Of a DNA stretch of 64,000 nucleotides, positions 1-64,000 are shown one piece after another. The DNA is from a virus. The notes beneath the pieces are model-generated. The model had not been told where the DNA came from and did not search any database. It saw only the letters and a program-made list of their open reading frames with translations. How positions within the stretch are numbered: the stretch's first letter is position 1; each line of letters starts with the position of its first letter. The stretch lies in the IMG/VR virus record IMGVR_UViG_3300006737_000020, positions 1-64,000 of that record. The stretch is one strand, 5' to 3'. The translations under genes and the position numbers were made by a program.

Positions 1-738
1 ATTTTGATTGGCAATACCTGTTATAACTGAATCATATCTTAATCCAACATATGCTTCATTCAACTCTAATGTATAATGTAATACTGTTTTGCCTTTCTTG
101 ACCGCATCTGCTCCGACATTCATTAATGCCCATGATTTACCAATTCCTGCAGGAGCAACCATTACACCAAGTTCACCTTTACCTAAACCACCATCTGTTA
201 GTTCATTTATAACTTCCCATGGAGTAGGTTGTACATCTCTAACTGCATCTGTATATCGTTCATCTATACTTGTCATATAATCATGTCCAATATCTTTATC
301 CGCTCCAGCTTTTAAAGCTTCATCAACTTTTGCTTTGATCCCATCATAGTCACCATTCTTTAATAATTCTACAGATCCTAAAATAGCTTTTTTAATTTCT
401 TGGTTTTTACAAAAATCCATTGCCTGATCTTTGATATATTCTAAATCAGGTGATTCTGTATATTTCCATGCATCCTTAAGATGTGCAACTACTTGTTCTT
501 TTAGTACATCATGGTCAACTTTTTCAAGTTTAACTTTCATCACTTCCAATGTAGGAGATGATTTATATTCTTTAAAGTATTCTAAAATTGTATCTATAAT
601 CCAGGCATTGGCATCAGATTCAAAATAACCTGAGACCATAATATCTGAAATTTGTTGTAGGAATGATTTATCTACTAGTAATGCTGTAATTACCTTTATC
701 TGAAATGCGTATCCGTACGAACTTAATCTATCTGTCAT
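1..738 (-). CDS. dnaB: Replicative DnaB/gp41-like helicase (runs off the left window edge)
   Basis: Not in the ORF track. Manual translation from ATG at 738 gives MTDRLSSYGYAFQIKVITALL...TPWEVINELTDGGLGKGELGVMVAPAGIGKSWAL...VLHYTLEL, with Walker A and SF4 helicase motifs; open to position 1. Confidence 0.93.
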   Translation of the reverse strand, partial: MTDRLSSYGYAFQIKVITALLVDKSFLQQISDIMVSGYFESDANAWIIDTILEYFKEYKSSPTLEVMKVKLEKVDHDVLKEQVVAHLKDAWKYTESPDLEYIKDQAMDFCKNQEIKKAILGSVELLKNGDYDGIKAKVDEALKAGADKDIGHDYMTSIDERYTDAVRDVQPTPWEVINELTDGGLGKGELGVMVAPAGIGKSWALMNVGADAVKKGKTVLHYTLELNEAYVGLRYDSVITGIANQN

Positions 739-741
739 ACT

Positions 742-773
742 TTAATATAATAATTTTTTTTCTAAAATCCTAA
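742..773 (-). promoter_or_regulatory. Class I (Bacteroidota-type -33/-7) promoter of the helicase gene
   Basis: Coding strand TTAG-N20-TATATTAA, ending 3 nt before the ATG. Confidence 0.7.
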
Positions 774-1840
774 TCTTTTCGCATTTGAATATACGCGTTA
801 AGAGTATTAAATGATGTTGCAAGCCAAGTATCTAAATCTTTAATGACTGTATACATTTTATCTTGCATAAACATCTTTTTAAATTGGAATGTATTTAACT
901 TATCTACTGTTCCTGTAACCTTATCATGTATCATCATCTTTATAGAACCGGCAATATCAACCTCTTTGAGTTGCATAAGAGAATGGTTCAAGTCAACCTG
1001 GTCCTCTGATTCTACTACGGACTTATAGATTTTGTAGCGACCTTCATCTGCTCCATCTTTTGCATGATTTATAATTTCATGTATTGGTACATGTCTATTT
1101 TCTGTAATCATTGGAAAAAATTTCTTCAATGATTTTAATGCAACTCCTTTAACTCCAGGAATATTATCTGACTTATCACCTAGGAATGTTCTATATAATA
1201 AATAATTTGAAGCGTTAATTCCAAATTCTTCTTGCATTAATCTTGGATTGTACATTTTCTTTTTGATTGGACTCCAAACAGATATCCTATCATTTACTAA
1301 TTGTAAAAAATCTCTATCTGTAGATACAATTTGTACTTTTTGATTTGGTTCTGTATATACTTCGTTTGCAATATATGCTATCGCATCATCAGCCTCAATA
1401 TTATCAACCGCTAACATTGTAATTGGTAAACAATTTAAATATTCAACTAATCTACCAAATTGTTTTTTCATGGAATCTGACTCATCTTCTTGTGTTGCAA
1501 ATTCTTTATATCTGTTAAATGCTGTTTTTACAGCTCTATTTGCTTTATAATCTGGATAAATCTTTTTTCTACGTTTAGATCCACCTTTACCATCAAAACA
1601 AACAATTACTCTTGTCGGCTTTAATAAACGAATATTTGCAGCTAATGATCTTAAAAATCCTGTAACACCACCAATATGATCTCCATCATCATTTAATGCA
1701 GGAACTGCGGAGAATACTCTAATAAAGGTATTAAGACCATCGAGTATTAATATCTTACTATTAATATCCGATGGTCTACCTTCTTGATGTTCCCTAACAA
1801 CATCTTGGAAAAACTTTTGAAGTTGCTTATGATTCTTCAT
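770..1840 (-). CDS. 5'-3' exonuclease / flap endonuclease (T4 RNase H-like)
   Basis: LILDGLN, FDGKGGS..RK.IYPDYKANR, EADDAI, STDRDFLQL and GDKSDNIPGV motifs. Confidence 0.93.
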   Translation of the reverse strand: MKNHKQLQKFFQDVVREHQEGRPSDINSKILILDGLNTFIRVFSAVPALNDDGDHIGGVTGFLRSLAANIRLLKPTRVIVCFDGKGGSKRRKKIYPDYKANRAVKTAFNRYKEFATQEDESDSMKKQFGRLVEYLNCLPITMLAVDNIEADDAIAYIANEVYTEPNQKVQIVSTDRDFLQLVNDRISVWSPIKKKMYNPRLMQEEFGINASNYLLYRTFLGDKSDNIPGVKGVALKSLKKFFPMITENRHVPIHEIINHAKDGADEGRYKIYKSVVESEDQVDLNHSLMQLKEVDIAGSIKMMIHDKVTGTVDKLNTFQFKKMFMQDKMYTVIKDLDTWLATSFNTLNAYIQMRKD

Positions 1841-2981
1841 TCACGAATTCTTCATCTATTTCAACATCATCTATTCCAATATTGTCACCAGGTTTGTATG
1901 TTAATATATACGCATTACAAATAGCATTGTATATCTCATCCTTCAATTCCGGATCAGCTTCAAGTTTACCTTGAAAGTCTTTTGATAAGAATTTTACATC
2001 TGTACCATCTGCTTTTGTATATGTATACCACGCACCTGCTGTACTCACCAATTTATGTTGTTTCATAACATTTAACCAGCCACCAAAATTATCTATTCCA
2101 CTTTCAAAGTAAATATCATAATCGATAGTCTTTAAAGGTGGACCCATTCTATTTTTAATAACTTGGCATCTAGTTTTGATACCAACAGTTTGATCAACGC
2201 CATCTTTTTTGACTTTGATTTGCCCTACTGATTTCAATCGTAACCGTACTGATGAGTGAAATGGAATTGCTTTTCCACCACTTGTTGTCCAAGGATCACC
2301 AAATGCTACACCTAGTCTTGAACGAAGCTGATTAGTAAACAATAAGGCAATTCGTTGTCTACCAATAAGATTTGTAATCTTACGCATACCTTTTGATAAT
2401 ATGATAGCTTTGGACGTTGCCCAACCATCTTTATCATAATCTGCTGCTTGCTCAATCTTTGTTGAAGCACCCATTACTGAATCAACGACAATTGTTACCA
2501 ATCGGTCTTTGTTAGATTTTCTAACTGATTCAATAATACTTTCAATTGCTTCAAAGATATCTTCAATAGCATCTAATGGAACATAGAGCATTTTTTCCAG
2601 GTCTAATCCAATTGCTTCGAGAAACTCTCTACTAACTGCATTTTCTGTATCAATATAAACGGCTAACCCACCTTGCTTTTGCGTATCTGCTAAAGCATGA
2701 GCTGCCAATAATGATTTACCTGAAGCTTCTAATCCTGTTATCTCAGTTATTCTGCCAACTGGAAAACCTCCATTTTGTCTATTTGAGATTGCTAAATCTA
2801 GCATAGAAGAGCCTGTACCTACCCAACCACCTACTTCACTAGGTGAATCTGTATCTCCGTCTAGGAAATATGCAACTTTATAGTTAGTATTTTTAAATTT
2901 CTTGTTAAGTCCTTCTCTAATACTTTCTCCTAAAGCTGTTGCTAGCTCGTCTGCTTGTTGTGCTTTACTTTTCTTTGCCAT
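1827..2981 (-). CDS. recA: RecA/UvsX recombinase
   Basis: GLEASGKS Walker A, YIDTENA, IVVDSV Walker B, FTNQLR, TSGGKAIPFHSSVRLRL, KNRMGPP. Confidence 0.95.
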   Translation of the reverse strand: MAKKSKAQQADELATALGESIREGLNKKFKNTNYKVAYFLDGDTDSPSEVGGWVGTGSSMLDLAISNRQNGGFPVGRITEITGLEASGKSLLAAHALADTQKQGGLAVYIDTENAVSREFLEAIGLDLEKMLYVPLDAIEDIFEAIESIIESVRKSNKDRLVTIVVDSVMGASTKIEQAADYDKDGWATSKAIILSKGMRKITNLIGRQRIALLFTNQLRSRLGVAFGDPWTTSGGKAIPFHSSVRLRLKSVGQIKVKKDGVDQTVGIKTRCQVIKNRMGPPLKTIDYDIYFESGIDNFGGWLNVMKQHKLVSTAGAWYTYTKADGTDVKFLSKDFQGKLEADPELKDEIYNAICNAYILTYKPGDNIGIDDVEIDEEFVNEES

Positions 2982-2996
2982 ATATAACCTTTAATT

Positions 2997-3779
2997 TTAT
3001 TCATTAAACAAATCATCAAATGCTGCTGAAACATCATCTACTTTGTTAACACCTTCTTTAACTGCATCTTCTTTCTTTGCTACTGGTTCTGCTGGTGTAG
3101 ATGCAGGATCTGTAGTTGCATCATCTCCATCTGGATTCAACCAATTTGCTAAAGCTTCTTTTAATTCATCATATGATGGCTCTTTAAAAATATCTTTAAG
3201 ATTAGGTTGATTCTTTGCACAAGCTTCTGCAACATTTTTGTCTTCAGTTAAAGCTGTAACATTAGGCTTTACTCTAATTGCTGTTTTAGGAAATTGTCCT
3301 GGACCTTCTGCTGGTGTAAATTCAACTAAGATATCTCTACCATTCATTGGATCTGTAATGTCACCATAATCTGGATCAGCTATTACTCCTAAAAGTTCTT
3401 GATAAACTAGTTTACCAAATCCCCAAAATTTAACACCTTCTGATTCTTTTCCTCTAACTAATACAGGAACATAAGTTCTCATTTTAGGTTCCATTTTCTT
3501 ACCTAATTTCCATTCGTCTGAATTACCAGAAGATTTTAATTTTTCAGAAAATTCAACAACTGGATCTGGTCTACCATGAGTTACTGGTGATAAAAAGTTT
3601 TTCTTACCTAAGTCATAGTGAAAGTACAATTCATTGAATGGATTGTCTTTGTTGTGCTGATAAGGTACGATTCTGATTATTTGTTTGCCTGGTTCAGGCT
3701 TCCATAAGTTTGACGTTCTATTATTCGTCGTTTGTAATTGATTAAGCTTTGCCTTAATCGCGTCTAAGTTAATTGCCAT
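2997..3779 (-). CDS. gp32: Single-stranded DNA-binding protein (T4 gp32-like)
   Basis: LWKPEPGKQIIRIVP, VKFWGFGK, DITDP..GRD, acidic C-tail (DDVSAAFDDLFNE); adjacent to UvsX. Confidence 0.85.
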   Translation of the reverse strand: MAINLDAIKAKLNQLQTTNNRTSNLWKPEPGKQIIRIVPYQHNKDNPFNELYFHYDLGKKNFLSPVTHGRPDPVVEFSEKLKSSGNSDEWKLGKKMEPKMRTYVPVLVRGKESEGVKFWGFGKLVYQELLGVIADPDYGDITDPMNGRDILVEFTPAEGPGQFPKTAIRVKPNVTALTEDKNVAEACAKNQPNLKDIFKEPSYDELKEALANWLNPDGDDATTDPASTPAEPVAKKEDAVKEGVNKVDDVSAAFDDLFNE

Positions 3780-3817
3780 TTTTTTATTCCTTTTTTTTAA
3801 TGGTTAATAATTAATAA

Positions 3818-3849
3818 TTAATATAACAACTTTATTTCAGTAATCCTAA
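3818..3849 (-). promoter_or_regulatory. Class I promoter upstream of SSB
   Basis: TTAG-N20-TATATTAA on the coding strand. Confidence 0.7.
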
Positions 3850-3940
3850 TGATTTATCAAAAAAGTTGTAAAAAAGTTTTTATTTTTTATTTTTTAATTT
3901 TGAGTTTAATTATGGCTAAACTCTAATCCTTTTTATTTAA

Positions 3941-3974
3941 TATAAATATAATGAAAATATTTCATATATCCTAA
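3941..3974 (-). promoter_or_regulatory. Composite class I/class II promoter upstream of SSB
   Basis: TTAG-N20-TATATTTA whose -7 box continues into the ATATTTATA motif (3941-3949). Confidence 0.6.
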
Positions 3975-3978
3975 TTTT

Positions 3979-4296
3979 TTATTCAAATTCTCCAAGTGCA
4001 TCTTGCATTGTAGTTATTAAAGCATTTTCTTCAGTACTTGAAAGCTTTGTACCATCTAAATATTTATCATATTCTTTTTCTAAACCTGTATCTTCAATAT
4101 ACTGATTTAATATTTCTAATGAATTTTCATCACTATAGTCGTAAATTGAATTATATACAGCTTGAACTTTTGGGTTTGCATTTTCTTTTATTAAAGTAGC
4201 ATCATTGCTTCTTGTTTTACCTTCAAACAATTGTTTGTATTTTTTACCTAAATTCATTTTTTTTTGTTCTTTTTTATAGTGTTCTGAATATCCCAT
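3979..4296 (-). CDS. Hypothetical protein, candidate internal head protein
   Basis: 105-aa ORF; MNLGKKYKQLFEG...LIKE resembles the N-terminus of 35176..35592. Confidence 0.6.
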   Translation of the reverse strand: MGYSEHYKKEQKKMNLGKKYKQLFEGKTRSNDATLIKENANPKVQAVYNSIYDYSDENSLEILNQYIEDTGLEKEYDKYLDGTKLSSTEENALITTMQDALGEFE

Positions 4297-4688
4297 TATA
4301 CATCAAATCTTTTATATAACTCTAATACTATTCTACGGTATCCTTCATTATTAGTTAAGAGTAAACTATTTTTATAATTTTCCCATGCAATAATAAATGT
4401 TTTATCTAGAACTCCATTATTAACTGTTTTAATAATTTCATTTAATGCATTAACTGTATACAATGTATTTGTATCTTTCTTTCTATGTATTAAAATTGTA
4501 TTAGGTGTTTTTTTGTAATCTTCTTTAGGATCTACATTGTATGTAACATAAACATCATTTGGCTTATCTGCATCATTAAACACAAAGATTTTTTTCTCTA
4601 CGATTGTGTAACTTTTTTTAACATAATCGACTATGAGATTTAAATCCTTTCTATGAGCGAATGTACATAATAAATTTGTTCTTGCCAA
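4296..4688 (-). CDS. Hypothetical phage protein
   Basis: 130-aa ORF with TTG start, preceded by the class II motif at 4715-4723. Confidence 0.7.
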   Translation of the reverse strand: MARTNLLCTFAHRKDLNLIVDYVKKSYTIVEKKIFVFNDADKPNDVYVTYNVDPKEDYKKTPNTILIHRKKDTNTLYTVNALNEIIKTVNNGVLDKTFIIAWENYKNSLLLTNNEGYRRIVLELYKRFDV

Positions 4689-4751
4689 AATCTTCTTCCT
4701 GTTTATTATTCTATTATAAATATCAACTTTTATACTGAAACCTATAGTCTC

Positions 4752-5942
4752 TTAACCAAATATTGTTTTTAGATTACCTTTAATAGATCCTCCTGAAACA
4801 TTTAATGCATCTGCAGATTCTGAATCTATGGCAGTAATATCTATTTTATGAAAATGTACATCTGCTTTTCCTGGAATTACATTTGCAATATATCCCATTT
4901 GTCCTGGTTTGCTACCATATTTATTTGCTGCAAGCATTTGTAATACTTGTACTGCAAGTTCATCAGGTGTTGATGATTTAGATAATCTATTAACATTTAT
5001 CTCTACTTTTGACTTTCGACCTGAAGCTTCAAAAGATTTTTCCATATCATCAAATACTGAATTGGCATTCTTTATCATATCTGTAAATATACTATCTGAT
5101 CCGAATATTTCTTCTAATTTTTCTAATCCTGGTAAATTTAGAAAAGTAAATAAAGAAGTTCCTGCTTCTACTATATGTTTTTTACCAAATGTTATTTCTG
5201 TTATTGGATTAGCCACAGACCCCTCCTTAAAAGCTTTTGTTAATGCATGTATTCCAAATATATTTTGCACAATTCTTCTTTCTAGTTTCATGTCTGACCA
5301 CCTACCTAATCCAGTAATTCTAGAATGACTAGGATATGATTTTACTTCAACAGCCTTTTTGTCTATTCTTAAATCGGGTGCACCTGAGCCTTCTTGAGTA
5401 GTATCTTCTGCTCTATTTGCCGAACCTTGTTGGAAATTAAACAACCAATACAATGCAATCTCACCTTTACCTATAATTGCTAGATTATTATTTTCTGCCC
5501 ATAATTCCTCAAATATTTCAATATCTTCTTTTTGCCATGCACCTACTAATGGTCCTGAATCGTTTGGTACACTATATTTACCTTTTACCATTGGAATTAC
5601 TTGAACTTGTAATCTTCTTTTGATTGCCTCATCATAATCAGTTGATGTTCCTGTACGTTCTTTTTCCTCTGATTGAGTAGTATCAACATCTAGTTCATCT
5701 TTGCCTGGTATAAATTGATCGTCTGCTGGTGCTTCTTTTACAGGCTTTGCATCATTAAATGCTTGGTCTAATTGAAAATCATCTTCTGTTAATGATTTGA
5801 TAATAGGTATTGCATTTATTCCTTGTTCTATTAACACTTCTTTTAAAACATGGAGCTCGTCTTGGTTATATGGTTTTATCGCATAACCATTAGGTAGTCT
5901 GTAAAACCACTCTGTTAATATGTCATTTACGTTTCTTTGCAT
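4752..5942 (-). CDS. PD-(D/E)xK nuclease-fold protein with N-terminal leader
   Basis: GKGEIAL...PDLRIDKKAVEVKSY matches the E...PD...ExK pattern. Confidence 0.6.
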   Translation of the reverse strand: MQRNVNDILTEWFYRLPNGYAIKPYNQDELHVLKEVLIEQGINAIPIIKSLTEDDFQLDQAFNDAKPVKEAPADDQFIPGKDELDVDTTQSEEKERTGTSTDYDEAIKRRLQVQVIPMVKGKYSVPNDSGPLVGAWQKEDIEIFEELWAENNNLAIIGKGEIALYWLFNFQQGSANRAEDTTQEGSGAPDLRIDKKAVEVKSYPSHSRITGLGRWSDMKLERRIVQNIFGIHALTKAFKEGSVANPITEITFGKKHIVEAGTSLFTFLNLPGLEKLEEIFGSDSIFTDMIKNANSVFDDMEKSFEASGRKSKVEINVNRLSKSSTPDELAVQVLQMLAANKYGSKPGQMGYIANVIPGKADVHFHKIDITAIDSESADALNVSGGSIKGNLKTIFG

Positions 5943-5959
5943 TTATTATAAATATGTAG

Positions 5960-7306
5960 TTAAACTACTTTCTCGGTCATATTTATCATGTCATGCATAG
6001 ATTTACCTGCTTTAATTTTAACTGGAAATTTATTATTTGTCATAGTATTCTTTAATTTAATAATTAGGTCTCTTCCGTCTTTAATATTAAAATCAAATAG
6101 CAATGAATCATATGTATATAAAATTAGTTTAGTATCATATGGTCCTAACAATGCATTTACTTCATTCATTACAGCCATATTATATTCAGTTTCCATACTT
6201 TGTAAATAATAATTAAATAATTTACTTGGGTTCATATCAGACATTGCAGTTTTAAATAACTTTCTTTTTAATATAGCTGTTTCCATATATCCTTTAGATT
6301 GGAATTCTTTCCACAATTTATAAGTAAAATCTTTTACTTTACCAAAGAATGTAATTTTTGCAAAATCTTTATCAACACCTCCATATAATAATCGGAATGA
6401 TATTTGTTTACTTTGTTCATATTCTTCTTCTGATAATTTATCTTTTCCAAAATATTGTTTACCTAAATATGTATGAACATTTTCTTTTCCAAAATCATAA
6501 TCTATAATATCTCCAATTAATCGTAAATGGTAAGAGTCATAGTCTAACTCTAATAACATACCATATTCATGTCTTGATATAAATGATTTTCTAGATCCAT
6601 CTATTTTATTTATGGCAGCATAATTTACACCACCATGTTTATTTGAAGGACGTCCTGTGGTTGTATAAATATTATATTCTGTATATGCCGTTTTTCCAAC
6701 TAAATTATTTGTTTGGAATTTTTCTACAAATTTATCATAATTAACTTTTAATCCATTTCTTTCAATTGCATATAAGTTATCTATAAATAATTCGTTATAA
6801 TAATCAAATCCATCTGTACGCTTAAATGTAGAATATGATTGTATAAATTTATTTTTCATTGCAGAACATCTTTCATAATGTTTAACTATAGGAACATAAT
6901 CATGCACATTGGTTTCATTATAGTACCATTTATTATACCAATCATGAGCATTTGTATCACAATCTTCTAATTGTAACATTTGATTTGATTGAAAATATTC
7001 AACTAAATCTGCATCATAGGTCTTATGATGGTAGAAATTTACAAAGCGTTTCTTCCCCAAAACATATATATCAGCCTTACTTGTAAGCCTGTTTAGATGT
7101 TCGGATTCTAGGCATATACAATCCTTATGACGGAATGGTACAATATATTCTTTTTTAGTATCCATAACATATATATAAACAAAACTTATTTCATTATTCA
7201 CATAATGTTTATATAAATCAGAAAATACTGGTATCCACAAACTATTAGATGTCTGTAATGCTTGATGTAGCTCTTGTAACCTTTTTTTGTCTTCTACAAT
7301 TTTCAT
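5960..7306 (-). CDS. Divergent family A DNA polymerase-like protein
   Basis: TTTGRPS, motif A LDYDSYHLR, motif B SKQISFRLLYG, NYYLQS, motif C YTYDSLLFD. Confidence 0.85.
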   Translation of the reverse strand: MKIVEDKKRLQELHQALQTSNSLWIPVFSDLYKHYVNNEISFVYIYVMDTKKEYIVPFRHKDCICLESEHLNRLTSKADIYVLGKKRFVNFYHHKTYDADLVEYFQSNQMLQLEDCDTNAHDWYNKWYYNETNVHDYVPIVKHYERCSAMKNKFIQSYSTFKRTDGFDYYNELFIDNLYAIERNGLKVNYDKFVEKFQTNNLVGKTAYTEYNIYTTTGRPSNKHGGVNYAAINKIDGSRKSFISRHEYGMLLELDYDSYHLRLIGDIIDYDFGKENVHTYLGKQYFGKDKLSEEEYEQSKQISFRLLYGGVDKDFAKITFFGKVKDFTYKLWKEFQSKGYMETAILKRKLFKTAMSDMNPSKLFNYYLQSMETEYNMAVMNEVNALLGPYDTKLILYTYDSLLFDFNIKDGRDLIIKLKNTMTNNKFPVKIKAGKSMHDMINMTEKVV

Positions 7307-7310
7307 TAAT

Positions 7311-7342
7311 TAATTATAATGAATTTTTTTCAAATAACCAAA
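7311..7342 (-). promoter_or_regulatory. Class I promoter of the PolA-like gene
   Basis: TTTG-N20-TATAATTA, ending 4 nt before the ATG. Confidence 0.6.
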
Positions 7343-8197
7343 TTAATAGCCAGAAGATTGTCCACCACCGGCTGAGTCTTTAGATCTTGCTTGTTGCATT
7401 GCATGTTGTCCTGGAGTCATTAATTTATCATGTGCAACTTTATTACTATGTTTTTTACCTCGCATTGGACCCATTTGCGAATGAATATGATAATAACCTA
7501 TATATGGAGTTCCGTCTGGTAATACAAACTCTGATCCATCTGTATGAAGATTATCCTGTTGTTGACCTGCAGGTCCATCTCCACGTATTTTATTATACGG
7601 TGAATGTTGAGTTAAGTCTCGTAATGCATCTGAAAGACCTGGCATTTTCATATTTTGTGCAAATGCCGTCCTTCTATTTGTAGATTCTATTCCATATGAT
7701 TTAATTCGTGTTTTTTCTTTATCATGATATATATCATAACGAGGTCCTGCTATTTTCCATCTAATGGATATTTTATCGTATATAAATCCATTAATATTTT
7801 TACCATCTTTTGATTTAACATCTTTATATTGTTTTTTATCAATTTCAATTACTGGTTTATCAAGATCATTTTTTTGTTTAATAAAATATCTCATCATATA
7901 ACCATTTGCAAGATCATTTGGTCCAGGTCCGGGTGTTTTATAAATAGGTGATTTGAATTCATATAAATTCTGTGTTGTTAATAAATCGTATACAATTATA
8001 TCACGAGTAGTAGTTGGAGCTTGATATTTTCGTAATACAATTGAATCATCATTAGGATATGCTCCAGTCATTACTAATTCATAATTACCAAAATAATGAT
8101 ATGGACCTGCATACTCATTGCCACTGAAATCCATAAACTCTTTACCATGAGTATGGTTTCCATAATGTCTATCTTTTTTTGCGTAATATCTTGCCAT
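7343..8197 (-). CDS. Hypothetical baseplate-module protein
   Basis: Coupled (TAATG) to the hub gene; two related G.EF...G..Y.G.YH units at the N- and C-termini. Confidence 0.65.
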   Translation of the reverse strand: MARYYAKKDRHYGNHTHGKEFMDFSGNEYAGPYHYFGNYELVMTGAYPNDDSIVLRKYQAPTTTRDIIVYDLLTTQNLYEFKSPIYKTPGPGPNDLANGYMMRYFIKQKNDLDKPVIEIDKKQYKDVKSKDGKNINGFIYDKISIRWKIAGPRYDIYHDKEKTRIKSYGIESTNRRTAFAQNMKMPGLSDALRDLTQHSPYNKIRGDGPAGQQQDNLHTDGSEFVLPDGTPYIGYYHIHSQMGPMRGKKHSNKVAHDKLMTPGQHAMQQARSKDSAGGGQSSGY

Positions 8198-10254
8198 TAT
8201 TTTTCTATCCTACATATTGTTTCAACTTCGGTTGTCCACTGATTTGGTGTTAATTCATGTATTGTTTTTTTAACAGTAAATACTATATTTATGTTATTTG
8301 TATAATATCGTGAAGGTGCTAAATTAGTTATACATGCATTACCAAATTGAATACCTGCAATACCTTCTAATGTTGCTGACATTTCTAATGGATACATATC
8401 TTTTCTGAATCCAGCTTTATCACTATGTTCAAATGCAGATTCTACATATGATTTTAAATTTGATTTTGCTGCAGATATTGACTCTTCATTATATCCTGTA
8501 TCATGTATTACTTCACGAGATTCAATTAAACTATTTCGTATCTTAGCTTTATTTACTAATGTTACTACTTGTTCTCCTTTAATAACTTCTACTGCTGCAT
8601 TCTTTTTTCCTGAAGCTGTTCCTGTTCCTCCTACGAATGCCGCGGCTGCCATATCTTTTGGAACTTTACCAGTTAATTGTACATTCCTGGTAGAATTATC
8701 TCCACCTGCATGTCCGCCTGCATTAAATTCTAATTTTGGAGTTTGTCCTGCAGAACCTGGAACCCAATTTCTGTCTACTACATACATGTATTTATCACCT
8801 CCAGCTTCTCCATAATGAGATGCCTGTTCGGGTGTCATTTGAGTTACTGTTAAATCCCATGCTCCTCCAGTATGATTATATATTTCTGAAAATAATTTAT
8901 TTAAAAATTTTCCTATTCCTATCTTTGAACCTTCGCCACCCATTTCAGAAGCTCCAGCTATACTTCTTAATAAATCTCTAGAGATTAATGTATTTGCAAT
9001 TTTTGCTGTTCCTGTGCCATCCATTACCAAAGGATTTGGAAAATTCTTACCCCATATCTTTGATGCACCAAAAAATCGTCCAATAGCTCCTCCACCTGTA
9101 CCTCCGTAATGAGATGAACCTCTTGAGTCTGTACCTCGTATTAATATTTTCATAGGATTAGCAGAAAATAATTTATCATATTCTTTACCTATAGTAACAT
9201 TGTTATTACATACATATTGGATGCCTTGTACATCTACATTTTGACTTTCAATGTTTCCTTGTAATAAATCTTTATTAATTAGTTTATTAATAACATATCC
9301 TAATGATGCAAATATAACATTACCACCTACCATATTATCATTTGCAGGTTCTGGAGCTGCATCTGGACAATCACATCCTGCTATATGTGCTACACCTCCC
9401 ATACCAGGATAAACATATCCTTCATCTTCATCTAAGTCTTCATGATCATCCATTCTATCTTGTACATCATAATCAAATACATCAAATATATTAACACAGG
9501 TTTGAGTTTCATTTAATCCTGCAAAATCAGAAGTAAATTCTCTTCCGTCATCAGCTAATTTTGAATTAACATTTAATTCTGTAATTAAGTTTCCTTTTCC
9601 TACAGCTTTTATTTCACAATCATAACCTAATTCATTATTCATTTTAAATGAATAATCATATACTACTCCTGAAAATTCATCATTATTTGCTGGTCCAGAA
9701 ACTCCTACTCTACCATATGCTATATTAACATCTGTTCCTGGTATCATATAAATCTTTTCAAATTCTTCAAATGATTGTTTATCAAAACATTTTATTTGTA
9801 AAATACATTTTACTAAAGATCCATAATCACCAGACATTTCAACTGTAAATTTTTGGATAGCAGGAGATGGTCTTCCAGATGTTGTAGCATATCTAGATGA
9901 TAAACTTGTATCAGCCAATGTAGATATTTGTCCTTCAGCTGCAATTTTGTGACCAACAACTCGTTGTTTGGTTTCCATAGCTTCAGATTCTTTAGCTTCT
10001 CCAAATAAAACATTTGATGCACCTCTTCCTAATAAAATGTCGGTTGCGCCACGACCTGCAGTTCCAAGACCGTCTTTAATTGCTTGGCCTGTATCTAGAT
10101 CCTGATAGTTTTGTGTTACTGGTTCTGTTCTTCTTGCATTAATAGAAATATAACAACCGTTAACTTTTCGGCTTTCTACATAACCAAGGCCTTTTCGTCG
10201 GTCAAGTTCATCTCGTACAAACTCTTGGGCAGCTAAATAAAATACTCCTGCCAT
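8197..10254 (-). CDS. Putative baseplate hub protein (gp27/P2 gpD-like)
   Basis: Follows the LysM gene; FSGVVYDYSF...GYDCEI and LEGIAGIQFG...VFTVKKTIHEL..NQWTTEVE fit contractile-tail hubs. Confidence 0.6.
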   Translation of the reverse strand: MAGVFYLAAQEFVRDELDRRKGLGYVESRKVNGCYISINARRTEPVTQNYQDLDTGQAIKDGLGTAGRGATDILLGRGASNVLFGEAKESEAMETKQRVVGHKIAAEGQISTLADTSLSSRYATTSGRPSPAIQKFTVEMSGDYGSLVKCILQIKCFDKQSFEEFEKIYMIPGTDVNIAYGRVGVSGPANNDEFSGVVYDYSFKMNNELGYDCEIKAVGKGNLITELNVNSKLADDGREFTSDFAGLNETQTCVNIFDVFDYDVQDRMDDHEDLDEDEGYVYPGMGGVAHIAGCDCPDAAPEPANDNMVGGNVIFASLGYVINKLINKDLLQGNIESQNVDVQGIQYVCNNNVTIGKEYDKLFSANPMKILIRGTDSRGSSHYGGTGGGAIGRFFGASKIWGKNFPNPLVMDGTGTAKIANTLISRDLLRSIAGASEMGGEGSKIGIGKFLNKLFSEIYNHTGGAWDLTVTQMTPEQASHYGEAGGDKYMYVVDRNWVPGSAGQTPKLEFNAGGHAGGDNSTRNVQLTGKVPKDMAAAAFVGGTGTASGKKNAAVEVIKGEQVVTLVNKAKIRNSLIESREVIHDTGYNEESISAAKSNLKSYVESAFEHSDKAGFRKDMYPLEMSATLEGIAGIQFGNACITNLAPSRYYTNNINIVFTVKKTIHELTPNQWTTEVETICRIEK

Positions 10255-10255
10255 G

Positions 10256-10561
10256 TTATCTCTCCGATTGTTTAATTTTTAATAACGAATGTAGTTCACG
10301 TCTTGAAGGAATACGCAATCTTATTCCTGCAGGGACCATTAATGTACCTTTACCTATATGATTTGCTTGTGCTAATACCCACCACTGAGATGAATCTTCA
10401 TAATATTCATATGCAAGATTATCTAACCTATCTCCTTCTCGTGCAATAATATAATAATCTTGATCAGTAGCCGCAACCTTTGGTGGTAATGCGGACATAT
10501 GAGTCTTACGCTTTTTCTTAGTATCTAACTTTTCATCAATAATGTATTTATATCTATTCAT
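10256..10561 (-). CDS. LysM-domain baseplate protein (gp53/P2 gpX-like)
   Basis: REGDRLDNLAYEYYEDSSQWWVLAQAN...PAGIRLRIP. Confidence 0.85.
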   Translation of the reverse strand: MNRYKYIIDEKLDTKKKRKTHMSALPPKVAATDQDYYIIAREGDRLDNLAYEYYEDSSQWWVLAQANHIGKGTLMVPAGIRLRIPSRRELHSLLKIKQSER

Positions 10562-10571
10562 AAATTATCTC

Positions 10572-13500
10572 CTAATCAAATGGGTTCAAGAAATTAATAA
10601 CTTTTTTACCTCCGGATTTTACACCATCATATGCTTTACTTGCCAATCCAGATATTTGTTTAGATGCTGCATTATCTCCTGATTGGTCACCTGGGATAAA
10701 GAAATCTAATAATCCATCTCCTGCATCAACTACTCCGCCTACTACATCTCCTGCTACATCATTAAACATGTTATATGGTTCATCTGCAATAGATGATACT
10801 CCTTCTGGCAATCCTTCAACTAAATCATCTACTGCATCAAACTGTGATGGTTGTTTTCCATCTGCTGCGCCCTTAGCTACATTAGATCCTCTAAATTTTG
10901 CAATGTCATAGAATTTTGCACCGTCTTGAGGAATTTCAGAACCTATATATGCAAATTCTATAGTTACATTACAATATAATGGTAAACGTTTTCCAGCTGT
11001 TATTTCCCATGGTACTTCTGGATCTAAATCAATTCCTACACTTGTTATATAACATGGCATACCATTAAACATATCTCCTAATGTTAATTCAACAAATGTT
11101 CCAGTATATCCATTACCTACATATTTAGGAGCAGTAAATCCTGCTAATACATTTAACTTATCCCACATTGGAACTAATTCACCTGCTGATGCGGCTGCAA
11201 TTGTTAAATCTAAAGATACTGTTCTTGCAAATCCTGTATATATTATTTTTGGATCTGCTCTACCAATTTCTTTTTCTTGACTCCATTCTGGTGAAAATGA
11301 ATCACTTATAGAATTAATTCCAGCTCTCCAATATAATGCATCTCCGCCTCCTTGTCGAGTAATAAAAAATGGAACCATATCTTCTTTACTTGGACTTCCT
11401 CCCACTCCTAATAAATTTAATTCATCTGGTTGGTTGGCTCCACCATATCCTAATTGGTCTCTACTACGAGTTGATATCTCATTTCTTATACCATTGCTAA
11501 TAGCTCTTCTAAATTCTTGTATCTTCTTTGTTCCTGTTACAATACCTGATTGCTTTGCAGCTGCTCTTATTTCTGCATAGTTCATGTAATTGTATACTAA
11601 TGGTGTACCAGCTGAAGTTTTTGGTTTTCCTCCTACTTGTCTAATATTACCTGTGTCGTCTGGTCTTGCTTTTTCATTTTGTAATGGATCTAATTTGGCT
11701 AATATTTCTTGATCAACTGTTGTAAGATCTTTTGTTGATTGTCCTGAAATTGATTGTTGACCAACTGATGGTGATGCTCCTACTTTTGGCGAAGAAGGAC
11801 TATATAGTTGAGTAACTGGTATTTGATTATACATTGGTATTATGGTTGGATCATCTACACCATATACATATGCAAATACATTACCTAAATCATCTCCTGA
11901 TTCTAATTGACCATATTTTTGTTTTAAACTAATATAATCATGTGGTCCACCATCATCAATTTGATCTCTTGTATTACCTGTAAAGAATTTTAAATCTGGA
12001 GTAAAGTAATTAAATATTGCCTCTCCAACTTTAACTGCATTAAGTCCTGAAACATCTTTACTTGATATAAGTCTATTTGGTAAAGATTTATATCCAACTG
12101 GAGATCCTGGTTCAAATACTCTTTCTGCAGATTTTCTTATTTGCGGAGTATTCCTATTGGACGCGTCTCCTAATGCAGGATCTATTAATTGATATAAATT
12201 AACTCTATCTTGTGTATCCCAATCATCACCAAATACTTGACCACCATTTAATACTCTTAATACATATCCAAATGTATAAGATGTATTATTAAACAATGAC
12301 GTACTAGGATTATTAGTTTGTATTCCTTGAGTACTTTCTCCTAGAAATGAATGTACATGTTCTGTAATCTTTTTTCCGTCTACTAATGTACGTATTAAAT
12401 CATTTTCAGCATCTATAGATTGATATATATTATGTTTTGATCCTCCAACAGGTTTTCCTCTTGGACCGCTATTTGAATTTGCTATATTATAATATCCTTC
12501 TGGATAATCAGCATCTCTATTTTGATATACATGATATTTATGAGCATGATCTAATAAATTTTTATCTTCTATATTAACAGCCCTTTGATGTGTTTCTTCT
12601 GATCCATCAAATGATGAACCAACGTATCTACCACCACCAGGATTATCATTAACACCTTCTTCTCTTGATTTGTTTTGAGCAGGAGTAAAACTTTCTAAGT
12701 ATTTTGTTCCTATAGGAAATGATTGTACATCTGATTCAGGTGTTCCTTCTACTATATCTCTACCTTCTCCAACCAATCCAGTTTGTGTATCTACTAATGG
12801 TCTTTCAATTATTTCTACTTCAGAATCTGATCCTACAAATCTACCACCAGCTGGTGACTCATTTTGTATATAAATTAATTCTGATGAAAACTTATCTGTT
12901 ATATTTAATACACTATATCCTCCAGAATCTGCATCTCTATTAGGTATACTAGCTGAATTAGGAAATCCATCCTTTGATTTTGGTGTATAAGTCTTTTCAA
13001 TTGAATTTCCAGGAGAACTTGTATCTCCTAACGTTCTCGCTGCTCCTGGTTGTTCTTCTGATTCATAAGGTGTTGTATTATTATAATGAATACCCCAATA
13101 TGCATTTCCTAAATTATCTTTTAAACCTGTACCTGTTGTTACTGCCCTTCTAATAGAAGTATATCCTATTCCATAAACTGATTTTGGTCCTCCTGGACCT
13201 GACAATGTACTTATTTCTGATCCATCAAATCCTGCTAATGCATTTTGTAATGGTTCAATAAAGTTAGAAAATCCTTGAGCAATTGTTCCTAATAAATCGG
13301 TTGGAGATCCTTGGTCTTCTGATATCGGAGATCCATCGCCAAATAATTCAACCTTTAATCTTGCTAACCTATTTGAAGTAACTTCATTGGCATCAGTTTG
13401 AAGCATTTGTTTTTGTATATCTTCATACTTACCTTGAGCTCCCATACCACCATGATTTGAACTATGTATTCCTTCTGGTGCTGAAATAATATTACTTGCA

Positions 13501-13970
13501 AATTTTACTGGATTATATATTTTGGTTGGACGTACTCCTATATTTGTTTCTACATTTGGATTTGATGCATGTAATCCTATTTGTCGAAGATTCCATATAA
13601 TACCTTTAGGAGATATTAAAAATTTACCCATTCGTAATGCATCTTCAGCTAATCTTGCTGCAAATGCTTGTAATCCTCCTCTTACCAATAAATTTTGTGG
13701 AGCCGTTCTTCCTCCAGGTCCATAAAATTGAGAATCACCATCTCTTCGTTGTATACCTCTTATAATAAATGGTTGGTCTGTAGCTCTACCAAAAGACATT
13801 CTATTAATATTTGGAGTATCATATATAAGAAATTTATTATATTGAGCTTGAATATTATCTTCTTGATATGATGTGACTTTATTTTGAATAGATGTCTGTG
13901 ATAATTGGCCTGGTGCTTCACCTCTTATTCCAGTCCATGTTAAATCAGATTTCATACTAATTAAACCCAT
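10572..13970 (-). CDS. Tail tube initiator/baseplate protein with a large N-terminal extension
   Basis: Directly after the tape measure; C-terminal tube-like domain (ISDSFSPEW...GRADPKIIYTGFARTVSLDL...LTLGDMF...YITSV). Confidence 0.6.
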   Translation of the reverse strand: MGLISMKSDLTWTGIRGEAPGQLSQTSIQNKVTSYQEDNIQAQYNKFLIYDTPNINRMSFGRATDQPFIIRGIQRRDGDSQFYGPGGRTAPQNLLVRGGLQAFAARLAEDALRMGKFLISPKGIIWNLRQIGLHASNPNVETNIGVRPTKIYNPVKFASNIISAPEGIHSSNHGGMGAQGKYEDIQKQMLQTDANEVTSNRLARLKVELFGDGSPISEDQGSPTDLLGTIAQGFSNFIEPLQNALAGFDGSEISTLSGPGGPKSVYGIGYTSIRRAVTTGTGLKDNLGNAYWGIHYNNTTPYESEEQPGAARTLGDTSSPGNSIEKTYTPKSKDGFPNSASIPNRDADSGGYSVLNITDKFSSELIYIQNESPAGGRFVGSDSEVEIIERPLVDTQTGLVGEGRDIVEGTPESDVQSFPIGTKYLESFTPAQNKSREEGVNDNPGGGRYVGSSFDGSEETHQRAVNIEDKNLLDHAHKYHVYQNRDADYPEGYYNIANSNSGPRGKPVGGSKHNIYQSIDAENDLIRTLVDGKKITEHVHSFLGESTQGIQTNNPSTSLFNNTSYTFGYVLRVLNGGQVFGDDWDTQDRVNLYQLIDPALGDASNRNTPQIRKSAERVFEPGSPVGYKSLPNRLISSKDVSGLNAVKVGEAIFNYFTPDLKFFTGNTRDQIDDGGPHDYISLKQKYGQLESGDDLGNVFAYVYGVDDPTIIPMYNQIPVTQLYSPSSPKVGASPSVGQQSISGQSTKDLTTVDQEILAKLDPLQNEKARPDDTGNIRQVGGKPKTSAGTPLVYNYMNYAEIRAAAKQSGIVTGTKKIQEFRRAISNGIRNEISTRSRDQLGYGGANQPDELNLLGVGGSPSKEDMVPFFITRQGGGDALYWRAGINSISDSFSPEWSQEKEIGRADPKIIYTGFARTVSLDLTIAAASAGELVPMWDKLNVLAGFTAPKYVGNGYTGTFVELTLGDMFNGMPCYITSVGIDLDPEVPWEITAGKRLPLYCNVTIEFAYIGSEIPQDGAKFYDIAKFRGSNVAKGAADGKQPSQFDAVDDLVEGLPEGVSSIADEPYNMFNDVAGDVVGGVVDAGDGLLDFFIPGDQSGDNAASKQISGLASKAYDGVKSGGKKVINFLNPFD

Positions 13971-16900
13971 TAGCTTTCCTCCCCTGCATTACCTGCTCCT
14001 ATTTGATAGGACTTGTTAACATTCATCATTCCAGAAATTTCTTCAATTACTTTATTTCCAATTACAATTTGTACTGGTCCTTGTGCACCACCACTTCCTC
14101 CTGTTCCTGCAATTGCAGTAATAACTGCATCTAATTTTGCTGCTAGTGCATCTAATTTTGTTGCATTAGTCTCATCAAATACTGGACTTCCTTCTTCAGA
14201 CTCTCCATCTTCTCCTCCTCCAAACATACTACCTAATGCACCACCCATGGCTCCTAATCCACCCATTAACATGCCCATTGGACTACTTCCTATCATTTGA
14301 ATCTTTAATAATTTTCTTGCTGCATCTTTTTGGATATCTTTTAATTCTATTTCTTGAGGTCCTGAATCTGCCATTGACATTGAACCTTCTGGTCCAAATG
14401 CCGCATCATTGGCTTTAAATAAATCTGTTCCTGCTACAATTGTATCTTTATTATTAAATGATATAGCTCCTTCAGGTCCAAACAATACTCTTGATCCATA
14501 TCCACCTGAACCACCACTTGAGGGTCCAATTACACCATCACTCATCATTGCAGATGCACCAGCCATTAATGCAAATAATGCTGCTACTCCAATACCAACG
14601 GCTGCTAATATTGGTGCAATTCCAACACCAAATGATGCTGCAGATGATGTGGTCATTGCGGCAGTTGCTGCTGCAGCATGTGTAGTTGCTAATGCGGCAG
14701 TAGGTGCAATTGCAGCTGCCGATGCGGCTGCTCCTGCTCCAGTTGCTGCAGTAGTTGCAGTTGCGGCAGTCGCTGTCATTGTTTGCCATAACCATACCGC
14801 TCCTTTAGCAATTGCTAGTAATCCTTGTTGTACTGTTTCTTTTAATGTTAATAAGAATGCTGTTCGTTTCTCTGCATTAGTCATCATTTCCCAAGTCCAT
14901 ACAGCTCCTTTCTTAATTGCTAATGCTGCTTGATATCCTATTTCTTTTAATGTATGCATTAATCCTGTATTCTTACTTGCATTAATTTGGTTTTCAATTT
15001 GTGCCTCTGTTCCTTTTAGTCCTAACTTAGTTGCTAACATTCCTTGTTCTGTTGCTGATAATCCAATTCCCAATTTTTGTTTCAATGTAATAAGTCCCAT
15101 TTGGAAATTTTCTTTCATCTTAGCAAGCAATCCTTTATTCTTTAATGTAGTGGCCATAGTTTCATCAGAAATATAATCCTTACTATACATTGAAGCTATT
15201 TTTTGTTGAGCTACTGCTTGTTTATCAGTTATTAATCCCATCTTTTTTGCAAGGTTAGTTGCTGTAGAATACATTTGTTCTTTACTACTAAAAAATTGTC
15301 TAGTTTTCTGTATAGCTAAATTTGCTTTATCTCCTGCCCATATTAAAGCTTTTACTGCATATATTCCTCCAATTATTCCTGCTATTACTTTTAATGCAGG
15401 AGATAAGAATTTAACTACTTTTGCAATTCCTTGAAATACTAATAATACTGGCTTTAATGCAAACATAAATCCACTAAAGATTGCTCCTACTACATCTAAT
15501 ATTGGAGCTAATACATTTGTAAATATTTGTGTTATTGCTTTAATAACAGGATATAATGCTTTCATTAAAGTATTTTTAATTTTATCAAATTGTGCACTCA
15601 TTTCTTTTGCTGCCAAAGCTGCTTCTTGTTGTTTAACTAATTGCTCTCCAGTTAATGTACCACCTTCCAATGCTTTAGATGCATCATCATATCGTTTCTT
15701 TTGTTCTGCCGTAAGGCTATTCATTTGTTCTTGTTTTTGTAATGCATCCTGTAATTGGCCGACTTCCATTCCTGCTGCTTGAGCTAATTTCTTTCTTTGA
15801 AGAACATCTAGTTTATTAAAGTCATGAATTGAACCTACCTGGTCTAACACTGCTTTTGTAGCTCCTTCTATATCACCTTGCAATGCTAATTGTCTTGCAA
15901 GATCCATATTTATTTGTTTTCCTAACATTACAGATGCTTCAAACTCAGCTTCAATTGATGATTCAATATCTAATAAACCATCTGCAATATCAACCATATC
16001 ACCTAATTCCATTCCTAACCTTGCTGCTTCAATTGCTGCTTTTGTTAAGGCTTTTGCATTACCACCCATATATTTGGCAGCTCTTTTAGAATTTTGTGCA
16101 ATATCTTTCATAACCTTTCCTGGAGCAACTCCGGCTGCTTCAGATAGATTAGCTGCTAATGCTTGTGTATTAAATGCCTCTTGTGATGTTTGCCCCATGG
16201 CTTCAAACTGACGCTGAACGGCTGCTGCATCACCTACTGCAATTCCAAATGCAGCTGACATATTAGCTACATTCATTGCTGTTTCATTTGAAAAGTTAGC
16301 TGTACTTCCAAATTCTTCTTTCATGGCAGTCATTGCAGAAACAATTTCTTCTGTATTTGCTAGGTTATTAGCACTCGACGCTTGCATTGCTCTAGCCGAT
16401 TGTAACATTTTTTCAGCTTGGTTTGCTGATTGGCCTGTATTAGCTGCAAGTTCTTCTGTCTCTGCAGACATTTGTTTGAACAACATTAATGCACCTAAAA
16501 GAACTCCTGCTGCTGCTAATGGTAATAATGCAGACTTTAATGACATTCCAAATACTTTGGTAGATGCTGTTAAATCTTTAAATCGCTGTACACCGGCGGC
16601 TGCTCCTTCATTAAGTCCTGTTTGTAATGATAGATTTAATTGTTCACTTAATTTATCACCAAATAGATCTAATCCTATTGCTTTTGATAAAAATTGACCA
16701 CCAGGAAATGATTCTATTGTAGATTTCATTGCTTCAAATGGTCCTACTAATGCATCATGCATTGCCTGTCTTTGAGATATTTGATAATCTAATGCATTAG
16801 ATTGCTCATCTAACATTCCTACTTTTGTACGAGCCTCATTAATTTCTTGCTGTGCCATAAGTAAACTTTTGCCAGTCAATTTATTTTTATTTGCTGCAAA

Positions 16901-17527
16901 TTGAACTTCCATATCTGCTAATCGTTCTTTTGCATATGATGTATTTAATGATTCAGCTAGCGTTGTACTATTTTTTTGTGTATATTTATATAACTGTTGA
17001 GCTTCATCTGCAATATCTGCAGTTAGTTGAGCTGATTCTTCTAATATACTAGCTTCAATATTATAACTCTTAAGAAGTGTATTGGCAGCATCAGCTCTTT
17101 GACCAGTTAAATTGAGTTTAACATTTTCTATAGTAGAAATTCTTTCTTGAACTGATTTTTGTTTAATATAATTCTGACCAGTTTGTTTTGCAAAGGCGGC
17201 AAATGCTTTTTGATTAGATGCTGCTAAGTTTCCTTTCTTTGCAACATTATCAAGAGATGTATCTAATCCATTGAATAAGCTATTTAATTGTTTTGATTTT
17301 TTTAGAAGATCATCTTCTTCTTTACCTATCTTTTTTATTCCAGTTTGTGTAATTCCTAATAACTTATTTAAATCTGCCTGGACCTTATTCTTTTGTTGTG
17401 CTGTCTTTAAAAATTCTTTACTGCCTGTAGCACCTTGCTTGTCTAACTGTTTTAATCGTTTGACTAAGGATAGTTCTTCTTTGATTAAGTCGACTTTTAA
17501 TTGCTGTTCTTTTGGTGTAAGGCTCAT
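13970..17527 (-). CDS. Tape measure protein
   Basis: 1185 aa, Ala/Leu/Gln-rich helical sequence with hydrophobic stretches; LLDIESSIEAEFEASVMLGK; lies between tube/chaperone and baseplate genes. Confidence 0.88.
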   Translation of the reverse strand: MSLTPKEQQLKVDLIKEELSLVKRLKQLDKQGATGSKEFLKTAQQKNKVQADLNKLLGITQTGIKKIGKEEDDLLKKSKQLNSLFNGLDTSLDNVAKKGNLAASNQKAFAAFAKQTGQNYIKQKSVQERISTIENVKLNLTGQRADAANTLLKSYNIEASILEESAQLTADIADEAQQLYKYTQKNSTTLAESLNTSYAKERLADMEVQFAANKNKLTGKSLLMAQQEINEARTKVGMLDEQSNALDYQISQRQAMHDALVGPFEAMKSTIESFPGGQFLSKAIGLDLFGDKLSEQLNLSLQTGLNEGAAAGVQRFKDLTASTKVFGMSLKSALLPLAAAGVLLGALMLFKQMSAETEELAANTGQSANQAEKMLQSARAMQASSANNLANTEEIVSAMTAMKEEFGSTANFSNETAMNVANMSAAFGIAVGDAAAVQRQFEAMGQTSQEAFNTQALAANLSEAAGVAPGKVMKDIAQNSKRAAKYMGGNAKALTKAAIEAARLGMELGDMVDIADGLLDIESSIEAEFEASVMLGKQINMDLARQLALQGDIEGATKAVLDQVGSIHDFNKLDVLQRKKLAQAAGMEVGQLQDALQKQEQMNSLTAEQKKRYDDASKALEGGTLTGEQLVKQQEAALAAKEMSAQFDKIKNTLMKALYPVIKAITQIFTNVLAPILDVVGAIFSGFMFALKPVLLVFQGIAKVVKFLSPALKVIAGIIGGIYAVKALIWAGDKANLAIQKTRQFFSSKEQMYSTATNLAKKMGLITDKQAVAQQKIASMYSKDYISDETMATTLKNKGLLAKMKENFQMGLITLKQKLGIGLSATEQGMLATKLGLKGTEAQIENQINASKNTGLMHTLKEIGYQAALAIKKGAVWTWEMMTNAEKRTAFLLTLKETVQQGLLAIAKGAVWLWQTMTATAATATTAATGAGAAASAAAIAPTAALATTHAAAATAAMTTSSAASFGVGIAPILAAVGIGVAALFALMAGASAMMSDGVIGPSSGGSGGYGSRVLFGPEGAISFNNKDTIVAGTDLFKANDAAFGPEGSMSMADSGPQEIELKDIQKDAARKLLKIQMIGSSPMGMLMGGLGAMGGALGSMFGGGEDGESEEGSPVFDETNATKLDALAAKLDAVITAIAGTGGSGGAQGPVQIVIGNKVIEEISGMMNVNKSYQIGAGNAGEES

Positions 17528-17541
17528 ACTTTAGAATCCTT

Positions 17542-17847
17542 TTATTTATGATCACGCCATTTGAATCCCAAATCTTTAAGATGTTTATAAAGGTTTTTTT
17601 TGCTTTTAAACTTACCTTTTCCATCTGAATCTTGGGTCATTAATTCGGCGCTAATTTCTAATTCACGCTCGAAGTCATCTATTGAGCGATTTAGACGCTT
17701 AATCGCATCTCGCATTCCAGGATCTTTTTCAAAGTCTCTTAACTTCTTTTTAAGCCCTCTTTGCATGAACTTTTTAAATAAAGGTGATAATAACCCTTCT
17801 TTTAAAGCATTTTCTAGCGATTGTTCTAATTTATTTGATTTTGCCAT
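17542..17847 (-). CDS. Hypothetical protein
   Basis: 101-aa ORF with its own class II motif (17875-17883) and an ALKE-G leader. Confidence 0.7.
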   Translation of the reverse strand: MAKSNKLEQSLENALKEGLLSPLFKKFMQRGLKKKLRDFEKDPGMRDAIKRLNRSIDDFERELEISAELMTQDSDGKGKFKSKKNLYKHLKDLGFKWRDHK

Positions 17848-17912
17848 AGTTCTCGTCCATTTATATTACTTTATTATAAATATGGAACTATGTAATTTAT
17901 GAGAATAGAATA

Positions 17913-18135
17913 CTACCTTCTTCTTCGGCTTTGTGACTTAGCTTTTTTATTAGCCTTTTCCATTTCTTTGTTCTTATCTTTATGAACTTGTTCAACTCGT
18001 TTAATATAGAATACACGTAACCAAACTGGCATTGCATATACATCAGACCAATTGAACCCACCTTTCCCCCAGTAGATAAGATCAAATATCTGTTGGTGCA
18101 GTACGGGCCTGTATTCAGGCCCCAGGCCAAAAAAA
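17913..18135 (-). CDS. Frameshift-accessed C-terminal part of the tail assembly chaperone (gp51/gpT-like)
   Basis: Frame FFGLGPEYRPVLHQQIFDLIYWGKGGFNWSDVYAMPVWLRVFYI overlaps the end of the upstream gene at a U7 run and has no evident start signal of its own. Confidence 0.7.
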
Positions 18136-19011
18136 TGTGGTGTCAATGGGCAAGTCCATATAGAACTCCTCTCCCGTAGCGTTATCATCAAAAACTAAAT
18201 TTAAATCTACATCTGGTTGTAGGTCTCTCATATGAGTTCTTAATGCTCTTGAATCCATTGCTAATAATTCGTTCTGAACAAATTTACGTATTTTCATTCT
18301 ATCTTCTTCGCCATCTATAGATATAATAGAATACATTAATCTTGTTGATAATGTTGGATCAACACCTCTGTTCATTTTCTTTGCAGCTTTTATTTCAGCT
18401 TCAATATTAGGTTCATCACCATGGCATAAGAATTTAAATTCAACAACTCTTTTTGCTGCAGGTAATGTAAATGAAAATCTATTAGATCCTTTAGAGAATA
18501 ATGAAAAATCAACTTCCTTTTCTCGTAGTTCAGCTAAATCAATTGTTTCTTTTTGCTTGCCTCCTGAAGGTGTATTAACTTGGCATTCATAATCTTTACC
18601 ATATCCTAATACTCTTGCTGCAATCATAATTGCATTTTTATCACCTAATAATAGTTCATTATATTTAACTTTCTGTCCTTCTCCGTTAGATATAATTAAT
18701 GATTGAAATAATTTATCTAAAACAATTCCTTGTTTAATATATGATTGAGTAGTTAAAATATCTTCTTCTTTAGCAGTCATATATTTCATTTCTACTTTAC
18801 CTGATTGTAATGCACTACCATCTGCATATAAGAATCCTCTTGATGGCAACTCTACAATTTCGGTCGGAAAGTCATGCGTTTTAGCAGTTTGTCCTGCATA
18901 TGCATCCATTGCACGCATTTTCATTTCTTCATCAGATATCTTTTGGACATCCGCCATTTGTTGTGTAGTTGGTTTTTTACTCGGGTATTCTTCATTTACA
19001 TTTTTAGCCAT
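18115..19011 (-). CDS. Tail/baseplate hub assembly chaperone (gp26-like)
   Basis: PTEIVELPSRG..Y, MTAKEEDIL, LLLGDKNAIMIAAR..GYG; follows the tube gene. Confidence 0.78.
   Translation of the reverse strand: MAKNVNEEYPSKKPTTQQMADVQKISDEEMKMRAMDAYAGQTAKTHDFPTEIVELPSRGFLYADGSALQSGKVEMKYMTAKEEDILTTQSYIKQGIVLDKLFQSLIISNGEGQKVKYNELLLGDKNAIMIAARVLGYGKDYECQVNTPSGGKQKETIDLAELREKEVDFSLFSKGSNRFSFTLPAAKRVVEFKFLCHGDEPNIEAEIKAAKKMNRGVDPTLSTRLMYSIISIDGEEDRMKIRKFVQNELLAMDSRALRTHMRDLQPDVDLNLVFDDNATGEEFYMDLPIDTTFFWPGA
18129..18135 (-). other. Putative programmed ribosomal frameshift site (U7)
   Basis: Coding strand ACA TTT TTT TGG; a +1 (or -2) shift gives TTT TTT GGC. Confidence 0.65.
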
Positions 19012-19065
19012 AACTTGATCTTCCTTTTAATTTAATAACAATTTAATATAAATATGCTAATGCCC

Positions 19066-19096
19066 AAAAAAAATCCCACCATAAGGTAGGATTTTT
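19066..19096 (-). terminator. Intrinsic terminator after the tail tube gene
   Basis: Coding strand ATCCTACC-TTAT-GGTGGGAT followed by a long T run. Confidence 0.85.
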
Positions 19097-19117
19097 AATG
19101 ATTATATATTTTACTGA

Positions 19118-19606
19118 TTAGAATTGAAGGATTGCATAATCATATTTAATTGTTAATTCAATATTAACAGCATCTTCAGTAGCCCAATCCATATCACCAA
19201 AAGTGGCAGCGGAAATAAATGCTCCTTTAATAGTCCATTCTTCAACTTTATCACCTACTGGACCTAATGTATTAAATACAATATCTTTCTTATAGAAATC
19301 AGAATATCCATCTCTTCCTGTTACTGATTCATGGTGTAATCTTACCCATTCCATAACAGCTTGCGCCCCTGATGGTACAACTGGGTCATATAACGTTACC
19401 GTAATATCTTGCCATCTAGATTTTCCTTTTAACTTTCTTTCAACATTAATATGATCTAACACTAGTTCTCCTTGATCAATTGATGGTCTAGAAGCCGCTT
19501 TCACTATGTAAGCTGGAATACCTTCGATGTACATTATAAACCTATTGGCTACTTTAGGCTCATATGCGGTATACATTATTTCATTTGGACTTAGTAAATC
19601 TGCCAT
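19118..19606 (-). CDS. gp19: Tail tube protein (gp19-like)
   Basis: EPKVANRF, WQDITVTLYDP, EEWTIKGAF...FGDMDW, IELTIKYDYA; follows the sheath gene. Confidence 0.92.
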   Translation of the reverse strand: MADLLSPNEIMYTAYEPKVANRFIMYIEGIPAYIVKAASRPSIDQGELVLDHINVERKLKGKSRWQDITVTLYDPVVPSGAQAVMEWVRLHHESVTGRDGYSDFYKKDIVFNTLGPVGDKVEEWTIKGAFISAATFGDMDWATEDAVNIELTIKYDYAILQF

Positions 19607-19661
19607 TTTATTATCTCCTCTTATTTAATATAAATATACTGTTATTATCTTTTTTCAACTA

Positions 19662-21446
19662 TTATTCAGGAAATGCTGCACCCGTTGGTAACACATTGAA
19701 ATCAATGATAATAAATTCTGCTGTTCTAGTTGGTTGCAAGAACAATTGACCTACCATTTGGTTTCTATCAATTACATCAGGAGTATTATTTGTTTCATCC
19801 ATTACTACTTTAAAAGCATATAAACCTTGTCTTTGTTGTACACTTTCTAAATATGGATTAACTATACTCAAGAATCTATTTCTTGTTTCTGCTGTATTTT
19901 GTTCAAATACTAAGAACCTTGTCGCAGAAGCAATAAACTTCTTAGCTGCAATTAATAATCTTCTAACGTTTACTCTATCCAATGCAGATGCTTTCTTCTG
20001 TAATGTCTTTTGTCCAAATGCAACAACACCACTATTAGGGAAAGTTGCTAATGGATTAACATTTGAATCATATAAGCTATCTCTATTACCATGAGTTAAT
20101 TTTCTTTCTGGTTGGATTGCTCTATCAATTCCTCCTCTATTTAAACCTGCAGGTGCAAACCATTCTGCTGATACTTTATCATTAAATGCATATACACCAC
20201 CCATTGCTACAGATGCTGGAACCCAAACATTTTTAGATGCATAATTATCCGCCATTTGAATCCAAGGCCAATATACTGCAGCATAATTGGTATCTCTACC
20301 AGATGCTTCTGTAGTTGCATCAGTTATTGTTCCTGCATATGCTATAGGATCTACAATTGCAAAACAATCACCTCTATCTTCACACATTTGAATTGCTGAA
20401 GTTGCAATAGTTGAATGACCTGCTAATGCTGCAATTACACCTGGCATTAATAATAAGTTAATATCATATTCGTCTTGGTTACCTAATAAGTTAATTGCAT
20501 CTTCATATGCTGTTTTACCCTTTGCTCCTGTTCCTAACGCATATCCTTGCGAATTAGTTGCAGTAATGTTTTCATAGAACATTTGTGGATGTTCTACATT
20601 TCCATCACTACCACCTGAGAATGTTCCTGAAACTTCTAATGGTAAAGAACCAGTATAGTCTGCATTTGAAATATTTCCATTTTCATCTAAATAATTTAAT
20701 GTTTGACGAGTTACTTCTACTCTAACATATTTAGATTTGTTCATATAAGAACCTGATGCTTGGATATATGGACTAACTGTTCCAGATCCTCTTAAATTAA
20801 GTTTTGCATCTCCAATTCTTTTTGCAATATAATTTGTTGAATTTGGATCTAATGATAAGTTATTCCATGTCTCAAGAATATTTTTTCTTTTGATTGTATC
20901 ATTACCACTTCTTAAATATAATGAGAAAGTACCTTTTGAAGTATTCTTATTTGCAACTTCCCATCTTAAATTATCTTTTGATCCAGATAATAATATATTA
21001 TTTGAACCTTCATCATCTGTAGAACCAGAACCTGCTGTTGACGCATGTGGTTGACCACTATTCAATATAGCTCCGTCTGATAAGTTATGTAATTTGAATG
21101 ATGTTGCTGCGTTAGGCATTGATGATGCTACTGTTGAATCACCACCGGAAAAATCTCCCGCCATTATTCTAACTACTGTTAATGAGTCATGATGTCTCAA
21201 ATATTCTTCTGCAGCTAATGATGTTAGATATGAATAATATCCAAGATTTGCTCCAGAACCACTTTCAAACACATCGCCAAATAATTGTCTATATTCAGCC
21301 ATAGATGTTACCATGGTAGGAACCAATGCTGGACCTTTTACAGTAGGACCTACTATTGCCGCTCCTATGTTTTGTATCCCTGCTGGAAGAAATGATAAAT
21401 CTCTTTCTCGGGTAAATACACCTGGTGATACTATTTTTTCAGCCAT
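19662..21446 (-). CDS. gp18: Contractile tail sheath protein (gp18-like)
   Basis: SPGVFTRERD N-terminus, WFAPAGLNRG, FGQKTL, DRVNVRRLL, FEQN, PTRTAEFI. Confidence 0.96.
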   Translation of the reverse strand: MAEKIVSPGVFTRERDLSFLPAGIQNIGAAIVGPTVKGPALVPTMVTSMAEYRQLFGDVFESGSGANLGYYSYLTSLAAEEYLRHHDSLTVVRIMAGDFSGGDSTVASSMPNAATSFKLHNLSDGAILNSGQPHASTAGSGSTDDEGSNNILLSGSKDNLRWEVANKNTSKGTFSLYLRSGNDTIKRKNILETWNNLSLDPNSTNYIAKRIGDAKLNLRGSGTVSPYIQASGSYMNKSKYVRVEVTRQTLNYLDENGNISNADYTGSLPLEVSGTFSGGSDGNVEHPQMFYENITATNSQGYALGTGAKGKTAYEDAINLLGNQDEYDINLLLMPGVIAALAGHSTIATSAIQMCEDRGDCFAIVDPIAYAGTITDATTEASGRDTNYAAVYWPWIQMADNYASKNVWVPASVAMGGVYAFNDKVSAEWFAPAGLNRGGIDRAIQPERKLTHGNRDSLYDSNVNPLATFPNSGVVAFGQKTLQKKASALDRVNVRRLLIAAKKFIASATRFLVFEQNTAETRNRFLSIVNPYLESVQQRQGLYAFKVVMDETNNTPDVIDRNQMVGQLFLQPTRTAEFIIIDFNVLPTGAAFPE

Positions 21447-21523
21447 TTAAATTCTCCTCTTTGTTAAACTAAGACATGAGTCTTATTATTTTTAAATAAA
21501 TATACTTAAATGGCTTCAAACCA

Positions 21524-21799
21524 TTAGTTTGCTGGTGAAAAAGTACCAGAATCTAAGTCTAATGTTCCTCGGCCATATTTTTCATTGAATTTCTTAACTA
21601 ATTCAAGTTCTGTTGATTGAATATCTGCATATTCTTTATTAAATTGTGTTTCTAAAAGATCTAATTTTTTAGCCTTTTGTTCATGTAAAATTTGTTCTAA
21701 TTTTAATTCTCCAAAATTGGCTACCAATTTAGACATTCTATCTCGTAACACCTGAACTTCTTTTAGTTCTTCTTCTGTAAACTTTTTGTTTTCTGACAT
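21524..21799 (-). CDS. Small coiled-coil hypothetical protein
   Basis: 91 aa, GGAG SD, class II motif; ends EKYGRGTLDLDSGTF. Confidence 0.75.
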   Translation of the reverse strand: MSENKKFTEEELKEVQVLRDRMSKLVANFGELKLEQILHEQKAKKLDLLETQFNKEYADIQSTELELVKKFNEKYGRGTLDLDSGTFSPAN

Positions 21800-21844
21800 A
21801 ACTATTCTCCTTTTATTAACATATATAAATATGCATTTGTACTG

Positions 21845-22102
21845 CTAAACAACCACTCCTGTACCAGTTCCTGTCACAAATGTAAACACTGGATATACAA
21901 ATGGGTGGGGTGATGATCCTCCTATTCCCATACCTGTTACTGCGGTTTGTACTAAACCTCCTCTAACGTATAAATCTATCGCTCTTGATAAATCTTCTGC
22001 GAGCTCTCGATTAGTAGTTTGTTTATCTGGTCCTGGTTTTACTGATTGTTTTCTAAATGCTGCAAATATCATTGCTTTTAATGCTGGTTGATTTAATGGC
22101 AT
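21845..22102 (-). CDS. Hypothetical structural-module protein
   Basis: 85-aa ORF tightly coupled to the gp15-like gene. Confidence 0.65.
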   Translation of the reverse strand: MPLNQPALKAMIFAAFRKQSVKPGPDKQTTNRELAEDLSRAIDLYVRGGLVQTAVTGMGIGGSSPHPFVYPVFTFVTGTGTGVVV

Positions 22103-22104
22103 AA

Positions 22105-22992
22105 CTATATTCTATCCTTTAATGATTGTTCTAATTTTGATAATAACTCATTTTCTGATGCAATTGGATTATAATTTCCAGTTGGTGGTGCATCAAATGT
22201 TGCAGTAAATACATCAGTTTCATGTTCTGATCCAAATTTGATTTGTTTTGTTGCAAACCTTTTTTGTACTGTTGATACTCGTAACTCATCTTCCATTAAT
22301 AATGTTGCTTTTGATCTAACTGGTAATGTAGCTCTTATAATTCGATCTTCACCCATATTGTTCATCGTCTCAAACGAATAATCATCTATGTATGTATTAA
22401 ACTTCCATGTAGTTCCCCATGCAAATCCTCCAGTAGGCATTATAGCCTCAATAATTGAATTCAATTGTTCTGTAAATGAACACCATATTAATAATTCATA
22501 TGATACTTCTACAAATTCTGGTACAGCTGTAACATAAAATTCTTTGGTTGGTTTTGCATTTGTTAATACTCCAAATCTATCGTATTTATTTGCTTGAGTA
22601 AATTTATTTTGTAATACCATTGCATTACCTGATGGATTTCTATTAACATCTAATTTTTTTAATATATCTCTTTCTGCAATAGCATTTCTTCTCAAAGTAA
22701 TTATTGGGGCCATTAATTTACCTTTTGCATCTCTCATATATCCATGCTTTTGAATTTGGCTCCATTTTTCTCCATTTGCATATTGAATTGGTACATCTAT
22801 AATACTTCCATCTTCTTCTACCCGTGGTTGTATAACATCTCGTATATAAGATATAATTGCATAATCCACATCATATATTGTACATGAAGGAGTCTTAATT
22901 GTATCAGTATCACGGCGTACTTGATTAGCCCTATTAACTATAGGATCATTTGCTTGCGTACTTTGAGTTCTATTTAATCTTAATTTTCCCAT
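22105..22992 (-). CDS. Tail terminator / sheath stabiliser (gp15-like)
   Basis: VPIQYANGEKW, PIITLRR, PEFVEVSYELLIW...QLNSIIE; located between neck and sheath genes. Confidence 0.7.
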   Translation of the reverse strand: MGKLRLNRTQSTQANDPIVNRANQVRRDTDTIKTPSCTIYDVDYAIISYIRDVIQPRVEEDGSIIDVPIQYANGEKWSQIQKHGYMRDAKGKLMAPIITLRRNAIAERDILKKLDVNRNPSGNAMVLQNKFTQANKYDRFGVLTNAKPTKEFYVTAVPEFVEVSYELLIWCSFTEQLNSIIEAIMPTGGFAWGTTWKFNTYIDDYSFETMNNMGEDRIIRATLPVRSKATLLMEDELRVSTVQKRFATKQIKFGSEHETDVFTATFDAPPTGNYNPIASENELLSKLEQSLKDRI

Positions 22993-22995
22993 ATA

Positions 22996-23535
22996 TTATA
23001 AATTCTTTGGTAATTGATATTCTTGATTTGTACCCCCAGATCTAACTTCTACTAAATTAAGTTTATTTCTTTGTGTTACATGTGCTTCACATATTACTGC
23101 AACACTATATCCATGTTCATCAATTTCTCCTCGAGTGAACCCTAAATGAGTTGATGGATTTTTTCCAGCAAAATATTGTGATGATCCTATCTGATCTATT
23201 TCATAATATTCATTATCCCAATTTAAAATGTCACCAACTTCTAATATAATTGTTCTATCAACTAAATAATCTCTAGCAAATGCAAAATTACCAGTTCTAG
23301 TTGAATCCAATCCAAAATCTTCTGCAACGGTTGTTTTTTCATCTTTCTGTACAAGGCAAGGAATGGCTATTGGATTATAATATTTCTTACTCATTGATTC
23401 ACCATATAAATTTTCTCGTGTATCTTCTAATACCAACTTATATAATTCAATTTCTGTATCTATTATATTGACTATAAGTTCGTTATTTATATGTCTAATT
23501 AGACTTGCATCTCTTCCTGAACCAAATAACGCCAT
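22996..23535 (-). CDS. Neck/head closure protein (gp14-like)
   Basis: NLYGES..K.Y, FGLD, EVGDIL.W..EYYEI; follows the gp13-like gene. Confidence 0.7.
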   Translation of the reverse strand: MALFGSGRDASLIRHINNELIVNIIDTEIELYKLVLEDTRENLYGESMSKKYYNPIAIPCLVQKDEKTTVAEDFGLDSTRTGNFAFARDYLVDRTIILEVGDILNWDNEYYEIDQIGSSQYFAGKNPSTHLGFTRGEIDEHGYSVAVICEAHVTQRNKLNLVEVRSGGTNQEYQLPKNL

Positions 23536-23537
23536 AA

Positions 23538-24704
23538 TTACCCTACATATATTTTAAGTGGAATTTTCATCATCTGTTGCTGTAATGCATCAGATTCTGC
23601 TTGTTTTCTTTCTAATTGTGATTGTCTAGACATTGTATCCAGGATCTCTTTAATCTCTGTTATAAGTCCTTCTTTTTCAGTCTGAGCGGCTGATATAAGG
23701 TCCGATCCGTTTAATGTCACATCTGCATTTGGTATTGGTATTGCAGAATACTTACCACGAATATATCCTAACATCTCTTTTGATAATGCTAAAGCATATT
23801 TTCTAATCCATTGTTTTCCAACTGCATTAATATTTGAATATATAATATCTTGATATGGAACATTTGAATAATCTGAAATAGCTCCTGTTTTTCCTTTTAA
23901 TGGATTACTTCTATCTGCTTTCTTAATATATTCAAAATGTACTTTTGTAAATGAAGATGCATCTGGAATAGGAAATATTTTAATCCTATCATTTACTAAT
24001 TGGAATGAATATGTAGACTTTCTTATTTGGTCATTAAACTCTATTCCTTGTAGTCTTAATACATCTGCATATATTGGCATCATCATAAATGATACTCCTG
24101 GAGAATAATTACCCCAACCAAATGAATCTAACATTTGTTGAGATCCTAATCCTGTCCCTATAAATGGATCAAAGTATCTTGCAATTGCAGGTGGCGCCTC
24201 ATGGAATATTCTTTTAATTTCAATATCATCTGTTCCAGCTGTTCCTGATTCTAAAGATACAACAGTAGGATCTGTTAAATCATATATTTGTTGATTTGCA
24301 GACATTGTTACAGAACCAGTATAATATGTTACATTACCACCACTTCCTGCTTCTGTTCCATACTCTTCTGCTAATTCAATAAGTCCTCCTAAATTAGAAG
24401 ATACTTTTTGTCCTGATAAATTTGACCCTGTTGCCGCTCCGTATAAGTTAATTAGGTTATCTCGTATATTAAATGTATTTACTTGATTACCATATTCTGT
24501 TACAGCTTCTTCAAAGGCTGCAAAGAATGAACCAGATTGTAATTCAATGTCTGTTAATGGATATCCTAATCTTTTGGCGCACCAATCTGCAGTACTAATT
24601 GATGCAGATGCAAATGTTACATCTGAATCGTATAATCCGAATGGTGTATCATTTGTTCCTACCCAAGTAGCTGCTCCTGTCCAAATTGGTATTTTTACTG
24701 CCAT
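23538..24704 (-). CDS. Neck/head-tail adaptor protein (gp13-like)
   Basis: KRLGYPLTDIEL, WIRKYALALSKEMLG..RGKY, VTLNG..L...A..E. Confidence 0.85.
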   Translation of the reverse strand: MAVKIPIWTGAATWVGTNDTPFGLYDSDVTFASASISTADWCAKRLGYPLTDIELQSGSFFAAFEEAVTEYGNQVNTFNIRDNLINLYGAATGSNLSGQKVSSNLGGLIELAEEYGTEAGSGGNVTYYTGSVTMSANQQIYDLTDPTVVSLESGTAGTDDIEIKRIFHEAPPAIARYFDPFIGTGLGSQQMLDSFGWGNYSPGVSFMMMPIYADVLRLQGIEFNDQIRKSTYSFQLVNDRIKIFPIPDASSFTKVHFEYIKKADRSNPLKGKTGAISDYSNVPYQDIIYSNINAVGKQWIRKYALALSKEMLGYIRGKYSAIPIPNADVTLNGSDLISAAQTEKEGLITEIKEILDTMSRQSQLERKQAESDALQQQMMKIPLKIYVG

Positions 24705-24748
24705 ATTATGCCTTCTCTATTTTAATATAAATATGTAATGACTAAAGA

Positions 24749-25279
24749 TTACAGAGATATTTTACCGCTTGTTAATTGAATTACACCTGAAGTTAATTTT
24801 ATAGGTGCACTGGTGGCTGCGGCAGCTTCAGAATAATAAACTGCCATAACTACATAGTCCCAAAACAAAACACCAGATGCAATTGTAGATACATCTATAG
24901 TTGCACTTACGGCATTAGCTGATGTAGGTGTCCAAGATAGTCCCCATAATTGAGTTGAGCTACCATATGTAACTGTTGAATCTGATTTATTAAATGCTGC
25001 ACTTGGAGCTATACCACTAGAATTAGATGATCCGTTGTTAAGAAATATTTCAGGTGTAGCAGCAAAATTACTTCCTTGACCTTCTACTGTTATTTCTAAT
25101 CCATTAATAGTTGCTCCTGCAGGAACAGCAAGATTTCCAAATTCTAGAGTAATATCACCAGTCGATGAATTGAAATTTGGATTGTTACGAGTATTGTCTG
25201 ATGCTGCCCAAGCTGAGATTGCTCCTATTCCTGTTCCTGCTGAATTTGTTGCTGTTGCTACTGATGTTGTAGTTGCCAT
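24749..25279 (-). CDS. Hypothetical virion protein (beta-rich)
   Basis: Ser/Thr/Ala-rich; GATINGLEITV...YGSSTQLWGLSW. Confidence 0.6.
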   Translation of the reverse strand: MATTTSVATATNSAGTGIGAISAWAASDNTRNNPNFNSSTGDITLEFGNLAVPAGATINGLEITVEGQGSNFAATPEIFLNNGSSNSSGIAPSAAFNKSDSTVTYGSSTQLWGLSWTPTSANAVSATIDVSTIASGVLFWDYVVMAVYYSEAAAATSAPIKLTSGVIQLTSGKISL

Positions 25280-25291
25280 AATTTTTCTTTA

Positions 25292-25978
25292 TTACGCATA
25301 AGTTAAGACTGCACCTCTAAAGAAGTCTCCCGAGTTGAGCGTTACTACTATTATTAAATTATTCGAACCACTTTGTAAATAAGCTCCTCCTACAACGGTT
25401 GTATATAAATCCCAAGGTTGTGAAGCATTGATAGTTGTTGCTTGTTTCGTTTTATTATTGAAAACTAATGCAGTTGTTGTTCCTTTTGATAATAATAAAT
25501 TGTTAACAGTTGCTTCTGTTTTTGTATTTGAAGAATATAAAGTGACGCGTATTAAACTTTTTCCTATAGGAATCATGCATGCACAAGAAACTTGTTCACC
25601 TACATCATCTGCATTTTGAGTGAATAGACCAGCTCTTTGAGTTCTTGCTGAATATGTTCCTCCTCTAAATTGTGTTGGATGTATAAAGATGGAATTAGAT
25701 GATCCCAGATGAGTTGTTTTATTATCTGTTACTCGAGTTGAAAAAGAACCTGATGCTGTAGTATAATTATTTTTTAGAGCTGCATAAGATCCGGATGCTG
25801 CATCATTGGCATTTACAACATCTGTTATATCATCTATCTGATCCATTAATAAATGCATTGCTTTAAATTCTGGAGTTTCTTCTAATTCTGGATCACCAAA
25901 TAATGAAGCTTCTTTAGAAGTTTCTTTATTTCCTCCTGATCCGAATCTATCTGATAGTTTTGTTTTTTGTCTTGCCAT
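25292..25978 (-). CDS. Hypothetical fibre-associated protein
   Basis: 228 aa, GGAG SD, coupled to the upstream fibre gene. Confidence 0.6.
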   Translation of the reverse strand: MARQKTKLSDRFGSGGNKETSKEASLFGDPELEETPEFKAMHLLMDQIDDITDVVNANDAASGSYAALKNNYTTASGSFSTRVTDNKTTHLGSSNSIFIHPTQFRGGTYSARTQRAGLFTQNADDVGEQVSCACMIPIGKSLIRVTLYSSNTKTEATVNNLLLSKGTTTALVFNNKTKQATTINASQPWDLYTTVVGGAYLQSGSNNLIIVVTLNSGDFFRGAVLTYA

Positions 25979-25988
25979 TTTATATCTC

Positions 25989-28900
25989 CTATTCTGCTAT
26001 TTCTGCTGTTACTGTATATGTACCTTTTAAATTTTTACCACTACCAAATGTATTTGATACACTTGAGAATACAATTATTCTATCACCTGCTACTGCTCCT
26101 ACATCTGGATTAAATCCACCATGGCCTCCTGCAGCACTTCCTGTAATATAAATTGTATGGAATTGGTTTCCAACAGTTGCAGATGAACCACTACATATAA
26201 ATACTGGATTAGTAGTATTTGATCCTGCTGTTTGAATAGCAAGCATTTTATATACATAATATGATAATGTACCTTGAGCTGTAGAATCTGTTGGTTTTAA
26301 TGTTCCTATCAATTTAATGTTTTTAATATTTTGTGTTACTGCTACACCTAAATTTGAATCTCCATTTGAATTCCAAGTTCCAGTTTCTACAGATGCTTTT
26401 GTTAATTCTTGATTCCATGATCTATCAGACCAACCATATGTACTCGATCCTGCTTGGAAGTTAGCTAATGTTCCAGCTGGTTCATTAAAATACCAACTAT
26501 GTGCTATAATATGAATTGGCATACCTACAAATTTGTTTGCAGTAATTGTTCCTGACGCGCTTATATCTCCTGTTACATTAAGCTTTCGTTCACTTCCATC
26601 AAATATTGCCCAGCTGGTTGATCCTTCATGAATTTGAACATCCGAATCTGGATACAATCTTATAGTTCTATCTGCATAAATATCTAAATCTTCTGGATTA
26701 CCTGATGTTTCTATTTTTGTATTTGTATCTCCATCCCATATGATATCACCTCCAGATGGTAAATGTATTTGACTTGCATGTATATTACCACTCGCGGTTA
26801 TACCACCTGATGCAGATATGTGACCGTCTACAACTAAATTAGTATTGGCTGATGTATGTATTCCTGTTGCTAAAGCATGTATAAATCCATAAGAATTACC
26901 ACTTGGATATATCCTACCTGAGGCAGAACCATAAAAAGATCCTCCTAGTGTTAAACTATTATCTGTTGTTATACTTCCTGTTATGGTTATTCCATCTGCA
27001 AAGTTAGTATTACCTATTGAAACTGATTCATTTCCAACTATACCACTTTCAGGTCCTAATATGAAATGTCTTGAAATACCAGTTGCATCTTTTAATCTAT
27101 AAGCAGTATCAGCATAATACCCAGCTGCATATATATTACCACTTGAAGTTATTCCAGCCGATGCTGTTATACGATTTGCTTCAACAAAACCAGAAACTTC
27201 TAATCCAGAAGCTGCTGCAGATTTTCCAGTTAACACATGAAATGAACCTGTATTGGCCAATACAGATGCATCTGATTTTATATTACCAGAAGCAGTTATA
27301 TGAGTATCAAATTCTGCATTACCGCCAACGTGTAACATGCTTGTATTGCTTGCTCTTCTTCCAATACCTATCAATGCATTGGCATTGCCAATTCCTGCTG
27401 AACTTTGAGATACTATTAAATATTCTTGTGTTGTTGGATTACCAGCATTTGGTGTAAGTACAATATCTCCTTGCTGTGATGTAACAGTTCCTAAAAGGCC
27501 GCCTCCATGAAAGGTATTATCTGCATAAAAGAATACGCCTCCATTTGCAGTTGCAATTGTATTGAGTGTACGATCAGAAAATAAAGTTCCTGCTTTAATA
27601 GTAGTTCCAGTTATTACATCTCCTTTAATATTACCTGAAGCTGTTATATGTCCTTGCGCATTAATATGATTTGCAACATATAAACCAGATGAATGACTTC
27701 CATTTATTCTAGGTGTAGTTAGTGCACCTGTTGTGATAACATTAGCTGCAGTACTATTACCACTTGAACTTATATCACCTGAGGCTGTTATATTTCCAAG
27801 TGCATCCATAATTAAACCTTCACCTGAACCTGATGAAAATATTTTTACACCTTGACCTAAATAAGAATCATGATTTGCACCTAATATTAAAGCATTACTA
27901 TTTACATTTATAGTTGGTTTAACAGATGATAATGCATCTATAAAATAACCATGTGAAGGACTTCTTCCAAGCACTTTAAAATTAGTTGCTATAATATCAC
28001 TACTTGCACTTATATAACCTGATGCTGTAATGTTGCCATTTTCAATCATCACAGAATCATTAGACCCAATTTTCTGAGTTAGAGTTTGACCATTTGTGGC
28101 TCCTATAGTAGCGGTAGTATATGCAGCTATAACTTGACCACTTGAACTTATATTACCTGAGGCTGTTATATGACCTTTAAATGTATGAGTATCATCATCT
28201 GTATCTCCAAATATATTTGAACCTGATGTTTGTAATATTGATGATGAAACTATTGAAGATGTTATACTAGTTACATTTAAACTTGTTGCTTCTATTGATC
28301 CAACTGAAATGTCTGGTGTTCCTGATAACCCTGTTGCATCTCCAATGAACCCTTTACTCGCGCTTATGACTGATGCTGTTATGTCTCCTTCGAATCGATG
28401 TTGATGAAATGTACCAGATTGACCATATTGCATTTGTGAGAATGATCCTGCAGAATTAAAAATTAAACCTGAGATTTGGCCTTCTGCTAGAGGTACAGAT
28501 TGTGTACCTAAATCTATATGATATTTATCTGCATATATATTTCCACTTGCACTTATATTACCTGATGCTGTTATGGCATGTTCTACATATAAACTTTTAG
28601 CATCCAACTCTCCTGTGAAGACTTTTGACTTACCAGTAGTTGCATCTCCAAATGTTGCATTTCCTGCCGATGTCATTTTCAATGTACCTAATCTACTAGC
28701 ACCATCTTTAAATTCAATTGTTTGTCCAGAAGTTATAATATGATCAAATGAACCTGTTCCTAATGAACCTGCAGAAACATCTCCACTTGAACTTATATTA
28801 CCTGATGCAGTTATATGGCCATCTCCAATATAAACATCAGATCCAACTACTCTTAATCTTCCGTATATAGTATGTTCATTCCTATCTCCATTGGTTCCCA

Positions 28901-30191
28901 TTGTAAGAGTTCCGCTCGAACTTATATCTCCAGAGCCTGTTATATTGCCACTTACACGAAGACCCATATTATTTACTACACTAGTATTATCAAATGTTAA
29001 TCTTGCTGAAGCATTATGTGGTCCAATATATACTCTATTTGCTAAAACATGGTCACCGAGAATATTACTACTTGAACTTATTGCACCTGAGGCTGTTACG
29101 TTACCATATAACATAACTGGCTTGGGAGCATTTGATCTATTAATCTGTGTTGCTGCAAAAGCGCCTTGCTCATTAATTCCTAACGTCGTACCCGTATCAT
29201 CTAGTGCTTCTTTATTATTAAGGTAAAGCTTAGCACCTAAATATACATCTCCGCTTGCACTTATATCACTTGAGGCTGTTACTGGTCCTGAGAGTGATAT
29301 GTTAACTGCACCACCACTACCTATTACTAGACCATTTCCAAGTACAAGAGTCTGGCTGTCAGCTGCACCAAACACTTGTGTTCCATATAAATCCCATATA
29401 ACATTGTTGCCTTTCATTTGATATGTAGCTGCTTGTACAACACTTGCACTTATATATCCTGAAGCTGTTATGTGGGTTGTTTCTAAACTTCCTTCTATTA
29501 AAACTTGACCTGGAAGTTTTATTTTATTTGATTCAAATAATAATACATCTGTATTACCTATAGAATATCCTGCATCTGAAAATACACCTGTTGTTGTAAT
29601 GGGACCACTTGCACTTATTGCTCCTGAGGCTGTTATTTGGCCACTACCAGAAACATGTATGTTTCCATTTACAGTTAATTTTTGATCTGGATTATTTGTA
29701 CCTATACCTAATTGACGTTTTTCAGCATCTCCCCATAATATTACGCTGTCAACAGAACCAGAACCAAATACTTTAAAGTTTACATCTTGATATTCATTAT
29801 TCAAATCGATCCAGGAAGCGCCTATAGATAATTTATTTTTACCGGCTGTTTCTACTAGAAATTGATTTGTACCAAAATTTATAAATGTATCTGTATCATT
29901 TTTATGTATTATTTTTCCTGGTAATGTTAGATCACCGTCTATCGTAGAGTCCCCTGTCCTTAAGCCTGTTACTTTAAATGTATCTAATACTGTAGAATCG
30001 ATATATGAAGCTGTTTCTGCAAAAGATGAAGAAGTTTCATAATTTACTTCAGTGATTGCATATGATGCAGTCATTTGTAATGTCGGAACTAATGATCCAG
30101 TTCCATCAAATACTACTCCATCGTCACCGACAGTTAATACTCGTTGGTAAGTATCTTGAATATTTTGGCCTGTTAAGTCTGGTAAAGCCAT
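25989..30191 (-). CDS. Long fibre-like virion protein with ITASGNISxSG repeats
   Basis: 1400 aa, Gly/Ser/Thr-rich, GIGTNNP motif, more than a dozen TASG-x-IS-x-S units. Confidence 0.75.
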   Translation of the reverse strand: MALPDLTGQNIQDTYQRVLTVGDDGVVFDGTGSLVPTLQMTASYAITEVNYETSSSFAETASYIDSTVLDTFKVTGLRTGDSTIDGDLTLPGKIIHKNDTDTFINFGTNQFLVETAGKNKLSIGASWIDLNNEYQDVNFKVFGSGSVDSVILWGDAEKRQLGIGTNNPDQKLTVNGNIHVSGSGQITASGAISASGPITTTGVFSDAGYSIGNTDVLLFESNKIKLPGQVLIEGSLETTHITASGYISASVVQAATYQMKGNNVIWDLYGTQVFGAADSQTLVLGNGLVIGSGGAVNISLSGPVTASSDISASGDVYLGAKLYLNNKEALDDTGTTLGINEQGAFAATQINRSNAPKPVMLYGNVTASGAISSSSNILGDHVLANRVYIGPHNASARLTFDNTSVVNNMGLRVSGNITGSGDISSSGTLTMGTNGDRNEHTIYGRLRVVGSDVYIGDGHITASGNISSSGDVSAGSLGTGSFDHIITSGQTIEFKDGASRLGTLKMTSAGNATFGDATTGKSKVFTGELDAKSLYVEHAITASGNISASGNIYADKYHIDLGTQSVPLAEGQISGLIFNSAGSFSQMQYGQSGTFHQHRFEGDITASVISASKGFIGDATGLSGTPDISVGSIEATSLNVTSITSSIVSSSILQTSGSNIFGDTDDDTHTFKGHITASGNISSSGQVIAAYTTATIGATNGQTLTQKIGSNDSVMIENGNITASGYISASSDIIATNFKVLGRSPSHGYFIDALSSVKPTINVNSNALILGANHDSYLGQGVKIFSSGSGEGLIMDALGNITASGDISSSGNSTAANVITTGALTTPRINGSHSSGLYVANHINAQGHITASGNIKGDVITGTTIKAGTLFSDRTLNTIATANGGVFFYADNTFHGGGLLGTVTSQQGDIVLTPNAGNPTTQEYLIVSQSSAGIGNANALIGIGRRASNTSMLHVGGNAEFDTHITASGNIKSDASVLANTGSFHVLTGKSAAASGLEVSGFVEANRITASAGITSSGNIYAAGYYADTAYRLKDATGISRHFILGPESGIVGNESVSIGNTNFADGITITGSITTDNSLTLGGSFYGSASGRIYPSGNSYGFIHALATGIHTSANTNLVVDGHISASGGITASGNIHASQIHLPSGGDIIWDGDTNTKIETSGNPEDLDIYADRTIRLYPDSDVQIHEGSTSWAIFDGSERKLNVTGDISASGTITANKFVGMPIHIIAHSWYFNEPAGTLANFQAGSSTYGWSDRSWNQELTKASVETGTWNSNGDSNLGVAVTQNIKNIKLIGTLKPTDSTAQGTLSYYVYKMLAIQTAGSNTTNPVFICSGSSATVGNQFHTIYITGSAAGGHGGFNPDVGAVAGDRIIVFSSVSNTFGSGKNLKGTYTVTAEIAE
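26545..29640 (-). repeat. Dispersed ~30-bp coding repeats
   Basis: Plus-strand variants of cacttg(a/c)acttatattacctga(g/t)gctgttat near 27761, 28002, 28139, 28543, 28783, 29070, 29253, 29441, 29605 and elsewhere. Confidence 0.85.
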
Positions 30192-30200
30192 TTATAACCC

Positions 30201-30788
30201 CTATTTTTGTTTTGCTAATACATTCAATACTCCGCTAATAACTTTTCCTCTAGAAGTTTCGTTAATTGGTTTGAATTGAGTATATGTAGCTATAACCTTA
30301 TTTAATTTATCTTTCTTAATTGAAAGATTATTTATATTAACATTTTCATGAATTAGTAATTTCATTATATTTACAATATGTTTCTTTTCTGATTCTGAAA
30401 TTGTTTGTTTTTTATCTTGTTTAACTTTTGTAACTTGGACTTTTGGTCCTTTTGTTTCTACTATTGGTTGTTTAGTAGTTTGTGATTTTATTTCTACAGT
30501 TACTTTTTTACTTGCCTGCACTTCAAAATCACTTTCCCATGGAGTAAAAAATGTATCTTCTGCAATTACTTCTAATTTAATATTACCTTTATTACTTTCA
30601 TCTATAAGGCCTTTTAATTTTTTAATTGGAACTTTACATTTACCATCTGATGTTATTGAACCATTAAACATTAAACTATAATCTGCAGTTTCTACAACTA
30701 GCCTTGCAATTGAATTAGAAAGGCTTGCACCTTCTATTTTAATATCACATTCAAATAATTCTGCTTTGTCTGTAAATAATTTATACAT
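30201..30788 (-). CDS. Hypothetical protein
   Basis: 195 aa, GGAG SD; LEVIAEDTFFTPWES motif. Confidence 0.75.
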   Translation of the reverse strand: MYKLFTDKAELFECDIKIEGASLSNSIARLVVETADYSLMFNGSITSDGKCKVPIKKLKGLIDESNKGNIKLEVIAEDTFFTPWESDFEVQASKKVTVEIKSQTTKQPIVETKGPKVQVTKVKQDKKQTISESEKKHIVNIMKLLIHENVNINNLSIKKDKLNKVIATYTQFKPINETSRGKVISGVLNVLAKQK

Positions 30789-30799
30789 TTATATTCTCC

Positions 30800-30955
30800 T
30801 TAATTTTTTGCCCATGGATATTTTTTATTTAACATTTCTCTGCGATCATCACAACCACAATCTTTTCCAGTCATTTTAGATATAGTCTTTACAGCTTTTT
30901 TTATACCAATTACTGATGTAATTTTATCTATACTATCTCCTAAACCTTTAGACAT
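30800..30955 (-). CDS. Small CGC-motif protein (51 aa)
   Basis: Not in the ORF track. Manual translation MSKGLGDSIDKITSVIGIKKAVKTISKMTGKDCGCDDRREMLNKKYPWAKN; fills the gap between two genes. Confidence 0.8.
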   Translation of the reverse strand: MSKGLGDSIDKITSVIGIKKAVKTISKMTGKDCGCDDRREMLNKKYPWAKN

Positions 30956-31277
30956 GAATATTCTCCACTTGCATTTGTATTTTGGCTTCTTTGATTATTG
31001 TTTTAATTTCTTCAATATGAACACTTATATCTTGAACTTCTTTGGATTCATCATATACTTCAATTCCTTTTCTATGCATAATTAATCGTATAAGTTTCTT
31101 TTTCTTTTCAGGTGCTAATGCTTCTACTGCTGGTTGGACTGTTCCACTTGCAACAGCTGTTTCTAATTCTAAAATTATCTCAAGAACAGAGTTCCAAGTA
31201 TATCTTGCTGCTTCATCAGTTGTAGGAGCTTTTTCCCACTTAAAATCTGCATTTTCCCATTTAATCTTGTTTGCCAT
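30948..31277 (-). CDS. Hypothetical protein
   Basis: 109 aa, class II motif at 31287-31295. Confidence 0.7.
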   Translation of the reverse strand: MANKIKWENADFKWEKAPTTDEAARYTWNSVLEIILELETAVASGTVQPAVEALAPEKKKKLIRLIMHRKGIEVYDESKEVQDISVHIEEIKTIIKEAKIQMQVENIHV

Positions 31278-31304
31278 TATCTTTAATATAAATATGTAAT
31301 AGAG

Positions 31305-31334
31305 TAAGAAAGGTGCCTAAAAAAGGCACCCTTC
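31305..31334 (-). terminator. Intrinsic terminator after the major capsid gene
   Basis: Coding strand GAAGGGTGCCT-loop-AGGCACCTTTC followed by TT. Confidence 0.75.
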
Positions 31335-31373
31335 AAACAATAAATCCTAATAAAATTAGTTATTTAACCAATA

Positions 31374-33056
31374 TTATATAGTATCCAATCCATCTACATG
31401 AATCTTACCATAGAATTCTGGTCTTACCATTTTCTTAGCATATCTAGTCATTACACCTTTTCTTGGAGTGAATGAAGCTGGATCATATACTAATGGAGTC
31501 ATGATAAGTGGAATGTATGGAGCATAAACTGCACCAGTTTCAAGGAATTGAGCTCCTCTATATCCCATAAGAATTGTATTCTCAGTCATGTATGGGTTTT
31601 TATAAACTTGGAATCTACTATTAATAGAACCAACTTTTTGTACACCCATTGCAAACTGCATTTTATCACCATCTGTATCAGCAGCATATCCAGGAATAGA
31701 TTCTAGGATAGTTGCAACAGTTGGAGAACATACTAGGAAGTTTGCACCACCTCTTAATGTTAACTGGTGAATTTTGTTACTTACTTTCTGGATTTTAGTT
31801 CCTAAAGTTTGGAACCAAGTACCTTGGTTGTAAGCTGCAGAATTTCCAGCTGTATTAGAGAATGTTGTCAACGTTGAATCATATTCAAAGCCTAATCTTG
31901 CTGACCAGAAGTCAGTAGTTTGAGCATTTTGCATTAACATATCTAATAATTCTAAATCAATTTCTTGCGAAACGTATTCAGATAACATAGAAGTTAATTC
32001 AGCCTCAGCATCAATTGAATGATAAGCATTCAAGTCTTGAGCAAATTCTGGAGTCCAGATTGCTTTTAACTTTCTTGTCTTAGCAACAATCGCCTCAGAT
32101 CTCATCTCTAGGTTGATTTCTGGAATAGCTAAAGCAGAATTAGATGCACCTGAATCTTGTGATTGATCTTCAAAGTCACCTCTTGAAGTATCACCAGGTT
32201 GCTTCTGGTAAGTAATTGTACCGTTCTCAACAGCTGCAGTTGCTACAGATGATTTAACTAAGAATGATACTTTTGGTGTAGCACTTGCTAGACCAGTATT
32301 TCCTGATACAGTAGTAAATTGAGGATAATAAGTCTCAATTCCTGAACCTGAAATTTGGAATGCTCTAACACCATTTGCATCAGCTAAATCAGAAGCTGCA
32401 AATGTAAAGTCTACAGTTGTTAATTGACCGATTCCAACAGATGCAGCAGCTAATGAAGCAGAAAATTCTGAATCATGATTAGTTCTTTGCTCAAAAGTTG
32501 TTTGAGTAAATGCTGAACCTGTTACAATGTTAGTACCAACAACACCAGTTGCAGTTACTTTGTTTCCTAATGATGTTTCGTTAACTGAATAACCAAATCT
32601 ACCTGCGCCATAAAGACCTTCAGTAGCTACGGTTGATCCTAACGTATCATCAGTTACACCGAATACAGAATCGTTTTGTGAATCTTTACCAGAGTTTGTA
32701 GTAAATCCTGGTTGGTTGGTCCCATACTTGAAATCAAGGAAGAATACTAGACCAGAAGGTAAGTTCATTGGTTGTACACTTACAAAATCTTTAGCAGCAA
32801 TCTCAGCAAAAATTCTTCTTACCAATGGTAATGCTACACCTGACCACTCTTCTGAGTTTGCAGATGTACCTGTAGAATTTGCTTCTGATACTAATTGTTT
32901 TGCTTGGTTTTCCAATAGAACTGCCATTCCTGACTTTTCATATTCTTTACCTAAACCTTCAAGAAGACCAGTTCTTTCCCATTTTCTAACCAAACCTGCT
33001 GTAGCAGCTTTTGATTTAGCAACGGAATCATTTGGCATTAATGAATTTATATCCAT
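31374..33056 (-). CDS. gp23: Major capsid protein (gp23-like)
   Basis: LLENQ, VSVQPMNLPSGLVF, AKTRKLKAIWTPEFAQDLNAYH, YAPYIPL, FTPRKGVMTRYA. Confidence 0.97.
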   Translation of the reverse strand: MDINSLMPNDSVAKSKAATAGLVRKWERTGLLEGLGKEYEKSGMAVLLENQAKQLVSEANSTGTSANSEEWSGVALPLVRRIFAEIAAKDFVSVQPMNLPSGLVFFLDFKYGTNQPGFTTNSGKDSQNDSVFGVTDDTLGSTVATEGLYGAGRFGYSVNETSLGNKVTATGVVGTNIVTGSAFTQTTFEQRTNHDSEFSASLAAASVGIGQLTTVDFTFAASDLADANGVRAFQISGSGIETYYPQFTTVSGNTGLASATPKVSFLVKSSVATAAVENGTITYQKQPGDTSRGDFEDQSQDSGASNSALAIPEINLEMRSEAIVAKTRKLKAIWTPEFAQDLNAYHSIDAEAELTSMLSEYVSQEIDLELLDMLMQNAQTTDFWSARLGFEYDSTLTTFSNTAGNSAAYNQGTWFQTLGTKIQKVSNKIHQLTLRGGANFLVCSPTVATILESIPGYAADTDGDKMQFAMGVQKVGSINSRFQVYKNPYMTENTILMGYRGAQFLETGAVYAPYIPLIMTPLVYDPASFTPRKGVMTRYAKKMVRPEFYGKIHVDGLDTI

Positions 33057-33076
33057 TTTTTAATCTCCTTTTAATA

Positions 33077-34126
33077 TTAAAGTAATCCAGCTAACTTCTT
33101 AAATCTATTAGCAACATCATTTCCTTCTGAAAGGACTTTCTTTGATGGTCTTGTAGATCTCGAAGGCTTACTAGCATACGATTCTTTAATGGTTTTTACT
33201 TTTCTTTTACCACCCAATTTGAATGACTCAGTCAATGTAGCAAATACTAACTTAACTTCTCTCAATGTTTGAGCTCTGTCAAAGTTTTCAATTACTTTCA
33301 TTTTCTGACCTTCATTCAATGAATGATTTCTAAATAATTTGTTCGAGAATAATAGTTTAGCATTTAGCAAGTTAACTTCATTCAACTTAGACTTCATAAA
33401 TCTGATTACTTTGTAAGCTTCTTCAAGGTCTTTTGCTGCATCACCATCATCAACACCTGCTGTGTCGTTTTCTTCTACTGGTTCTGCTTCATCGCCTTCT
33501 TCTTCTCTCAAAGCATTAATGATTTCGTCAAGGTCAACTTCTTCTTCTTCAGTAACTTCTTCTTTGTCGTCACCTTCGTTTTCTTTAAGTTTTCCTTTGC
33601 CTGGGTCTTCTTCATCTGAGGATGATGCTTGTTTCATACTAGTTCCTTTACCAATACCAGTTGAACCAGACTGTTCTTCAACAGTTTCTTCTTCATCTTC
33701 ACCTTCTGTTACAGCTTCTTCATCTTCACCTTCAAGCTCTCGTAAGATTGCTTCTAGTTCTAAATCTTCTGCTTCAGAATGCATATCGGTTGGATCTTCG
33801 TCATCTTCGCGCATACCTTCATCAGTTTCTTCCCCTCTCATTCCTTCTTCTGCCATTTCGTCGTCAGCCATTTCTTCTTCCATTTCTGGAGCTGGTGCCT
33901 CAACTGGTGCTTCCATTTCTGGTTCAGCAGCAACTGGTTCATCCATTGGCATTTCGTCTTCCATAGCCATTTCATCTTCCATACCTTCTTCTTCAGAAAG
34001 TTTAGCAGACAACATGCTTTGAAGTCTTGGAGTAAAAGCTTCTTCTAATGCTATTTTAGCGTTTGCTAATGCTGTTTCTCGTACCGCTTTCGCGTCAGCA
34101 ATAGCTTCTTTCAATAAATTGTTCAT
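33077..34126 (-). CDS. Prohead core scaffold protein (gp22-like)
   Basis: Extremely Glu-rich, immediately upstream of the capsid gene; LNEVNLLNAKLL, RFKKLAGL C-terminus, many (I/L)xE sites. Confidence 0.8.
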   Translation of the reverse strand: MNNLLKEAIADAKAVRETALANAKIALEEAFTPRLQSMLSAKLSEEEGMEDEMAMEDEMPMDEPVAAEPEMEAPVEAPAPEMEEEMADDEMAEEGMRGEETDEGMREDDEDPTDMHSEAEDLELEAILRELEGEDEEAVTEGEDEEETVEEQSGSTGIGKGTSMKQASSSDEEDPGKGKLKENEGDDKEEVTEEEEVDLDEIINALREEEGDEAEPVEENDTAGVDDGDAAKDLEEAYKVIRFMKSKLNEVNLLNAKLLFSNKLFRNHSLNEGQKMKVIENFDRAQTLREVKLVFATLTESFKLGGKRKVKTIKESYASKPSRSTRPSKKVLSEGNDVANRFKKLAGLL

Positions 34127-34159
34127 TTATCTCTCTCCTTTAATAAATTTGTTCGGAAA

Positions 34160-34253
34160 TAAGACTATTAAGAGTCTCAATGTGAATTGTTATAAAAATA
34201 TTCAGGGACGGTGATATTGAAGCACCGTATATACTTGTTACAATTATAAATAT
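34160..34253 (-). promoter_or_regulatory. Class II motif plus structured 5' leader of the scaffold-capsid operon
   Basis: ATATTTATA at 34245-34253; hairpins at 34208-34228 (ACGGTG/CACCGT) and 34160-34179. Confidence 0.55.
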
Positions 34254-34329
34254 ATACAGTTATTGAAAAACCTACTTTTTTTCAAGAAAATTTTTAGCTT
34301 AAATAAAAATAATAAAGTATAGATAAAAT

Positions 34330-34590
34330 TTACCTATCTTCTTTGGAATTAATTTGTTGAAAATATTTTGCATTATCCATTTGTTCACGCCTTCTATCGG
34401 ATTTTTTTCTAAAATATCTTCTATCTCTTAACTCTTGCAATGTTCCTGCATCTTTAAGAGCTCTTTTCCAAAATCGAATTGCAAATCCAATATCTCCTTG
34501 ATCTTTAGGATTTTTTGGATTTTTTACTACGGCTGCGCCCAGAGCATGTCCTGGTAAATGCGATTGCCAAATTTTATGTTTCTTATTCAT
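34330..34590 (-). CDS. rpsU: Phage-encoded ribosomal protein bS21
   Basis: DIGFAIRFWKRALKDAGTLQELRDRRYFRKKSDRRR matches the bS21 core; C-terminal AKYFQ resembles the Bacteroidota A-x-Y-x-Q segment. Confidence 0.88.
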   Translation of the reverse strand: MNKKHKIWQSHLPGHALGAAVVKNPKNPKDQGDIGFAIRFWKRALKDAGTLQELRDRRYFRKKSDRRREQMDNAKYFQQINSKEDR

Positions 34591-34617
34591 GTAATTTATT
34601 TTACGTTATAACTATTA

Positions 34618-34649
34618 TTAATATAAAGAATATATTTCAATTTACCAAA
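34618..34649 (-). promoter_or_regulatory. Class I promoter of bS21
   Basis: TTTG-N20-TATATTAA on the coding strand. Confidence 0.72.
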
Positions 34650-34652
34650 TGA

Positions 34653-35174
34653 TTATTTGTTTTTCTTTTGGCTAATTGCAGTTTTCATTGGCTCATCAGT
34701 ATTACCATCTTTATCCATATCTAGATAATCAGGTTTTGCATCATCTTCCTCTCTCAATGCTTCATTTATCTTATAATACTTATTTATTGTAGTACCCATA
34801 TCTTCATATGCAGATTCTAACCTTTGTTGTAACGTCTGAACTTCATTAGCTGTTTTTGAAAATACTTTATATGCTTCTTTCAATTGTTTCATATGACGAG
34901 TTGTAGTAACATTATCAAACCAATGTTCTGATTCTTGTAATGTAAGAGCTTCTGCTACCTTTACTATATTACCCAATTCTTCTGTAATTTCTCTTAATGA
35001 ATGATTTCTATATATAGACTCACCCATTGTATGATAATTACCAACTGCTTCAGTGAAAGATTTTTTTTGTTCTGATGTTATACCAGTTTCTTCTTCTTCG
35101 CCAAAGTTTTCCATAATGTATTTTGATTTTTTCATTATAGTTTTTAATAGTGCATTTTCGTATTTATTTGCCAT
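34653..35174 (-). CDS. Head-module hypothetical protein
   Basis: 173 aa; helical, ends KPDYLDMDKDGNTDEPMK (DxDxDG-like). Confidence 0.75.
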   Translation of the reverse strand: MANKYENALLKTIMKKSKYIMENFGEEEETGITSEQKKSFTEAVGNYHTMGESIYRNHSLREITEELGNIVKVAEALTLQESEHWFDNVTTTRHMKQLKEAYKVFSKTANEVQTLQQRLESAYEDMGTTINKYYKINEALREEDDAKPDYLDMDKDGNTDEPMKTAISQKKNK

Positions 35175-35175
35175 T

Positions 35176-35592
35176 TTATAGTCCCTTACCTTTTTGTCTT
35201 TCTAAATATTTTTGAAGTCCTTCTAATTGTTTTTCAGATCCCATAATATATCTAGATAATTGTTTTTCCATAGTTTCATATTCATAGTTACCTGATTCAT
35301 CACCTCTCATTTCAATATCTGTTCCTAAATCTTGATGAAAGTCTCTTACAGCATCCATTAACTTATTAAGTTGATCTGAATAATATTCAATATCTAATGG
35401 TTCTTGTTCTTGACCTGTTGCTCCTGCACCTGGTTCTAATGCTGCCTTTCTTTCTGCATCTGTTTTCATTTTAGGAAATGCTTGAACCATTGGCGCTTCA
35501 TTTAATAAAGAATCTTCCATTTTTAAATTATTTGCCTTTGCAAAATCTGCTCTTCCTTCAAATAATCTTTGATATTGTTTTTTCAAATTCAT
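35176..35592 (-). CDS. Head-module hypothetical protein, candidate internal protein
   Basis: MNLKKQYQRLFEG...LLNE leader; GGAG SD. Confidence 0.7.
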   Translation of the reverse strand: MNLKKQYQRLFEGRADFAKANNLKMEDSLLNEAPMVQAFPKMKTDAERKAALEPGAGATGQEQEPLDIEYYSDQLNKLMDAVRDFHQDLGTDIEMRGDESGNYEYETMEKQLSRYIMGSEKQLEGLQKYLERQKGKGL

Positions 35593-35593
35593 T

Positions 35594-35854
35594 TTAAAAC
35601 TCCACGCTATCTATATATAATGTAGGTCTTCCTCCAGTCATACCAAATTTTGATCCATCTTTTACACCTTCTAATCCTACATTCTTTTTACCTTCAAATG
35701 CCATTGGATCTTTTTTTGTAGTTACTGAATACTTAGATGCATTTTCTGCTCCTAAAACTTCAAGTCCACCATTCTTCTTTCCTTCGCCTGCTAATACATC
35801 AGCATTCTTTTGAGTGGCAGTTGGTCCATATTGTGATTGCATATCTTTTAACAT
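35594..35854 (-). CDS. Small protein with an internal tandem repeat
   Basis: A.EGKKN.GLE......SK occurs twice; GGAG SD. Confidence 0.7.
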   Translation of the reverse strand: MLKDMQSQYGPTATQKNADVLAGEGKKNGGLEVLGAENASKYSVTTKKDPMAFEGKKNVGLEGVKDGSKFGMTGGRPTLYIDSVEF

Positions 35855-35855
35855 A

Positions 35856-36461
35856 TTAGTACTCCTTAATTATATCAGTTATTAATTTATTTACATTTGC
35901 ATATTTATCAAATTGTTTTTTTGATTTTCCTTCATTTACTGGAGATAAAAATGCTCCATGAGTTGATGGATTTGAAACAAAGTCAAATGCAATTAGTTCA
36001 AAATCAGGCTGAACTTCTAATGTATCATCACCTTCTCTCATTACTTCTTTTACAGATCCCATACCTCTTGATGATATACCTAATCTAATACCTGATTTGA
36101 ATAGTTCTTTTAAAATGTTACCTGCAGGAGTACCTAATACTTCTACAGTTCCAACTAAATCATCACCTTGCCAATTCATACCTAAAACGTTATGACTTAC
36201 ATTATTTAAATTAACTACAGATGAATCTGGATGATCTAATTCTCCAAGAGCTCTCTTTTCTTTAATAAATCCTTCAGCATATTTATTTGCTTCTCTCATT
36301 AAAGTTTCTTTTGGATATATTCTTCCATTTTGATTCTTTGATTCAGCTCTTTGCAGAACTCCAGAAACAATTAATTTTCCGCCATTTTTAGATAGACTTT
36401 CATTAATTTGTTGAGGAGTTATCTCAAATGTTTGATAATTAACTAATAATTGCTTTGCCAT
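35856..36461 (-). CDS. gp21: Prohead protease (gp21-like)
   Basis: NQNGRIYP, ALGELDHP, VSH, GISSRGMGS, DFVSNPST. Confidence 0.95.
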   Translation of the reverse strand: MAKQLLVNYQTFEITPQQINESLSKNGGKLIVSGVLQRAESKNQNGRIYPKETLMREANKYAEGFIKEKRALGELDHPDSSVVNLNNVSHNVLGMNWQGDDLVGTVEVLGTPAGNILKELFKSGIRLGISSRGMGSVKEVMREGDDTLEVQPDFELIAFDFVSNPSTHGAFLSPVNEGKSKKQFDKYANVNKLITDIIKEY

Positions 36462-36471
36462 TTTTGATCTC

Positions 36472-36996
36472 CTATTGTGATAATTCTTTTAATCGATTTG
36501 CAATCCTTGTCATTCTCTCATTTATCTTTGCAAATCTATTTCCGGTTGATTTCCAAAAATGATTTGAATTCACACCCATTTCTGTTTTTAACCTTATATT
36601 ATTATTTACGATCTTTTCCATTAACCCTAACATTTTATTAACTTCAGCTATTCCTCTATTAACTTTTTGTTGTGGTGTCGATGTTGGATCTTTTTTATAT
36701 TCTCTATATGATGATTCATTCATTAAACCTGAACTCATTGTCATCTTCATCATTTTTTTATATATTGAGTCTTTAACTAGTTCAAACTCTGTTGCAGTTG
36801 TTGCATTATCTTTTTGTTTCTTTTTACCTTTTTTATCATTTTTATGAAATGCATATGGAGTTTTTGGAGGACCTTCTCCGCCATCCATATTACCAGTTAC
36901 ATTTGCTTCTCCCAATTCATCCTCATTGTGTTGATATTGGATTTCATCTTCTTCTGCTTCCTTAAGGTATTTTTTAAATTTATCTAAATAATCCAT
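36472..36996 (-). CDS. Head-module hypothetical protein
   Basis: 174 aa; YLKE leader, EANVTG...TPYAF motif. Confidence 0.72.
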   Translation of the reverse strand: MDYLDKFKKYLKEAEEDEIQYQHNEDELGEANVTGNMDGGEGPPKTPYAFHKNDKKGKKKQKDNATTATEFELVKDSIYKKMMKMTMSSGLMNESSYREYKKDPTSTPQQKVNRGIAEVNKMLGLMEKIVNNNIRLKTEMGVNSNHFWKSTGNRFAKINERMTRIANRLKELSQ

Positions 36997-36999
36997 ATC

Positions 37000-37314
37000 T
37001 TATTTCCTCAATAAATAAATTTCTGCAGAACTTGCTGCTGTTATATGTGATACTGTAAAGTTATATATTTCCTTTGTAGTTAATTTACTTGCTGCAATTG
37101 AACCTCCTCCTGGAAAATGTAATACTGCACTACCATGAGTTACAACCATAACTCCATTCCATCTTGCAGCACTTGAACCAGTATAATATGTTGCACCATC
37201 TGCAACTGTTGTTACTGCATGATAGCCGCCTAAATGTCCGCTTACATTATATAAACTTCCTGAATCTGGATAAGAATTAAACCAGGTTTCTCTTTGTGAT
37301 GGATTAGCGCTCAT
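37000..37314 (-). CDS. Hypothetical virion protein
   Basis: 104 aa, coupled (TAATG), GGAG SD. Confidence 0.65.
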   Translation of the reverse strand: MSANPSQRETWFNSYPDSGSLYNVSGHLGGYHAVTTVADGATYYTGSSAARWNGVMVVTHGSAVLHFPGGGSIAASKLTTKEIYNFTVSHITAASSAEIYLLRK

Positions 37315-38186
37315 TATTTAGTCTCCACATTTTTAAGTTCTTTAATCAATTCATAATAACGTAACATTGTTAATACATCTTTATCTTTAACGGCTGATGA
37401 ATTTTTTAACTCTGTTAACATATTATTAACTTCATTCAATTTTATTTTAACTACTTTTGATCCTACTCTAGCAGATGCTCGTTTTAATTCTTTTTGGACA
37501 ACTGGAATTTCTTTTTGAATAAATTCTTTTAACGCAACAGTATTTGTTACATTATTAATATATTCTCTCAAAATATTTTTTTGTCGTTGATTAAGTCCAT
37601 TATATTTATCATTAAACTTATCAATTAACATTTTATAAGATAACAATCTAACATCCTTTGGTTGAACTGAATATGTTTCTTTTATAACATTTCCTTTCTT
37701 TACTTTAACTGGATTGTTGATTGTATTTCTTAATACATGTTCTACCAATGTAGCTTTTGATCTTACTATCTGAGCAGGATTGTCAACTTCTGCATATTCA
37801 AATAATTTATATGCCGCGGCCATTATATTATAATTTGATACTCTTGCTTTGAAAAAGTTATCTACTATAAATTGGTCATTGATTTCTTTTATTAAATTAT
37901 ATTTTTGTCTTCTCAATGCTGTTTGATTTAAAGACTTTTTTGCAGTTATACATGCTTGTAAAAATTTTTGAGCACTATTTTCTGTCTTAAACTCTTCTTC
38001 TTGAATAGTTCTATATAATTGTAATTCTTTTCCTAATTCAGTACCGGCCTTGAAATGCCTCTTGATAATCGGTAATGCTTTTGTCTTACGTCCTTGCATT
38101 GTATCTGCAGCGACTTGACGTACGAGCATCTCGAAAAGAATCCCGGTATTTTTATACTTTGAATGCTTTATTTTTTTCATTGACAT
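37314..38186 (-). CDS. Head-module hypothetical protein
   Basis: 290 aa; KHSKYKNTGILFE N-terminus; directly after the portal. Confidence 0.78.
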   Translation of the reverse strand: MSMKKIKHSKYKNTGILFEMLVRQVAADTMQGRKTKALPIIKRHFKAGTELGKELQLYRTIQEEEFKTENSAQKFLQACITAKKSLNQTALRRQKYNLIKEINDQFIVDNFFKARVSNYNIMAAAYKLFEYAEVDNPAQIVRSKATLVEHVLRNTINNPVKVKKGNVIKETYSVQPKDVRLLSYKMLIDKFNDKYNGLNQRQKNILREYINNVTNTVALKEFIQKEIPVVQKELKRASARVGSKVVKIKLNEVNNMLTELKNSSAVKDKDVLTMLRYYELIKELKNVETK

Positions 38187-38243
38187 ATCGTCCCGTTTAT
38201 TTGCTATCTATTTTTAAATAAATATAGACTAAATTAACTTTCA

Positions 38244-40127
38244 CTACGCTTTTTCTTCTTGAATCAGTATATCTTCATCCAACATTGTACCTTTATCAGG
38301 ATCAGCTTTTTCAGTTGAAAGACTTTCTTGTAAAACTTTTGAAGATTTTGATTTATTTTGTAGCAAATCTGCAAATGCTTTAGCTTCTGTGCTTAGTGGT
38401 GAACCACCTCTATATTTATGTTGTAGTGGCGACTTATCTGTTGCAAATGCTTTATCTAATCCTTTTGCACCAACAGCGTCTCGTCCATAATCAGAATTAG
38501 CTCTTCCAAATGCACCAAATTTCTTTGGTCTTCCTGGTCCTGCTACTGGATCATTAGCTCCTTCATCTTGCTGACCTGGTATGTCTAGATTTCCCTGCAC
38601 ATGCATCGAAGCTATATCATGAGGTGTTCCAAACGATTGATTTGTCTTTTGAGGATCATTTCCTTCTGACTTAATTTGTTCTTTTCTGAATTCTTCTTTA
38701 AGATCTTCAATAACTTGATCTTGTTCTGTATTCCATTCATTTTGGCTCATACCAAATACATTTTCATATATGTATCTTTCTGAGAACATACCTGATTCTT
38801 TAAAATTAGATACTAATCCTAATTTTTCATTTAATAATTCTACCTTTTGTTTTTCATAAACAATTGATGGATTAGTTAAAGTTAATTCAAAATTGATAAG
38901 ATCGGCATCTGTATATCCTTGTGTATATAAATGTACAATTGCAATTTTAGTTAATTCAGATGTAAATATTTTTTGTATTCTTTCTATAGTTCTTGCAAAC
39001 CTAATATCCTCTGCTGCTAATGTTGCCTTTCCTTCTACACCTTCATCATATCCTAAAAATGCTTTTGGTATTCTTAATGCAGCATGCATTTTATTTCTTA
39101 AATAATCTATATCTTCAGTTTGTCCATCATTACTTGTACCAGGTAAAGATTCTATATTAGTTCCAGATTCACCACCTCTTACTGGTAAATAATAATCTTC
39201 TAACATGTTTTGTAGATTAAATTTAAGATTATAATCACCTGTTTGTTCATCCATATAAGGAACTTTTTTCATTTTGTTCATTATTTGTTGCATATGTGAA
39301 TCAACTTCATTTGGTGGTATATTACCTACATCAATTTTAAATATTCTTCTTTCTGGAGCTCTCATTATTCTATGTAACAACATTGCATCTTCCATAAGAG
39401 TTAATTGTTTGAATACTTTTCGTGCACCTTCTAACATTGATTTACCATACGGTAAAAAGTTTGTATCTGACAATAATCTAAAATGTGCTACCTCAAATGG
39501 ATCATATTCCATTTGTGAATTACCTCCTTGGCCAATATTACTCATTCCTTCATAATAAAATTTAACGGCATACGGATTTTTATCATCAAACTGCTCTTCA
39601 CGTCTCATTTCATATGCAGACATTGGAACTACATTTACAATACCAATTTCTTCATCAATATCTAAATGTAAATAAAAGTCACCATATTTACATGCATTTC
39701 TAATCCAAGGCCATAAGTTATATTCTACATTTAATACATCATAAAATAAATTTCTTAATATTTTTCGTATATTATCATCAGATGATTTAATTGTTAAAGT
39801 ATCACCATCAGCATCCTTCACTGTACTTTCATCTGCATATATATCTAATGCTGAAGATATAATTGGGTCCATATCCATACCTTCATAATCTGTATATAAT
39901 TCTACTCTATTTTGATGATAATTTGCTGTATTATTATATGTGCTCCATCCTGGGTTTTTTGTATGAATTCCTGAAAACCGATCAATGTATTTTGTCTGTC
40001 TCATGTTACCCATTGATTGTAACTTATTTGAATCTACAACTTGTAGTCTCTTTTTACCAATTCTACGAACTATTACATTCGTTGAAAAAAGTCTTCTAAG
40101 TCTAGATCTTAATGATTTGTTTGCCAT
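38244..40127 (-). CDS. gp20: Portal protein (gp20-like)
   Basis: QLTLMEDAMLLHRIMRAPERRIFKIDVGNIP, LEDYYLPVRG, IESLPG, EDIRFARTIERIQ. Confidence 0.96.
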   Translation of the reverse strand: MANKSLRSRLRRLFSTNVIVRRIGKKRLQVVDSNKLQSMGNMRQTKYIDRFSGIHTKNPGWSTYNNTANYHQNRVELYTDYEGMDMDPIISSALDIYADESTVKDADGDTLTIKSSDDNIRKILRNLFYDVLNVEYNLWPWIRNACKYGDFYLHLDIDEEIGIVNVVPMSAYEMRREEQFDDKNPYAVKFYYEGMSNIGQGGNSQMEYDPFEVAHFRLLSDTNFLPYGKSMLEGARKVFKQLTLMEDAMLLHRIMRAPERRIFKIDVGNIPPNEVDSHMQQIMNKMKKVPYMDEQTGDYNLKFNLQNMLEDYYLPVRGGESGTNIESLPGTSNDGQTEDIDYLRNKMHAALRIPKAFLGYDEGVEGKATLAAEDIRFARTIERIQKIFTSELTKIAIVHLYTQGYTDADLINFELTLTNPSIVYEKQKVELLNEKLGLVSNFKESGMFSERYIYENVFGMSQNEWNTEQDQVIEDLKEEFRKEQIKSEGNDPQKTNQSFGTPHDIASMHVQGNLDIPGQQDEGANDPVAGPGRPKKFGAFGRANSDYGRDAVGAKGLDKAFATDKSPLQHKYRGGSPLSTEAKAFADLLQNKSKSSKVLQESLSTEKADPDKGTMLDEDILIQEEKA

Positions 40128-40158
40128 AATTTTCTACTTTTATATAAATATGATTGTA

Positions 40159-41742
40159 CTATAAAAGCCAGGTTAAATCGTCGTTGTCTTTATCTCCACT
40201 CTTCCAATCCCATCCTGAACCTTTTAAGTCTGTTTTTGTTGAATATACTCCTTCTGATGTCTTTCCTATACCGCCTAATGATTTTCTATTTAAATCCATA
40301 CCTTGTTGATGAAGTCTTAATGCTGTATCTCTCATCCATAATCCTGTTGCAAATGACATTACTAAATCATCATTATAGCCCCTTGCAGCTTCTGCTCTAT
40401 GCCCTAACCAAATAAATGTAAATAATTCATCTACTAATCTTTTTGAATGAACCAATGGTGTTTTATCTCTAAAATATGTTTCTAATTTAGATATTACTAA
40501 TGGACGAGTTCTTGATGTCATTGAAAATCCAGGAACTTTTTGTGATTTCTTTTTTAAATCATATCCTTTCTTCAAGTGTATTTCCTCATCTAAGTATCCA
40601 TCTTGTTTATAAGAATAGTATAGATTTTGGTATCCTTTGTCTAATGCTACCTGAATGGATGCCCATCCTATATTTGCATTTTCAATAACTAGTAATGCAT
40701 TATTATATTCTGTTGCAACTGATATTAACATATTACCATATTCGGTAGTTCCTATTTTACCTCTATATTCTGCAACTTGTTTACATTGTTCTGTATCAAA
40801 TACATGGAATGCAGAGTAATCAGTTGAATCTCCTCTTGCAACGTCAGCTACAACCATATATGATTTTGAATAATTTGGATATTCCCATATCCAATAATTT
40901 CCATCCATTCCTCGCTTTTCAATTGGATCTTTAACATATGTTTCCTGATACCATTGTAGTATTTCTCCATCTACTACTGTATGTCCAGATGATATAAAAT
41001 CACAGTCACATTCTTGAGCGGCCATTTTCTCACCTAACAATTCTGTTTGTTTATCTCGCCAAGCTTGATCTCTATCTGGATGTACTGTCCAATGTAATGA
41101 TATATTATTAAATTCTCCGCCTGCAGTTGCTTCTACCCATTGTTTATGAAACCAATTACCAACTCCATTAGGTGTAGATAATGCAATACAATCTCCACCA
41201 GTTGCTAATGTTTGTTGAGCGGCTGTCCATATATCATCAATTTTATCAATAAATGCTGCTTCATCAAATATCAATAATGATAATGCTTCAGATCTACCTG
41301 CATCACCTTTTGATGATATGGCCTTTATTTGCGACCCATTACTTAATCTTAATGAAAGTTTATTATCTTCAGCAACTGCCCCCTTTAACCATTTAGGTAA
41401 GTTTTCATGCATTACTCTAACCTTTGTTACAAGGTTCTTTGCAACATCTTGTTTAGTTGCAATTACTAGACAGTTAAAATCTGCCTTAAATAACATTTTC
41501 CATAATGCATATCCGGCTGTTAAAGTTGAAATTCCTAACTGTCTAGACTTAAGAATAATATTATATCTATTTTGAGATATCTGTGTTAATGATTCTTCTT
41601 GGAATGGATACAGATTAAAATATATTTTTCCTTGAGTAGGATGTTGAATTATACAGTATTTACGCATAAAGTGTATAGGATCTTGTACACACTTCTTATA
41701 TTCATCGCGTATGATTTCTTTTAATGTTTTCTTTACTGACAT
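40159..41742 (-). CDS. terL: Terminase large subunit (gp17-like)
   Basis: LYPFQ, KSRQLGIST, LIFDEAAF, STPNG, ADVARG..DYS, DDLVMS. Confidence 0.96.
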   Translation of the reverse strand: MSVKKTLKEIIRDEYKKCVQDPIHFMRKYCIIQHPTQGKIYFNLYPFQEESLTQISQNRYNIILKSRQLGISTLTAGYALWKMLFKADFNCLVIATKQDVAKNLVTKVRVMHENLPKWLKGAVAEDNKLSLRLSNGSQIKAISSKGDAGRSEALSLLIFDEAAFIDKIDDIWTAAQQTLATGGDCIALSTPNGVGNWFHKQWVEATAGGEFNNISLHWTVHPDRDQAWRDKQTELLGEKMAAQECDCDFISSGHTVVDGEILQWYQETYVKDPIEKRGMDGNYWIWEYPNYSKSYMVVADVARGDSTDYSAFHVFDTEQCKQVAEYRGKIGTTEYGNMLISVATEYNNALLVIENANIGWASIQVALDKGYQNLYYSYKQDGYLDEEIHLKKGYDLKKKSQKVPGFSMTSRTRPLVISKLETYFRDKTPLVHSKRLVDELFTFIWLGHRAEAARGYNDDLVMSFATGLWMRDTALRLHQQGMDLNRKSLGGIGKTSEGVYSTKTDLKGSGWDWKSGDKDNDDLTWLL

Positions 41743-41748
41743 AGTATT

Positions 41749-41780
41749 TTAATATAATAAATTATCTACAGAAAAACAAG
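41749..41780 (-). promoter_or_regulatory. Class I promoter of terL
   Basis: CTTG-N20-TATATTAA, ending 6 nt before the ATG. Confidence 0.65.
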
Positions 41781-41791
41781 AAAAAGAATGA

Positions 41792-42190
41792 TTATTTTTT
41801 CTTTGTCTTTTCAAGTGATCTACCACCAAAATAAGCACCAATTACTGTAATAAGTACTAATTGTAAAAGGTCCGTCCATTTATCTTCTACTACAAATTTA
41901 ATTGTTCCTGCATCAATAAAAATTAATAATACTGTACATACTACTAAAAATATTAATACTAATGGTCTTACATTTTTACTTAACCAAGAATCTGAATTCA
42001 TATCAGCTGACCATCTGTCTGTGATATTCTTTTCCATTGCCGCCTCATGGTTGGCAATTAATTCTTTCATTTTTCTTTTTGCTTCTAATTTTTCTTCTTT
42101 CGAGGTTGTTAGATTATCAAGTACACCACCAACTGATTCTACTAGTTCTCCGGCTCCACCTGAAAATAATTTTCCTAATCCAAATCCCAT
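41792..42190 (-). CDS. Holin (3TM / GTA-holin type)
   Basis: RW.ADM.SDSWLSKNVRPL, hydrophobic helices, AYFGGRS.EK end. Confidence 0.8.
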   Translation of the reverse strand: MGFGLGKLFSGGAGELVESVGGVLDNLTTSKEEKLEAKRKMKELIANHEAAMEKNITDRWSADMNSDSWLSKNVRPLVLIFLVVCTVLLIFIDAGTIKFVVEDKWTDLLQLVLITVIGAYFGGRSLEKTKKK

Positions 42191-42194
42191 AATG

Positions 42195-42842
42195 TTATTC
42201 TCCTTTTAATTCTGATAATATTTGTTCTTTATATTCTTTATATTTTTGCAATACAGTTTCTTTAAATTTTTCTTTACTCATTGCAGCATCAAACGTTTCA
42301 ATATCTCCATCAGCATTTTGTACTTGTCGAATAGCTTCTGTCATCATCTTTTCTAATCCTTTAACATCTTCATCAGCATCTTTAAAGAACGATTCAGCAT
42401 TTTTTAACATTCTATCACGTTTGTAATTTTCCCATGCATCTTTATCATTCCTCAGGTTAGTTTCAAATTTAACAACACAATCAAAACATTGTTTATGTGT
42501 TATCCAAAACTTTTCATTTAATCGTTTTTCTGATGTATGAGTATTCTTTCCACAGTTTGGACAAGTATCTGGCATTTGAAATTGTTTTTGTACTTGTCTT
42601 ACTAAATAACCATTTTCGGATTCACGTGATTTAAATCCATTATTTTGAGTAACTCGAGTTCTATTTCCATTTGGATCTGTTTCAATCCAAATCTTAGGTT
42701 TTCCGTCTTCAAATTGTTCAATAACATCTTCCTTTTTTATTTCAGATTTTGTATTTCCAAAATAATGAGACTTTCTTGTTTGTGATTTATGCGTTCCAGA
42801 TAACATATCTTGGATCGCCTTCACGTTCTTTAACTTACTCAT
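42195..42842 (-). CDS. Zn-binding hypothetical protein
   Basis: CPNC...CFDC pair followed by a helical C-terminus. Confidence 0.7.
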   Translation of the reverse strand: MSKLKNVKAIQDMLSGTHKSQTRKSHYFGNTKSEIKKEDVIEQFEDGKPKIWIETDPNGNRTRVTQNNGFKSRESENGYLVRQVQKQFQMPDTCPNCGKNTHTSEKRLNEKFWITHKQCFDCVVKFETNLRNDKDAWENYKRDRMLKNAESFFKDADEDVKGLEKMMTEAIRQVQNADGDIETFDAAMSKEKFKETVLQKYKEYKEQILSELKGE

Positions 42843-42859
42843 ATAACCTTTTTTTTTAA

Positions 42860-43171
42860 TTAAACTTCTTGATCCCTACCAGATCTTTTTGCAGCTGCTT
42901 TCATCTTTACCAATTGACTTCTTAGTTGAGCCACTTTATTAATTGGTAAACCTACTTCATCTGCAAATCTTGCAATGGCTTGAGCTTTTTCAATATCTGT
43001 TTTCAACATATTTAAAAATCTAGATAATCCTTTTCTTTCTAAATATTGAAAAATTCTAGACACTTTTTGTCTTTCAGATCCACCTAAACCAGAACCATAC
43101 TTTGATGGAGCTTCTTTAAGTGTTCTACGAATTTCAGTTCTTATTGCTTTTCTTAAATTTTCTTCGTTCAT
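42860..43171 (-). CDS. Hypothetical protein, candidate internal head protein
   Basis: MNEENLRKAIRTEIRRTLKE leader; class II motif at 43191-43199. Confidence 0.7.
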   Translation of the reverse strand: MNEENLRKAIRTEIRRTLKEAPSKYGSGLGGSERQKVSRIFQYLERKGLSRFLNMLKTDIEKAQAIARFADEVGLPINKVAQLRSQLVKMKAAAKRSGRDQEV

Positions 43172-43200
43172 GGTTATTCCCTATTTTTTATATAAATATG

Positions 43201-45660
43201 CTACTTATCGCCAAGTCCGCCTATTCCTAACAATTGATTGATAGGAGCAAATAAACCTGTTAATTTATATGTTTTTCCTTTATATACAAATACTATACCC
43301 TCTGTTGGCACTAATTTTTCAAATCCACCTAAATCTTCAATACGTTTTAATTCAAACTTTAATTTGTCAAGTGACGCTAAATCCTTAGATTTCTGTATGA
43401 CTTTGATTTTTGCAGCTATCCGCCTTTTCATATCCTTTATTGCATCTGTAGGAACAATTGATAAATAATCTGATATATTATGTAGTATTTCAACTCCTAA
43501 TTCTAAAAAGATTTTTTCAAAATTATATACATTTTGTTTGTTTTGTTGTTTAAAATTTTGTTTATCAAATTCTTTAGCTTTTTGTAATATTTCTGGATCA
43601 GGTATATTTTTTGAATTCATTCTAAATGATTTATCAAAATATGCCCATCTTTTTAATAATCCTAATTTTATATCATCTGTTGCATTAGGTATTATTTGAT
43701 TTATTCTTACTTCCCACCATTTTTGATGCCACATTTTTAATTCATCTGAATCCTTTAATTTGAATTGAGATTGTAAGGATGTTACTTGATCTATAAAATA
43801 TTTTTCCTTTTCTTCAAAATCAGGTAATTGTTTTGTAGTTAGAATTTTAGGTGGAATTATTTCAAATCGCTTTTGTATATTTGCATTAACATTGGCTATT
43901 GTTTTTTGTAATAATGGTGCATATTCAGGATATGAATCAACTTTAACTGCTAATTCTAAATCATATTCATCTACTCCATGAAATTGTATATATGCCTTTG
44001 GTCCATACATTATAACATTTTGAGTTCCTGGGTATATAATTTCCATGTTTAAAAATCTTGAACCGTTTTGAAATATTTCAAATAATTTATCTTTTGGTAC
44101 TCTTAATAATGCGCGTTCTAAATCTTCCATTGCAAATGTAAAAGCTTTTTCTATTTCACCTCTACCTGCAAATTTCATTCTAACAGCATCAATATCCATT
44201 GGATTCTTAATTGTAGTTTTGTTTCTTGCTGCTCCAAGTTTACCATCTTTAAAAGTAACTAATAAATTTTGTCCGTCTGTTTTTTCTTGAACTCCAGATT
44301 CAATATTTAATTTACCTTCTAATGATAATCGTATCATTTGTTTCATATCCGCAAATGTAATATCTCTATCATCAAATGGATGATTCATGTGTCCGGCTGC
44401 TCCACCCTCTGTTAATAACTGTAATGCAATTGATTCTCCTAATGATTTAGGTTTTGGTTCTTGTGGCATAATTCTAAATCTTGCTGCAGACCTACCATTA
44501 ATTAATAAGTCTCCTTTATCATTAAAATTAATTGTTTTCACTACTACCTTTTTATTTTTAAATCTACCCATCATAATTGTATCGCCGATATTGATTGGTA
44601 AATTAATATCTTCTTTTAATGTAGTTGGCACTAATATCTCTCCTTTACTTGATTCAATAGAATCTTCTGCTCCTAAAAAATCTAAAAATTTATATCCTAC
44701 AGATTGAGCAATATTTGAAATATAACTCTTCCATTTTGAATACCCAGGCCTTCCTTTGTAATCTTTAATATAATCTGTACCAGAAAACTCTCCTCCCTTG
44801 ACACCTGTTGGAAAGTATGATACTGTCAATGGTGGTCCATCTGGAAAATTTGTATTATGAACTTCAATAGGATTATCCTTTACAATATAATTTATAACTT
44901 CATATCCTAAACGTTTTGCCATGGCATCTGTTTTCTTTCTATATGTATTCTGATTTCCATAAAAGTATCTTGGTCCATCATCTACATCAGCTTTACCTTG
45001 GCCTGTAACATTACTTCCTTCTTTAACTATAAATGATTCCATTATTGCAGAAAACTTTTTTCTTAATAACTGATATATTTTTGGATCATACCAGCCCATT
45101 ATATTTTTAAATGTTTTCATGTCTGCGGTTGCCAATGCGGCTCTAATTGTTGTACCTGACATTTCACCAAATCCTGGTACTTTTAACTCTATATGCGGTG
45201 ATATAACAACGTATCCATGTTTATCATATCCTTTTAGATTTGATTTAGACTTTGCAAAATCCTGGAAATAACCAGGTGAACCATCTTTTTTTGTATATCT
45301 TAATCTTCCTGCATCTTTTTTTCCATATACAAATACCACTGCAGTAGTTTCAGGATTATATTTTTTTAATATATTTTCTGGAGCATAAACATTTTTTTCT
45401 TGAGAAACATTTGTTATTCCATGTTTTCTAATTACCTGAACCTTTTCTCGAAAGTTTAATGGAGATTTTGGCAATGCAACTTTATCTGATGTTGCAATAT
45501 ATGTATTTTGTTTTCCAAATTGTTTTGCTAACCAGTCATATACTTTTGCATGATGTTGACCCATTGGTTGAAATCTACCTGGATATATTGCCACTACGGT
45601 TTTAATCGGAGAATCCATTTCCGTTAATAAATTGTCTACTATTTGTTCACCTAAATTCAT
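43201..45660 (-). CDS. Multidomain protein: cytidylyltransferase-like N-domain plus ATP-dependent ligase-like C-domain
   Basis: YPGRFQPMGQHH and MSGTTIR in the N-domain; EKTDG, FLNMEI, EGIVF and YKLTG in the C-domain. Confidence 0.72.
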   Translation of the reverse strand: MNLGEQIVDNLLTEMDSPIKTVVAIYPGRFQPMGQHHAKVYDWLAKQFGKQNTYIATSDKVALPKSPLNFREKVQVIRKHGITNVSQEKNVYAPENILKKYNPETTAVVFVYGKKDAGRLRYTKKDGSPGYFQDFAKSKSNLKGYDKHGYVVISPHIELKVPGFGEMSGTTIRAALATADMKTFKNIMGWYDPKIYQLLRKKFSAIMESFIVKEGSNVTGQGKADVDDGPRYFYGNQNTYRKKTDAMAKRLGYEVINYIVKDNPIEVHNTNFPDGPPLTVSYFPTGVKGGEFSGTDYIKDYKGRPGYSKWKSYISNIAQSVGYKFLDFLGAEDSIESSKGEILVPTTLKEDINLPINIGDTIMMGRFKNKKVVVKTINFNDKGDLLINGRSAARFRIMPQEPKPKSLGESIALQLLTEGGAAGHMNHPFDDRDITFADMKQMIRLSLEGKLNIESGVQEKTDGQNLLVTFKDGKLGAARNKTTIKNPMDIDAVRMKFAGRGEIEKAFTFAMEDLERALLRVPKDKLFEIFQNGSRFLNMEIIYPGTQNVIMYGPKAYIQFHGVDEYDLELAVKVDSYPEYAPLLQKTIANVNANIQKRFEIIPPKILTTKQLPDFEEKEKYFIDQVTSLQSQFKLKDSDELKMWHQKWWEVRINQIIPNATDDIKLGLLKRWAYFDKSFRMNSKNIPDPEILQKAKEFDKQNFKQQNKQNVYNFEKIFLELGVEILHNISDYLSIVPTDAIKDMKRRIAAKIKVIQKSKDLASLDKLKFELKRIEDLGGFEKLVPTEGIVFVYKGKTYKLTGLFAPINQLLGIGGLGDK

Positions 45661-45678
45661 TTTATATAAATATATAGA

Positions 45679-47070
45679 TTATGCGTTCTCTAATGATATT
45701 ATTCTAGTTTTCAAGTCTTCTATAATATCTTGTTGTTCTTTTATGGCCTCTGATAATATTGGGATCAAAGCAGAATAATTTATACTCTGTTTATTAGATA
45801 TTATCGGATTTCCCATTTCTTCTGGTAATGCATTTCCATGTTGATCATGAGAACTTGTAAGATTACCGACCCACCAAGTTGTACCATCTTCTAAAAGACT
45901 TCCAGATTTATACAGTTTTACTTCTGTTGCTGTATTTACCACTCCTGGTAGTATAGGTTCTACTTCATCTGCTATATATCCATAACTTGCACTAACAGGT
46001 TTATTATATTTTATCCAATCAAATGAAACTGCTTTTAATTGTTTTACAATAGATATTGCATCCATCGCAGAACCAGTTAAATATTTTATATTTGTTTTTA
46101 GTCTTCTATCAGAAGAACTATATGAACCATGAATAGCAAAATCACCATCATTATCCATATTCCATCCTTCCCAGTCTGAACCATCATAATTTAACCATCT
46201 AGATTTTTGAGTATCTGTATTATAACCATAAATAGCATATTGAGTGCTAATAGCATCTTCATCATATATTTTCCACCAAGCAGTATGTTCAGCTCTTACT
46301 TCAGTAGCTGCATAAGTTTCGTTACCAGGTAATCCACCTGAGTCATCAGTTGTTTCAATTAATATCTTTGTTGCTCCAGTATCTTGGAAACCATCTGTTC
46401 CACCAGCGCCTGTACTTATATACAATTTACCTTTAATTGCTAGATCTCCATCAGCTGACATTTGGCCAACCATTGTATCTCCATTTTCATATTGTCCTAT
46501 TGTTACACTGCCATCATAATGATTCCACTTACCATCTCTTCGAATTACTCTAACAGTATTATCTGTATTAGTATCATCATCCCAATCTTGTAATTGAAGA
46601 GATTTAATCTCTCGCAATTCACAATCATTAAAATCGATATTATCATGAACACCAGCTGTACCAATAATATTATCTACTCTTAATGTATTATGAATCATTA
46701 CGTCTTCATTTGAAGTATCAATAGTTAAAGCTAAGGTTGATCCTATATTAGAACTGTTTCCAATTGAAAATCTATTGGATTGGTCATTATCAGATCCTAC
46801 TGACCAATATGCACTATCTGTTCTAAAACAAATTCCTGCGTCACCTGCTCCTGTGTTCCAACAAAATATAGTAGGTCCGTATTGAGTAGTACCGTTATTT
46901 GATTTAACCGTAAGTTGTGCATTACTGGTGCCTTCTATATCTTCTATATGAACTTGGTTATGAAAATAATTCACATCTCCTACATTATCGGAAGATTCTA
47001 GTAACACAGGTGATCCTGCCGAGGCGGCGAATTTATATCTGTGTCCTGCTGTCATTGTTACTGTTGCCAT
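45679..47070 (-). CDS. Tail fibre with C-terminal peptidase S74 chaperone
   Basis: SSSDRRLKTNI, YGYIADEVE.ILPGVV, INYSALIPILSEAIKEQQ. Confidence 0.88.
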   Translation of the reverse strand: MATVTMTAGHRYKFAASAGSPVLLESSDNVGDVNYFHNQVHIEDIEGTSNAQLTVKSNNGTTQYGPTIFCWNTGAGDAGICFRTDSAYWSVGSDNDQSNRFSIGNSSNIGSTLALTIDTSNEDVMIHNTLRVDNIIGTAGVHDNIDFNDCELREIKSLQLQDWDDDTNTDNTVRVIRRDGKWNHYDGSVTIGQYENGDTMVGQMSADGDLAIKGKLYISTGAGGTDGFQDTGATKILIETTDDSGGLPGNETYAATEVRAEHTAWWKIYDEDAISTQYAIYGYNTDTQKSRWLNYDGSDWEGWNMDNDGDFAIHGSYSSSDRRLKTNIKYLTGSAMDAISIVKQLKAVSFDWIKYNKPVSASYGYIADEVEPILPGVVNTATEVKLYKSGSLLEDGTTWWVGNLTSSHDQHGNALPEEMGNPIISNKQSINYSALIPILSEAIKEQQDIIEDLKTRIISLENA

Positions 47071-47084
47071 TTTATTCTCCTATT

Positions 47085-50000
47085 CTAATCTCGTAAAGCG
47101 TTCATTTGTTGCATTGATGTACTAATACCATCATCAAATCCAGTTATAGCTACTATAACATCTATTAATATTTGCGATTCAACTTCGGTGCCATCATCAA
47201 CTAAATCAAATCCTTTTATTAATCCTGGGTCATGATCTAAAATCATATGCATAACTCTATCTCCTCCTTGTGATCCATCAAATACTAAATTAACTCCACC
47301 TGTAACAGCCCTTGTATAATCAGACACGTTACCATTTGTCACTGTCACAACTTTGGTTGCAAAATTGGTTGCTACTGCAGAACCTGATAACAACATGCTT
47401 GATGCAGTTATTTGTCCATTTGCTTTCAAGAATGTTTGTCCTCCATCTCCTGAATTACTTGTAAGTTGTGTGCTATCAAATTGCCATCCTGCTATTTGAT
47501 TGTCATCTGAACCTGCTGTTTCTCCTAGATGGAATATTGTCCCGCCGGCTCCATTACTTGTTTTTCCTTCAATACCCCATGTATCAACATCATGGTCTTG
47601 ATACATTCTAACATAGTTGGAAGTACCTACTCCCGTTCCATCAGATGAAATTCTAATTTCTGTTTGTCCTGAATCTGCAGAACTTTGTCCCATCCATATC
47701 ATTCCGCCTGCAGAGTCATACTTTATATAATTATTTGCAATCAACCAACCACCTATTTCACCTGCTGATGATGTGATAGCTCCACCTTTATCAACTTTGA
47801 AATTACCAGTATCTATTATATAATGGCCTGCAGAATTAATAGTTAAGTTTGTTGCGGCCAAATCAAATGTTTCTGCTTTCATTGTTAATGCAGTTCCATC
47901 TTTCTTAAGATAATTATTTGCATCTCCATATGCAAGGAAGTCACCAGTACCATCCATGTATATACCAGCATTTGTTCCTGCCACAGATGTGTTTGGAGTT
48001 GAACCTAATGCAATCTTACCTGAATTGGTTCCACTATCTAATATCATAGTTGATGTTGCAAGATCAAATGTATTAGCTTTAATTTCAACTGATGTACCAG
48101 ATGCATCAAATTTTACAAAGTTAGTTGAATTACCATATGCAAGGAAACTACCATCTCCGTCCATATAAATACCTTTATTGGTTCCGGCTACAGATGCATT
48201 TGGTGTAACACCTAATGTTAAAATACCACTACCACTCAAGATGGCATTACCACCTTTTATTTTATCAGTTGATATTGTCCAACCACCTACAGTTCCATCA
48301 TGAATAGATGGTTCTTTGTATGCATATACTCGATCAACAATTAATGGATCTCCAGCTGCTATATCAGTCCAATTTAAAACAATTAATGAAGCCCATTTAG
48401 CTGTGCTAGTTGGTCTATATATAAATTCATAATCTGTAAATGAAGTTGCAACAGGTCCATTTTCAACACTTGTTCCAGCTATTCTTTCAAATTGGAATGA
48501 ACCACTTGAATTTTGAGTTCCTTGCGTCACTTGCCTTGTAGCTTCTTGTACGCCAGCTTCTGAGATACTAGCATTATAAGATACATGAGTATCTCCAGAA
48601 TCTAACTCAGAATCATATTCTTGCATTCTAATATAAAGTCCGGATGAATCAACTACTTCTCCTCGAAGCCTTACTTGTACTCGATATTCAGATCCAACTG
48701 ATACATGAAAGGCTGGCCAGCCAGCGCCAATATGGGCATCACTATCATTAACAATTACTAGTTGTTGACTTGCTGCTAAACTTCCAGAAAAACTAATATT
48801 GGTTGCGGTTGCACCACCATACACGGCTTTTACTCCGGCTGGTCTTCCATCAGGCGCAGCTAATTCAAAATTAGGATTATAAATTAAAGAACTTCCTTGA
48901 GTGGTTGAACCTGTCTGATTCAATGTATTGGCTTCTGTTAAATCTGAAGTTCCAATAGTTACTGTTCCTGCAAATCCTGCATTACCTGTTGCTGTATCAA
49001 CATAGAATTGTTTTGTATGAATTCCATCTGCACCAATGGTTATATCTGCATTGTTTGCGGCAAATCCAGAAGTGTCTTTTGTTCCAGAATATATTGCATC
49101 TTCTTCAATTGTAAAGCCTGCTATTAATCCACCAGATGCTGATATTCCTCCTGATACAATTAAATCTGTTCCGTCAAATTCTAATGATGGATTTGTATCT
49201 CCACCCATTTTAAATGTGCCATCATTAAGATTAAACTCAGATCCTACTTGGCCACCATCGGTCCAATTATTAGATTGCACTTTACCAGTTTTAACCATAT
49301 CACCAGTTATTTTGGTAATACCTTGTTGATATGATTCTTGGTCTAAATCTTTCTTAAGTAGGAAGTCTAAACAACGTTCCAATGGTGTTTCTTTAATATA
49401 ATTATATCTTGTAGTTGATATAATTATTCTACCTCCTCTTGGATTAGTACCATAAAATGCTAAATAGGCTGCAGTTGTATTTGTAGCTATATTACCAGTA
49501 TCTGATATTGTAGGTATCGAACCAGATATTGCAATTGGTGCATATGTAGAACCTCCTCCATCTGAATAAACTGTTATTGGAATATTACCTGTATCAGCAG
49601 GAGCCGAATCTGACCATACCGACCAACCTTGACCGATTGGATCTGTTTCTTGCAATCCAGATCCTGTTGCTATATGACCGTTTTCATATGGATTTGATGC
49701 AACACCACTAGTATGCTGTTTAATAGGATAATCAGTACCACCTGATCCGGTTACATCTGCACCTGCCATATTATTCGCTTGTACAAATACAGACTGTCCT
49801 TCATCAAATAGATTCATAACCATCTGTTCTTTTTCTACATTCCATACTTCACCTGAAAATACATATAAATCATATCCTTGATCGTAACCTAAAATATCCG
49901 AAGGCGTAGTTGAACCTGTAGTTGTATTTTCAAAGTAATTTGTATATCCTAATGAACTTGAAATAACTCTACTACCTGGTGTAGGATCTGCTGAAGCTGA

Positions 50001-53000
50001 TTCTATTAATGCAATTCTATAATCTGCCTTTGTTTTATTTGGCATATAAAATGATTCAGAATTTTGTACTTGAATATTTCCTATTATTTGTAATGATGCA
50101 TCAGCTGCGCTCCACATCAATGAACCAGTACTATCTCCTCCTAAATAGAAGTTACCAGCACTATCCATATAAGTTGCAAAACCACCATTATAATATCCCA
50201 TGTATTGAGATGTTAAATTTAATCCTTCAGCTGCTGTATTTGTTGTCAATGTGAATCCATCTCCTCCAAATGCATAATTGGATGGATTATGTAATGATGT
50301 AGTAGCTGCGTTAGTTGTATAAGGTCCTAACATTGAACTGGTTGCTGTTTCTTCTATGAATCCTCCAATCAATAATGTAGTACCGTCCCAAGATAATTTT
50401 GGATTGCTAGAACCTCCTAACTTGAATGTTCCATTATCTAAACTAAATTCAGAACCAACTGATGGGCCCCAATTATTTGATCTTAAATGTCCTGATGTTA
50501 TAGAATCTCCTTCAATGATTGTTCTACCAACACCTGCATTAGGACTTAAATATAATGCTTGAACTTCTTCATCAGTTAATGAACCAGTATAAATTCTAAA
50601 GTCATCTATTTCACCTTTAAAATTATATGCATATTGTGCTCCTTGGTATCCTCCGATGTTAAGATCTGCTCCTACAGCTGGTCCCATTGTTGGATTTCTA
50701 TATTTTGCCCAACCTTTCCATTGACCATTAATATATAAACTTGCAGTCAATGTTAATGTATCATTTACAACAGCAAAGTGAGTCCATAATCCATCATATT
50801 CTTGCCAAGTAACATCTGGTCCTCCTGGATATTCTTGGAAAGGATTATTGTCACCATCACCTGTATTCCATAATATTTTAGTGCCATTAAACCAAAGATC
50901 TAATTGAGCATTATTACCAGCACCACCAACACCAGCTACTAATGCTCCTCCTCCGTGAGGATTTGTAAATGAAGTATCTGCATCAACTGAAAATGACATT
51001 TGAGAAGTATCTGATTTGTCTATCTTTAGCCAATGTGCAAATGTATGGTTATCATATAATTGTATTGGATTCAATGTTAACTTACCAGTTTTATCAGTTA
51101 CACCTGGAAATACTGCAGAACCACCTATTTTGGCACTTGAAGAATTGCATGTAACGGCCGTACCGGCGTCTATCTGAATGGTTCCATTTTCATGTTGTCT
51201 AAATCCTGACACATCTTGTAATAAACTACTTGAACCAAAAGATCCAGTTGATATAAATCCATCAAATGGTAAATGTAAAATTAATCCTTCACTTGGAGGA
51301 GCGGTTGGTAATGAACTTACTTCAATCTTTCCTTTGAAATATCCATTGGTTGTATAAATACCATGACCAGTTACTCCATCACTAAATGAACTATCTGTTA
51401 TTCCTGATAAATCTCCTACTTGTGCTGCAAGATTCAAATCATATAATCCTGAACCTGTTCTTTCTACAATTTGCATATATGGTGTAAATGGGTCATTTGG
51501 ATTGGCATTTAATCTAATATATCCAGTATTAATTTTACCTGTTGATACAATTACCTGAGAACCTGTATATGATTGTGCAGCAAATGGAGAATCTCCTAAT
51601 GAACCTGATGGTCCATGAGTAGGAGAACCATCATAACTTATACTCCTAGTTACAAATAAGAAGCCACCAAAGTCAGTATCGCTTGATGCATCAAATCTAG
51701 AAGCTGATTGAACTCTTACGTACTCTGTAGTAAATCCAGTTGATGATACTTTTTTAAGTGATAATATTTCTCCATATGTAAATCCAGATACATTTGCAAT
51801 TGACATTGTTGTATCTGTTGCATCATGAAAGGCTCCTGGATGTAATGCTGATCCTGTTAACACTGATGAGTTTGCAACATATAATTGTCCACCAACCGCA
51901 TTAACTGTTTCTTTTTCAAATACTGCAGTAGATAATGTTCCTCTTATTCTTGCATTCTCTACTTCTAGGAATCCTCCTGACACCGCAGTTAATCTAAATC
52001 CTGAACCTGCTAAGTTTGAAACAAATCCATCTGATTCAATAGTTCCTTCTTTTCTGATGATCATATTACCACCAGTTAATTTTTCATTATCAAATGCCCA
52101 ACCAGCAATTTGATTATCTTCTTCTCCTGATTCTACATTGGCTCCTAAAGCAAATAATATATTGCCTCCAGATTTGCCCATCAATCCCCAATTATCACTT
52201 GCAGCAAAATGTGTTCTTACAAAATCATCTGCAGATTTTCTAACAAGTAATTCAGGAGTAGCTCCTCCTTCAAGGAATGCATTTGATGATGATAACATAT
52301 CACCGTTTATATTCCAACCTGCAATATCTCCTCCATCAAATAATACCTGTGATCCAGTTATTCTACCATCAGATCTTAATATCAAGTCTTCATTTAATGA
52401 TTTAATTACATCTGTTTGTACTTCAAATCCACCAATACTTGCAGATACAAATTTGGCTAAACCTTGAGATGTAATAGATGCAGATGCATTTGATAATGTT
52501 GATGGCGATCCTCCAATTGAAGCAGGAGTTTGAATATTATCAGCTGTAATTGTTCCTTGTACTGTTAATGTACTTCCTAAAAATTGTAAGAAGTTACCAG
52601 CTGCTTTATCACCTAATAATATATCAGAACCTGTAATTGTTCCATCAGCTGATACTTTAAATGCTGAAGAAGATATAAATGATACTGGATCTGCTGTATC
52701 TAATGATGCTGATATTCTCCATCTATTAGATCTATATAAAGAACCACTTATAAAATTAATTCCAGCTATTTGATTTTCTGATCCTAATTCAAATATTTTT
52801 TCTGTTCCTACTGTTCCTAATAGTCCCCAATCAGTTGCACTATTATAAAACATATTTACTGTATTATTTGTATCAGATTGTACTTTTACAAACGGTGTAT
52901 TATCTCCTTGCAATACAATATAATCACTTGTAGATTTTAAATTTGTTCCATCTATTGTCCATCCAGCTACCACTCCTCCATCAAATTGTACATCAGATCC

Positions 53001-56000
53001 TGTTACTTCACCTGAGTGTTTTACTTTAAATGTACTTGAACTAATAAAATATGTTTGAGTAGAATCATTTAATTCTACCCCTGAGGTTTCTAAACTATGG
53101 TCTCCTAATGTAAATCCTCCTATCAATCCTGCACTTGCAGATACTCTACCATCTGAATCTACTTGGAAACCTGAAGATGAAATATGATATGGTCCATCTG
53201 CATCTAATATAACTGAATTATTACTTGATGATAATGTAGTTGTTCCTATACCCCAACCACCAATAGTTCCTCCTGCTTCTGCGGTGATTGTTCCTTGCAT
53301 GATAACATCACCTTGTCTATCTAAATGGAAATTAGATGATGTAATTTCTATTGCTCCATTTGCACCAGATATAAACGAATCATCACCTCCTAGGAAGAAT
53401 GAATCAGTACGTATTTCTAAACCAGCTGGTTTTCCAGAAATTGATCCTGATGTTGCAAATCTGAAGAAACTTGATGAGTCTTGTACAAGTTCTAATCCTA
53501 CACCACCATAGCCATCTGGGGAGTCAGGTAAAACAGATGCACTATAAAATAAGAATCCTGATCCTTTACCTGCAGATGCAGATGTAAATCCTTGATAACC
53601 TATAGACCTAATAAATGCTGAACTAACACCTGCAAGTTCTATACCAGATCCTACTGTATTACCAATTGTTATTGAACCTGTTATAAGTCCGCTATCACCT
53701 TCAAAATAATTGTTATCGCCATCAAATATAGCTCCTTGGGCATAAGTTTCAGTTTGTGCAGGAGCTCCTAAATAATCTACATATTGGAATCGGAATGCCA
53801 TTGGTGCATTCATTGCATCAGTTGGTATTCGAATATTCAATGTATGGAAGTTAGGAGAAAATCCTGTATCTAGATTTGCCGTTAAAGATATATTTGTAAT
53901 AAACCAACTTCCTTTTCTAATTACAAATATTGGTGTAAATGTTTCTGTATATTCAGGTACAAATTCTACTCTATTAAATACTGCTGCTCCTCCTGCTACT
54001 GATTCAAGAGTTCCTAAATAATTTCCATATTGTGAATCTGTAAATGGACCTGTTAATCCTCCACCTATCTGTGATTGCTGGATACCTCCATTATATGTTC
54101 TTGCATCACTTATTGATGAACCTGACATATATACATCTATCCTTGCATCTGTAGGAGATACATTTTGAGCATTCATTGAACCTGTATTAATTGCCTTTGC
54201 AAAAAACTGAAATGCATATTCTGAATTTGCAAAACATATTGGTCTAAATTCTTTTTTCAATTGCATTTTAACACCTGTATTTTGTGTTAATGGATCAGTT
54301 GATTTTATTTGTATAGATTCATTTAAAGTATCCATATCAAATTTTCCTTCACCACCAGTGAATTCATAATACAATCCAATATGGTTTTGATCTGCAATTT
54401 GTCCTATTTTAGTTTCTGTTAATCCTAATGTTACATCAGCTGAAGTAGATCCTGTATCGACCATCACTTCTTGTAATTCTAATATTGATGTTCCAGTATC
54501 TATAAAGTCTCCTGGAGCTCCCATCATTTTATAAGAAGTTTTAACTCCCATTACATCACCAGTTGCTGGTTCTATATTTGATAATTTAATATGAGCAAAT
54601 GACATTGAATTTTCTGTCTCAGCTGTCATTTGTGGAACCCAGAAGCTCATTGTCACAGTTGATGGATTAAAGTCAATTATATGTTCTCCATCTTGAGGTT
54701 TACTAACTCTTCCAACTGAGAAATCAAATGCCGGAGATAATTTAGCTGTGGTTGAATTTTCTATATCTACAATTGTTGCAACATATGTACAATCTATTGT
54801 TTTTGATCCTCCTCCTTCACTTACATGTTCACTTGCTGCTGATACATGGACTGCCTCTCCTGCTGAATTTAACCATGTATCATTTGGAACGGTAGCTACT
54901 GGTCTATTAATTATTACTGTTGCACCTAAATGTAAACTACCTGTTAATGGTAGTCCTACAAATGTTGCTGTTGTGGTATCAGGTGGATTATATACAACGG
55001 TTTGGATTGATGTAACTTCATTTTGAGGAGCTGCCATCAAATCAGCCGCGGCCTTAGTTGGTGGTGGTAATGCTGTTAATGTAGTTCCACCAGGTCCTTG
55101 ATTACCAACATTTCCAAGTGCATTATTTATAACCTGTGCCGGATCGGCTATCTGTAACTGTGTCTTTGTTTGTGCTGCAGTTAAATTATTTATTGTACCT
55201 GCAACTGCTGGTGAATTGGCTAATGTAGATGGCATTGCAGATGCTACCTTTGATTTTCCCATTGCTTTTGCAATTGTCTTACCAGAAAATTGTGCTTCTT
55301 GTACCATCACCATATTTGCATTTGCTTGTGCCTGTGCTGCAAATGCAGGCCAAACAGCTGTTACTACTTGGTTTGCAATTCCTGCTGCAGTAGGTACAGA
55401 TATATTTGTAGTTATAGTTGAATATCCTCCTGCAGGTCCCGTTCCTGAAACTGACATACCTGTTGCAACAGATCCTGATACTTGTTTAAAGAATGTTGGC
55501 AGATCAGTTATCTGGGCAAATGTTTTTACTTGTTCTGAAATAGCTACTTTAGGTTGTTGTAAAAATATTATTTCTGAACCATTTCTTCTATTTGGTGCAA
55601 TTCTTGTTGTACGTTTCCATAATACATTTGGTAAATTTTTATATAAGTCTGAATTTTGATCTGAACTATATCTATACCTCTGTCCTGATTCCGGATCAAG
55701 CTGCATACGACCAGCTAAATAAAATGTACATCTTCCTTCTGGTGTATCTGGATATACCCATACGGCTAATACCCTTACACCATCTTTTTCCATATATGGA
55801 AGTACATCATAATAAACTGGATCGCCATTATAATCTAATATTTCTACATATATATTAGAATCATCTACTAGTGAGTCAGGATCACCACGAAACTTAAACA
55901 CATTTTTACCTGCTGTTAATGTTTCTGGAAATTCTACTACTTCGAAAAAGTCTTTGGATAATGGATCACGATCAACTACGTCATACCGTAACTGTTCATT

Positions 56001-56042
56001 ATCTTTTAATCCTATATAAGAGGCTTCTCTTCTTATCGGCAT
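47085..56042 (-). CDS. Giant modular tail fibre/baseplate protein with LamG and CBM-like domains
   Basis: 2985 aa; repeated IGG(W/F) and IAGW beta units; LamG (WTHFAVV...LYING...FKGEIDDFRIY); SLIYNPNFE CBM-like domain. Confidence 0.78.
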   Translation of the reverse strand: MPIRREASYIGLKDNEQLRYDVVDRDPLSKDFFEVVEFPETLTAGKNVFKFRGDPDSLVDDSNIYVEILDYNGDPVYYDVLPYMEKDGVRVLAVWVYPDTPEGRCTFYLAGRMQLDPESGQRYRYSSDQNSDLYKNLPNVLWKRTTRIAPNRRNGSEIIFLQQPKVAISEQVKTFAQITDLPTFFKQVSGSVATGMSVSGTGPAGGYSTITTNISVPTAAGIANQVVTAVWPAFAAQAQANANMVMVQEAQFSGKTIAKAMGKSKVASAMPSTLANSPAVAGTINNLTAAQTKTQLQIADPAQVINNALGNVGNQGPGGTTLTALPPPTKAAADLMAAPQNEVTSIQTVVYNPPDTTTATFVGLPLTGSLHLGATVIINRPVATVPNDTWLNSAGEAVHVSAASEHVSEGGGSKTIDCTYVATIVDIENSTTAKLSPAFDFSVGRVSKPQDGEHIIDFNPSTVTMSFWVPQMTAETENSMSFAHIKLSNIEPATGDVMGVKTSYKMMGAPGDFIDTGTSILELQEVMVDTGSTSADVTLGLTETKIGQIADQNHIGLYYEFTGGEGKFDMDTLNESIQIKSTDPLTQNTGVKMQLKKEFRPICFANSEYAFQFFAKAINTGSMNAQNVSPTDARIDVYMSGSSISDARTYNGGIQQSQIGGGLTGPFTDSQYGNYLGTLESVAGGAAVFNRVEFVPEYTETFTPIFVIRKGSWFITNISLTANLDTGFSPNFHTLNIRIPTDAMNAPMAFRFQYVDYLGAPAQTETYAQGAIFDGDNNYFEGDSGLITGSITIGNTVGSGIELAGVSSAFIRSIGYQGFTSASAGKGSGFLFYSASVLPDSPDGYGGVGLELVQDSSSFFRFATSGSISGKPAGLEIRTDSFFLGGDDSFISGANGAIEITSSNFHLDRQGDVIMQGTITAEAGGTIGGWGIGTTTLSSSNNSVILDADGPYHISSSGFQVDSDGRVSASAGLIGGFTLGDHSLETSGVELNDSTQTYFISSSTFKVKHSGEVTGSDVQFDGGVVAGWTIDGTNLKSTSDYIVLQGDNTPFVKVQSDTNNTVNMFYNSATDWGLLGTVGTEKIFELGSENQIAGINFISGSLYRSNRWRISASLDTADPVSFISSSAFKVSADGTITGSDILLGDKAAGNFLQFLGSTLTVQGTITADNIQTPASIGGSPSTLSNASASITSQGLAKFVSASIGGFEVQTDVIKSLNEDLILRSDGRITGSQVLFDGGDIAGWNINGDMLSSSNAFLEGGATPELLVRKSADDFVRTHFAASDNWGLMGKSGGNILFALGANVESGEEDNQIAGWAFDNEKLTGGNMIIRKEGTIESDGFVSNLAGSGFRLTAVSGGFLEVENARIRGTLSTAVFEKETVNAVGGQLYVANSSVLTGSALHPGAFHDATDTTMSIANVSGFTYGEILSLKKVSSTGFTTEYVRVQSASRFDASSDTDFGGFLFVTRSISYDGSPTHGPSGSLGDSPFAAQSYTGSQVIVSTGKINTGYIRLNANPNDPFTPYMQIVERTGSGLYDLNLAAQVGDLSGITDSSFSDGVTGHGIYTTNGYFKGKIEVSSLPTAPPSEGLILHLPFDGFISTGSFGSSSLLQDVSGFRQHENGTIQIDAGTAVTCNSSSAKIGGSAVFPGVTDKTGKLTLNPIQLYDNHTFAHWLKIDKSDTSQMSFSVDADTSFTNPHGGGALVAGVGGAGNNAQLDLWFNGTKILWNTGDGDNNPFQEYPGGPDVTWQEYDGLWTHFAVVNDTLTLTASLYINGQWKGWAKYRNPTMGPAVGADLNIGGYQGAQYAYNFKGEIDDFRIYTGSLTDEEVQALYLSPNAGVGRTIIEGDSITSGHLRSNNWGPSVGSEFSLDNGTFKLGGSSNPKLSWDGTTLLIGGFIEETATSSMLGPYTTNAATTSLHNPSNYAFGGDGFTLTTNTAAEGLNLTSQYMGYYNGGFATYMDSAGNFYLGGDSTGSLMWSAADASLQIIGNIQVQNSESFYMPNKTKADYRIALIESASADPTPGSRVISSSLGYTNYFENTTTGSTTPSDILGYDQGYDLYVFSGEVWNVEKEQMVMNLFDEGQSVFVQANNMAGADVTGSGGTDYPIKQHTSGVASNPYENGHIATGSGLQETDPIGQGWSVWSDSAPADTGNIPITVYSDGGGSTYAPIAISGSIPTISDTGNIATNTTAAYLAFYGTNPRGGRIIISTTRYNYIKETPLERCLDFLLKKDLDQESYQQGITKITGDMVKTGKVQSNNWTDGGQVGSEFNLNDGTFKMGGDTNPSLEFDGTDLIVSGGISASGGLIAGFTIEEDAIYSGTKDTSGFAANNADITIGADGIHTKQFYVDTATGNAGFAGTVTIGTSDLTEANTLNQTGSTTQGSSLIYNPNFELAAPDGRPAGVKAVYGGATATNISFSGSLAASQQLVIVNDSDAHIGAGWPAFHVSVGSEYRVQVRLRGEVVDSSGLYIRMQEYDSELDSGDTHVSYNASISEAGVQEATRQVTQGTQNSSGSFQFERIAGTSVENGPVATSFTDYEFIYRPTSTAKWASLIVLNWTDIAAGDPLIVDRVYAYKEPSIHDGTVGGWTISTDKIKGGNAILSGSGILTLGVTPNASVAGTNKGIYMDGDGSFLAYGNSTNFVKFDASGTSVEIKANTFDLATSTMILDSGTNSGKIALGSTPNTSVAGTNAGIYMDGTGDFLAYGDANNYLKKDGTALTMKAETFDLAATNLTINSAGHYIIDTGNFKVDKGGAITSSAGEIGGWLIANNYIKYDSAGGMIWMGQSSADSGQTEIRISSDGTGVGTSNYVRMYQDHDVDTWGIEGKTSNGAGGTIFHLGETAGSDDNQIAGWQFDSTQLTSNSGDGGQTFLKANGQITASSMLLSGSAVATNFATKVVTVTNGNVSDYTRAVTGGVNLVFDGSQGGDRVMHMILDHDPGLIKGFDLVDDGTEVESQILIDVIVAITGFDDGISTSMQQMNALRD

Positions 56043-56092
56043 ATATGTTCCCTAGTTTTACCTTAAATATTTATTATAAATATGGTAAAACA

Positions 56093-59000
56093 TTAATTAT
56101 AGGAAATATTTGAGTAGCCGTTTGTCTTTTTAATTTCAATTAATTTATCTACTATGTCTCGCATTGCATCTATATGAGAAATACACATAATAAATCCAAA
56201 CTGTGATTTTAAATAATCAAATAACATATACATTGAATTAAGATTGTCTGAATCTAATACTCCAAAACCTTCATCAATTGCAAGAAAATTTGGCCTAGGA
56301 AGATTTGATACATTTATTAGAGAAGTTCTAATAGCTAATGATGAAATAAATTTCTCCATACCAGATGTTAATTCTAATGGCCAGTAATTATCATCATCAT
56401 ATACAATAAATGCATTTATATTTTTGCCATCTGTATGTAATATAATTGTAAATTCAACAATTTGATTTAAGATATTATTTATTTCAGCTTCTATTTGTGG
56501 AAGTGCTCTAGTTATTAAATGATAAGGAACTCCATTACGCTGAACTGCTTTTTGATAATATTCATATCCTTGATATTGTTGTTCTAATGATTTTAATCTA
56601 TTAATACCATCAATTGCATCTTGTCTAGACTTTTCAGCCATTTTTAATTTACCTGAAAGAGATAATAGTTTAGTATGTAATTGTCCTAATTCTGAACTTA
56701 CTGTTGTTATTTCTTCTCTAATTTCAGATATTTCAGAATTTTTAGTTTTATTAAATTCAATATTATCTTTTTGTTTTTGAGATTTTGTTAATTGTTTTTT
56801 CTTATCACGTATATCATTATTTATAGATTCAATATCCCATTTACACTTTTCTAATTCATGTTTATATGCAATTAATGTTCCATTATTTATTCCTAATGAA
56901 TGTTTTAAATCAGCTAAAACTTTTAATTTTTCTTTTGGTTTATCTTCATGTTCTATTTTTGCAATACCATCTTCATGATGTTTAATATCAAATTCTAAAA
57001 CTTGTTCTTCATCAATTAATTTAGGCAATAAGTCTGCAACTTGTTGAGTTTCTTTTAACCATGGATTAGCCATACAATAACTACAATCTTCATCCCATTC
57101 ATGTTTGTCTAATTTTGAAACCATTTTTTGAGCATGTTGTATTTTTAATTGTTTTAATTTAAGATCGTTATTTAATTTAATAACAGTATCATTATAATCT
57201 TTTAATTCTACTAATGCATCTTTTAAAGATTGTTCATCAATCTTATTTATTTTTTGGGTTATTTCTTTTATTAATTTTTGTTGAGACTTAATTAAATCTT
57301 TTTGATGTTCTCGGTCTAATTTTAAATTTCCAATTCTATCAGATAATTGAGTAATTTCATATTTAATATCATCTGGTGAATCTAATGTATCATCAACTTT
57401 TTTTAATTCTTTTGTTAACGAAAAAATGATATCATTGAGATTTGTTTTCATTTCTTCATGTTCTGTCTTGTCAACTTTCATTTGTTCATATGATCCGGTA
57501 TATTGAGATATAATTTCCCTAGCAGTTGATAAATCAGTTGAAAAATCTTTTCTTTTGTATTCTCTTATTAATGCAGCTGTTTCTCTAATATCTTCATGGC
57601 CTACCAAATATTGTTGTTCAAAAATATCAATATCTAAAAACTGTGATAATAAATCTTTTCGTTCTCTTTGAGTTTTATCAATAAAGCCTGTATTATTATT
57701 TTGTAATGATAATGCTGTTAATACAAAGTCTTCATATGATCCAAGATATTGTCTTATACTTTTATTTGTAGAATCTCTTTGGTCTCCATTTAATGATTCT
57801 TCATTTCCGTCTTTATCAACTCTCCAAAAATTTACATCTACTTTTACATGACCACGATTATTCTTTTTTCCTGTCCTTTCAATAAAGTATATATATTTTC
57901 CTAATTCAAATTCAAACTTACAATGGAATCTAGATTTTTTATTATTTAATACATGAGCAGCTTTTTTTGTACGACTACATCTATCAAAACAAGTAAATGC
58001 TAATGCATCTAATAATGTTGATTTACCAGATGCATTTGGTGCAAATAATCCATATGTTCCATTCATATTTGAAAAATCAATTTCATTATCTTCACCATAA
58101 CTAAACATGTTTGAAAATTCAAATTTCTTAGGTTGCCAAGTAATATTTCTTGTTAATGTATTAGTTGGTAATTTTGAATGAACGGTTCTATTTATATGTC
58201 TAACTGTATCTAGCAATTCATCATCAAGCGCAAATTCATCTGTTAGATATTCTGTAATAACATTGTTTTGCCATTCTACATCTCGCACATTTCCAAAATT
58301 AATTTTATTTTTTGAATCTGTTGTATTTAATGCATTTATTTTTTGAATTGAAATATCTTGGACTTTATATTTAGATCGAATATCTGCAATTATTTGTTTT
58401 AAGGTTCCAGAATCTGTATCTTTTACTTTTAATCTCAATCTTGGTTTTTTAGGTACTCTTGAGTCTGGATTGATAATTTTGCCATTATCAATTTCGTATG
58501 TATAATAACCATAATCATTTTCAATTTCAACAAATTCAGATTTTTTAGTTTTTAAATCCCAAATCATTATTCCATGACCTAAAGATTCTCCATGATTTTG
58601 TTGAATTAAAGAACCAGCATATGCAATTGTTTTCTTATCATCTAAATATTGTGGTTTATGGATATCACCTAATAATACCAAATCATGTCCTATAAACATA
58701 TCTGTTGTAACATGAGTATTACTTAATGTAAATCCAGCATCTGTTGATGCGTTATGTACCGAACCATGATGTAATGCTATCTTAAAATTACCTTCAAAAT
58801 CAGATGCTTTTATATATTTTGCAGGCTTTTCATCCACCGCCATTACGTTAAAGTGTACACCTTGGATATCATATACATCGTTGTCTTTAAGATAGTGTAA
58901 GTTCTTATGATTGATGGCTTTAACAATAGGACTTAAGGCATCCAGTCTATAATTGTTATTTAGGTTACAATCATGATTTCCTAAAATTACTATGGTAGGT

Positions 59001-59224
59001 AATAAATCTGCTAAATTAGAAAAGAATTCAGATGTTAAATCAATTAACTCTGGTGACATATCTGTTTTTGCGTGTACAATATCTCCAGCAATATAAATAA
59101 TATCATTTTCTTGTTTTGTCTTTTTTATATAAGAATATAATCGTTTAAATACTTGTCTATATTCTTTATGACGTTTAACATTTCTTATATGTACATCTGC
59201 TATGTGATATATTCTATTTATCAT
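56093..59224 (-). CDS. Fused Mre11/SbcD nuclease and Rad50/SbcC ATPase (gp47-gp46-like)
   Basis: HIADVH, IAGD, GNHD, LGDIH; APNASGKS, CSYC hook, SGMEK, LAIDEGF. Start at 59224 inferred from the ATGA overlap with the primase stop. Confidence 0.93.
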   Translation of the reverse strand: MINRIYHIADVHIRNVKRHKEYRQVFKRLYSYIKKTKQENDIIYIAGDIVHAKTDMSPELIDLTSEFFSNLADLLPTIVILGNHDCNLNNNYRLDALSPIVKAINHKNLHYLKDNDVYDIQGVHFNVMAVDEKPAKYIKASDFEGNFKIALHHGSVHNASTDAGFTLSNTHVTTDMFIGHDLVLLGDIHKPQYLDDKKTIAYAGSLIQQNHGESLGHGIMIWDLKTKKSEFVEIENDYGYYTYEIDNGKIINPDSRVPKKPRLRLKVKDTDSGTLKQIIADIRSKYKVQDISIQKINALNTTDSKNKINFGNVRDVEWQNNVITEYLTDEFALDDELLDTVRHINRTVHSKLPTNTLTRNITWQPKKFEFSNMFSYGEDNEIDFSNMNGTYGLFAPNASGKSTLLDALAFTCFDRCSRTKKAAHVLNNKKSRFHCKFEFELGKYIYFIERTGKKNNRGHVKVDVNFWRVDKDGNEESLNGDQRDSTNKSIRQYLGSYEDFVLTALSLQNNNTGFIDKTQRERKDLLSQFLDIDIFEQQYLVGHEDIRETAALIREYKRKDFSTDLSTAREIISQYTGSYEQMKVDKTEHEEMKTNLNDIIFSLTKELKKVDDTLDSPDDIKYEITQLSDRIGNLKLDREHQKDLIKSQQKLIKEITQKINKIDEQSLKDALVELKDYNDTVIKLNNDLKLKQLKIQHAQKMVSKLDKHEWDEDCSYCMANPWLKETQQVADLLPKLIDEEQVLEFDIKHHEDGIAKIEHEDKPKEKLKVLADLKHSLGINNGTLIAYKHELEKCKWDIESINNDIRDKKKQLTKSQKQKDNIEFNKTKNSEISEIREEITTVSSELGQLHTKLLSLSGKLKMAEKSRQDAIDGINRLKSLEQQYQGYEYYQKAVQRNGVPYHLITRALPQIEAEINNILNQIVEFTIILHTDGKNINAFIVYDDDNYWPLELTSGMEKFISSLAIRTSLINVSNLPRPNFLAIDEGFGVLDSDNLNSMYMLFDYLKSQFGFIMCISHIDAMRDIVDKLIEIKKTNGYSNISYN

Positions 59225-60144
59225 ATTCCCATTATCCTTTGCTCTATTAGCCAACTAGAAGTAAGTTTTTCTGTTCCAGCTAATATGTTATTAATTTTTC
59301 CAAAACCTACTTCACTTGGATCTTTTTCTTTTAAGTCTACAAAATATACATCTACTCCATTTGCCATAAAATATTCAGCCGTTTCAATAGCTTGTTTTCT
59401 TGCATCCTGGTCAAGACATATATAAATTATTTTTACATTATTTTCTATAATACGATGTTTAAGTTGATCTGGTATTGTTTTACCAAATAATGGAATTGCA
59501 TTCCTTCTTATTGCAATTGCATCAAAAGCTCCTTCAACTAAACATACTGGATAATTCCAGTTAATATGTAACTCAAATCCTACAATATCTTTTGATACCT
59601 GTGGATTTTTATGTTTAAAATTATCATCTTCATAGTAAGCTCTTCCAACAAAGTAATTTAATACTCCATTTGCATCATAACTAGGAATAATAACCTTTCC
59701 TGAATATTGTCCAGTTTCGCAATATCCTATTCTATATTTAAGAATATCATGAATAGTAATACCTCGTTTTTTAAGATAATAAACCGCATTTCTATATTCT
59801 GGTGATAATGTGTTTATTTTCCATAATGGCTTGAACTCGGGTGGTAATTCTACTGCCTTTGTATTTGTAGTAGTTATTTTAGGTCTATATTCTGTTTCTT
59901 CAATATATTCAAATAATTTAGATATTTTAAATCGTTCAACTTTTAACTTTTTAAATAATGTAATTATTTTACGGCCTGCCGCATTACATACCCAGCAATG
60001 CCAGTGTTGAGAAAGGATGTTAACTTCTAACTTCTTTTTGTTATGATGGCAAAAAGGACAGTGAAAAGCTACATTGCCTTTATTAGTAGATCTACCCTTT
60101 CCAAGTACAGATTCTATTAATGTTAGTAATTTAAAATTCGTCAT
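59221..60144 (-). CDS. dnaG: DNA primase (DnaG/gp61-like)
   Basis: CPFC...HCWVC zinc finger; TOPRIM LVEGAFD, CLDQDA, KDP. Confidence 0.9.
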   Translation of the reverse strand: MTNFKLLTLIESVLGKGRSTNKGNVAFHCPFCHHNKKKLEVNILSQHWHCWVCNAAGRKIITLFKKLKVERFKISKLFEYIEETEYRPKITTTNTKAVELPPEFKPLWKINTLSPEYRNAVYYLKKRGITIHDILKYRIGYCETGQYSGKVIIPSYDANGVLNYFVGRAYYEDDNFKHKNPQVSKDIVGFELHINWNYPVCLVEGAFDAIAIRRNAIPLFGKTIPDQLKHRIIENNVKIIYICLDQDARKQAIETAEYFMANGVDVYFVDLKEKDPSEVGFGKINNILAGTEKLTSSWLIEQRIMGI

Positions 60145-60149
60145 GTATA

Positions 60150-60181
60150 CTAATATAAAGAAAACTTTTCAAATAACCAAA
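60150..60181 (-). promoter_or_regulatory. Class I promoter of the primase gene
   Basis: TTTG-N20-TATATTAG, ending 5 nt before the ATG. Confidence 0.72.
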
Positions 60182-60592
60182 TTATTTTTCAGAAAACCAT
60201 GAAGTTGGAATTGTTTTTTCTGCCCATGGAATTCCATGCTTATCACACCACATTCCATATGTAGTTGGTGAACCTTTTCTAATTTTTGTTTTACCAGACA
60301 TGAATACTATCCTTATATCTAACTCAGGATGTTGTTTTTTAATAAGTAAGTGTTTTTTACGGTCTTCTGCTACCCACCTTCCTTTTGTTTCAACTAGTAT
60401 TCCATTTGGTAATGTAAAATCAATTGTATAAGTATGTTTAGTTTCTGGTTTGATATATGGTATTACTGTTGTTTCATATTCAAACTTAATTTTGTTTTCT
60501 TTTAACTGATCTGATACTTTATGTTCGAATCCAGATCTATAACCATGTTTAATTGCATTTCTACGTAATTTACTTTTACTTCTCCAAGCCAT
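60182..60592 (-). CDS. T7 endonuclease I-like Holliday junction resolvase
   Basis: YRSGFE, YTIDFTLPNGILVETKG, DRKKHLLIKKQHPELDIRIVF. Confidence 0.92.
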   Translation of the reverse strand: MAWRSKSKLRRNAIKHGYRSGFEHKVSDQLKENKIKFEYETTVIPYIKPETKHTYTIDFTLPNGILVETKGRWVAEDRKKHLLIKKQHPELDIRIVFMSGKTKIRKGSPTTYGMWCDKHGIPWAEKTIPTSWFSEK

Positions 60593-60593
60593 A

Positions 60594-61262
60594 TTAATGA
60601 TAACCGTTTAATAATTCTAACAAATCATCTATTGCACTATGTCTATGTGAATCTTCTAATACACATTTAAATACATAAGCTGAATTTGTTAGTTTAGCCA
60701 TATCGTGGTAAGCTGAATAATTTTTATCTTTTAGATCGATTTGGTAAGAATCTCCACAAAATAACATTTTGGAATCTTTACCTAATCTACCAATTGCCAT
60801 CGCCAATTGTGATCTTGTTAAATTTTGAAACTCATCTACAATTACAATTGAATTATCAAAAGTTCTACCTCTAAAGTGAGCTAATGATACTAATTCAATT
60901 TGTTCAGACTTTTCCATTTTTTCTAATATAGGTGGTTTATTATAAACCTTTCTCATATTACTTCTAATTGGTACTAACCATGGTTCCATTTTTTCTCTTT
61001 CAGATCCAGGTAAGAATCCATTATCTTCTGTAGAAATAGTTGGTCTTGTAATTATTATTTTATTATATTGTTTTTTAAAAAATTGATCCAATGCTACTTG
61101 CACTGCTAATAGTGTTTTACCACTACCAGCTTTACCTACAATAAAATTATAAGGATGTTTTAGAATTTGTGTTTTTGCTTTCTTTTGTTCTGGTGATAAA
61201 GAAATAGAAAACCTTATAGCCCCTTTTGGCGGACTCTTAACCATATTATCTTTTACTGCCAT
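60594..61262 (-). CDS. phoH: PhoH-family ATPase
   Basis: GKAGSGKT, ITRP, GFLPG..REK, RGRTF, DEFQN, RLG, GD..QID, HRH. Confidence 0.93.
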   Translation of the reverse strand: MAVKDNMVKSPPKGAIRFSISLSPEQKKAKTQILKHPYNFIVGKAGSGKTLLAVQVALDQFFKKQYNKIIITRPTISTEDNGFLPGSEREKMEPWLVPIRSNMRKVYNKPPILEKMEKSEQIELVSLAHFRGRTFDNSIVIVDEFQNLTRSQLAMAIGRLGKDSKMLFCGDSYQIDLKDKNYSAYHDMAKLTNSAYVFKCVLEDSHRHSAIDDLLELLNGYH

Positions 61263-61301
61263 TCTCGTGACTCCTTTTATTAACCTATTTAATATAAATA
61301 T

Positions 61302-63437
61302 CTAGTAATCCCATTTAATTAGGAAATTCATATCAACATCATCTCGTTTTTGTACTGGTCTAGCCAATTTTGCTACAGCTAATAACTGTGCATTGTCGTC
61401 GTACAATCCAATTGTTGTTATATATGGTTTCCAGGCACTACTTGTAAATTGATTTTGTATCAATTCACTTTTTGGTTTACGTAATGTTGGATTCATACTA
61501 ACATTACATTCTCCCATTGGAACTTTACATAGTATTTCATTTTCATAAATAGTTCTAGACGATTTATGTTCTATATCAAAACCTTCTTGTAATGCATAAT
61601 GATATTTTGGTAATGGTGATGAAACTACTATTTGTCCTGATCTGTAAAATACATTACCTGCAACATTTGTTTGGTATGCACTACTACTCATCCAATGATT
61701 ATTTGCTAATGACTCTGCAGATGCAGAATGTAAATATGTATTGAAAATTCTTATTTCATCAATACTTCCTGATAAGGATGCATTACAATCCTCATCTAAT
61801 GCTCCAAACATTAAATGTGATGGATTCATTAAATTATCATCAGCTGTATGGAATTTATCTGTAACTCCACTTTCCCATACACCATTAACAAACATTGCAA
61901 GATCTGATCCTGATTTGCTACACATTACATGATACCAAGTATCATTAGACGATGTAACACATGTACTTGAAGTTACTTCCAATGTATCAATTCCATTACT
62001 TCTACTAAACAATATTTTTCCGGCCGGATATGTTGGATGATTTTTATTTGTAACACTTATATCATATGGAAATCTAGTACGATGTATATTTGTATTTCTA
62101 TAAAATGTTTTTCTATTTGATTTTCTATTTACTCTTACTAATTCTTGTTCAACACCTCGCTTTGTAATTATACAATTTGAACCAGATGTACGATATGCTG
62201 TTGATCCTGTATCTGATTGAGTTGGTGGTAATTTACACCAAAATGATATTGCAAAGTCTTGGTCTTGTCTAAAATTAAACTTATTATTATTTGGAGTAAT
62301 TATATATGCTTTTGAACCTGAATCAAATGCGGCTGCAATTCCTGAATTAGGAAAATTAATTCTAGATAAATGTACGTTATCTATAGTACCTGCTGCATTA
62401 CCTACTGGTGTTATATAAAGGTGGCTGGCATATGGTAAAGTACTTTTTATAACAAATTGATGAACACCTACTGTAGTGAAGGTGTCAGAAAAATTAGTTC
62501 CTTGACCGACAGAAACTTTGTATCCTGTTCCTGAAGTTAATGATTTTATTTCAAGTGATCCAGAATAAGTAATACCTGATCCACTATGCTGATGTCCATC
62601 AGGTACGGAGCCATAATTGAGGTTACCATTTGAAGATCCATCACTTGCTGCAACTCCACTTCCTATCGTCCAGTTAGAGTTTTTATTCCAATTGGTATCA
62701 GATGCAAAAGTAGGATTTGGTACTATTTCTGATCCTAATGTGATTCCACCTAAACCTGTTGTTTTAATACCTGGTTCATATCTTACTAAATGTGCTGTTG
62801 ATACAATATCCTTATTGATACGATTGGTATTCTGAATATGTTTATATGTTTTTCCTCTGGTATGAACTCCTAGACGACCAAAGTTTAATTCAAAATGACG
62901 AAACTCATCATTGAATCCCCAATATGCAATAGACTTTGATTGAGATATAAAACTACCAGTATTTATTGTATGGTCACGTAAATTTCCATATTTATCATCA
63001 TATAAATCTACTAATTGATAATCATCAGATCCTGTAAAAGATACATGCACTGATGTTTTCTTAATATTTTCTCCATGTTTAACATATGGTATTGCTACTA
63101 CACTACATGAATAAAATAAATTCTTTTCTGTATATCTTGGATTATAATGTTCCATAGTATGCATAGGAACATTTTTTGTTTCTGGTCTATAAAATAAATG
63201 GTCTATTGCTTTCCAAGTAGGAGTTTGATATGTTCCGTCTGGATTTCTTGCATTATCAGCATCTAGATTTGATGCACTAATTGGTGTAGTCTGTACATTA
63301 TGTATTCCATGTCGAACTACATATCCATCAGTTAGATATGATGTTTCATCTGTTTTAAATATTGTATTTGCTTCAAACGGTGTAATTGATACATCATCTT
63401 TATTAATTGGTCTGAAGACTACTGCTCTTGAAGCCAT
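61302..63437 (-). CDS. LamG-domain virion/baseplate protein
   Basis: FAISFW, WYHV, MFVNG, GSIDEIRIFN; C-terminal PYITTIGLYD...LLAVAKL..P. Confidence 0.75.
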   Translation of the reverse strand: MASRAVVFRPINKDDVSITPFEANTIFKTDETSYLTDGYVVRHGIHNVQTTPISASNLDADNARNPDGTYQTPTWKAIDHLFYRPETKNVPMHTMEHYNPRYTEKNLFYSCSVVAIPYVKHGENIKKTSVHVSFTGSDDYQLVDLYDDKYGNLRDHTINTGSFISQSKSIAYWGFNDEFRHFELNFGRLGVHTRGKTYKHIQNTNRINKDIVSTAHLVRYEPGIKTTGLGGITLGSEIVPNPTFASDTNWNKNSNWTIGSGVAASDGSSNGNLNYGSVPDGHQHSGSGITYSGSLEIKSLTSGTGYKVSVGQGTNFSDTFTTVGVHQFVIKSTLPYASHLYITPVGNAAGTIDNVHLSRINFPNSGIAAAFDSGSKAYIITPNNNKFNFRQDQDFAISFWCKLPPTQSDTGSTAYRTSGSNCIITKRGVEQELVRVNRKSNRKTFYRNTNIHRTRFPYDISVTNKNHPTYPAGKILFSRSNGIDTLEVTSSTCVTSSNDTWYHVMCSKSGSDLAMFVNGVWESGVTDKFHTADDNLMNPSHLMFGALDEDCNASLSGSIDEIRIFNTYLHSASAESLANNHWMSSSAYQTNVAGNVFYRSGQIVVSSPLPKYHYALQEGFDIEHKSSRTIYENEILCKVPMGECNVSMNPTLRKPKSELIQNQFTSSAWKPYITTIGLYDDNAQLLAVAKLARPVQKRDDVDMNFLIKWDY

Positions 63438-63455
63438 TTATATTCCCTTTATAGT

Positions 63456-63488
63456 AAAAACTCTCTTATACTTATAAATATAAGAGAG
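63456..63488 (-). terminator. Hairpin terminator with an embedded class II motif
   Basis: 10-bp inverted repeat CTCTCTTATA/TATAAGAGAG followed by T5; ATATTTATA at 63473-63481 lies inside it. Confidence 0.6.
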
Positions 63489-63523
63489 CTTTAAATATGA
63501 TGAATTATAACGATTAGAATCTA

Positions 63524-64000
63524 TTAGAAGTCTAATTTTACTTTAATTAATGCCTCTCTTGTAAATGATTTCAATAAAGGCTTACTTAATTTTGCAACTG
63601 CTAATAATTCTCTTCTATCATTATACATACCTACTGTAGTAATATAAACTTTAGGATCTCCAATAAATGATGATTGAGCAAATCTACCATTTGAACCGGT
63701 AACAAATGTTGGATTATTTGTAAAATTATATTCCGCATTTGTTGCTCTAACAAAATAATGAGTTGATGTTACTTTTTCAGATGACCTTGCTTGTATTCCT
63801 AATTTATCACCAGATGCATCAGATAGATATGCTCCTGAATGCGATATTGATGTAAATAATTTAAATGCATTATTACCTGCTATTTCTGAACCTGTTACAG
63901 TATTAAATCCTCCTGACACGTTTAATACATCTGCATTAAGTATTATAATTCCTAAATCTGGATATAATAAACCATAATGGTAAGGTGTTACTGAATTATA
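63524..64000 (-). CDS. Virion/baseplate protein (5' part outside the window)
   Basis: Frame open to 64000 (YNSVTPYHYGLLYPDLGIIILN...); C-terminal VYITTVGMYN...LLAVAKLSKP is paralogous to the neighbouring gene. Confidence 0.8.
   Translation of the reverse strand, partial: YNSVTPYHYGLLYPDLGIIILNADVLNVSGGFNTVTGSEIAGNNAFKLFTSISHSGAYLSDASGDKLGIQARSSEKVTSTHYFVRATNAEYNFTNNPTFVTGSNGRFAQSSFIGDPKVYITTVGMYNDRRELLAVAKLSKPLLKSFTREALIKVKLDF

Follow-up and report, generated by a model that had tools for sequence, protein, structure and literature searches.

The divergent family A DNA polymerases named divPolA1 were defined from 14 phages with genomes of 155-190 kb, Flavobacterium phage immuto among them, in a study entitled "DNA polymerase swapping in Caudoviricetes bacteriophages" (Virol J 2024;21:200, PMC11348598; preprint 10.1101/2024.04.26.591309). 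In these proteins, the palm residues are conserved, the thumb is truncated, and all three catalytic Asp residues of the exonuclease domain are replaced (PMC11348598). The divPolA1 gene lies in a conserved replication context, with conserved replication genes downstream, whereas the "regular" polymerase of the same genomes, which belongs to family A, B, or C, is found among diverse genes and is swapped between these families (PMC11348598). In immuto, the regular polymerase, gp199, is a full PolA of 777 aa. The divPolA2 of barbaviruses is likewise a second divergent PolA that lacks a canonical thumb and stands beside a regular PolB, but it possesses an unrelated N-terminal globular domain, a variable neighborhood, and an RNA-polymerase-like structure (PMC11348598), none of which was seen in the case described here. 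In the passages on the thumb and the steric gate of a 2023 reclassification of PolA (NAR, PMC10201439), "broken thumb" clusters are present and no thumb-less cluster was seen.

The DNA analyzed here, referred to as the window, comprises bases 1-64000 of a 103-kb IMG/VR contig with an estimated completeness of 58%. All genes of the window run on the minus strand, and one of them encodes a protein of 448 aa (Table 1). The Pfam family DNA_pol_A (PF00476) matches aa 206-432 of this protein with 46.9 bits against a cut-off of 34.3 (E=2.4e-12). The best cultured match is immuto gp001, annotated as "DNA polymerase family A", with 34% identity over 88% of the query (tblastn, E=3e-68; targets MW353175-7 / NC_055915), and these accessions of immuto and its relatives are among those named as divPolA1 (PMC11348598). 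A single-sequence search of the PDB returned nothing meaningful, Klenow being reached by profile search only, and PHROGs gave no match for the polymerase or its neighbors except the SSB. A word-indexed search yielded more than 4,000 homologue clusters (4,006 at 90% identity), which are mostly marine-metagenomic, Tara samples included, and nearly all 440-450 aa in length. An exhaustive HMMER search gave 1,101 clusters at 50% identity, of which 587 had E values below 1e-30, and among the best 150 of the matches listed, the full-length proteins are about 420-470 aa. One 935-aa form carries an N-terminal extension of no known family, but it is a singleton and not a recurrent architecture. The dN/dS of the gene relative to its closest DNA relative is ~0.13; the open reading frame is a real gene under selection and not a chance occurrence.

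Judged by these matches, the 448-aa protein is a new member of the already published divPolA1 family. It shares with immuto gp001 the approximate length, the truncated thumb, the inactivated 3'-5' exonuclease domain, and the retained palm residues, as well as the same downstream replication genes, and a regular polymerase co-occurs in the published genomes. On the other hand, it is of marine metagenomic origin and only 34% identical to immuto gp001, and its relatives encode PolB instead of the full PolA of immuto. To the published account, the present analysis adds the size of the family (more than 1,000 clusters at 50% identity compared with 14 phages), the conservation of individual residues, a fixed gene order, PolB in long relatives, and the DnaG-type primase of the window itself.

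Table 1. Positions of divPolA1, its domains and motifs, and the surrounding genes, numbered from the first base of the window.
Feature	Position	Strand	Remarks
divPolA1 gene	5960..7306	(-)	open, 448 aa; stop codon 5960-5962
Vestigial 3'-5' exonuclease-like domain, aa 1-160	6827..7306	(-)	model aligns from Bst 301; without conserved catalytic carboxylates
Thumb stub, aa 186-214	6665..6751	(-)	in the model, one short strand, an 8-residue helix, and a loop; replaces the ~120-aa Pol I thumb segment
Motif A DYDSYHLR, aa 255-262	6521..6544	(-)	catalytic D255; H260 at the steric-gate E710 position; D257 at S707
Motif B (O-helix) YEQSKQISFRLLYG, aa 296-309	6380..6421	(-)	Y296 replaces R754; K300, F304, and Y308 kept
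Motif C YTYDSL (TYDSL, aa 398-402)	6101..6118	(-)	Y399 for H881, catalytic D400, S401 for E883
396-aa ORF between divPolA1 and h130	4752..5942	(-)	no Pfam or PHROG family; in 13/81 related loci
h130, conserved 130-aa protein	4296..4688	(-)	in 73/81 related loci; most constant downstream companion of divPolA1
105-aa ORF			between the h130 and SSB genes
gp32-like SSB	2997..3779	(-)	Pfam gp32, E=2.6e-13; PHROG 1192
RecA-family recombinase	1827..2981	(-)	Pfam RecA, E=2.1e-52
Stand-alone 5'-3' exonuclease / FEN	770..1840	(-)	Pfam 5_3_exonuc_N, E=2e-35; 5_3_exonuc, E=2.2e-7
DnaB-like helicase, N-terminal part	1..738	(-)	cut by contig end; 43% identity to immuto "replicative DNA helicase DnaB"; weak AAA_25 match
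DnaG-type primase, 307 aa	59221..60144	(-)	Zn_ribbon_DnaG, DNAG_N, Toprim_2

The structure of the protein was predicted with AlphaFold2 on the basis of an alignment of 63 homologues (pLDDT 95.1, pTM 0.91). Among the matches listed by Foldseek against the PDB, there were only family A DNA polymerases, namely Pol nu, Klenow, Pol theta, Bst, Taq, and the apicoplast polymerase, with E values of about 1e-18 and TM scores up to 0.78; human Pol nu was the top match, with a nearly tied ranking among the family A polymerases. VIA-align placed the Pol I large fragments first (Z 27-28, 411-419 residues aligned), with model residues 1-441 corresponding to residues 301-876 of Bst. Since the model matches the Pol I large fragments along its full length, the protein can be regarded as a miniature "large fragment" consisting of an N-terminal exonuclease-like domain, the palm, and the fingers. 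It has the same two-domain architecture as Klenow, Bst, and KlenTaq (Z about 28), and motifs A, B, C, 2, and 6 are recognizable. All the matches listed by Foldseek or VIA-align are DNA polymerases, with no RNA polymerase among them, and a transcriptional role, one of the possibilities raised in the initial annotation, is weakened by these matches and by the Klenow-like fold of the whole 448-aa chain. With T7-type single-subunit RNA polymerases (about 880 aa), the protein shares the D-S-[hydrophobic] of motif C, with no Glu after the catalytic Asp; in contrast to them, it possesses an exonuclease-like N-terminal domain, has His rather than Gly at the steric gate, and lacks the promoter-binding N-terminal domain, the specificity loop, and the thumb.

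The most conspicuous departure from the Pol I large fragments is the length of the thumb. The conserved segments IERNG (aa 181-185) and TTTGRPS (aa 215-221) are separated by 29 residues, the initial annotation having given about 25 aa. Counted from the G of ERNG to the T of TGR, the distance is 31 residues compared with 121 in E. coli Pol I, and the corresponding spacer measures 26-35 residues in 63/63 aligned homologues and 17-36 residues in 231 proteins of the family. By these counts, ~90 thumb residues are missing relative to E. coli Pol I. The profile alignment to Klenow likewise falls into two blocks, in which positions 165-206 match chain residues 198-239 and positions 197-434 match chain residues 314-587; the HMM alignment skips Klenow chain residues 240-313, leaving about 75 residues without a counterpart. 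Deletion of the thumb tip in Klenow lowers both DNA affinity and processivity.

In the exonuclease-like domain, the four conserved carboxylates of Exo I-III that characterize DEDDy proofreading domains were not found. Within aa 1-200, only position 62 (D/E), D98, and E182 are acidic positions conserved to at least 90%; E182 lies in the ERNG motif and is thus part of the polymerase domain, which leaves position 62 and D98. Read by eye, D98 in YDADLVEYF appears to match a non-catalytic Asp of Pol I, that of FDTMLESYI. D30 and E145 are acidic in 70% and 78% of the homologues, respectively, and are thus too variable for a catalytic site, so that a conserved DEDD tetrad is lacking. The exonuclease domains of Bst and Taq are vestigial in the same way. 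The initial annotation had described a PolA that lacks a thumb and a clear exonuclease motif and deviates from the canonical motifs A, B, and C, and this description is borne out by the alignment, the spacing counts, and the conservation; all the motifs on which it was based (IERNG, TTTGRPS, DYDSYHLR, motif B, and TYDSL) are present in the reading frame.

Residue equivalences were taken from a profile-profile alignment (hhalign) to E. coli Klenow, and conservation was read from the 63 homologues, a diverse set at 31-92% identity. In this alignment, R219, D255, H260, H278, Y296, K300, F304, Y308, N365, Q369, Y399, D400, and S401 correspond to R668, D705, E710, H734, R754, K758, F762, Y766, N845, Q849, H881, D882, and E883 of Klenow, respectively. 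R219, R239, D255, H260, K300, Y308, Y366, Q369, E372, Y399, and D400 are invariant in the 63 sequences, and F304, H278, and N365 are conserved to at least 90%. In motif A, D255 and H260 are each found in 63/63 sequences, and position 257 is acidic in 57/63 (D in 36, E in 21). In motif B, K300 and Y308 (63/63) and F304 (62/63) are accompanied by Y296 in 57/63, R being found in 3, and in motif C, Y399 and D400 (63/63) are followed by S in 53 and A in 9 sequences at position 401. Thus, in place of the canonical Pol I set of E710, R754, H881, and E883, the family carries His, Tyr, Tyr, and Ser throughout. Both catalytic Asp residues, noted as retained in the initial annotation, are invariant, and the proposed comparison across homologues yielded 57-63/63 for the His and the two Tyr substitutions and 53/63 for Ser. 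Judged by this conservation, the odd residues are hallmarks of the family under purifying selection.

In Klenow, K758 and H734 contact the triphosphate, and R668, N845, and Q849 read the minor groove. The retention of these contacts and of the metal-binding Asp residues accords with a functional polymerase that depends on a primer-template and whose nucleotide pocket has been retuned, and not with decay. R754, H881, and E883 matter for catalysis by Klenow, and because their equivalents are replaced, the activity of divPolA1 could be weak or altered. These replacements together with the loss of the thumb would also accord with a non-catalytic scaffold or pseudo-enzyme that organizes SSB, RecA, FEN, and the helicase, as the initial annotation had considered. 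Such a role is nevertheless highly improbable, since both metal-binding Asp residues and the equivalents of K758, Y766, H734, R668, N845, and Q849 are invariant or nearly so in more than 60 sequences, D255, D400, K300, and Y308 being found in every one of the 63. Furthermore, the replacements are themselves invariant, which suggests that the active site has been retuned and has not decayed.

The substitutions could alternatively reflect an altered specificity for the sugar or the primer, that is, the use of rNTPs or the extension of an RNA primer before hand-off to PolB, comparable to eukaryotic Pol alpha or Bacillus subtilis DnaE. The steric-gate Glu is His in 63/63 sequences, E883 is lost, the motif C of the form Y-D-S-[F/I/L] resembles the H-D-S-F of T7 RNA polymerase, and divPolA1 remains constant while the main polymerase swaps families (PMC11348598). 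This proposal is nonetheless quite unlikely in view of the full-length Klenow-like fold with its vestigial exonuclease domain. We further reason that the bulk of His is similar to that of Glu, so that the substitution need not abolish the steric gate, whereas Gly occupies this position in T7 RNA polymerase. De novo priming, moreover, is covered by the DnaG-type primase encoded in the window and in complete relatives, which also weakens the priming role that had been suggested at the outset.

The gene neighborhood of divPolA1 was compared with that of 81 related IMG/VR loci. In the inspected loci, the recurring order is tail genes, divPolA1, h130, SSB, RecA, FEN, and DnaB, and h130 directly follows divPolA1 in the most compact arrangements, including that of immuto, where it is gp002. 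The 396-aa ORF that separates the two genes in the window is a variable insert outside the core module, as it occurs in so few of the related loci. Compared with Pol I, the window protein has no fused 5' nuclease; the FEN is encoded separately, four genes downstream in the core order.

The protein h130 is a conserved neighbor and is relevant to the idea, put forward in the initial annotation, that the polymerase is a subunit in need of a partner. Its AlphaFold2 model (pLDDT 94.6) is an alpha/beta protein. Fold searches with this model gave no clear PDB match, Foldseek E values being above 0.1, and no lead in the Atlas; the best VIA Z scores, up to 6.1, correspond to a generic ferredoxin-like fold and cover the N-terminal half only. 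A search for longer or fused forms of h130 found none. The predicted alpha/beta fold, as opposed to a helical thumb, would rule out h130 as a thumb supplied in trans.

With regard to the other polymerases, the record from which the window is taken encodes this PolA only and no PolB, and the contig ends 6 kb downstream of divPolA1. In 5/5 long relatives, two of which are complete genomes with terminal repeats, a single PolB of 827-851 aa is encoded 15-23 kb downstream. The corresponding region therefore lies beyond the contig end, and the missing PolB in the record of the window is not evidence of absence. The PolB of the closest long relative, which was the one examined, carries a proofreading domain (DNA_pol_B_exo1, E=3.9e-24). 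Neither a DnaE/PolC-type polymerase nor a second PolA was found in the five long relatives. In one relative, FolE and a radical SAM gene are situated beside PolB. Immuto replaces all of its G (bioRxiv 10.1101/2023.04.13.536721). A link to 7-deazaguanine DNA, which these two observations had suggested, was rejected, as neither the TGT family nor the DpdA of immuto was found in the five relatives, including the two complete genomes.

Because all five long relatives encode PolB, divPolA1 is probably not the main replicase, and the doubt about a replicase role expressed in the initial annotation is sensible and agrees with the genomic context. In the opposite arrangement, divPolA1 would be the true replicative core, and h130, a clamp, or a separate exonuclease would confer processivity and possibly proofreading in trans, in analogy to thioredoxin and T7 gp5. 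The conserved place of divPolA1 at the head of the replication module and its nearly universal small companion gene could speak for this arrangement, and its conserved context, as opposed to the variable contexts of the swapped regular polymerases, could mean a more central role for divPolA1. However, replication of a 160-kb genome without proofreading would lead to too many errors, and genomes of about this size would have to be copied in this way although a full-length PolB is present in each of the long relatives, the one examined having an exonuclease domain. In addition, h130 is alpha/beta and unlike a thumb, and the failure to find fused forms adds weak evidence in the same direction. 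A replicative core role is accordingly rather improbable.

Based on these observations, a possible role is proposed, to which we assign a probability of about 0.5: divPolA1 would be an active DNA polymerase without proofreading that synthesizes short patches in a distributive manner, as an auxiliary to PolB. From the protein and gene-order comparisons, we infer that divPolA1 may be catalytically active with low processivity. As a constant "second" polymerase, it occurs in a large group of aquatic myoviruses with genomes of roughly 160 kb, where it heads an SSB-RecA-FEN-DnaB module. With proofreading and almost the whole thumb lost, distributive synthesis with frequent errors is to be expected of it. 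It could fill gaps after primer removal alongside the stand-alone FEN, in the manner of a split Pol I, and/or extend 3' ends in recombination and repair intermediates, so that divPolA1 and the separate FEN might together reconstitute the functions of bacterial Pol I. Bulk copying of the genome would be carried out by the separately encoded PolB.

Sequence data do not distinguish short-patch synthesis from the bypass of lesions or the extension of primers. As a translesion polymerase resembling Pol nu or Pol theta, divPolA1 might copy UV-damaged or otherwise damaged template in phages of surface water. The unconserved exonuclease site, the truncated thumb with its reduced grip on DNA, and the replacement of R754 in the O-helix would suit such an enzyme, and the gene lies near RecA and SSB in a family that is abundant in marine metagenomes, Tara included. 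Human Pol nu heads the Foldseek list and Pol theta structures rank high, but the family A ranking is nearly tied there, and VIA-align puts Pol I large fragments first. Pol nu and Pol theta likewise have a family A fold without proofreading and plausibly non-replicative roles; they differ, however, in having a full thumb, lineage-specific insertions, and the steric-gate Glu, and the window protein has no helicase fusion. Since the insertions typical of Pol theta or Pol nu are all absent and no damage-inducible context is evident, lesion bypass is unlikely.

A further variant is that divPolA1, possibly with h130 as an obligate subunit, is a primer-extension or hand-off polymerase whose sugar selectivity has been retuned by the His gate, the Tyr in place of R754, and the D-S of motif C. 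Although distinctly improbable, this arrangement, if true, would give an abundant group of marine phages a two-polymerase replisome comparable to Pol alpha/Pol delta or DnaE/PolC, and it would explain why the main polymerase changes among families A, B, and C and divPolA1 does not.

The existence of such polymerases is already in the literature, and the remaining value of the present case is biochemical and does not lie in the discovery of a new kind. The divPolA1 proteins are among the most widespread uncharacterized polymerases in aquatic viromes, and they break several rules of family A in that the thumb, the steric-gate Glu, R754, and E883 are all missing. Knowledge of their function would clarify how the work is divided between two polymerases in large phages, and it could provide a compact enzyme whose substrate tolerance is unusual.

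A protein of 130 residues, h130, is a candidate accessory factor of divPolA1, the thumb-truncated family A DNA polymerase encoded in the window. The h130 gene is kept in 73 of the 81 divPolA1 neighbourhoods compared, at 33-94% identity, and in compact genomes it lies directly 3' of the polymerase gene. Searches of h130 against Pfam and PHROG returned no family, and PDB fold searches gave no clear match. In the window, the two genes are separated by a 396-aa ORF, which is present in only 13 of the 81 related loci and behaves like a mobile insert.

The 9-mer ATATTTATA occurs 18 times in the window versus 6.4 copies expected, a count reached in none of 100 shuffles, and 17 of the 18 copies are located on the coding strand. 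Several copies lie just 5' of gene starts, including one placed 5 nt ahead of the 396-aa ORF. None of the 18 sites precedes the start of the polymerase gene, which carries a TATAAT-like box near its ATG, within the 36 nt upstream.

Features in the window, with positions and strand
Feature	Position	Strand	Description
h130	4296-4688	(-)	130 aa
396-aa ORF	4752-5942	(-)	between polymerase and h130
ATATTTATA, example sites	5947-5955, 4715-4723, 3941-3949		repeated 9-mer
Very large ORF	25989-30191	(-)	1,400 aa, virion-gene region
Very large ORF	47085-56042	(-)	2,985 aa, virion-gene region
Very large ORF	56093-59254	(-)	1,053 aa, virion-gene region
DnaG-type primase	59221-60144	(-)	Zn ribbon, DNAG_N, Toprim_2

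The primase gene is distant from the SSB-RecA-FEN-DnaB block and is surrounded by large structural-region ORFs. In the closest long relative (region 20001-32000), the neighbours of PolB are GTP cyclohydrolase I, a radical SAM protein and a ribonucleotide reductase fragment. Searches for a DpdA/TGT homologue in this relative and in two complete relatives found none.

The only longer divPolA1 relative found was P0270, a 935-aa protein from a single 6-kb contig, the C-terminal part of which is a divPolA1 domain (35% identity) retaining the His gate and YDS. The N-terminal extension of ~485 aa ahead of this domain matched no family in a Pfam search, and P0270 may represent either an uncommon gene fusion or an error of gene calling. 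Among deposited phages, the polymerase matched those of the Flavobacterium phage immuto, Mel-JY01, a 484-kb uncultured phage and one fragmentary "Bacteriophage sp." record. The remaining matches were all weak (~25% identity over aa 201-345) and were to PolAs of Twort-like Staphylococcus phages. SPO1-like "broken thumb" PolAs are described in PMC10201439, and if the Twort-like enzymes are grouped with them, these matches could hint at the lineage from which divPolA1 arose.

Follow-up and report, generated by a model that had tools for sequence, protein, structure and literature searches.

About half of the genes of the phage described here, mainly its late virion genes, use Shine-Dalgarno (SD) start signals, and the counts support a division of its genes into two initiation classes that are tied to promoter class. 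Among phages of its capsid family, SD use goes together with a ribosomal protein bS21 that carries an N-terminal extension. This link between extended bS21 and SD use is new here; the pattern is real and well supported, while the mechanism behind it is hypothetical. The pattern has four parts: SD sites of late genes are confined to relatives with an extended bS21, early genes lack SD, the genes for the A/A' and C types of bS21 lack it too, and the phage protein appears by sequence to be of the Bacteroidia type. SD start signals are normally ignored by Bacteroidia ribosomes. As about half of its genes use a signal that such ribosomes ignore, the phage may re-tune the ribosome of its host. bS21 is the commonest viral ribosomal protein gene, and to our knowledge the function of a phage bS21 has never been demonstrated.

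The window analysed here, 64 kb in length, is the first part of the 103,223-bp contig IMGVR_UViG_3300006737_000020 (GC 32%; CheckV completeness estimate for the viral contig, 58%). Open reading frames were called as longest ORFs, and all real genes of the window lie on the minus strand. The terminase gene product (terL) is 57% identical to those of Flavobacterium phage vB_FspM_immuto (MW353175) and the ‘Microcystis’ phage Mel-JY01 (PP395634), compared with about 30% identity to cyanophage and T4 types. The major capsid protein (MCP) is 63% identical to these nearest cultured relatives, and the terL, MCP, head gene order and thumb-less PolA (divPolA1) common to all three place the phage in the immuto/Mel-JY01 group, which also has the same late motif. 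Recognised genes on the virion side comprise portal, head protease, MCP, sheath, tube, hub, adaptor, PhoH and a holin-like gene, and those for replication comprise primase, thumb-less PolA, gp32, a RecA/UvsX-like protein, a 5'-3' exonuclease, a helicase and a fused Mre11/Rad50-like protein. Of these, the RecA/UvsX-like protein has diverged too far to be of use as a search query. Searches of cultured phages gave no match to the head region by megablast or to bS21 by tblastn. The phage is a T4-like marine myophage of about 180 kb, most likely with a Bacteroidia (Flavobacteriales-type) host.

The SD signal is sharply positioned. GGAG begins exactly at -11 in 19 genes and falls within -13 to -10 in 28/103, against a positional background of 0.0046 per position (binomial p about 6e-25), and the motif form is predominantly GGAG rather than GAGG (28 vs 5). 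By class, the SD is strong in 27 of the 103 genes and weak in 28. With duplex energies computed against CACCUCCUUU, 48% of phage genes reach -4.4 kcal/mol or lower, compared with 20% of random 20-mers. All 17 GGAG sites listed in the initial annotation are present. Its proposal that the SD-led genes are mostly virion or late genes holds in the main; SD also leads some genes that are not part of the virion modules (PhoH, hsp20 and small ORFs), and late motifs precede about half of those that were checked. The sites most relevant to the head and tail are as follows.

Positions 34135 to 34138, minus strand: GGAG SD of the 349-aa scaffold-like gene (33077-34126), -8.8 kcal/mol.
Positions 33065 to 33068, minus strand: GGAG SD of the major capsid gene (31374-33056), -8.9 kcal/mol.
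Positions 19118 to 21460, minus strand: genes for tail sheath and tail tube, both preceded by a late motif and by GAGGAG at about -12, -9.0 kcal/mol each.

By the same metric, strong SD sites were found in 2/121 genes of six Bacteroidia genome stretches, where 11% of genes reach -4.4 kcal/mol or lower, in 16/42 genes of Bacillota-type stretches and in 6/51 of Pseudomonadota stretches. The whole immuto genome has 4/215 (2%) and Flavobacterium phage 11b has 0/57. SD use by the phage thus equals the Firmicutes level, and the two cultured Flavobacterium phages have almost none. Because its SD use is far above that of the Bacteroidia and Flavobacterium phage controls, this phage does not resemble a typical Bacteroidia phage.

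The presence of SD follows the promoter. Promoter-proximal genes were assigned to promoter classes by eye, which gave 12 class I genes (helicase, gp32, divPolA1, primase, UvdE, terL, bS21 and five others) and 25 genes preceded by a late motif. The class I box reads ATTwGGwT-N17-TATATT, in which the -35-like box is ATTwGGwT, and the late motif reads (c)ATATTTAT(a/t), with 32 coding-strand occurrences vs 13.7 expected. As the initial annotation had claimed, GGAG is absent from the class I genes (0/12), one of which has a weak AGGA (1/12). The late-motif genes comprise 8 with a strong GGAG-type SD, 10 with a weak SD and 7 with none, so that any SD is found in 1/12 class I genes vs 18/25 late-promoter genes (p 3.6e-4). 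With only leaders of at least 17 nt counted, SD is present in 1/5 class I genes vs 18/19 late genes (p 0.002). Six of the seven late genes without SD, portal among them, have leaders of 16 nt or less, and the leader of the seventh (17847) is 28 nt. Class I boxes had been proposed ahead of the helicase, SSB, PolA-like, primase and terL genes, and a box is present at each, although those of helicase and gp32 read TTAG and not TTTG.

Positions 40159 to 41780, minus strand: terL; class I promoter ends about 6 nt before the ATG, no SD.
Positions 59221 to 60181, minus strand: primase; class I promoter ends about 7 nt before the ATG, no SD.
Positions 5960 to 7342, minus strand: thumb-less PolA (divPolA1); class I promoter ends about 6 nt before the ATG, no SD.
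Positions 2997 to 3974, minus strand: gp32-like SSB; two class I boxes, TTAG-N20-TATATTAA/TATATTTA, weak AGGA only.
Positions 1 to 773, minus strand: helicase-like gene, running off the window; class I box TTAG-N20-TATATTAA, no SD. The box ends 3 nt before the ATG, and its TATATT core 5 nt before the ATG.
Positions 34246 to 34253, minus strand: late-type motif ATATTTAT, ahead of the scaffold-like gene and MCP and downstream of bS21.

When SD was scored against promoter class in related genomes, as the initial annotation had suggested, two further bS21 clades showed the split again: both Mel-JY01 and the type C genome G327, which is complete, have near-leaderless replication genes of class I alongside SD-led virion genes. 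In immuto this division is absent. The SD-less early genes may simply represent an ancestral leaderless layout shared with immuto, which counts against a switch.

The bS21 gene lies within the head module, on the same strand as its neighbours, with the prohead protease (35856-36461) on one side and the scaffold-like gene and MCP on the other. Its principal features are listed here.

Positions 34620 to 34649, minus strand: class I promoter of bS21, TTTGGTA-N17-TATATT, conserved in 16 loci.
Positions 34591 to 34619, minus strand: SD-less, A/T-rich bS21 leader of 29 nt with no GGAG, GAGG, AGGA or AAGG; duplex energy +0.5 kcal/mol.
Positions 34330 to 34590, minus strand: bS21 gene, 86 aa; PF01165 Ribosomal_S21 and phrog_21469.
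Positions 34525 to 34590, minus strand: N-terminal extension MNKKHKIWQSHLPGHALGAAVV, codons 1-22, absent from bacterial bS21.
Positions 34498 to 34521, minus strand: NPKNPKDQ loop insert, codons 24-31, 0 to about 17 aa long among close homologues.
Positions 34399 to 34407, minus strand: KKS at the usual KPS position of bS21, codons 62-64, invariant in type A.
Positions 34360 to 34365, minus strand: Tyr-Phe (Y76-F77), codons 76-77, equivalents of F. johnsoniae Tyr54-Ile55.

The promoter, noted initially as TTTG-N20-TATATTAA, is equivalent on sequence reading to TTGGTA-N17-TATATT, and takes the form ATTTGG/ATTAGG...TTCTTTATATTA in the 16 related loci. Promoter and SD-less leader are kept nearly base for base in these loci, and bS21 therefore has its own promoter, in agreement with the initial proposal on both promoter and leader. 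An extended SD before the bS21 gene, the mark of autoregulated rpsU in Flavobacteriales, was found in host rpsU genes of the Bacteroidia sample (L119, L155, L177 and L156) and is lacking in the phage leader.

Assignment of the protein is secure at the family level, with a PF01165 match at E 5.5e-9 (36 bits vs a curated cut-off of 27, residues 29-76), matches to PDB bS21 chains of five species at E < 1e-3, and a gap-free alignment to F. johnsoniae bS21 (7jil_z residues 7-59). Its tail, NAKYFQQ, aligns with KAAYIQ of F. johnsoniae, which places Y76-F77 in the non-basic C-terminal segment NAKYFQQINSKEDR as the counterpart of the Tyr54-plus-hydrophobic signature, and all type A homologues have an aromatic residue at the Tyr54-equivalent position. 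Jha et al. (2021, PMC7797042) describe a stacking contact of Tyr54 with A1534 in F. johnsoniae, with Ile55 packed against the 16S 3' tail. The initial annotation, which had supposed that the phage protein displaces host bS21 and frees the anti-SD, had itself cautioned that the C-terminal Tyr appeared to be retained, and the alignment of Y76 to Tyr54 confirms that caveat. The sequence accordingly speaks against a bS21 defective in anti-SD sequestration; simple loss of sequestration is disfavoured because the Tyr is retained and the published structure predicts host-like sequestration. Two other features that had been put forward as parts of the switch fare no better: KKS is not specific to the phage, with KKS or KDS in place of KPS also seen in some Bacteroidia bS21 (L144, L161), and the NPKNPK insert is unlikely to be the key feature because family members differ in its length (0 to about 17 aa).

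The phage protein has 86 aa, with a 22-aa extension and an 8-aa insert, compared with about 62-67 aa for Bacteroidia bS21 proteins, which start at the canonical strand. All 29 of the sampled Bacteroidia bS21 begin at the canonical strand and have no extension, while in the phage family the extension is nearly invariant across 24 members (type A alignment A1). Its composition, 4 Lys, 3 His and 1 Trp in MNKKHKIWQSHLPGH, fits the type of phage rpS21 extension described by Al-Shayeb et al. (2020). We propose that the extension, which is phage-specific and nearly invariant, is a better candidate for the active feature than loss of Tyr54.

In its core, the phage protein is most like Bacteroidia bS21. 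It matches 84/121 Bacteroidia genomes (best 31.8 bits, 42% identity, alignments reaching residues 80-86), 45/101 Bacillota-type genomes (best 22.9 bits, alignments stopping at residue 75) and 11/101 Pseudomonadota genomes (best 20.2 bits); the Bacteroidia set includes the unpublished genome G099, on which no result depends. Unbiased sampling of about 30 bS21 from each group gives medians of 36, 31 and 30 bits for Bacteroidia, Pseudomonadota and Bacillota-type proteins, and Tyr54 occurs in 28/29 Bacteroidia bS21 vs 0/59 Bacillota-type and Pseudomonadota bS21. Likeness of rpS21 has precedent as an indicator of host phylum (PMC7162821; HTVC008M, PMC6375957). The phage tRNA-Arg(TCT), which sits outside the window, is 89-92% identical over all 75 nt to tRNAs in 3/61 Bacteroidia genomes (109, 104 and 100 bits), whereas in the same number of Pseudomonadota and of Bacillota-type genomes (61 each) even the top-scoring matches cover only part of it (86 and 80 bits). 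Judged from the likeness of bS21 and tRNA-Arg, the host is probably a member of the Bacteroidia.

Other markers added little. A search of genome contigs with the type A bS21 alignment (A1) gave no match. Hosts could not be assigned from metagenome-assembled genomes (MAGs), as the labels of the 19 capsid-family contigs in them are too mixed. A search of sequencing runs returned marine metagenomes only, with no single-cell or culture run and no clue to the host, and a Pfam scan of the six largest proteins found no host-specific domains. UvdE was considered as a host marker and set aside as uninformative, being rare in Bacteroidia and Pseudomonadota alike. The promoters give no host information, because the strict Bacteroidota promoter TTTG-N18-21-TAnnTTTG is not enriched in the phage or in immuto; the -35-like box of class I is compatible with a sigma-70 layout equally well as with the Bacteroidota -33/-7 layout.

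The relation between bS21 and SD use was surveyed in the capsid family, which numbers at least 578 IMG/VR contigs. The input consisted of 80 IMG/VR loci, bS21 loci, two cultured phages and the 19 MAG contigs, of which 72 loci were usable; bS21 was found with a broad HMM and SD sites were counted per locus. The 53 loci with bS21 upstream of MCP have strong SD in 291/1062 genes, compared with 15/354 in the 19 loci without bS21 (Mann-Whitney p 4e-9), and every locus with an SD fraction of at least 0.2 has bS21. In every SD-using phage of the survey, bS21 is extended at its N-terminus by about 10 aa or more. The only SD-free phages with bS21 are L087 and L088, whose short Bacteroidia-like proteins have an extension of none or 4 aa; a further locus, L032, has bS21 and little SD. 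Extension length itself did not correlate significantly with SD fraction (Spearman 0.21), with automated lengths that are partly wrong. An SD or SD-like G-run precedes MCP in most bS21-bearing relatives and in none of the bS21-less, SD-free clades, and the MCP leaders of the bS21-less clades, including immuto, are G-free (for example aaaaaacacaaaaaaccaca). PF01165 was not found anywhere in the whole immuto genome. On the MCP tree, bS21 and SD states change clade-wise, with about 5-8 contrasts, and an independent-pairs sign test, which had too little power, is not significant; with so few contrasts, the association of bS21 and SD use across the capsid family is suggestive and not statistically secure.

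The bS21 proteins of the family differ at the C-terminus. Types A/A', which include this phage, keep the Tyr, type B (Mel-JY01-like) has a basic tail and type C is mixed; type D resembles alphaproteobacterial bS21, and one type D contig (L099) was binned in a Rhodobacterales MAG. The SD of the bS21 gene also varies with type, with none in A/A' or C, AGAGG in D and only a weak AAGGA in B. The link between bS21 and SD is not specific to Bacteroidia, as Mel-JY01, with bS21 and some SD, is on record as a phage of Microcystis and the type D proteins appear alphaproteobacterial.

The reading that we favour, while putting its probability a little short of even, is a two-phase programme in which a Bacteroidia-type, extended phage bS21 makes the anti-SD usable for SD-led late mRNAs. 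Early or middle class I promoters would produce leaderless or A/T-rich, SD-less mRNAs for the replication proteins, terL and phage bS21, and these would be translated by unmodified, SD-blind host ribosomes. The phage bS21, with its conserved 22-residue basic/aromatic extension, would then join the 30S subunit at the bS21 site and alter the holding of the 16S 3' tail, leaving the anti-SD free to pair. The extension might do so by competing with the 16S tail for the platform groove, or might instead stabilise the SD helix. The SD-led late mRNAs, encoding capsid, scaffold, protease, sheath, tube and fibres, would in this way gain a channel closed to the SD-less host mRNAs. Host, timing, ribosome incorporation and the effect on the anti-SD are what we infer in this scheme. 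Each step is plausible because ribosomes that lack bS21 read SD, phage bS21 enters ribosomes and N-terminal extensions are predicted to favour phage mRNAs. For the first of these, F. johnsoniae ribosomes without bS21 read SD and host rpsU is autoregulated (McNutt et al. 2023, PMC9976891), and the idea that bS21 occupancy decides SD reading comes from PMC7797042 and PMC9976891. For the second, the bS21 of Pelagibacter phage HTVC008M enters E. coli ribosomes (Mizuno et al. 2019, PMC6375957), and for the third, the prediction was made for the N-terminal extensions of huge-phage rpS21 (Al-Shayeb et al. 2020, PMC7162821).

More tentatively still, the same scheme may extend to the family, with extended phage bS21 un-blinding the ribosomes of SD-poor hosts (Bacteroidia, perhaps cyanobacteria and streamlined Alphaproteobacteria) and opening a private late SD channel. 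Extended bS21 and late SD would have co-evolved across a widespread aquatic T4-like family, with early genes, including bS21 in A/A' and C, kept SD-less for native ribosomes. The pattern gives the loose notion of ribosome hijacking the form of a definite hypothesis, testable in the existing F. johnsoniae system. If it is true, a virus naturally re-codes start-site selection through one swapped ribosomal protein, the unused anti-SD kept by Bacteroidia is explained as something that phages can exploit, and an orthogonal translation switch becomes available for engineering of Bacteroidota.

Several elements of this picture are already known, namely phage bS21 itself (Mizuno 2019), its N-terminal extensions (Al-Shayeb 2020) and its location among head genes with Tyr54 kept (Chen 2022); our literature search found no paper tying phage bS21 to genome-wide SD use. 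The phage protein shares core fold motifs, the Tyr54/Ile55 equivalents and the non-basic C-terminal tail with host Bacteroidia bS21 (PMC7797042, PMC9976891). Host proteins are 62-67 aa long without an extension and many Flavobacteriales rpsU genes have an extended SD, whereas the phage has an extension, an insert and an SD-less mRNA. The freshwater Bacteroidetes myophages of Chen et al. (2022, PMC9723584) likewise carry bS21 in a terL-portal-protease-MCP block with an aromatic residue at Tyr54, and their bS21, like this one, was proposed to enter host ribosomes and favour phage late mRNAs. In those phages, with genomes of up to 331 kb, bS21 is on the strand opposite the head genes and SD use by phage genes was not analysed; here, bS21 shares the strand of the head genes, is preceded by an early-type promoter of its own and carries a 22-aa extension, and SD sites lead about half of the genes. 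Huge-phage rpS21 (PMC7162821; Watson et al. 2020, PMC7550191) also has a Lys/His/Trp-rich N-terminal extension with predicted ribosome capture or preferential initiation. Watson et al. (PMC7550191) compared ribosome binding sites and found no clear relation, with the supplementary phage sheet giving the site of the S21 gene only, and a genome-wide link between extended bS21 and SD-led genes is not reported in either huge-phage study (PMC7162821, PMC7550191). HTVC008M is, like this phage, T4-like and marine with a host-like bS21, but that protein is 67 aa long, 54% identical to its host's and alphaproteobacterial, and the phage lineage is different. Among the nearest cultured relatives, immuto differs from this phage in having no bS21 and 2% SD, and in Mel-JY01 the bS21 shows KPS and its basic tail lacks the Tyr, with strong SD at 10%.

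A host that is not SD-blind, either outside the Bacteroidia or in an SD-reading lineage with a Bacteroidia-like bS21, would require no switch at all, as phage SD would simply match host practice and bS21 would mimic the host protein, either to keep ribosomes replete or to promote SD/anti-SD pairing in general, like S21 of E. coli. Phages usually match the initiation signals of their hosts, and both cultured Flavobacterium phages that were checked are nearly SD-free. The family's alphaproteobacterial- or Bacillota-like bS21 types are also found in SD-rich phages, with the Rhodobacterales binning of L099 and the Microcystis record of Mel-JY01 pointing the same way, the class I promoter suits sigma-70 spacing, and E. 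coli S21 is required for mRNA/16S pairing according to work cited in PMC6375957. We nevertheless regard an SD-reading host as unlikely, since the bS21 core, the Tyr54 signature and tRNA-Arg all indicate Bacteroidia. Such a host would also offer no evident reason for the absence of GGAG at 12/12 early-promoter genes, including those with leaders of 29-40 nt, and would leave the constant presence of bS21 in SD-rich members unexplained.

Alternatively, the host is a member of the Bacteroidia and the phage bS21 is host-like, so that the anti-SD stays hidden. The protein might then replace host bS21 to escape host control, to complete ribosomes after shut-off or, by means of its extension, to give phage leaders an advantage. 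The SD-like sites would be read by other means, such as a pool of ribosomes lacking bS21 or binding of the extension to mRNA upstream of the start. The retained Tyr54/Ile55 equivalents and non-basic tail agree with this, and Chen et al. (PMC9723584) concluded for their own phages that a bS21 retaining Tyr54 sequesters the anti-SD. Escape from control is consistent with the leader, as the phage gene, unlike several host rpsU genes (L119, L155, L177), has no SD and would for that reason bypass host autoregulation (PMC9976891). A host-like bS21 would, however, explain neither the sharp GGAG at -11 on the most-needed virion genes nor the strict co-occurrence of SD with extended bS21. A small bS21-free pool also seems insufficient for bulk late synthesis, and we consider this reading quite improbable.

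T4 RegB cleaves at GGAG, and the near-constant form of the motif (GGAG, not GAGG, by 28 vs 5) would suit an RNA-level signal, a cleavage or binding site of a phage factor, as its main role; this is very improbable, given that no RegB-like gene was seen among the part of the proteins scanned, that the flanking AAGGAGA is complementary to CCUCCUU, as in SD, and that the fixed -11 distance, kept whether the motif is intergenic or within the upstream gene, is typical of SD.

The late motif of this marine T4-like phage reads (c)ATATTTAT(a/t)TAAA and occurs in 32 coding-strand copies where 13.7 would be expected. The distance between this motif and the ATG goes with the presence or absence of a Shine-Dalgarno (SD) site: SD sites were absent from all six genes with 16 nt or less between the end of the motif and the ATG, and were present in 18 of the 19 genes with at least 17 nt in between. 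The motif sites, the spacer 3' of the phage ribosomal protein gene bS21, and a holin-like gene are as follows.

34246-34253, 40128-40158 and 61263-61301: examples of the approximately 25 late motif sites in the window and the whole record (G000)
34127-34329: spacer 3' of bS21, 203 nt
41792-42190, minus strand: holin-like gene (phrog_3427, E 7e-31)

In the spacer, a 6-bp hairpin (ACGGTG...CACCGT) accompanies a late motif, both upstream of the SD site of the scaffold-like gene; no terminator there passed a consensus scan. The holin-like gene, with terL immediately downstream, has a strong SD site (AAAGGAGA).

On the other side of bS21, the leader carries a direct repeat, TAGTTATAAnCATAAAATAGTTAT, that abuts the ATG in most relatives with the same (type A) bS21 (L007-L016, 30 nt upstream of bS21), and a variant of it, TAGTTATAACGTAAAATAAATTAC, is present in the window (34591-34619). 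This repeat could be a regulatory site. Across the capsid family, bS21 genes occupying the same head-module position are akin to those of different bacterial phyla, with type D (L082, L086 and L099) being alphaproteobacteria-like (VEVYNNNVDGALR) and type B (L003 and relatives) having a basic tail, which points to recurrent replacement or to strong adaptation towards the host. Two sister phages (L087 and L088) encode a short, Bacteroidia-like bS21 whose N-terminal extension is absent or 4 aa long, and SD sites are essentially absent from their genes (1/26 and 0/22, respectively). These sisters are a natural contrast to phages with an N-terminally extended bS21.

Clues to the host came from the only tRNA gene and from binned contigs.

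G000 97864-97938 (L005:13864-13938), minus strand, outside the window: tRNA-Arg(TCT)

This tRNA matched tRNAs in 3 of 61 sampled Bacteroidia genomes at 89-92% identity over its full length. Three short contigs (C196, L120/L131; C197, L123/L113; C207, L124), each with one type C phage bS21, are binned in a MAG labelled Flavobacterium sp. (G001), a weak indication of host; the MAG's own, separate rpsU has an extended SD site (gagaggaggtg).

Two replication genes were also identified.

5960-7306, minus strand: thumb-less family A polymerase, 448 aa
56093-59254, minus strand: fused Mre11/Rad50-like ORF, 1053 aa

The polymerase, whose class I promoter ends about 6 nt upstream of the ATG, matches 'divPolA1', reported in 14 immuto-like phages (bioRxiv 10.1101/2024.04.26.591309). 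The fused ORF joins a calcineurin-like phosphoesterase (Mre11/gp47-like) and an SMC/AAA_23 ATPase (Rad50/gp46-like); its true start is uncertain, as the called TTG start runs 34 nt into the primase gene.
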